From Salarias fasciatus (taxonomy: Eukaryota): a stretch of DNA of 64,000 nt. Below are positions 1 to 64,000 of the stretch, one piece after another (positions within the stretch are counted from its first letter, which is position 1; each line of letters begins with the position of its first letter). The stretch spans positions 29,090,760 through 29,154,759 of the forward strand of contig NC_043762.1 of assembly GCF_902148845.1 (NCBI RefSeq), read 5' to 3'. Position numbers and translations under genes: made by a program. The notes under the pieces are model-generated. The model saw nothing but the letters and a program-made list of their open reading frames with translations. It was not told where the DNA came from and did no database searches.

Positions 1-1059
1 CCAGCGCGTAGAGTAGCTTTAGTTGAAAAAAATACATTGATGCCAGATTAAAAAATAATAAATACTACATTTTAGGGTTAGGTTATTGGGGGGAGTTATT
101 ATGTCTTTCAATCTGTAGATAATCTCTAATTCAGAGGTTTCAAAAATATGGTTTGTGGTTCACAACTGGCCTGCAAGAGGCTACAATCCAGCAGGATGAC
201 CTTGGTTCTAATTACAAAAAAAAAAAAAAAAAAACTAGAAAGATTTTCAATGGCTGGCTCTCTCATCTAATCTCTCAGTGACTCTACTAGTGTAAATGAG
301 TGTGATGATCTGCTGACCTGTGCAGGGTTCAGCCTGCCTTCATTCATAATTACTGGGATCGACTCCAGTACCTGACCCCATGCTGGATACGGCAGTTATT
401 TTGTTTTTTTTTTAATTGATACTATATAAATAATTTCTCAAGTGGGAGTGAACACTAAAACCTGGAATTGAATAGCAGGTGACAGCAATTGCCAAAAAAA
501 ACACAGAAAGCAAACATTAAATTGATGCCTAAATATTCACAAACTCAAACATGATATATGATCGCATACATCCAAGAACTATATAATCATCAAAAATATA
601 ATGGGGACAAACTGAGCCTCTCAAGAGGGCAGATGGCTTTTATATAGCCACTTTGAAAATATCGAACATGAGCTCAATAAAAGCTAAAACCCTTCTTCAA
701 AGCCTTCATAAAACGGTGAACATAATGTTTCAGGTTAAATGTGTTTGCAACAAAGGATTTTACAATAAAGTGTTATCATATGCATAGTAGTTCAGATTTC
801 AATGGCCAAGCAAACCCTGATCAACCTGAATAACTGCAGTCGATCAAAAGACATGAAACAACATGATGCTGTAGTGACTTTATTGAATGATTTGAAAAAT
901 AAAAGATAAGTAGTTCCACTTCATTGTGTCACAATACATACATTCTCACAAGCAAAAACAAACTCGCATCATAGAAAGGAAACATAGCTAGAGCTTGTTG
1001 TATAGACTTGCTTTATACATTGGCAAGTACTTCATTCAAAATGTAAACATAAAGCAGAA

Positions 1060-4000
1060 TAAATCCCTGCAAATATCTTAGCAACATTTATTGCACAGTC
1101 GCCACTGTCAAAAGCAGTAAGAAAGAAAATATGACTGATATTCTTTGGTTAGTTCAGAATTTAGGTGCTTCTGCCCCTACTACATGTTCAGTGCAGCATT
1201 TCGGTGCTCTTCCCCTCACTACAGGACGAGCGCAGCAGTTAAGTCTTATCACCTCACATGCAAGGTCAGTGCAAGCATTATTTATAAATTTTGACTTTGG
1301 TGTGTAAAGTAGAGAGGATCACTCTTTCCAGGAGAGAATGTAGACCAGGCCGTATCCATCACCACAGACCAGCTCAGTGGGTTTTGCTGGATTTACTTCC
1401 AAAACCAGAACAGGTCCTTCACACACAAACATGCCCACCTAAAGGAAGAATTCACACACAGGTTAAAGTCATTTTTGATGTATTTACCTTTATGAAACTT
1501 GAGTAGAGAACATATTCATGTGATTTGATTTGCTGATCAAAGGTAACTGAATTCCTGTTCATTTACTTCACTTCCTTAATCTGCATTTACACACACGTTT
1601 CACTGCATGTTGCACCTCTGGACAATAACAGCTCTCTTGTTGCAGGACGGTGATGAAGTACCTGTTTCTTGGAGCTGCGGTCCCACAGCTTCACTGTGCG
1701 GTCGAGGGAAGCTGAGATGATGGTGGTGTCAGTCAGTCTCAGCTGAGTGATCCTGTCACTGTGAGCCTGACAATTAAAGAAACATCCCCATCAATAAACA
1801 TCATTTACTCTATAACCATTTCTTCTCTGTGAGGTTTTACTGAAAGATCTGGATTTATGGAAGTAATCTGAACAAAAATAAAACCCATTGGGCTGTCACA
1901 TGTCAGGATCTGTCAGTGCAAATCTCAACTGAGTGTTCTGCAAAATGCAACAAATTCCAGGTGAATTTTCACCCAACGTTTGGAGTTTGAGGCATTCTTG
2001 CAAAATATGCCAATTGTCTGTTCCATACAATTCCAAATTCAAATGAATGTTGTCACTAGTTTGCATATCTACTCACATGCCTAATATTCCAGCTACTCTC
2101 AGGACTTGTTGCAGCACAGTAGGATGAAATATTTTACGCAGTGCTTTTAGTTTAGGGCTTATTTGTCAAGGAAAAGCCCATCAACGTCTGTTTCATTTGT
2201 CATCACATGAAAATTTACCACAAAAGACGTCTCCTCTGTGCATTTCAGAATTTTTAGTTAAGTAATTTACATTTCAGCAGTTCATTTACATAATTCATTG
2301 AAGGAATTGCAACCCCCCCCCAAAAAAAACATTTTATATATAAGGCGAAAGAAGACGTTCTACTTTCATTTGTACAATGATTTCCTAATTTTTTCCTCAA
2401 AATGTTGGCATTGTAAAGTTAATTTAATTGATGTGAAGTGATTAAAGGGAAAGAAGCTTCAACAGAGCAGTACCTGCCTCTATCATCAGCACAACAATTA
2501 ATTGTGTATATGATTAGAAGTAGCACAGAAACTACCAGATGTTGTCCAATTACAAAAATTTAGATGCACTGAACACAATCTAAAAAAGACAAAATCATGA
2601 AAATTTTATCGTAGTTTTCTTTTTTTTGTGGCCAAGCAATAAATAACATTTGTTGAGCTTCAGGGTCTTACAGGTTTTTTGTTGCTCCATGACAAAAGCT
2701 CAGGAGGCAGATTAAACCACATCTTGCCGTCCATGTCGCCACACACCACAAATTCTGACAAAAAAAGAAGAAACACATTCGACATTATGTATTTAAGTGA
2801 TGCACAAAGGATTTGTTGATAAACACATAAAACATAAGTATCAAATGTAACTGTGTTTCTATTTCATCTCCACTGACCGCCGGAAGGCAGTGCTGAAAGC
2901 ATGGAATGACTAATATCAGTGTCGCCACGAGGAATCCCAGAGACCAACCTCACTGAGAAGCCTCTGCAGAGTCAAAGACCAGACCCAGTGGGTGGGGAGT
3001 GGTGGCGTTCATGCTGTACTACCTAGAAAACGGTGCCGCCGTCACCCAGGAGGCATTTTCACATATGTCATCCAGTGGTACTCCCCTCAGAGCAGCCCAA
3101 GATGTGGACTCCGCTCTGCTGGAGTGGCAGCATACTCCATGGTAGAGGGAGGTTCAGCACCTGGTAAGAATGGTGAATGGTATCCATGATCCAGTGGGAT
3201 AAGCACTGCTTGGAGAGAGCAGAGTCTTCGTCAGGGCCCCCATAACAGACCAAGGCTGATCTGAGGTACGAATTCCCCTTGACGTGTCAATACAGCGTCC
3301 TGGAGCTCTTACTGGGTACAGTCTCCCTGTCTCGATTAACACTCAATGGAGGGCCATATCGTGGGGGCTGTATAGACTGAATAGCCTGTAGCGCCTTCGG
3401 GAAAAGGACAACGTTCGAACACAGAGTGGCCCCTAACATCCGGATGGCACATCAGGCGTAACGGACTGACAGGCACGCTCACCTCACCCACGTCTCGCTC
3501 GGTAACAGCCAACAAAATGCAGTATTGCCTGCACCCGCTGCTGTTCCCGTGTTGACACAAGCCCTCCAGCACCGAGTTCAGCTCCCATGCTGGAGTCTGT
3601 GGGGCTCTCGGGGGCGAAGCCTCAGAGCCCCCTTGAGAAAGCAGACACCAGGTCGTGGCCCCCAGCTGTGCCATGAGGAGACCAGGCAAAGCACAGGATC
3701 CTCCCTGCCGACGCGGCACCACTTAACTTCCGTCGCACTCTGACATTCAGGATGGTCCTCCTGACAGGCTCCGCACAGCTGCTCAGCAGCGATTCTGGCC
3801 TTCCAGTTGCCACATGTATAAGTGGTCAGTGCGGATTGGAGTGCCAACCTGACCTCCGTGCTGGATCAACAGATCTCTTCTGTTGGGGGGGTGTTCCACG
3901 TTCTTGCTGTGAGAGACTGTGCTGCACAGGCACTTTTCCTGAGCTGGACGAAAGGGTCGTCACCAGCAACAGCATGTGACCCTCCTGAAGAATTCTCTGG

Positions 4001-7000
4001 GGTGTCCGTCCGAGCACGGGAAAGCGGCTAAGAGATCTAACAGAGGTCCTCTGGCCAAGGGTGCACCAGCGCGTCTTGGCGAAGTGGCCGGTAGAAAACC
4101 ACGAGAACAGTGGGCCGGTTCCTCTGAAGCGACCCCTGCCCTGCTGAAAGACCCCAAATTGTGTGCACCGCTAACCAGCCAACCCAGATACCAATAAGCC
4201 AGGAAGAGAACGTACAGACAGTGCCTCCACTGGCACTGAAAAGCTAACACCCACTGTGTGGTAAACAGTACCACTGGGGCTCAGTAAAGGGTCGTCCATG
4301 CTTCACATGTCCGCGTGTCCCCCGTCCACTTTGGAACATCCGCACACCACCGACGCCCATGTGCTCACTCCCATGCTAAATTTCTGAAATCATGACAGCA
4401 CGCGTTCCACGCATTTGCACTGATGCCTGCGCCCTCTCAGAGAAAAAAAGCTGCGCGCATGCACATAACCAAAATGGCGACCAAGAGAAAGCCGAGGGAG
4501 ACGCAGCTCCTGTGTCTGCTGTACTTAGCCAAAAACAGAGGAAAAAACAAGCGTCAGTACAGTGTGCCGTGGCGGTGCTGGAGAACACTCTGGCTGGCGC
4601 ATGCGCGACAGATAAAGCTACTCGGCGCAAGCGCGACTTCTGTGTGGACTCGGCGCACACAAGCAACGCGGTCACAAAGTCTGGCTGCAGCACGGACGTC
4701 CGCGAATCGATCAGCGTGGACCCTAGCAGACAGGAATTCATGACGATTTTTTTGTCACGGGGACAAATGCGCAATGCACACCCACGCAGACATGTGAAGC
4801 ATGGACGGGTCTTAAGCTGGGGAATTGGTACAACGCAGCCTTGCAAGCAATGGAAGTGAACACTAACCCTGCTGCTAACAACAACCAGGATCACGCCGAT
4901 ACGCCGAGCGAGGGGCGCACGAATGGCCCCTCCACCACAGCAGCCAAGCAAACTGCATTGCCAACAGCCGCAGTCAGCACGTCAAGAAGCGAGGGGAAGG
5001 TAGTGCACGGACGCAGTCTCCCGACAGGGGTGGAGCTGGCTTAATACCCGAGTGCTGAGCAGCCCGGCTAGCGTTCAGCTCCTGGGCTGACACTACAACC
5101 CCTTTCCCACTGCAACTAGCGGGTCGACCTGTGTTTTCGACCCGCTAACGATCGGCTTTTGACTCCTTTCCCACTCCCAGCAGACCCGGGTCTAACCACC
5201 TGCGAGCTGCGTTTTCCCGCACTGATGGTGTCCCATGTTGATGACATCATCAGCGCGACAGAGCAAAGCGAAAGTAAACAATGCAGCGGAACACCGTCCC
5301 CGTTACCTAAAGACGAATCTCCTCTTCCCCACGGATCAGAAGCTCTTTGGTCTCGCTATCGTGCCAATAATGGGTCATCTTGACGAAGGAAATCTCACAC
5401 TGTGTCCAGAAACAACAAGCGTGCTAACGTAGCCACGCCACGTCATCACGTAAATTACGGCGTCGACTCAGAGTCTGCCTTTCACACTCCTTTCGCCCCT
5501 CCCACTAAAAGCCGATAGAAGCCGACCCGTTAAAAACCCGGGTCGATTGCAGGGTTGAACGACCCGGGTCAAAATGTCGATTCCACCCTTTCACACTGCC
5601 ACGAGGAGCCGATTATTAGCGGGTTTAAACGGGTGTTTTGGCCAGTAGGAAAGGGGCTTCAGAGTCTTGCACAGTCAACCAAAGGACAAGGGCGGTGCGA
5701 TAAGCTGAGGGAAGGGGGCGTACGCCGCCTGCACAGCAAACGCAGATCACCGGGCTAGTATTCAGCTGAAGCTACGTCCAGGAGAGGGAGCGGACGCACC
5801 ACGGTCCCTCTTCATTCTGCCCTCTCAGAAAAAACCCCACCCGCCACCTGTGGTTGTCAAGGCTGACGTTGTTGGTATGCACACTCAAACTGCACATGCG
5901 CGAAGGGAATACTGAATGCTTTCAGCACTGCCTTCTGGCAGTCAGCAGGGATGAAATAGAACTTCCAAGATAATTTTTTTCAGTGTAAATGGAACTTTCC
6001 CTCAGTTTTTTTTTTCTGAGAACAAATAGACAAGCAATTAAATGAAACTAAATGATAAATACCTTTGTCCTTTGTTAGAGCAGTTATGAGGCTCTCCCCT
6101 TTCTTAGCTCCTTCTTCTCCTCTTCATCTTCTTCCTCATCTTCTTCTTCTTCATTCCCTTTCTCCTGACTCTGCTGCTCATCCTGATTCTCCTGCTGCTC
6201 CTCATTCTCCTCCTGGCCTTGCTGCTGCTCCTTCTTCTCCTGCTCCTCATTCTTCTTCTCTTCCTGCTGTTCCATCACGTTCTGCTTCTCCTCATCGTCC
6301 TCATGATGCTCCATCTCTTCTTCATCCTCCCAATCTTCATCCTCCTCATCCTCCCAGTCCTCCTCTTCCTCAGCTTCTTCCAGATCCCCCATATCTTCTC
6401 CCTCCTCCTGATCTCCAGAGTCCTCCTCTTCCTCCTCCTCTTCCTCCTCCTCCTGATCTCCAGAGCCCTCCTCTTCCTCCTCCTCTTCCTCCTCCTGATC
6501 TCCAGAGCCCTCCTCTTCCTCCTCCTCTTCCTCCTCCTGATCTCCAGAGTCCTCCTCCTCCTTCTCTTCCTGACCCTCGACCTTCTTTTCCTTCTTCTTA
6601 CTTTCTTGGAGTTGTGAGTGCTTCTCCTCCTCATCCTCCATTTCCTCATCTTTCTGATCTTCCTCTGCTTTCTTTGCCGTGTCCTTCTCCTCCTCCTCCT
6701 TGTCATCTGTCTTCTCTTCCTCCTCCTTCTCATTGTCTTCCTGCTCCTCCTCCTCATCCTCCTCCTTGTCCTCCTCCACATATCTATCAACCTCCTTCAT
6801 GGTGGTTGAGCTGAATCCTGAATTGAGACTTCCTTTGGAGCCCATGTTGAACTGTGAGAGAGGACAATTTTTTTTTTTTTAACTCAAAACAGCTTAGTAT
6901 TGATTCGATGATTCAGAAAACACGCCCATAAACAAAAGGAGCACAAAGCAGAATAATTAAACTTTGTGAAGCTTCAAAGACCCTTTTTTGCAAGTCTAAT

Positions 7001-10000
7001 TTGATTGAATTTGATGAGATAAAACCTTGACAACTTGGAAAATAGGAATCCAATCCTCAGTGAAGTGGAGATTATTCAACATTGTTGAGGTTGACCAATG
7101 ACTGAGAGAAGTCATCGTCACAGTAAAACTCACCAAGAAGCCGATGACAACAGTTCCGTCTTGTTCACCGAGCAGCCACACACTATTGTTGTCATTACGG
7201 ATTATAGCATGGAAACGAACAGTGACACGCCAGCTTGAAATGAGAAACACACAGAGGGGATTTAAGGTTTTCCTGAACAATGCAAACTCTTTAATGTATA
7301 AGAAACAAAACTAAGTAACTGCTTTGAATTTAACCAAATTGGATACCAATATGACAAACAGGATTTGTTCACAAGGTGTGCGACTGAAAATATCTGCCAA
7401 CAATCTTTCACCAAGTGGTTCACCCTGAATTGTCACTTCAAAAACTCAAGCTCTCCGAGAACTCACTTTGTGATCATATGTTCCCATGTGTTGCTCATGT
7501 CAAGTGAGACGTCGAATATCTTCCCATAGGAGGACACCCCCAGCAGGACTGAGCAGTAGAAGAGGTGCTGCACTTGTTCTGTCACTTTGTAGGAGGTCGC
7601 CTTCACCAGGCTGCAAGGAATAAACACAGAACAAGCAAACTGTTATCCAATTGAACACGAATGCAAGATATATTTTTTGCACTTTTCAGCAAGCAGCACC
7701 ATGTTGGTTCTGCATTGAAGTAAAGCTCAAAGTTGTGTATTATGTCTGCAATACACAAATGCCTGTAATGTGTATTCATGACTAATTATTTTCAGGACAA
7801 AAAGATTGATTTTGACTTCATGTGTGACAGGTTGATGCATCTCGATTGTGACTGAATGCCTGTACAGAAGTCCCAGAGTTCACTGTCATGAGTTGTATAC
7901 ATCAGCACAAAGTTCTACTTGGAGGCATTTTTTTTTTAAGCTTTTGAATTATTTTGAGGTGAAAATGGAGGCGATGAGGATTACACCTGGAATATCCTGT
8001 CAGAGGAGAAAGAACAGGAATGGAAGGGTCATTTTAGGATCGTGAGTTACACTTCTAGTGGGAGCTGCAGGGACAGAAGAGGACTATATGAGAGCAATGT
8101 TTGAATGTCACAAAGAAAGGTGAATAAAATGTAGAAGTGCCCCAATGTGACTTAATTTCAGATGTTACCAGAAACAAACAAGAAAAATTAGAGATGTAGC
8201 TTCAACAATCAGACGAAAATGGACAACATGGAAACTGCATTTGGTAAACATAGACGCAATTGTTTAGCCTTCTGTAACACAGTGACTGTACACTGAACTA
8301 TCTGGACTCACCTCACCGTCAAAACAAAAATCAAGGCTCTGATAAGTTTTTAGGTAAGAAAAGCTTTAGAGTAAGATTAGATTGACCACAAAGAAGAGAG
8401 ATATCAGAACTGTGATATTTACCTGGCCTTGTTGTGTTCTTCATTCCACATCATCTCCCAAACGTCAACCTGCAGCGATGTCTTGTTGCTAATAGCTAGC
8501 TGGTCTTTGGGCATGAAGCAGGCTGCTGTGATGGGGGAGTCGGACACCTGACACAAACATTCATCTGGTTCACTTCAACATGAAAACATATGTCTGCATC
8601 AATAACCGTTCTCGTGGAAACACTCACCTGTTTGTGGGTAATAATGGCGTGGTGACGCCACACCTCCACCAAACCGGACTCATAACCAGCAACAAACATT
8701 TCACCGTTTTCAGAGTAGCTCATAACTGCAACAGACTTCTTCTGGTCCTTAGGATAGTCTGTCCAGAAAGGGGATAATATGAGCTGAAGAGGAAACTGTG
8801 CTCATCTAGCTGTGCTGCAACTGAACAATCCGCATCTGTACATCTACACTTGCAAGATTAAAAAAACCAGAGGTTTTTGGTTTTATTCAGATTAAAAAAC
8901 ATGATGAAAGCTGAAGTTACTGTAGTTCTCTAACGCCTGCTTTTCATCATCTTGAACATAAGACCAGGGTGTGTCTATTTCTGTCTCTGTATCCTTTAAT
9001 TTCAAGTCTATTCACCCCCATTGTAATGTTCTTATTAGTCAGCATGAAAATAGTCATGAACTGAGTCCAAGTGCAGCAAGACCAGGTCGAGAAGGAGAGA
9101 GCAGAGAACAGCAACAACACTCTCCTGATCCCCCTTGTGGAAATCATTTCTCTGTATTTATCACATCCTTCAAATGGTTAAACATACCTACACATGCTAG
9201 GAGCTACTTTCAATTCCATTTCCCTACTCATCACCTACATAAGGTGGTGGTGAAAGCACTGAATGTTCCCACTGAGCATGCGCACTTTGGGTATGCGTAC
9301 CAACAGCATCACCTGTGACCCCTGGATGACGCTCGAAGGTGATAGGTGTGATAGAGGTGGTACAGGTCATGAGGGCCTGGCCATCCTCTCGCAGGGTGAA
9401 CGATGTTCTTCACCTCCTCACTTTTTTCCAAAGCGCCAAAATCTTGCACTATGTGGCTTTCCTGCGGCTCTTAGGCAAGCTGACGTCAGTGATGGCCGCA
9501 ATACAACAATAGGTGGAAGCTGTTTGTTGAGTGGTGCAAAGTGTGTAGGGAAGACCCTGTGCTGTGCCCGGTCCCTGCGGTCCTGGAATTTTTGCAGTCT
9601 CTCCTGAACAGGGGCCGATCATCTAACCTGAGGGTGTATGTGGCAGCAAAATCGGCACGACATGCAGGCGGCACAGTTGGGAGCCACACTCTGGTGTAGA
9701 AACTCCTCATGGGGTCTGCGAGGCATCACCTCCCCAAGAGCCCCATGAGCTCCAGCCTGGGACCTACATTCAGGACTGGAGGGCTTGTATCAGCTTCCTT
9801 TTCAGCCCTTGGCAACAGCGGCGCTACAGTGGGCGTCAAGCAGAGACTGCCTTTCTACTGGCCATTACCTCTGCTAAATGTGTGACGAGTTACACGCTCT
9901 GTCTGGTAATCCATGCCTGAGGTGGCGTCCGGACAGTGTGGGCGTCACTCCATGGCCAAATGCTGCCCCCTCACCCCCCCAAAACGTGCTGTCAGGTTTG

Positions 10001-13000
10001 CACTCCGAGTAGCTGATTTGACTCAGTCGAGATGACCCTCCAGTCCTGGAGGCAGGGCGGAGCTCTTGTGCCCAGTCAGAGCTCTGAGAAGCTACATGGA
10101 CGTGACCACAGAAGTGTCAGTCACAATCCTCGTGGTCATGCAAGAAGTTTCTTCAGGAGCCAAGCCTCTGGTGACACCGGGACTTAATAGCTTCCCACGG
10201 TCACAGGTGACGCTGCTGGTATCCATAAACCAACTGTGCATGCATGAAGGAAACATTGAGTGATTTCAGCACCGCCTCCTGGCGGTCATCCGAGGTTCAT
10301 AGAAGCGTAGCTGCATTTTTAGCTTTTGCTCTTTTGCTTTATTAATCACTTAGTTGACTTCAAAAATGCAGTTCATCCATTCATATCCTCCTCATTCGCT
10401 GTGCCTTATCTCTATTCAATCTACTTGTCAGCCACTAAAAATGATCCCAACCTGCACGGGAAGTGTCACATGAGCACAGTTTGGATGATCAGCTGATCTG
10501 TACCTCGACCCGATGCCCACATGCGAACTGAGCGATCTTCAGACACTGTGATGATTTCGTTGAATTCCTCCCTCAGAACAAAACCTTGAACGGCTCCACT
10601 GTGACCGTGGAGGGTGGCGATGTGCTCCACCTGGTCAGAAACACAGACAAAACACTGCAAATGTGAAACATGAAACATGAGTTTAACCAGTTGTCTTGAA
10701 GACAAATGGCGTTGTTGTTTTACCTCTCAGCAGCAACCATGGCGCATAGGGGTGTCAACGGCTACACGCGTAAATGTATACACGGAGAACAAATCATAAC
10801 CATTTAGAAAAATCAGTGACCGTGCACACGTCATTTCCCTCCTCCTCCTCGTTCTTTCTCCACCAATAAACATATTGGTGTAATGATTTTGCCTGAAAGC
10901 TTCAGATAATAACATTAACTAACTAAATGTTTCCTCGAGAGCAGTGATCCACATACACAATAAATACATGCGTTGTAATGTTACGTTGATTTAAAAAAAA
11001 AAAAAATCCACAGTCACACCAGAGTTGTGTTTCAGTTGACTCGGGGACGCGATGGCCTCCGACAAGGAGCGGAGCGCAGTGCGGCAGCTTTTCTAGCAAA
11101 CTGGAAATACTGCTGGGTGGAGGCTGTGTCAGGAAAAGCTGGTTTACAACAGCATGGGATTATGAAGTGCTGGATTTCAATGGAGACCGAGCCCTCTCGT
11201 AGTAAAAGATCATAAGTCACTGACGTCTCATGTAACCGGATGCACGAGTAGAAAAATTGTAAACATTTACACCCCTAAAGACACACAGAACAGGTGAGGA
11301 TAAACCTGAAAGTCAGCTATTAATGAGTGGGGCTGCTTTCATGTGATGTATTAATTAAGATATAATTTCATACCAACTGACCTGCAAAGGCTTCCAGACC
11401 TTCACCATCCCATCATTAGATGCAGTGAACACAGTCATCTCTCCAGGCTTGATTTCTTTTTCCTTGTCTTTGTTTCAAAATGAGAGAAAAAAAAAAAACA
11501 GAAGTTAAAACAAAAAACAAACATTGAGCATCTGCTCTGTCTTCCCCAGAAGTCCAGCACCTGTGTTTGCCTGGAGGCAGCAGTGGTTGATGCGTTGCTT
11601 GTGAGCGGCGATGTGGCTGACCTCTGCCTTTGTTTCCCACTCCCACACATGCAGCTCCCCGTCTGCAGACCCTGCAATCACATGTTCTCCCTGCTCACAG
11701 GGAGCTCAGTCAGTTCAGCCTCAACATGACAGATTCTCCTGGAGACACAGTGGAGCAGTTTACTCACCAGGCAGCAGACTGAAGTCAGGGGACTCTTCCA
11801 GGAGATTTCTCTGACGCACTGACCTGCCTCAAGGTCCCAGAAACAAAGTCTCCCATCATCTGAGGAGCTCACCTGAGACAGAAACCAGTCCATGAAGACA
11901 AAGCTCTCTGAGATAAATCAACAATGTTCAGTGCTTTCAACATATTTCAAATACGTTCCTCTTTGAGCCACTGAGGGACAGAAAACACATCAGGAGTGAA
12001 TATAGCTGCTGCCAGCATGGAAACCTTGGATAAGAGCCAATATGGGGCTGACACTGACAGGCAGGACTCCAGCTGTGCTGAAGACTCACCACACAGCCGT
12101 CAGTCCAGGCGCAGCCGGTGATCCAGTCCCGGTGAGCGTGATGCAGAGGTTTGGAAAGACGGCCAGGCACCGAGCTCACGTCCCACAGCATCAGAGCCTG
12201 AAACAAGCAGAGCATTTCAACATCATGTCTTATTACATGGGGACATTTCAGAGGGAGTATTAAAGGTTTCTCCCTATTTGTCATAACATTAAAGTTCTTC
12301 CATTCAATTCAAGAGAACATTAATCAGCATTTCTCTTGATGTTTTAAAAACCAAGTAAACAATCAATGGAATGTTTTTGTTACCTGATCTTTTCCACCAG
12401 AGAGGAGCTGTTTCCCATCAGGACTGAAGGCCAGGCAGGTGACTGATGAACTGTGGCCCTTCAGCAGCGCACATGGAAGGTCCGGTGGGTCATGAGCAAG
12501 AGTCTTTATCCGCCACAGAGCAACAGTATGGTCCTCTGATGGGAAAAGAAATACAACATGACTGACATCTGAAAAATGTTGACAGTTGACTTAATTATAT
12601 ATTTTTTTTTTTTTTACAAATTTTTAACAGTTATATTAGTCGAACAGAACAATAAAAGGAAAGAAAAAAAAAACACTAGAAACAATAAAAACAATTTCCG
12701 AGTAAAGATGCACACCATGAAGTCAAGAAAATCCCTGCAACATAATGTTGGAGACACCAGGCTCTACGTATCTCAGATAGGGTTCCAAACTACATGAAGT
12801 CGGTCTGTTTTTCCATGCAACATACATGTCAGGTACTCCAGTGGCAGTAACTGCCGCCCTACTTTTTGTCAGCCTTGAACAGATGGTTCTCTCTCATTGA
12901 TCCACTACAATAAAAGATTCTTCCTTGCTGCATAAGTAAGAATATAATCCAGCCTCTTATTGTGTTGAGATGTTCAGTGTCAGCTTGGGAGGCCCAATTA

Positions 13001-16000
13001 GAGAGACAGTGTCCATCCCCAATCTTAAACCCAAAATCTCTTCAATTTCAGACACATTAGACCTTTGTAATTTACAACATGACCAAAAACAATGAGTTAA
13101 GGTACCAATTTCCATTTTGCATTTAAGACACATAGGTGAAAGAGGAGGGTTGACGCCCGGTTGGGAGATATGTGATTCTGTGTATGATTTTTAAGTGCAT
13201 TGCTTGGGTTCGAGAACAGACAGATATTGTTTTCGTATGCCTCCAGACATCCTCCCAGTCTTCATCACGTATTACAGTATTTAGCTCTTTCTCCCATGTG
13301 TCTTTAAGATTCTGCAAACCTCGTTGGGGTGCTGAATACATAACTTCACAAACTAAACACAGATCTCTATCTCTTGAAAATAATTTCTCAAGAAGAGAGC
13401 ATTCACAGTTTTCGGCTAATGTGGTACTGTGCAAGATATAATGCCTTATATGCAAATAACAAAAGAAATCATGTCTGGGTATAGAATATTTCTCGATCAT
13501 TTGTGTAAATGCTATGACCACACCATCAGAGAGTAGATCCCTCAGTCTATGAATGACATAAACCCCACAGTTAAAAAAAAAAATCAAACATCCTGGGCTG
13601 AAGGTCAAGATTATTCAAAATAAGGGCGAGAACAGATGTAAACTTTGATCTTCCCTCATGTCGACGTACTATTTGCCACGTCTTGAGTATATTAAGAGTG
13701 ACTGGATTATTAGAACTCAAATATTTTCAGATTTCTTAAAGGACCTATATCATGCAAAATCCACTTTTTTAAGGTTTTTAGAATGCCCCAAAGTTGAATT
13801 CCCTTAAAAACCACCCCCAAAAGGTTATTTGCCTTCATCCACGCATGTCTGAGTAATCTCTTCCAGTCTGCTGCTCTCTGCAGCAGCCCCTCCCTTCGGG
13901 TAGGAAACAGCTCGTTTGAAACTCTTCAAACCTAAGTACGTCACAAAAGTTGAACTCCTCCCCACCACTTCTCCCACCCCACCCCAGACAACACGCCAAC
14001 TCTCCTCTGACCAGCAGCAGCTGATTCGCATTTTCCACTGAGGAAACACTCCCCCCCACCCACCCCCCCTCCCGCAGGCCCTCGGCAATCAGCGTTGCTG
14101 CTTTTTGTATCTCCGATTACGGAGATAAACTTTAACCATCGTCTGAAAGCAACAATCAAGCAAGAGCAAGAGTCTGAAGGGTCTGAAGGGTCTGCGCTTG
14201 GTGAGTTTCTAACAGGAAAAGATGTGTTTGCGTGTCTTTGCGTGTAGAGAAGCTAGAGCTAAAGAGCTAAAGCTAACCCTTAGAGACGCTAATGTAGATC
14301 CGATAGGTTGAAGTAGCTGTCAGTCAAAGTCCACAGGGGGAGAGGTGGGATTTTCAGTGAAACTGAGCGTTTTCTCTTCCGGGTTTCAGAATTAACCTCC
14401 GAAAATCTTTTATTTAACACAAAATGACTTTTCCTTAGCCCCAAAAATAAACTATTACCATGTTAATGCCAATCATAGGGTTTGGACGAGCTAAAAAAAG
14501 CATGATACAGGTCCTTTAAAGAATAGTAAATTCTTTAGTGGGTACTTTGTAAGGTAAGCTTCAATTCCTACACAAATAGAGTTTGAGTTATTTCTCCTGC
14601 AGTCACAGCTGACATGTTGTAATATTTGGTAAATCTAAATCACCTGAAGCAGTTGGCAGCAGTGTAGCCATCCTAAGTTTTGGTCTGATCTTACTGCACA
14701 TGAAAGAACTTAGCCAGCCATTCAGGTGTCTTATCACCTTATTTGATTGGAATCATTTTAACACGACACAGCAATCAAGATAATATATTCATTTTGACCA
14801 AGGCTATATGTCCCAGACAGGAAATAGGCAAAGAACTCCATCACTTCAAATCCTGCTTCACTTTTTCAAACAGGGGAACAAAGTTTGCTTTGTGCATTTA
14901 CTCAAATTTTGAAGTTATGAATATACCCAAGTAAATAAATCCTGCAGGAGACCACTAAAAGGGAAAAGAAAGCAAGGCAGATGGTATTGCATTACGGCTC
15001 CTAGTGGCATAGCTTCAGACTTGGCCAGATTTATTTTAATACCCAGAGAATGTGCTAAACAAATCAATAATCCCACGTAAAGCTGGTATCGATGTTCCCA
15101 GATTGGAGATAAATCAAAACATCATCTGCATAAAGACGCATCCTAAGTTCATAATCATGCTGTATAGCAGGTGCCATCCTTATGGCCTCTGCCATTGGCT
15201 CAATTGTTAGAGCAAACAAAAGGGGTGATGAGGGGCAGCCTCGTCTGGTTCCTCTATGGGAAACAGTTTGATTTAAGACCATTAGTTAAAATATCTGCCT
15301 GCAGACTATCACACAAAATTTTGACCCACGGAATAAAATCATCACCAAGAAAAACTTATTTAAAGTGTAAAATAAATAAGCCGGTCAACGACTCCTCAGC
15401 ATCAAGAGAAAGCATGACACATCCACATCTCTTAGCTAGAAAACCTGAGTTACATTGAGAAGGCACCTGACATTATTGCAGGAATACGAGTGTATCAGTG
15501 TTAAAACCAGTCCTGCTTACCGGACGCTGTTGCCAGGTAAGTGGAGTTTTGCGCCATTGCCAGGACGACACCCGACTGCGAAGCAAACATGCCTACATAC
15601 TCTAGGCTCCCCTCCTTGTTCTTGTACGCCCTCAGTCGTTGATCACTTCCTGCAAACACCAGTACTTCTGTCTTTTTCTTCTTTGTCTCCACAACGAGCC
15701 ACAGCATGCAGTGGATGGACAGTTCGACGAACTCAATGGACTGGATCTTCTCTCCTGCAGTCACATCACATCATGTTGTGGTTGGCAGAGCGTGGCTTAC
15801 CAACACTAAAACTGGGCTAATTGTTAAACTAATACAAAAGAAATTCAACATGGGAATAGGCAGATTTGATCATGACGAGAGCCACAAAATTTTTCTCCAT
15901 TACAATCACAGAGCCAAGTACTTGATATTCATCTCGTACATGCATTAATATAGCAAGCCCAGAGTCACGATAAAAGTACATTGAAAACATCTTCATACCA

Positions 16001-19000
16001 TCAGATCTGGAACTGATCATTTATTGATTTGATTTGATTTTTTTACCCATCCTGTTTAATTATATAAACTAGTGTCATGAGGCTCCACTGTATATATAAC
16101 TACAGTTATTTGACTTTTTAGTGCGAACCACTTTCCATTGTCATGTTTAATGGACATTTCCAGCGCTGTCATCTTGTTTTTTGGAAAACGTATTCATATC
16201 ACAAAAACATACCGGATTCGAGGCTAAAGATGTTGATGCTGTCAAGGTGGTATCCCACTGCAACGTAGTCTCCGTGTGCAGCCACACACAGAGCAGCAGG
16301 CCCAGATTTGTCACGCTTCTTTTTCTTCTTAGGAGGCTCCTGCAGACTCTATCAAAAAACAGAGTATACAAGTTGAAGAAAAAAAAAATAAAAGACTCCG
16401 AGAATATTCACAGAGCCAGTTGCACGTTGTTACTTTACATCACTGTGAGTCAGTTTTAATGTGGAGACAGAGGTGAGGCCAACTGGAAGATTTCACTGTA
16501 CACAATGTTAACATTAAATATGATGATGCAGATAAGTGAGGTGAATTTAAAGTGAAATATTTCGAAGTAAGTAAGTAAGAGCTTACTGACCTCAGCACTT
16601 TTCAATGTCGCGACTGAACGTCCAAGTCCACCTGACCACAGTCGGATCTGTTTGTTTTTTGAACATAGAAAAAAAAAAGAATGCATCAGAAATAGTAAAG
16701 TAAGAGTTTGCTTGCTGCACATGTGCAGATGTAAAGGATTGATGTACATGAGTAAATGAATAAGTTCTAAAGCCACTTTGCTACAGCGGTGCAGCAATGA
16801 TTCTACCTTCAGCCATCACTGTCTTCAGTATGTAAAGTAAAGCCTCACCGTGTGATCAGAGCCAGCTGTCAGCAGCAGCAGTTCTTCCTCCAGGAAACTC
16901 AGAGCCTCTGTGGCTCCGTCATGAGCCTGGAAACATCCCACACAGGTGGAGGTGGGCACCGACCACACCCGCACCTCTCCGGAGATGGAGCCAGAGCAGA
17001 GCATCGAGGACGTAGACGAGAAGGCCAGACTGCGCACGGACCGCTGGTGACCACGAAGCAACTGAGGAGACGAAAAAACGCAGAGGAAGGTTTTGGCCGA
17101 ATGCTGCAGCGGTCTGGATGAACTGTAATTCTGGATCAGACCAGAGTCTCACAGGAAGCTGCTGATTCTGGAGCCACTTCCACACCATCACGTCTCCGTT
17201 CCAGCAGCCAGCAGCCAGCAAGTGAGCTTCAGGGTCAAAGGTCACACAGTTCAGGGGGCTGATGCTTGAAAGAGAGGCCACTTCATGGCCTTTAGTGGAG
17301 GACCACACCTGAAGAGCAGAACGTTTTTACTCATTGTGAAAGACGTTGAAAAGATCAGAATTGTTGAAATGTTTGAGACACACTTTTAGCTTGAAGTCAA
17401 GGGAAACCGTCACAAGGTGCTTCTTGTCTGCACTGATGTTACTGGCTGTTATTGCATTATTGTGGCCTTCAATCAGAGCAGTCCTGCAGTGAGAGGAAGC
17501 AGAAATCAGGACACCTACCGTATTTTCGGCACTATAAGGCTCACTGGATTAATAGGCGCACAGTCAATTAATGGCTTTTATTAAAAAATTAATATATGGG
17601 GCGCACCGCATTTTAAGGTGTATAGAATAGTATGAGCGAAATACATAATGGCAGTCTAGGTGGTTACATTCTCGGTTGAAATGTGTGAGTAAAGCGACAT
17701 ATCATAGCGAGTTTGACTGAGGATCGCTCCTCTTCACGGATGTGCAGCTCAGAGCGGCCACGACTGGTCGAACTCGCTTGGTCACCGGGGTTCAGCCAGC
17801 TGCCGTCTCCTGAGTGAGGTGCCCCGCCGACAGCTCAGCCGCAGCCGGCCAGCCGCTCCTGGCGGGTGGGCTGCCGGGCGGGGGCCGGCCGTTCTCAGAG
17901 TCGCAGCTTGCAGGCTGCCGCCCGGCGTCCGGCCGCTTCCCACGTCGGCCGGCTGTGCAGCTGCGTGCCGTGCTCCGCGATTGGGAGAGTGGAGAATGTG
18001 CCTGAAGCTTCATGTTTGCCGTTCTGTTTAAACTAGCTAGCTTAGCAGTTTAGCAAGCAGGGATTGTTTGCTCATGTGATCAGGGTGATTACCATAATAC
18101 CCGCAAAAAAGGCGCATCGAATTATAAGGCGCTCTGTTGGGTTTTGAAAAAATTACAGGCTTTTACGTGCGCCTTATAGTGCAGAAAATACGGTACAAGA
18201 GAATCATTTGTCATTAGTTTAACTGAGGATGTGAAAGGATTTCCTCTGAACGCTCGTCTCACCTGCATCCATTCTCCACATCCCAGAGTTCGATGCGTCC
18301 ATCAAAGGAGGTGGTGGCAAGACGCCCGTCCTCCACAAACATACAGCTTGAGATGCCATCGCAGTTGCTCACCAGAGACTTCACTTCCTGCTCACAAATG
18401 GAAGAAAGAAGGCGTGTAACATAAACTCCTGTTTCTAAAACAATCCATTTAATTTGTTAATGAGATGACGTGTGACTTCCACCAAGTGGAACAGAACAGA
18501 AGGGAGAAAATAACATTTGTAGAACTTGTGTTCGTACCAGTCCAGTCTGTACATTGAGGAAAAGCAGCATTCCCTCACAGCTGCCGACCACCATCCGTAG
18601 TTTATCCGGGCTCAAGGCAACGCAGGTTGGTTCAGAACGGAGAGTCGACCTCAGCATGCTGAGATGAAACAGAACAAAATATGAAATAAAGTTATGCTCA
18701 CAGTTAATCTATCACAAAGTTTTAACACCTCATTTACCGATTTCTGATTGTAAGGGATGTGCATTAAATGGTCCTGCATTCTCACAGTATTTAAATAGCA
18801 CCTACATACATTTCTTTAATTAAGAAAGAAATGGGGGGCAAAAAAGAAAGAAATGGAAGTCTAGCTTAGAACTATGCAAGTTGAAATATATTCCGTTTCT
18901 AAAAAATGAATTCAAAAAACTAAATCAGGCATGACTGAAAGCCAGTTTTGAAAAAGACGGGTTTACCTGAACTCTTGAGGATCATAATTTAGACTAGAAC

Positions 19001-22000
19001 GACACTCAATAATCCGGTTTCCTCCTTTCCCCACCAGACCTTTGGCCCAGGACTGAGCAGAGGTCTCTGGAGGACAGTGAAGGGCTTCTTGGATGAAAAG
19101 AGCCGGCCAGGAGGAGAGAACGGCACTGTGGCCCCAGAGGAAGTTGTGGCAGTCCCAGACGTTTCCACAGAAGGGTCCTGACAAGACAAAGACGTGATGT
19201 GATGAGGACTGAAAACACACTGAGCAACAATTCCAAGGCTAAAGGTTGTTTAAACACTTACTTGAGTGGCCAGATTTACTCTCCTTCTCTACAGGAAAGA
19301 CAGAAATTCACAGGATTGCAGACATCAGGATGTTTCATTCATTACTATCAAGACTACTATTATACACAAAACAGCTTCAGAAGACGTTCCTTCTATTATA
19401 TGAGCTGATCGTCTGTACTCACTGTACAAGTCGTACATGTCCATGAGGTGCTGCAGGAGCCCGTTCCTCACGTTAGCATACAGGAAATAATAGTTGGACA
19501 GCAACGACTCGGCTGCCTCCATCTGTCCACTTTCAATCTGACCAAAGCCAAATAAAGACATGTACTAGTTAAAATATTCAGTAAATATCAAGCTCAAACA
19601 TGCTTAAAAGTGTTTAGCTTATTACTGAAATAAATATATTCTCATTATTGGAGATTTGCTGGTAGATGATGCTCATTTGCTGCATCACAGGACTGTCAAA
19701 CTGTTGAACGGTAGAAAAGTCCCACTGTTGATGTGTGAAGTAGTACTGATGAAACCAAGGCTTCCTCACCAGGCTTTGGGGCAGGTGCATGACAGAGTTG
19801 ACCTCACAGTGAAAGAAGGTCTCTTGTCCCTCAGGATCAGCCCGTGTCCACAGATGAGCTGCAGAAAAAGGAGACTTTTAATAAGCACTCACCTACAGTT
19901 TATACATTAAGAACACTCAAAGAAATCAGCAGAGTTTACCAGCCAGTATGAGGTGGGCTCTCTTTGTTTCACTCTCTGCTGGAAGGAGAAAGTCCTCAAA
20001 GGCTCGCTTCACCTCCACATTTTTCAGAGTCAGCAAGTCGCTGGTATTGTAGCAATGAGATGGATCCATCAGGCTGCAGGAAACAGACCAAAGAGATGTA
20101 ATGCGTCTCTAACATTCACATTGCTGAACAATGCATCCTTTGGAATTGGGGTTGAGATTCAAATAGAGCTGTCGAGGAAAACAGCGTCTCATGAGGTGAA
20201 ATGAAAGAATACTCGACGTTACAACTTCTTGAAGCAAGTTGAGAATTCTACCTTTGTAAACTCTGCACTATGCGAGTGAAAGCTGCCATGGGAATGCGTC
20301 CTGTGGGCTTCCTGGACAGCTGCAGGACTTCCTGCCATGTGACCTGTCCTTTCTGAGAGGACAGACTGTTGCATGTGTTCAGCACAGAGTACAAGTCTCT
20401 CTCTTTCAGACCTGAGAACGGAGAAAACAAGAAGACAGACATGGTCGGTTCAGTTTCAGCATCTTCCTCTAAGTTTCATTATCATCAAATATCATTAAAT
20501 ATCAACATATAAGTTTGAGGATGGAGGTGGTTCCATTTGGACAGCTTGGATTTGAAGACGCAAAGACAAAAAAAAAAAAAATAAATAAAACCAACAACCT
20601 TCCAGTCAACTGTTCTAAACTGAACCACAGTTGAATATATCTTTTACATCAATGCTTCGAAGAATTATCATCTTGTCATCATCATACTGTACACCATCAG
20701 GTACTTTTATCAGTGCTGTCTTCTTTTAATTTCTCTGTGGAAGCAGTCAATTGGTTTAACTCATATTTATCAAACAGGAGGGCAAGTGTCTGCATCAGTA
20801 AATCTCAGTCAACATATCTCAACTGTAACTTCAGAGTTCCCCAGGGATCCATATTGGGGCCTATTTTATTTAGTTTATACATAAATGATCTGCCTTCTGT
20901 CTGTCCAGCTGTCTCCATACAAATGTACGCCGATGACACAGTTCTTTATACACATGCTGAAACCAAACAACAAGCAGCAGAGAAACTGAATGCAGCTACG
21001 GTCCATGTGTCTGACTGGTTGAGGAACTCATGCTTACATCTAAACAGAAACAAAACAGTGTGTATGTTTTCCTCATGTTAAGTCAACAGAATCCGACCCT
21101 GACATTGTGATCAAATGAAACAGTAGTCAGGTAGTGTCAGAATTTCAATATCTCAGAATCACATTAGACTCAAACCTGACATTCAAAAAGCACATTAAAA
21201 AGGTAGAAGATACAAATAAATTCAATTTGGCCAATTTCAGACACATAAGGCCATACCTAACCACAGATGCAGCAAAATGTTTTATTCATGCCATGATCTT
21301 CTCACACATAACATCCTGCTTCACAACCTGGTCACAGACAAACCAAACCACTTTGAAACCCACAGAATCCCTACAATCACACATTAAAAACACTTGATCA
21401 AAAGTCCAACCTTTATCACCATTGTCAAATAGTTCAGAAATACAACTTATTTAATTTCAATAGATTTCCACTTTTTTAGATGCATGCCTGATCTTTAAGA
21501 TATTAAATGGGCTTGCACCTCCACCACTACACAGATTCATGAAACAAACAGAATGTGGTCCCAGAACAACCAGGACAGCTCCAGAGGGGACTGTGAGGGA
21601 CATTCAGACAGTGTGTTTGGAGAGACGGTCCTCTCTGTTAGAGGCTCGCATCACTGGAACAGTCTCCCCACTGAAATAAGACAGAACTCAAACTACTCGA
21701 CCTTCAAATCCAGCCTCAAGAGATGGCGCAAAACAAACCAAATTAGTAATCATGGATCAGTACAAGCTAAACTGTCACTGGTTTTACCCATACATCCCTA
21801 AAGTCTTTTGTATTGTATTTTATTGTATGCTTTTGTATGAATGGTTTTTATTTTCCACTTTTAACAACCTGCTCAGGGACTACAGATGGAAATCAGCTTA
21901 TGGCTAACTCTGGCATATTTACACTTTTACTGGAAAAGAAGTGTTGATCATTATGCACTGTCCCTGACAGATAGATGAATAAACAAACAAATAAATAAAT

Positions 22001-25000
22001 AAACAAATAAATCTGTGTCATTTTCCTACTAATAACCCTGCAGTCACTAGATTCCTCCACTGTAACAATGATTCAATTGTGAAGACATACAAATTTTGAA
22101 ATAGGACTAACACCAGCATTAAAAAGTATGTGCATGACTAATCTTACCAGTGGTGCTGACAGTGAGCACTGCCAGCGCCCAGCGGAGTCCCTGCATGTCT
22201 CTGTAGTGTGAGCAGAGTCTCTCCAGGCTGTACTGCACCAGCTGGCTCAGAGACCCTGGGATACCCAGAACATTCTCCTTCAACTGAGACACAAAGACAG
22301 ACAACAACACATTTAAAGTAAGAGTAAAATAAATAAACGAGAAATTGGCACTCAGAGAGCGCAGACCTCCGCCACAGCTCAAATCAGTCACCAACAACAA
22401 TAAGAACACCATATATAATCAAACATTGTGATCGGGGGTGTGATCAGAGCGGAGCGCTGCAGCATGCGGTGCCTCTCTCTGTCGCCCTCTCTCCCTGTGT
22501 GTATGTGTGTGTGTGTGTGTGTTTATCTGAAAAGGAAAAACCGAAAAGCAACATAATTTATGTTATTTTACTTCATTTTAATTTGAAAATTGACCCCTGT
22601 CGGCGGGCCTGCCCAACCATGTGAAAGACTCCCTATCTCTCAATGATAAAGAATCCTTTAAAAAAAAATCCTCGATCCAGACAGTGATCCGGATCATCAC
22701 CAAAATTTAATGGATTCTACATTAGCCCAAGACCCACCGCTCCACAAAGTTTCATTGCAATCCATCCATTACTTTTTCCATAATCTTGCTAACAAACCAA
22801 CAAACCGACATGATTACATAACCTCCTGGCGGAGGTAATAAAACTACTGCAAACGTGATTAAAAAGCATCACGGCACCAACCCTGTCGAAGGAGGCAAAG
22901 TTCCTCAGGTCTTCACAGGCCAGGTGCAGGTAGAGAGGACTCAAAGCCCCCTTCTTCATGATCAGCGTCTGGAGCTAAAAAAGTGAACACATAACAATTT
23001 TAACTGAGAAAAAGAATCACAGACGTTACACAGATGTGAAGTCTTCAGCAGAAAAGTAAGAAGAAAACCTGGCTGTTGAACGCAGAGTCACCAAGTTTCT
23101 TCCCGAAGGCGTCCAGCTCCTTTTTAACGATTTCCCTGCGGTCCGGCACGGTGAGCGGTCCCAGGGAAAACAGGACTGTGCCTGTTTTCTTGACCAGCGT
23201 TTGTAACAGAGGCGCTTTGGAGGTCATGCTCACAACCAAACACACACCCTGAAGAACAAAAGACAACCTGAGTGGCAAAAACGTCTGATGACGAGCAGAA
23301 CACACCATGAATTTAAGACTTACTCAACTCGTTGAAGACAAGTTCATTTCAGTTACTTGATGTTCATGAGCATCAGTGATGAGTTGCGGATGCAATCCAC
23401 TGACCTTTGGAAGCTTTGGAGGGAGCCAATCACAGCTCAGCTGACCTCTGCCGTCTCTGATCAGGTCTACTCCGTCAATCAGCAGCACCAGAGGAGTTGT
23501 CATCGTCATGGTGGTCAAGGTGGAGTGAAACTCTGTCAGCAAGTCTCTGAGACGAAAGAGAGAAAACTCATCACGTCAGCACAGAAGGAAACAAAATGTG
23601 ATGAAAAATCAGACGACAGTCACTTACTTATACGAGCGAGGAAGAGGTGATTCCTCCTGTGTGTCTTTAATCTTTCTCAGCAACTGAACGAGGCACCCAA
23701 CAAGGTTTTCCCCGGAGCGTGCCGACTGGCTGGCAGCCGTCGAGTAGGAGACGACTCGGCAGACGAGGTTTCTCCTGGACTTCTGTCCAGTCCGGAGGGC
23801 TTCTGCCAGACCAGCCTGTAGGAGAGTAAAGGTTTAGGCAGTGGTCACTTTTAGCAGAAGTGACAGTGAACCTTTCTGAAGCCAAGTCGATCACTTTTCA
23901 ATTTTTCATGTTTAATCTTCTGATAGATTTACCATGAAGAGAGTTTTGCCCTCTCCAGCTCCTCCTTCCACCATCATCATGTGCCCCTTGGTCTGCAGCT
24001 GCTCCACCATCTCCACAGCAGCTGACAGCAGCTTGGACCTGCCAAAGAACTGCCTCTGTAGCGCCCCCTGGTGGACCTCCTGCTCATAAACCTCTGCTGC
24101 CTCCTCACGCTCCTCAGACGCCTGTGATGAAGAACAAATGGTTCAGTGGACTTTAAAGAGCTGCGATTAATTAAATACCAAACAATAGTTCATATTGCAC
24201 TGTTCTTGACATTAACAACTGTTTGCCAATATCTGAGGCAGAAACTGGAATAGAACAAAAAAAAGCTAAATGGTACGACTTTTGATTATTTTGAAGGATT
24301 CTCATCAGTACATGTTCAGAGTGACTCACATCCACAAACAGCTTCTTGACAGCCGTCCAAAGATCCTCCAGAACGGCTTTGCCAAACTCATCCAGTTTTG
24401 TCAGATGTGGTTTCCCGTCCACGACGCCTCCCCACTCACAGGAGTAACTGTGATCAGCACACAAGACAATTTAGCAAAATGCTCCCATCATGCCGTCATG
24501 GTTCATTTTATAATGGAAGTTGTTCATTTATTCAAGTCGAAAATGTGATGCATTACAAAAACATGGCATTTGATTTTACAAACGTACGTGACTGAGAAAA
24601 CTCACTTTTCAGTGACCTTCACATTGCTGTCTCTGAGTGCGTTCTTCAAAGTGGTCATTTTCTGCTCAGCATCGTTTGATTCAGGGGTAAAATGTGATCT
24701 CCAAGCAACAGGAACTGATCTGGCAAAACAGGACAAATACTGAATGAAGCACTCAATATCAGTTCTTGTTATGTACTGAACTGTAACAGGATAAACTCAT
24801 GGAACTCAAACTACAAATAAGCTCATTCAAAGTGCATACTTGATGATTGCTGGGTCTCTGAAGTAGCAGAACATCCGCTCATGTGCAACACCCGGGTAGA
24901 GAGACTGGAACTGACGGATCTCCATCTCAGTGACGGACAACCCCTCCGGCGCCGTGGCCAGCTGCACACAGAGAGAAAATTCAAGGAAACTCACTTGAAT

Positions 25001-28000
25001 AAAACAATTTTATGTCAAATGAAAATGAAAACCACATGTCACTCAATTCAGAGACCTGAGGAATACACTGGCTGTGTCTTATTCAGCTTCCCTTTAGCTC
25101 AAATCAGTGACGGTCTGTGGCAACAAATCTTTAAGAGGACAGCACAGATCTGAGATCAGAATGCTGAGTATCAGAGAGATTTTCTCAGACCACACTATGA
25201 GCTGGTGCAGTTGGTTCTGGGCTTCTTCTGGTGCATGACAGTCCCCAGCCTCATGGAGCTGGAGAGTTTCACCAGTTCCTTTATGATCAAGGCATTGATG
25301 CTATTTAACTAGCCCATCTGATGTACAGACCTCAATCTGAACAAGCACCTTTGGGACTTCATATATGATCACAGAAACTGAGGGGAGCCATTCCGGGGTA
25401 AAGCATACAGGCACACAGAGGCCACACAAGCTACTGAAGCACATTATGAGTTGTCCTGAGGAAGTTCAGATCAGTTGGATCAGCCGGTCATTTTGCCACT
25501 CTGTTCTTGGGTCGAATTCAGAATCCGGTCAAGAGTTCATGAATTTGGTTTCCATGGATTGTTGCTAGCCCCCTGAACTGCCACGTTAATGTGGTGGGGG
25601 AGTTTGAGTGCCCGTATGATCCCAGGAGCTATGTTGTCCAGGGATTTATGCCCCTAGCAGGGTCTCTCATGACAAACAGATCCTGGGTGATAGGCCAGAC
25701 TAAGAGCAGTTCAAGAGCCTCTACAGAAAGAATAAAACCAAAGGCTGATATGTCGCCTGGTATGGCACAGATGGGACCCCATCCTGGATCCAGGCCTGGG
25801 GTTGGGGCTTGTATACGAGCGCCTGGTGGCCGGGCCAGGCTGGGCTCAGCCCAAAGGACTGGACTCCCCACTTCTCTGGCGTTGCCTGCGGTGATCGGTG
25901 GCAGGCTGGTTTGAGGTTGCTTATAGGCCCACAGTTCAACCGCCATGTGTTGGAGTTCACCCCAGTGACTGATAGGGTCACATCCCTGCGCCTTCAAGTC
26001 AGGGATAGGTGCCTCAACGTTGCTTTGGCTTACAGGCCGAACAGCAGTGTACAGTACCCAACCTTCTTGGAGTCCCTGGGAGGGGTGCTGGACAGTGGTC
26101 CAACTGGGGACTCCATTGTTCTACTGGGTGACTTCAATGCCCACGTGGGCAGCAACAGTGACACCTGGAGGGGGGTGATTAGAATGAAAGGTCTACCCGA
26201 TCTGGGCTGGGGAGGCTGGGGACATTGAGTTCGAGTGGACCATGTTTTCCACTTCCATTGTTGAAGCAGTTGCTCTGAGTTGCGGTTTCAAGGTCTCCGT
26301 TGCCTGTTGTGGCGGCAACCCCCGAATCCGGTGGTGGACACCGGAATTAAAGGCTGCCATCAAGCTGAAGGAGGAGTCATATTGAGTTTTGTTGGCTTGT
26401 GGAAGTCGAGAAGCAGCTGATAGGTACCAGCAGGCCAAGCAAACTGCAGCCCGAGCAGTTGTGGAGGCAAAAACTCGGGTCTGGGAGGAGTTCGGGGAGG
26501 CCATGGAGGAGGACTACCAGCCGGCCTTGAAGAAACCCTGGCAAACTGTCTGGTGCCTCAGGAGCGGAAAGCAGGTCTCCACCAACCTCGTTTACAGTAG
26601 AGATGAGGAGCTGCTGACCTCAACTGGGGTCATTATCAGACGATAGAAATACTTCGAGGACCTCCTCAATCCCATCGCCACATCTTCCATGGGGGAAGCA
26701 GAGGCTGAGGTCTCAGAGGGAGGCTTGTCCATCACCCAAGCTGAAGTCACCGAGGTGGTTGGTAAGCTCCTCAGTGGCAAGGCACCGGGGGTGAATAAGA
26801 TTCGCCCTGAGATCTTGAGTCTCTAAATGTGCAGTGACTGTCTTGGTTGGCACATCTCTGCAGAATTGTGTAGCGGTCAGGGACAGTGCCTTTAAATTGT
26901 CAGACCGAGAAGGTGGTTAACAGGGGACAAGAGGGTGTGGTCTAATTCTAGGGGGATCACACCCTTCAGCCTTCCCGGAAAAGTCTATTCCAGGGTAGGA
27001 TAGAGGAGGATTCGACCAAAAATCAAACCTCAGATCCAGGAGGAACAACGTGGTTTTCCTCCTGGTCATGGAACACTGGCTGCTCTGGGAGTACATAGTA
27101 TGGGGCCCCTTGTTAAGGGCCGTACGGTCTCTGTATGACCGAAGCAGGAGCCTGGTTCACATTGTTGGCAGTAAGTCAGACCTGTTCCCGGTGAATGTGG
27201 ACTCAGGGCTGCCCTTTGTCACCAGTTCTGTTCGTAATTTTCAAGAACAGACTTTCTAAGCACAGCCAGGGACAGGAGGGGGTCTGATTCAGTAACCACA
27301 GGATTTCATCTCTGCTTTTTGCAGATGATGTTGTCCTGAAAAATACAGGACACACACGCACCAGGGCAGTTTTCATCCGAGTTTGAAGCAATGGGGACAG
27401 CAACTCCAAATCCAAGGCCATGGTCCTTGACAAAAAGAAGGTGTTCTGCCTTCTCCAGGTCGGCAGAGAGACCCTGCCTCTAATAAAGGAGTTCAAGAAT
27501 CTTGGGGGTTTGTTGACGAGTGGGTGACGGATGCTTCATCCGTCACTGACAGCCAGATTGGTGCAGCGGCTGCAGTTGTTATATCGGTCCGTCATGGTGA
27601 AGCGAGAGCGGAGCTGAAAGGACAAGCTCTTGATTTACCAGTCAATCGTCACTCCCTTAGAGATAGGGTGAGGAGCTCAGTCACCAGGGAGGAGCTCGGA
27701 GAAGAGCCACGACTCCACCACATTGAGAGGAGCCAATTTGGGTGGCTTGGGCATCTGTTTAGGATGCCTCCTAGATGCCTCTCTGGGGAGGTGTTCTGGG
27801 GAAGACCCAGGAAACGCCGGAGAGTCAAGTTCTCTCGGTTGGCCTGGAAATGCCTTGGAATACTCTCGGAAGAGCTGGAAGAGGTGTCTGGGGACAGAGA
27901 AGTCTGGGCATCTGATTAAACTGTTCTCCCCGAGACCTGGTCCCAGATAAGCGGTTGAAAATGGATCATGAATTTGTTCTCAACGGCTTACTCAATTCAA

Positions 28001-46219: not shown

Positions 46220-46745
46220 CACACTCCTGTTCTGTGTTAGATAAACACGCAGAGAAACATGACAGCGAACGTGACATTTTGAGCCGAAACAGCGCGGAGT
46301 GTGGAGGGTTTCCCAGGCCTGCCCGCCAGCCGGCGGGGAAATGGGTCACAACTTGACATGCCCGCTCGCTGCTGGCAGCGGCTCGTGGATGGAGGAGGGG
46401 GAATGTAGGGCAGCGAGGCAGTGTTTCTGCCTGTCATCCCGTCCCCGGACGGCCCGGGCGGCAGCTCTCCCCGGGGCCTGAGTCACCGCTGAGTGCTGCA
46501 TGCCGGCCACTGAAGCTATTTCAGGTCAGGTCCATTTGTTGTCGCCGTCTCTGCGATGAGCGGACTGTCTGACTGACGGAGTGTGTGTCGGTCCGCTCTT
46601 TGGCACGCGGCGTCGGCCTTTGTGATGTGGATGTCCAAACACGGCGCCGGCGCTCGGCCTGATGGGTGCTTCATCTATCATTTATATCTGGCGCCGTGAC
46701 GCGGCGTGTTAATCCGGGCCCCTGCTGTGTTTCTGCCCACCACAG

Positions 46746-46841
46746 ATATCCGCTGTCCCTTCTGCTCAAAGCCTTTCCCGGGGGGTCGGATCGAGGATCA
46801 CCTGCTGAGCTGTCTCACGTCTCCGCCTCTACCTTACAACA
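46746..46841 (+). CDS. znrf1: ZNRF exon 2 (N-IRCPFCSKPFPGGRIEDHLLSCLTSPPLPYN), zinc-finger region
   Basis: Acceptor cccaccacag|. Matches ZNRF1 'FKCPICSKSVASDEMEMHFIMCLSKPRLSYN'. Donor CA|GTACGT. Confidence 0.85.
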
Positions 46842-46936
46842 GTACGTATCGCAGAAACGCTCCAGCAGCAGCCTGTTTGGTTTCTTGTTGTGAACGTGTG
46901 ATGGTGCTTATTGTCGCTGCGCTCGTGTGTTTCCAG

Positions 46937-47042
46937 CCGACATGCTCAGTAAAGACAGCGGAGAGTGCTCGATCTGTCTGGAGGACCTGGTGCAGGGAGA
47001 GACCATCGCCAGGCTGGCTTGTCTCTGCGTCTACCACAAGAG
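46937..47042 (+). CDS. znrf1: ZNRF exon 3 (TDMLSKDSGECSICLEDLVQGETIARLACLCVYHK), RING-H2 first half
   Basis: Matches ZNRF1 'DDVLTKDAGECVICLEELLQGDTIARLPCLCIYHK'. Acceptor ttccag|, donor AG|GTAACC. Confidence 0.9.
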
Positions 47043-47565
47043 GTAACCAAGTCCAGCTGAGGGACGTGATCAAGTCAGCCAATCACGTGATGGCGTTAGA
47101 TAACAGACACACACACCAAGCATTCAAAGCGCCGGTCTAATCAGGTTGGATTGTTTACACCGTGTGAATGTAATCAGACTGACGTTGAAACAAATTGATT
47201 AGGTCAGCAGCAGCCGCCGCGTGGACCGCAGTAAAAAGGTGGTCAAGAGTTACCATGGAAACCAGTAGATCCCGAACAGTGGAGTTGATCACGCCACCAC
47301 AGTTCTTCACTTGTTACACTTGGCACCAGACACTTTACCGCTTACACACAGCGTGGCGGCACTGTCTGAGGCGTCCTCTGGGTTTTCTGCAGCCGGCGCT
47401 CGTCTGACCCCGGCAGGAAGTCGTCTCCGGCCGTCTGCTGTCACGCCGCCATTCGTAAAACTGTGTCATTTCCAATCCAGAAAAGATTACGGACTTTAAA
47501 CCGCGATTGCTTATCTCCTGCCTGAGTTCTCTCAGACTGACTGCGTGTCGATCAGATGGTTGATG

Positions 47566-47571
<6 letters not shown>

Positions 47572-47596
<25 letters not shown>
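47572..47596. repeat. Poly-T tract (~25 nt) in a znrf intron
   Basis: Direct reading. Confidence 0.9.
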
Positions 47597-48483
47597 GTGA
47601 CCCGAGATCTACCTGTGATACTGCTTCGATGTGTTTGGCGTCCCGGCTTCAGGGAGCGTTATCGCCATTCAGTATCAAAGTGCTCTTCAACTGTAGATGA
47701 AACTGGCAAAAGAAGAGGAATTTGAAGGTTAGCTCAAAGTGAGAACTCTGAATCCGAGGTGAAAACGAAATTGTCTGTTTACAGATGTGAAATAATGGTG
47801 GCTGCCTGATGGTTTCAGGCATGGGGGAAGTAAAAGCTGTGTCTGGTGGACATGTCTGATACAAGGAGACACGTTGTCCTCTCTTGTCTTGTCTTTGCCA
47901 CTCTGCTGAATCTTTGCAAGAAAAGAATCATGTTTGAAAAATTAGATAAAAGTCAAGGTCTTATCACATCACTTCATAAATGTGATGTCTGTGTGTTTCT
48001 CAGCAAATGTCTTGTGTGACAAGAGAAATATTATCAGCATTGCATTTTAAACGGCCGTGTTCACTGATCTATATGAAAACGTATTTTTAGAAGGGGTTGT
48101 TTTGCAGGTTCTTTTGACTTGGAACCAATAAAAGAAGAACGGCGTGTGTGTGGAGCTGGCCCAAGTGTTTTGTATTAGAAAGGCGCTGTAGGTGTGGTTA
48201 CTTGGCCGCAGAAGTGACATTTCAATCCACCCAATTCAGCAGCTGAGATATGGAAAAACCCAGAACTTTTTATTGCACAACAATCAGAGCGATGACGGTA
48301 ATCACACACACTGCAGCTCTGCTAGTGTTCGTCCAGAACTGAACAATTAACTAGAAAACACCAGAGGAAAGTGGACATGTCAGCTGCTCGTGATCTGGTC
48401 GTTACATTTAATCTGGTTTTAGAAAAGGGAGAGAATATCAAATCTCAACAGCTGATGAACGTCGTCCTCTTTTCTCCCCACAG

Positions 48484-48541
48484 CTGCATCGACTCCTGGT
48501 CCAAGGTGAAGCCCTGCTGCCCCGAGCATCCCTTCGATTGA
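48484..48541 (+). CDS. znrf1: ZNRF terminal coding segment (SCIDSWSKVKPCCPEHPFD*), stop TGA 48539-48541
   Basis: Matches ZNRF1 'SCIDSWFEVNRSCPEHPAD*'. Closer to ZNRF1 than to ZNRF2 (CIDSW vs CIDEW), but the paralog assignment is tentative. Confidence 0.85.
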
Positions 48542-51500
48542 CTCTCAGGTCACCGGCGTTCTGCACAGTGACCGACCCGACTCAGGTACGGCCCGGGTCC
48601 AGAGCTGTCGGGGTGCTGCGGCGCCGGCGCCGCTCCGGCCAGCCTCTCCGTGAAGACGCTGCGATCGGGAAATGCCCCGGAGCGCCGGGTGACTCACCAG
48701 CCGCCTGGCGCGGCTCCACATGAGAGGCGGACTTCATGCGAAAATATTCCGCTCGGATTGGAAGACATGAGATCAAGACGCAGACGCTTTACAATGGGGA
48801 AAGGCGTTTTAGTTTTATTCAAAGGCCTGGAAAGTGAATTACCTGTAATGAAGCATATGTACTGACTTATATGCATTTTTTTGGTAAACTTATATAGTGC
48901 TTTTTCATCTGCATTAGCAGAAACCAAAGCGCTTCACACTGCAATATCACATTCACCCCATACTGGGTGGTGTTATTAGTCTTAATTTTTATTCCCTATG
49001 TTTGTTCTTCTCCGTAAAACCTGCTGGTTCCACCCCTCTGAAGACGGTTAGTGTTGCAGTAACAGGAATCAAAGCGACCGACAGCAAAGAGAATGGAATC
49101 AATAAATCATTGAACACCAAGACTTAATGTTTCCAATTAACGAAAATGCAAATTTTAAATGGGTTTCATTTTGTTTTATGTAAAGTTTTTGTAATATTTA
49201 GAAAAATCAGCTTTCGGTCCATTACAGTGATCTCCTGACACTGAGAAATAACATTTTTATTTGCTGAACTTTTCAGTGTTATTTACTGCAGAGCAGCTGA
49301 ATGAACACGTGTGAGTAAATATTTAATGAAATCGGTTTTAATGTGATGGCCTTCCTGTCTTTTCTTTCTCTCTTCACAGGAGACTACACTGAATCCCAAT
49401 AAAATCCCGATGAAAATGTGTATTGAGTAAACGCCAGCCCGCTGCAGATCTTCAGACGATGAACGCTCGCCGCTCGGATCTCGGCTTCATCTGGACCATT
49501 TCACTCCTGAACCCCCCCCAAACCCGCGGCCGGATCCCTCGTCCGTTGGACGGTCTTGGCCTGAAAACCTGGATTATTTAAATATTTCTTTTAACCCTTG
49601 AACGATCTGGGAAACACGGAGGAACACAAGGAAAACAAAACGAAAGAAAAATGTCTTAACTGTGACTCTGGATCCTCTCCTGTGTAATTTTCCTTCCTCG
49701 GACTGGGATCGGTGGCTTTGTCGTTCTGCAGAAAGCGTGTGGAGGGAGGGAGGATGTTTCCTCTGCTCGGCTCGCCCCGGACGATCGACCCGCCGGCGCC
49801 GCTCCGCTCCGACCCGGCCGCCGGTCCGGGGCTGCCGGGCGTTCTGCTTTCTATTACCTGTAAACATTTCAGGGGAAGTGTGGGGCCTTCTGTTCACTTC
49901 TGTTCTGTTGTTTTGATCATTTCTTGAGTAGGTCACTTTCTGGTAGGTGGTTAGTTAGCGCTGAGTTTCCCGTGCTGCTACGTGGTGGGTGTGTGAGAAG
50001 GCTGTAGGTGTTTCATAGAGTCATAGTTAACGCCTCTTTTGGCATTTTGTGCACTTTTGCTCCTCAAAGCTGTGTTTTTTTGTTTTTTTGTTTTTTTTTT
50101 TTCCCCCTCAACATTGAATCTGGGAGAAGTGTGTGCATGTGTGTGTGTTGAGAAGATGACCTGGGACACAATGCGTCCTGTGAGTGTGAGTGTGTGTGTG
50201 TGTTTGAAAGTGTAAATTGCCCAGAAGTCTGCTTCTCAAGTTGTTCAAGTTACTGCTCTTTTTTCTTTCTTTCTTTTTTGTTTCTTGTGCTTTTTTGGGG
50301 CTGAACTTCCTGTTACACATGACATTTGGTACGCGAGGTCCAGATCCATTGCGGTTTGGGGGGGTTTAGCCCCCCCTCCCTCCCTTCTTCCTCCTCATTT
50401 TCAAACACTCTGGGGTTTTGTCCGGATTGTTTGGACTCGGGCCTCGAGCGACAAAGTTTGGCCATCTGGCTCCACGGATGCCAGATCTGGGGAGGGGGGT
50501 TAGCAGGACGGGGGGAGGGGGGGGGACGGGTCCAGGATGTATTTTTGGGGACATGTTTACGCCATGTGGCATCTGCCTCTCTTCTCCACAGCACTGGAGG
50601 CAACGGAGGACAGATGATGGTTAATTATTACATAAGCCCCCCCCCCCCAACCCTGTTGCCCCCGTTTCGCTTTCATTTTTTTTTAAACAATTGTTACATT
50701 TCTGATGATTATTGCTCGATGTGTTGAACGGCTTTCCTTTGCCTTTTATTGCGTGTTGATTGCCTTTGCCTGGTGAAGGGGTTTTTGTGCAAGCAGGTAT
50801 TTGTAGTGTTTTTCATTATTATATATAATATAATATAATATATATATTCAGGGCTGAGATCGAAGCCCCTAAAGGGAGACTGCTCGACAGGCGCTGTGTG
50901 TGACACAGGTTGTCCTCCGGCCGAGAGAACAGACGTGGCGTGATTGTGGACGCTGCTCAGAAGTGGCTCCGTGTGTTTGACTCTCAGATTCCAGGCGAGC
51001 CTGGCGGGTCCGACCCCCCCCCCCCTGCCCCCCCGCCCCGCCTCTCCTGACTCCTCTTTTTCTTGTCCCTGGTGTTCTGTGGTCTGAGGTGCTACAGCCT
51101 GCCCCGCCCCTAGGGGGCAGCACCGTGCATGTTTCTCACGTTATGTATTGGACAGGAGAAGAACGATGCCAAAAGTCTCTGTGCGTTGGGGGGTTGGGGG
51201 GTTGGGGGGTTGTGGCTGCAGAAGACGGTGCATCCCTCATTCGGTGTGACATTTGTCGTGGTGATGAGTTCTGATGTTCTACTTTGGGCTGGGAGGGGCG
51301 GGGCCGCTGGAGGTTGGGTTGTCCACAAAGATAACAAGACAATCTAAAACCCCACAATCCCTTATTTTATCTTATTTTATCGTCCCACCCTCCCCCGTCA
51401 GCTGTGTGGTGCAATACCTCAAATTTCTACCAATGCTAGCTAAACGTGGCGTGTGTAAACTAGCTCCTCTCCAACCAAGGATGGTATTTTGTATAAATGT

Positions 51501-51815
51501 CCCGGGTCCTCGGCTTTGACGTGTTTTGAGACCGATGCATTAGATGGGAACGTTTTTCCTTTCTTTCTTTTTAGCGAAGAGTCACCACAGCGGTGTCTGC
51601 ATCCCGAGATATGGACAATCTGCCTTTACTCTGGTATTAAAAAAAAACAAATTGAATTTTATTTATTAAATTGTAAATATGCAATGCAATTCAAAGAAAA
51701 ATGGCTTGGTCCTTGTCTGTTCAATATACTGTTTCTAAGCTCTGATCTTTTGTATGTCTCAGAAATTGTTTTTATATGTATTTTTTACAATAAATATGTG
51801 TGAGAGACGTTTGGT
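48542..51815 (+). other. znrf1: Putative long 3' UTR of the ZNRF gene ending at AATAAA (~51793) with a GT-rich downstream element
   Basis: No further coding exons detected. AT-rich 3'-UTR-like end 'ttttttacaataaatatgtgtgagagacg'. An alternative AATAAA lies at ~49397. G-rich and C-rich blocks sit between. Confidence 0.45.
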
Positions 51816-52079
51816 CGGCGTGTGTTTTGGTGTGGAGGCGTCTCTGATGCTGCCGTGATCCAGTGGTGTAGTGGTCGGAACTGTCAGAAGATGGATGATT
51901 CACAAAGAAGGCGGCGAAAAACCCAGAGATTTAAGTAAAAGTTTCCAGATATCGGCCTGGTCGGGTTGGAGGGACTTACGGTATTTATGAAATGAAAACT
52001 AAAGCAACTTGTGACCCACACAAGTGGAGCACAAACCGCTGAGCTGAGCTGTCACTTCCTTCCACTTTCTGTTCTCTCA

Positions 52080-52081
<2 letters not shown>

Positions 52082-52119
<38 letters not shown>
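52082..52119. repeat. (CA)19 microsatellite, intergenic between znrf and parp2
   Basis: Direct reading. Confidence 0.95.
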
Positions 52120-52121
<2 letters not shown>

Positions 52122-53099
52122 ATGAGTCAGTTGTCTGGAAACGGACCGCTCCTTGATGTGAAATCGAACTCATCTCTCTTCAGATAAACCCGGGTCGTGT
52201 CTCAGGGTAACGTGGACAGAAGGGACAAAAAAGCAGCCTCGTCTTCTTATTATTTTACTGTTTTAGTGTTTCTTCCCTCATGACTTGTCTTCAGATTTTC
52301 CCAGGGGCATCACAGGAAAAGTTCCTTTTTCCAGTATTTACATTTTTCCATAATTGCGTCTCCTTTGTTTGCATCTAAAAAACACCTGAATGGTCAAAAC
52401 CTGCAAGTCTGAGCTCAGAGTCGTTTACTTTCTATCTTTGTTGTTATGAAAAAAGTCACATGTCAGGGAACAGGAGTGGCAGCATGTGGGATATTTATAC
52501 AGCACCACTAATCACACGTGGAAGAAGTTACAGCAAGCAGCGAGAAAAAGGAACTAAACTGCACAATCACTGTTAACACAGACAAAAATCTTTTTAAAAA
52601 TCAATATTTCAACATGATATAAGAATATTCTAATGGGTGCATATACTTGATTCAAAAACAGATATTTAGATGTTTCTCCAATTTTCATTAATCTCAAGTG
52701 TCGCATATAGAAAACATGTTTAAAGACATTCTCATGCAGAAAGTCCTGCTTCCCTGAATAACTGGATTGAAAGAAGAAAACTAATGACAAAAAGAAAGAA
52801 AGAGAGGGATAATTTCAGTAAATGTTCTGACTCCAGATCAGATCTCCTCTCGGAAACAATCAGCTCCACAGAGAAACACAATCCTGCTTGTTCTCCCTCC
52901 TCTTTTCTAAAATGTCAGCTGATTTCTGAGATGAGCTTCACTCTCTTGATTCTCCTACTGGAGAGGAGGTGAAACTACACACACACTCACATAAACACAC
53001 GCGCAGACTGTCCAAACTGAACACACAGATCTTTATTATCAACATTGAGTTCTGTATGTTTTCAACTTCATGGCTTGAATCCTAATTGATGGATTTTCT

Positions 53100-53105
53100 T
53101 TTATT
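53100..53105 (-). terminator. parp2: Candidate parp2 polyadenylation signal (AATAAA on the minus strand)
   Basis: Plus-strand 'tttatt' ~630 nt downstream of the parp2 stop. Confidence 0.4.
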
Positions 53106-53729
53106 GAATTTATTTCATTCTTTTTAAAATAAGGTCCAAATGTTTAAAAATGCAATCAATGAAACATACACCGTCACCCATTTCCTGTTTTTTCTTTTTT
53201 TTAATCGACAAAGACCTGATCTGGGCAACACACACACACACATCTTCATGAGTTAAACACAGCTGAAAATGAAGGCAGCAGTAATGAGAAGCAATATGAA
53301 GAAACGTAGTGCAAACTCCTCTGAATATATGTTTCATGCCATATTCAGTACAGTAAACCTGAAAGCCCCTTCACCAACCAGGAAACACTCGGGTGTCTTC
53401 TGACTGAGCTTCCTCATCTTTTTTTTTTTTTCTTTTTGATCAGGGATAAATGAACAGGAGGAACTGTGATCGTGTGTACGCTCCCTCGCTTCATTAGAAT
53501 AACAGACCAGCTTAAGAAGCGTAACGCTGCTCGTCCATCGTGTGACGGCGCCAGGAAGGCGTCCGATTGGCTGGATGTAGTGTTTTCATGGATTCCCTCC
53601 AGCAAACGGGACAAACACACACGACCACGAGCCCTCCCTGGTCCCCAGAGTCCAGCGGCCATACCGGAGCTAAATGAGCGTCAGCCAAGAGGAACTGGAG
53701 CAGGGTCTGTGCAGACACTGCTGGGCGCC

Positions 53730-53892
53730 TCACCACAGCGAGGACGAGTAGTTGAACTGGATCCTCAGCAGGTAGCGCATGCGGATCTGGGCGGGGTCGT
53801 AGACGATGAACTCGTTGTAGAGCAGGGAGTAGCCGCTGGCCGAGCCCACGCTGGTCTTCACCCCGGGGCCCATCGGCATCGTGGCTCCGTTC
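53730..53892 (-). CDS. parp2: PARP2 terminal exon (NGATMPMGPGVKTSVGSASGYSLLYNEFIVYDPAQIRMRYLLRIQFNYSSSLW*)
   Basis: Matches the human PARP2 C-terminus 'NGSTVPLGPASDTGILNPDGYTLNYNEYIVYNPNQVRMRYLLKVQFNFLQLW*'. Acceptor ctctccgcag|. Confidence 0.9.
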
Positions 53893-53977
53893 CTGCGGAG
53901 AGCAGAGGAGGACCAGGGGTCCCGTCAGACGCGGATCTCATGCAGAGTTTGAATATTTGTGCTGCGCGTGCACCGAC

Positions 53978-54102
53978 AGCGTGACGGCCTTCCTGGGGTC
54001 CGGCCCGGTCCGGCCCAGGCCCTTGGTGCTGCTCTTCCCAGCTGGGAGGTTGCTGGCCTCGTAGTCGGCGTTGAGCAGCTCGTTGGAGTCTCCCAGGGCA
54101 AC
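53978..54102 (-). CDS. parp2: PARP2 catalytic exon (VALGDSNELLNADYEASNLPAGKSSTKGLGRTGPDPRKAVTL)
   Basis: Matches human 'VALGQCNELLEANPKAEGLLQGKHSTKGLGKMAPSSAHFVTL'. Confidence 0.85.
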
Positions 54103-54271
54103 CTGCAGGGGTCAGGGGTCAGACTTAGGCTCAAACTGGTTGACATCTGTAACAATCCAAGTGTTTTCGCTTGAAATATTCAAAGCCAAACATCACTTGG
54201 GCGTTGTTTAACTTCAAGCTGTTTGCTCCCAAAAGATGGCAGAAAGGCGAAAGACTGAGCGTGAACTCACT

Positions 54272-54370
54272 TCGCACAGCAGCAGCAGCCCGACCTTGTT
54301 GTTCTGCGAGGCGAAGCAGTAGTTGGCACTTTTTGACGACATGTCAGCGAAGTAGATGCCCTTACCAAAC
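54272..54370 (-). CDS. parp2: PARP2 catalytic exon ([33 protein letters not shown])
   Basis: Near-identical to human PARP2 '[33 protein letters not shown]'. Donor GAA|GTGAGT. Confidence 0.9.
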
Positions 54371-55013
54371 TGAAAAGAAAGAAGAGTGACGCTGTGGCGT
54401 TACTGAAGAAAACACCTCATCGATCAGACATGGTTTTGTTCAAATTCAAACACTCTACAATCAAAAGGAGAACGAGAACCAAGGACACATGAAGCACATT
54501 TCACTCACTCTTCACTGTGAAGAAAAATAATCCCAACCTTCGCAGGTTAGTAGTTGGTTTGTAGTTTTGTAAGCTTTTTTCCAAACATTTTTAATTTTCT
54601 TCTTTGAGAAATTCTAAATATTTCAGTTTTTTTTAAACCATTCTATTATTTTTCCGCCATTTCTTGTGATTCTAGCTTTTTTTTAACTCCTTTTGAACCA
54701 AGACTGACAAATATTTTCAAAAAGTACTTCAATATTTATTCACGTTTTTTGTTGTGAAGGCTTCATGGAGCCGCTAGAGAGGGATTAAGGTCTTATATTC
54801 TGCTGTTTTCACTTTGTGAGGAGTTTCTTATAGCAGTGTGTGTAGCCGTAGCCTCATTATGACGTTTAAATGTGAAAACTGTCTGTCTCCTCCCTGTCTC
54901 GCTGCACCACGTTTTTGAAAATGAAACTGAAGCTGAAACGACTGAGTTTGAGTTTGGTGCCCTTATCCTGAAGTAAGAGGACTTCACTGCTCCCCCTGAC
55001 TGTGCCCCCAATA

Positions 55014-55037
55014 TGTGTGTGTGTGTGTGTGTGTGTT
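55014..55037. repeat. (TG)12 microsatellite in a parp2 intron
   Basis: Direct reading. Confidence 0.9.
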
Positions 55038-55261
55038 AGTGGGCGTGGCCAGATGCGTTCAAGTGCATGCCGGAAAGCAGGCTCAGAAACAGCCTGTTCT
55101 CCTCAGAGCCACTTTTTAGACCCTGAAACTCCGAACAAAAGATGAATTTGGGGCGAACAAACTTAAATGCTATGTTTTTGGGCTTCGGAGACCGATATGA
55201 CGTGACTGAAAAATAGCATCATATAAGACCTTTAAAGAGACACATGTGGCCCCGGAGCCGC

Positions 55262-55870
55262 GGGTTGAACACCCCTGCACTGAACCCACCATGTAGCCGG
55301 TGACGGGGGCTTCAGGCGGCGCCACCCGGAGGCCCTGGCTGAGGATCCCGGCCCAGTTGGAGAGGCGGGAGCCGTGCCACAGCAGGGTCCTGTTGGACAC
55401 ACAGGAGGACGGGCGCTGTCAATAAAAGACACACTCTTCCACTGAAGACAGTCCCAGAGCCGCTGCTGGCGGCGTGGCTCGCCTGTTGTGCAGCTGAGAC
55501 AGGAAGCTGGCGCTCTCGCCGTCCCGGTCCACGGAGAAGATGTCCACCACGCTCATGGTGTAGTCGGAGTGTGTGGGGGCGTGCGTGGACTGCAGGTACT
55601 TCTCTATCATCTTCACAGAGATGAAGACACGTGAGGGCGGTGGACGTGAACAGATCCTGAAAGGAGGCGGAGCTTCCAGACCACTGACCTTGAACTCGCT
55701 GCTGCTGGAGTCCAGGGGCTGCAGCTTGCAGCGGAGGGCCTGGTACTGTTTGTCGGCCGGGTGTTCGTCGCCGTCCTCACTGCTCTGCACCATCTTCACG
55801 GCGATCTGGATGTCACTCAGCGCCTTGGAGACACAGCAGACACTCAGCTCACACTGAACCTCACTGGTCC
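55262..55870 (-). CDS. parp2: PARP2 regulatory/catalytic exons (around 55262-55400 '[34 protein letters not shown]'; around 55450-55620 '[45 protein letters not shown]'; around 55745-55860 '[45 protein letters not shown]')
   Basis: Colinear with human '[120 protein letters not shown]'. Confidence 0.85.
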
Positions 55871-55879
55871 TCACGCTGA

Positions 55880-57062
55880 GGCCGTTCAGAGTCGTCCCAC
55901 CTCCAGCAGGGCGATTTTATCCTTCAGCTCCTGCTCCGTGCGGATGATGGGCGGAGTCCTCAGCCTGCAGTTTCAGAGCTCTGAGTAACTGAAAGGTTGT
56001 GTTTTTCAGCATCACTGCGTCTTCTCGTCATGAACCTCACCCGAAGTCGTGCGGGATGCGGGTGTAGAACTGGTTGCAGGCCTCCAGCAGCTGCTGGCCG
56101 CTGCCCTTCCTCTTCAGACAGTCCTCGATCATCTTCAGCGCCTGGTAGCCGGCGCGGATCTGCTCAGTGGTCAGCTTTCCTGCAGGAGCACCAAAAGTAC
56201 TGATCAGTCTGGAGGGTTTTTTTTCGGGTTTTCTAATTTATTTTGAAACGGGACGGACCGAGGGGAGCCTTGCGGACGTCGAACTTCATCTCCAGCACAC
56301 ACTCCTCCATGGTTCTGATGTTACAGATGAGCTCCAGCAGCTGCTGAACCTTCTCATCCAGCTTGGAGGTCTTCTTTTTGGGAGCGGTGTCCACCGTGGT
56401 CTTATTCTCCTCCTGGAATCGTCAAACTCGTCCATGAGCGACGGGCCCGGCCCGACAGGGCGTCCCCTGCCTGGGGTCGTCTCACACACTCACCTTGTCG
56501 TTGGCGCTGTAATCCATGAACACCATGTCGTACTTCCCGGGCTCCTTCTCAAAGTTCTGCCGGTCGTCCCACTCGTTCTTCGTCTTGTCGAAAAACCTGC
56601 AGCAGGAGAGTTTTCCCCGGACGTCAGAGCAGGGCCGACGTCCCGAACGCCTTCAGCCGGCTGCACTCACTTTTTCTTGAAGACGTTCTTGGCCTTGAGC
56701 AGGTCTGCGCCGCAGGCGGTGAGGCTGCTCTGGCCCACTTTGCCCACTGCGGGGAACAAACCGATCACATCAGAGTCGAGACAGAAGACAGCGAGGATAC
56801 AAGGCTTCGATCAGTCACCTCGGCCCCATCTCATCCACACGCTGTAGGCTTTGGAGGAGTCGTCCTCCAGCAGCTGGATCAGGTAATACTTGTTGTTGTT
56901 AAACTGAAGATTCGTCTGAGGAAAAGAAGAAGTCAAACATCATCTGCTTGTTCGAAATTCTATCCACTTTGAATCGTTTCCTCGTCCTCATTCAAGATTT
57001 CCAAAAGCTTTACCTGGTTGAGCATCACATCGAAAACCTCTTTTCCTTCACTGTAGACGTGA
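55880..57062 (-). CDS. parp2: PARP2 helical and WGR-domain exons (several; e.g. ~56286-56420 'KLDEKVQQLLELICNIRTMEECVLEMKFD', ~56830-56920 'TNLQFNNNKYYLIQLLEDDSSKAYSVWMRWGR', ~56995-57062 'AHVYSEGKEVFDVMLNQ')
   Basis: Match human PARP2 'QLDLRVQELIKLICNVQAMEEMMMEMKYN', 'TNLQFNNNKYYLIQLLEDDAQRNFSVWMRWGR', 'AHVYCEGNDVYDVMLNQ'. Confidence 0.8.
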
Positions 57063-57439
57063 GCCTGAAACCAAGACGTTTTCAAAGAGTCAGAAACATG
57101 CGCACACTTCGCCTTTTTCTATACTAAACTTGTGTAAATGTTTAAGTTTTTCAACAATATATGGGATGCTCACTGTAAACTCTGAGTGTAACATAAAGTG
57201 TAGCATAAAGACTAAAAACTGCCAGGCACTTTTTTAATCCTAATTACGAGAACTAACAAAAACCTAAATAAACGACTGATTTACTTTCAAATAAATGTGC
57301 ATATCTGGAACAACAAAGATATGGCAATTCTGCTTATTGGTCATTTAATAAAGAGGCTGTTCATGAACGTCTCCTCAAAGAAAAAAACAACATAGAGAAT
57401 AAACATTGGCTGAGTTTGAGGTTTGATATAAACTTTACC

Positions 57440-57545
57440 TTTCCCAGCTTGGCTTTGCATTCTGGGTCCACTGGAGCCATTCCCTTCAAGACCACCTTCT
57501 TCACAACCTCCGCTGCAAAGATCAGAGGCACCACAAGAACAAACA
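57440..57545 (-). CDS. parp2: PARP2 N-terminal-region exon (...AEVVKKVVLKGMAPVDPECKAKLGK)
   Basis: Matches human 'VKALLLKGKAPVDPECTAKVGK'. Confidence 0.8.
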
Positions 57546-57673
57546 ATGAAGGTTTAATGACTTAAATATAAATTAAAACAGCATCTATTAATCTATTCAA
57601 ACTTGTGCACTGAAAACAGCTAAAGCTCTCAGATTTTTTTAGCGCTGCTCCCAGCATGTTAGCTCAGCATTAC

Positions 57674-57848
57674 CTTCATCTTTTGCCTCTGCTTTGGGAG
57701 TTTCTTCTGTCTTTATCTGCTTCTTGCTCTGTCCTCTCCTCTTCTTCGGCGCAGGCTGCTCTTCTGCCTCTTCTTCTTCTTCCTCTTTGACTTCAGCCGG
57801 TTTCCCATTTTGTGTCGTCGCCTCACCATCATCCGCTGAACTTTCTTA
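57674..57848 (-). CDS. parp2: PARP2 charged NTR exon (ESSADDGEATTQNGKPAEVKEEEEEEAEEQPAPKKRRGQSKKQIKTEETPKAEAKDE), NLS-like KKRR
   Basis: Acceptor ttttttttaag| is phase-compatible with the upstream WWE exon. Donor GAAG|GTAATG. Analogous to the basic human PARP2 NTR. Confidence 0.6.
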
Positions 57849-57962
57849 AAAAAAAAAAAAAAGGTTGAAAATGTGTTTCTCTGCAAAAGTGTCTTAAGAT
57901 GACTGTTGTTACTGGTGAAATATAAAAGAAATTGAAGTGAAAATTTGAAAAAAGACAAGTAC

Positions 57963-64000: not shown

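Follow-up and report, generated by a model that had tools for sequence, protein, structure and literature searches.

The two in-frame stops that close the acidic reading frame of a TEP1-like gene of Salarias fasciatus were the downstream consequence of a one-nucleotide deficit in a G-run at 6099..6096 on the minus strand of the window (the whole stretch of 64,000 nucleotides analysed here). The region around them, 6851..6063 (-), was an ordinary internal exon of S. fasciatus TEP1. The acidic tract of this exon was a lineage-specific blenny expansion of a short acidic loop, which had grown to roughly 190-290 low-complexity residues rich in E, D, K, and Q.

The coding span of the gene, 39125..1322 (-), was an exact map of the RefSeq protein XP_029970146.1 (TEP1-like, P0270), of which 2646 of the 2651 residues were placed as exact peptide blocks (57 blocks, all in order). 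The exons at 36290..30502 aligned with residues ~300-720 of a characiform TEP1 (P0123), a segment assigned to TROVE by its homology with P0272, a 90%-similar S. fasciatus paralogue; the Pfam TROVE score (E=1e-115) thus belongs to the paralogue and not to the window protein. The NACHT NTPase domain (PF05729) was among the precomputed Pfam matches of XP_029970146.1, and a Walker-A motif, GEGKT, was encoded at about 24.0 kb of the window. PF25047 and PF25048 (Beta-prop_TEP1_2nd and Beta-prop_TEP1_C), which are among the C-terminal WD40 propellers, were listed for the same protein and were also scored in P0001 and P0272; PF25048 begins at the AHSD exon (1766). A search of the PDB for a solved TEP1 structure returned generic WD40 matches only. 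Upstream of TEP1, an exon at 56040-56237 (-) had PARP2 as its best PDB match (E=6e-19); PARP2 and TEP1 adjoin in the human genome as well. Three TEP1-like genes were found in tandem on one S. fasciatus chromosome.

The acidic exon was entered from an upstream WD exon (7134..7233 (-)), which ended in the phase-0 donor TTCTTG/GTGAGT (8.35 bits) and was orthologous to the Muraenolepis exon ending ELSFM/gtgagg. Its own acceptor was tctctcacag/TTCAACATG, whose AG occupies 6853-6852, and the first exon base, in phase 0, is 6851 (cag/TTCAAC). The first-pass annotation had read the acidic ORF as part of TEP1, an internal exon reached in phase 0 from the GFL/GTGAGT exon, and the exact mapping of XP_029970146.1 bore this out. 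It had also regarded CAAAG/GTATTT as the conserved donor, and rightly so, since this donor (AAAG/GTATTT) is used in phase 1 in the orthologues. The two TAA triplets that it described were present (6086-6084 and 6077-6075), as was the donor sequence, but the exon ended at 6063, not at 6064. The exon of 789 nt (6063..6851 (-)) was the orthologue of a 109-nt Muraenolepis exon, FTVGRVDYGGWSFTSLVLPREEEEESALITALTVEDG. It was followed by a true intron of 3308 nt (2755..6062 (-)), which contained transposon-like ORFs, and then by an exon of 83 nt ending ...KKP (2672..2754 (-)), with the acceptor tttgtcag/AA in phase 1 and the donor CCT/GTAAGA in phase 0. The phases of the 83-nt exon were those of the Muraenolepis exon LLVSGDLEGNMRF...KTP, which likewise starts with 2 nt. 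The next exon, ...SSKKQ (1662..1766 (-)), had a phase-0 acceptor and opened Pfam Beta-prop_TEP1_C. The last coding exon, VGMFVCEGP...ILSWKE, was at 1319..1438 (-) with its TGA stop at 1321-1319. The Muraenolepis locus and the window agreed at 3/3 junctions (phase 0 in, phase 1 out). In the C-terminal WD40 propeller, the acidic exon covers the last part of one blade, then a surface loop, and then the opening strand of the following blade.

The lesion was located at the 3' end of the acidic exon. Eleven conserved β-strand codons (6064..6096 (-)) gave a tblastn match to the Muraenolepis peptide ALITALTVEDG and a 100% match to XP_029970146.1, and they were read one base off the acidic ORF. Because the conserved end of the exon was in a frame other than that of the acidic tract, both TAA triplets fell outside the conserved frame, which read CTC ATA ACT GCT CTA ACA across them, and were stops in the acidic frame only. 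It had been proposed that the acidic frame was conserved up to the donor, that the TAAs interrupted conserved codons, and that the exon was joined directly to the exon at 1766 (QRTK/AHSD). Such a join is formally in frame, as 6851..6063 is a multiple of three and 1766 is a phase-0 acceptor. However, the conserved 11-residue peptide at the exon end sits in the other frame, and the exon at 2754..2672, which had been overlooked, intervenes; this exon is conserved, its splice sites are strong, and it is present in XP_029970146.1 and in every orthologue. The proposed structure is refuted by these findings.

The acidic exon was 3n nucleotides long instead of the 3n+1 needed, and the conserved frame had a TGA at 6126-6124; the frame shift was therefore confined to 6123..6087. 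In the DNA alignment with Ophioblennius, ATGGGGGAGAGCC was opposed to AAGGGG-AGAGCC of the window, that is, GGGGG to GGGG at 6096..6099. With four Gs instead of five, the acidic frame slipped by one base, read ...KGRAS, and then met the TAA at 6086-6084. The comparison used the paralogue proteins together with the Ophioblennius DNA. Both S. fasciatus paralogues read ...KEL(Q/K)KG(E/G)... straight through, and the paralogue and Ophioblennius proteins ran through the tract into (E/G)S(L/R)I(T/S)A(L/I)TKD(K/R). As the sequence stands, the reading frame is broken before the end of the last propeller, and adding one G at 6096-6099 makes it uninterrupted. The normal route leads from the acidic frame into the conserved strand, by a phase-1 splice to 2754..2672, and on to 1766..1662 and 1438..1322. 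Two other routes were considered. An internal phase-1 donor, AAA/GTAAGA at 6602, joined to the exon at 2754 was ruled out by the conserved strand and by the paralogues that read through. Read-through of the GTGAGT at 7133 as a true or duplicated exon copy was also rejected: at the DNA level it scored no better against the acidic exon than shuffles did (16 vs 17.9±2.0), it had no usable phase-1 donor, and it misfitted the percomorph consensus.

In RefSeq, XP_029970146.1 was built with two introns inside the acidic exon, a GC-AG gap of 486 nt in frame (6192..6677 (-)) and a frame-restoring gap of 71 nt, A/GTCAGG...AAAG/GG (6099..6169 (-)). If both were real, the frame would be restored in the mRNA and the 2651-aa protein would be made, and the dinucleotides of both gaps are formally legal. 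However, their donors scored 1.5 and 2.6 bits and the pyrimidine fractions over the 20 nt before their acceptors were 0.15 and 0.10, respectively, far below the 53 other introns of the gene (7.4±1.9 bits; 0.70±0.10, minimum 45%), and 71 nt undercut the shortest of those introns, which was 75 nt. The 186 residues that the two gaps remove are coding and conserved in the two paralogues and in Ophioblennius, and the models of these genes read through. From these sequence features, both gaps were judged to be annotation artefacts, and the RefSeq structure is very unlikely to be correct. The value of the analysis for annotation lies here: XP_029970146.1 hides a frameshift behind two implausible introns and loses those residues.

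The acidic ORF (6084..6845 (-)) encoded 253 aa, of which 109 were E, 28 D, 26 K, and 23 Q. Its frame was stop-free in 0/5000 composition-matched shuffles of the 765 nt (frame 0), so the open frame was more than chance; the remaining two frames contained 3 and 20 stops. Conserved landmarks ran across the whole acidic tract in four blenny sequences, which together with the shuffles showed that the frame was constrained. The ORF opens with an ATG and has glycine at position 2, as might be expected if it were a separate gene within an intron, coding for a small acidic protein that starts MGSKGS. Against such a gene, its first 40 residues were homologous to a TEP1 exon of other fishes (consensus F-MG-K--L-S-FSS), and a strong acceptor that matches the preceding exon in phase lay 6 nt before it. 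No such product was on record: exact look-ups of the 253-aa ORF, of the G5-corrected ORFs, and of alternative starts gave no match in a collection of 15 billion proteins. The probability of an independent gene is negligible.

Within the tract, a tandem array of 42-bp units encoding D/GSGDQE9-10 (42, 42, 45, and partial) was delimited at 6401..6551 (-) by Tandem Repeats Finder, exact-repeat counts, and comparison with the paralogues. Tandem Repeats Finder reported a period of 42 with 4.0 copies and 91% matches at 6397-6566. The array had been described as three perfect 48-bp repeats, but only two copies were perfect, 6551-6510 (DSGDQE9) and 6509-6468 (GSGDQE9); the third unit (6467-6423, GSGDQE10) was 45 nt long owing to one added GAG, and a partial fourth began at 6422. 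The longest exact two-copy repeat was 63 nt at an offset of 42, whereas the exact stretch common to three copies was only 30 nt. The 42-bp expansion was private to the window copy, the S. fasciatus paralogues carrying only a diverged ESGEQ...DSGDQ. Replication slippage of units rich in GAG and GAA is the likely route by which the blenny loop grew, and about two further 42-bp units have been gained in the window copy.

The acidic segment had correctly been called expanded. The distance between its flanking anchors was 189-288 aa in blennies, with about 274 aa in the window copy after frame correction (the acidic loop itself being about 230 residues), whereas the median across 82 TEP1 proteins from other teleosts was 48 aa. 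As the first-pass annotation suggested, ESDASMDSDASMDSE of human TEP1 may be the counterpart of the acidic exon in position. An AlphaFold model of the C-terminal part of the Muraenolepis protein (pLDDT 85) had its acidic residues, 431-440, in a low-confidence loop between strands 422-430 and 441-447. Most likely the tract is disordered, a surface loop of acidic residues that is tolerated and needs no particular structure.

The first-pass annotation had listed a wrong assembly and a truncated or pseudogenised 3' end among its options, rightly so, and these are the two that remain live. Homopolymer indels are the typical residual error of continuous-long-read assemblies, the type to which the S. 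fasciatus assembly belongs, and gene predictors mask the resulting frameshifts with tiny introns. The S. fasciatus assembly rests on 8.0 M PacBio reads (65.3 Gb, mean about 8 kb) (PMC13195801). The favoured reading, at about an even chance, is that the missing G is a homopolymer error left uncorrected in the long-read consensus, or at most a variant confined to one allele of the fish that was sequenced. In that case, the real product would be a read-through TEP1 of 2837 aa with an intact propeller. Alternatively, the deletion of 1 bp may be real, fixed or segregating, and the gene would then have become a pseudogene only very recently, with the two other paralogues as a buffer; this is plausible, at less than an even chance. 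The window does read G4, tandem genes such as the three TEP1-like ones commonly lose a copy, and homopolymers are hotspots of true mutation, the lesion here being surrounded by a slippage-prone tract with recent 42-bp gains.

Several observations weigh against a real deletion, in addition to the error being of a type typical of such assemblies. All 56/56 other coding blocks were intact, and the one-base deficit was the sole lesion in the 8.5-kb coding sequence. The exons 3' of it had no stop and no indel, their splice sites were intact, and the terminal stop was at the orthologous position. Measured against Ophioblennius, dN/dS was 0.26 over the 98 codons downstream and 0.24 over the 575 codons upstream, in a low-powered pairwise test that spans both lineages. 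The window copy also kept the ancestral KKPAHSD residues, which were changed in the paralogues. With all introns kept, a single lesion, and this downstream dN/dS, the gene did not have the several lesions, intron loss, and relaxed constraint of a processed or decayed pseudogene. If the deletion were nevertheless real, the predicted protein of 2727 aa would lose its final 113 residues, namely 11 β-strands or about three blades including Pfam Beta-prop_TEP1_C, with the strand count 3' of the loop taken from the structure model and the start of Beta-prop_TEP1_C from Pfam; this outcome, too, is possible but short of an even chance. Along the mRNA, the stop would precede the last exon junction by 209 nt, and by the 50-55 nt rule, under which such upstream stops mark transcripts for nonsense-mediated decay, the transcript would be a target of decay. 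It is improbable that the G4 is real and that the transcript also escapes decay, in which case a polyacidic tail of ~250 residues would replace the last three propeller blades in one paralogue. Such a tailed form could be neofunctionalised or dominant-negative, for example if its tail acted as a mimic of nucleic acid on an RNA-binding factor of vaults or telomerase.

The gene belongs to the vertebrate TEP1 family (telomerase-associated protein 1, a vault component, TROVE-NACHT-WD40), and it has the same domain order (TROVE, DUF5920, NACHT, TEP1 second and C-terminal propellers) and the same neighbour, PARP2; its exon phases are those of the gadiform orthologue of Muraenolepis. The results have no bearing on the open telomerase or vault questions, and their main value is for annotation. 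Like known long-read frameshift artefacts, the lesion is a single homopolymer indel in an otherwise intact conserved gene, bridged by a 71-nt GT-AG gap without a polypyrimidine tract, and it may be such an error here. TEP1 is triplicated in Salarias, and the same expanded acidic exon, with three landmark peptides in common, is found in the S. fasciatus paralogues XP_029970141-45 (P0271 and P0272) and in TEP1 of Ophioblennius macclurei (P0273), all of which read through in one frame, whereas the window copy has the additional 42-bp units. Outside the blennies, TEP1 of the electric ray Narcine bancroftii (XP_069796907, P0149) has a large acidic repeat tract of ENRDSDQG-like units in the same inter-blade region, directly upstream of the xLTAV strand and the FxxxDSxG blade. 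This tract differs from that of the blennies in repeat unit and lineage, and its sequence is not homologous to theirs. One inter-blade loop of TEP1 thus tolerates very large acidic insertions, blennies and an electric ray having acquired them independently.

The acidic open reading frame at window 6845..6087 (minus strand) lies in a TEP1 exon that is already annotated and carries a low-complexity expansion specific to its lineage; this is an ordinary feature, of some value for annotation curation. The search went from same-strand WD40 exons through fish TEP1 fragments and a representative search to full-length TEP1 proteins, and a 2019-aa draft of the window gene then retrieved Salarias fasciatus “telomerase protein component 1-like” proteins. 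One of them, XP_029970146.1, mapped to 39125..1322 with 2646 of 2651 residues in 57 exact peptide blocks, so the window is S. fasciatus DNA and the gene was already annotated. The reading frame started with ATG, contained 253 codons (54% Glu plus Asp), and ended at TAA 6086-6084. It was preceded by the acceptor tctctcacag/TTCAAC, which placed the exon start at 6851. Downstream came another TAA of that frame (6077-6075) and then the donor AAAG/GTATTT, which placed the exon end at 6063. Shuffling the 765 nt 5000 times never gave a stop-free sequence and the remaining two frames contained 3 and 20 stops, so the open frame was no by-product of purine richness. The first-pass annotation had identified this frame correctly, but the repeat is not of 48 bp, as it had proposed: Tandem Repeats Finder gave a period of 42 with 4.0 copies, in units of 42, 42, and 45 nt (the last longer by one GAG) followed by an incomplete fourth. 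The longest exact duplicate was 63 nt at offset 42, and only 30 exact nt were common to three copies.

The exon series of the orthologous Muraenolepis TEP1 matched that of the window gene. The first exon of this series ended ...ELSFM/gtgagg in phase 0, the second (cag/FTVGRVDYGGWSFTSLVLPREEEEESALITALTVED-G/gtactg, 109 nt) left in phase 1, the third (cag/GG-LLVSGDLEGNMRF...KTP/gtgaga) was in phase 0, and the fourth began AHTDRIS.... The window exons, all on the minus strand, were 7233..7134 (ending GFL/GTGAGT), the acidic exon 6851..6063, 2754..2672 (acceptor tttgtcag/AA-TTT..., donor /GTAAGA), 1766..1662 (AHSD...KKQ), and the last coding exon 1438..1322 (VGMF...SWKE, TGA 1321-1319). Because exon 2754..2672, which had been overlooked, intervenes between the acidic exon and 1766..1662, the junction QRTK/AHSD proposed earlier does not exist. 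A read-through past the GTGAGT donor (7050-7133, minus strand) resembled the Muraenolepis exon FTVGRVDYGGWSFTSLVL. At the DNA level the segment was not similar to the real exon, and it neither offered a usable donor nor fitted the percomorph consensus; we judged this a chance resemblance.

The acidic exon was 789 nt long (3n), whereas 3n+1 was required. With the exon peptide of Muraenolepis as query, tblastn matched 6093..6061 (an 11-residue peptide against ALITALTVEDG) in a frame one base off the acidic frame, ending G/GTATTT in exactly the phase 1 required by exon 2754. XP_029970146.1 contained an 11-residue peptide of this conserved frame at 6096..6064. The conserved frame was closed by TGA 6126-6124 and the acidic frame stopped at 6086, so a single shift must lie within 6123..6087, which includes AAAGGGGAGAGCC. 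At this site the Ophioblennius macclurei orthologue had five Gs (GAGAAGAAGGAGCTACAGATGGGGGAGAGCCGTATATCTGCTATAACAAAGGACAAAG/GTATTTAGC), and the aligned window sequence had four (GAGAAGAAGGAGCTAAGAAAGGGG-AGAGCCTCATAACTGCTCTAACAAAGGACAAAG/GTATTTATC). When the fifth G was added, the exon read on past the TAA site to give a protein of 2837 aa, and both S. fasciatus paralogues and Ophioblennius (...KELQMGESRISAITKDK) read uninterrupted across the tract end; the two TAAs are therefore out-of-frame triplets inside CTC-ATA-ACT-GCT-CTA-ACA. The earlier interpretation, right in other parts, had misassigned the frame at the exon end, and its in-frame stops in conserved sequence resulted from a single missing G.

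Across the tract, XP_029970146.1 read ...EEEEKDT/ENQDEQQ/..., omitting 6677..6192 (486 nt, GC-AG; donor 1.5 bits, acceptor pyrimidine fraction 0.15) and 6169..6099 (71 nt, GT-AG; 2.6 bits, 0.10), both on the minus strand. The 53 other introns of the gene had donors of 7.4±1.9 bits, acceptor pyrimidine fractions of 0.70±0.10 (minimum 0.45), and a minimum length of 75 nt. The gaps cost 186 residues that were conserved in the paralogues, and we regard both as predictor artefacts. The 71-nt gap restored the frame, but as a real mini-intron it is very improbable, with its poor splice sites and a length below the minimum. Elsewhere in the model, 10496-8756 (minus strand; blocks 10627-10496 and 8756-8622) was the sole junction of 56 without a unique GT/GC-AG solution, its boundary probably displaced past the ±9 nt searched. 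A Prochilodus magdalenae TEP1 fragment model contained about 250 residues of MVMVMV..., evidently a translated simple-repeat intron; this is an annotation artefact in another species.

There is about an even chance that the missing G is an assembly error, or that it marks one of two alleles in a heterozygous fish. The 8.5 kb coding sequence carried one lesion: a G5 run had lost 1 nt, in low-complexity surroundings with two close paralogues. Homopolymers in such a setting are where short-read polishing performs worst. The assembly was built from 8.0 M PacBio reads (65.3 Gb, mean about 8 kb; PMC13195801). The exons downstream of the lesion were intact, with dN/dS of 0.26 (98 codons) versus 0.24 upstream (575 codons). 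The single lesion, the G-run context, the PacBio source, and the intact, constrained downstream exons count for an error. A real 1-bp deletion is somewhat less probable: three paralogues provide redundancy, homopolymers also mutate in vivo, and the dN/dS test is weak, but the lesion stands alone and the downstream exons are intact. If real, it would yield a product of 2727 aa without 113 residues and 11 strands, and since 209 nt of mRNA separate the stop from the last junction downstream, nonsense-mediated decay is predicted under the 50-55 nt rule. The remaining probability falls to other explanations.

Two more TEP1-like genes (XP_029970141-45) were found on the same chromosome (31,625,632 bp), which thus carries three (XP_029970141-43, -44/45, and -46). 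Several wrasses and Channa likewise had two TEP1 proteins on one contig, and together these suggest recurrent tandem duplication in percomorphs. PARP2-like exons lay upstream of TEP1 at 53400-58250 (minus strand; best PDB match of exon 56040-56237, PARP2, E=6e-19); this adjacency is a conserved neighborhood, here head-to-tail. Close to PARP2, (CA/TG)n microsatellites (52050-52130 and 54800-55000) were visible as HTHTHT translations. Overlapping long ORFs clustered on both strands within TEP1 introns (3000-5500, 9000-10100, and 13100-14250; for example, 163 aa at 13126-13614, minus strand) look like transposon remnants.

Landmarks along the entire tract were common to four blenny sequences, among which only the window copy had additional D/GSGDQE9-10 units; judged by these sequences, the tract is real coding sequence specific to blennies. 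The length between the anchors W(L/V)(L/V)GE and FxVCGD, located by regex, had a median of 48 aa (IQR 48-51) in 82 teleost TEP1 proteins, was 189, 224, and 288 aa (D+E 42-50%) in blenny proteins, and would be 274 aa in the corrected window copy. Other long values (137, 503, and 954 aa) had merely 11-15% D+E and were taken as mis-anchoring. In an AlphaFold prediction for the Muraenolepis C-terminus, built on an alignment of 41 sequences (pLDDT 85), the short acidic stretch was a low-confidence loop (431-440) flanked by strands 422-430 and 441-447, with eleven strands downstream; Pfam Beta-prop_TEP1_C starts at the AHSD exon. TEP1 of the moray Gymnothorax javanicus (KAJ8272571) contained a low-complexity acidic expansion of GSESGEGSESEKEA repeats in a different propeller loop. 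In that of the electric ray Narcine bancroftii (XP_069796907), acidic repeats of ENRDSDQG type occupied the inter-blade region where the blenny tract lies, but were unrelated to that tract. The moray and ray expansions are independent, and the unrelated tract in the ray suggests that the acidic loop is permissive in general.
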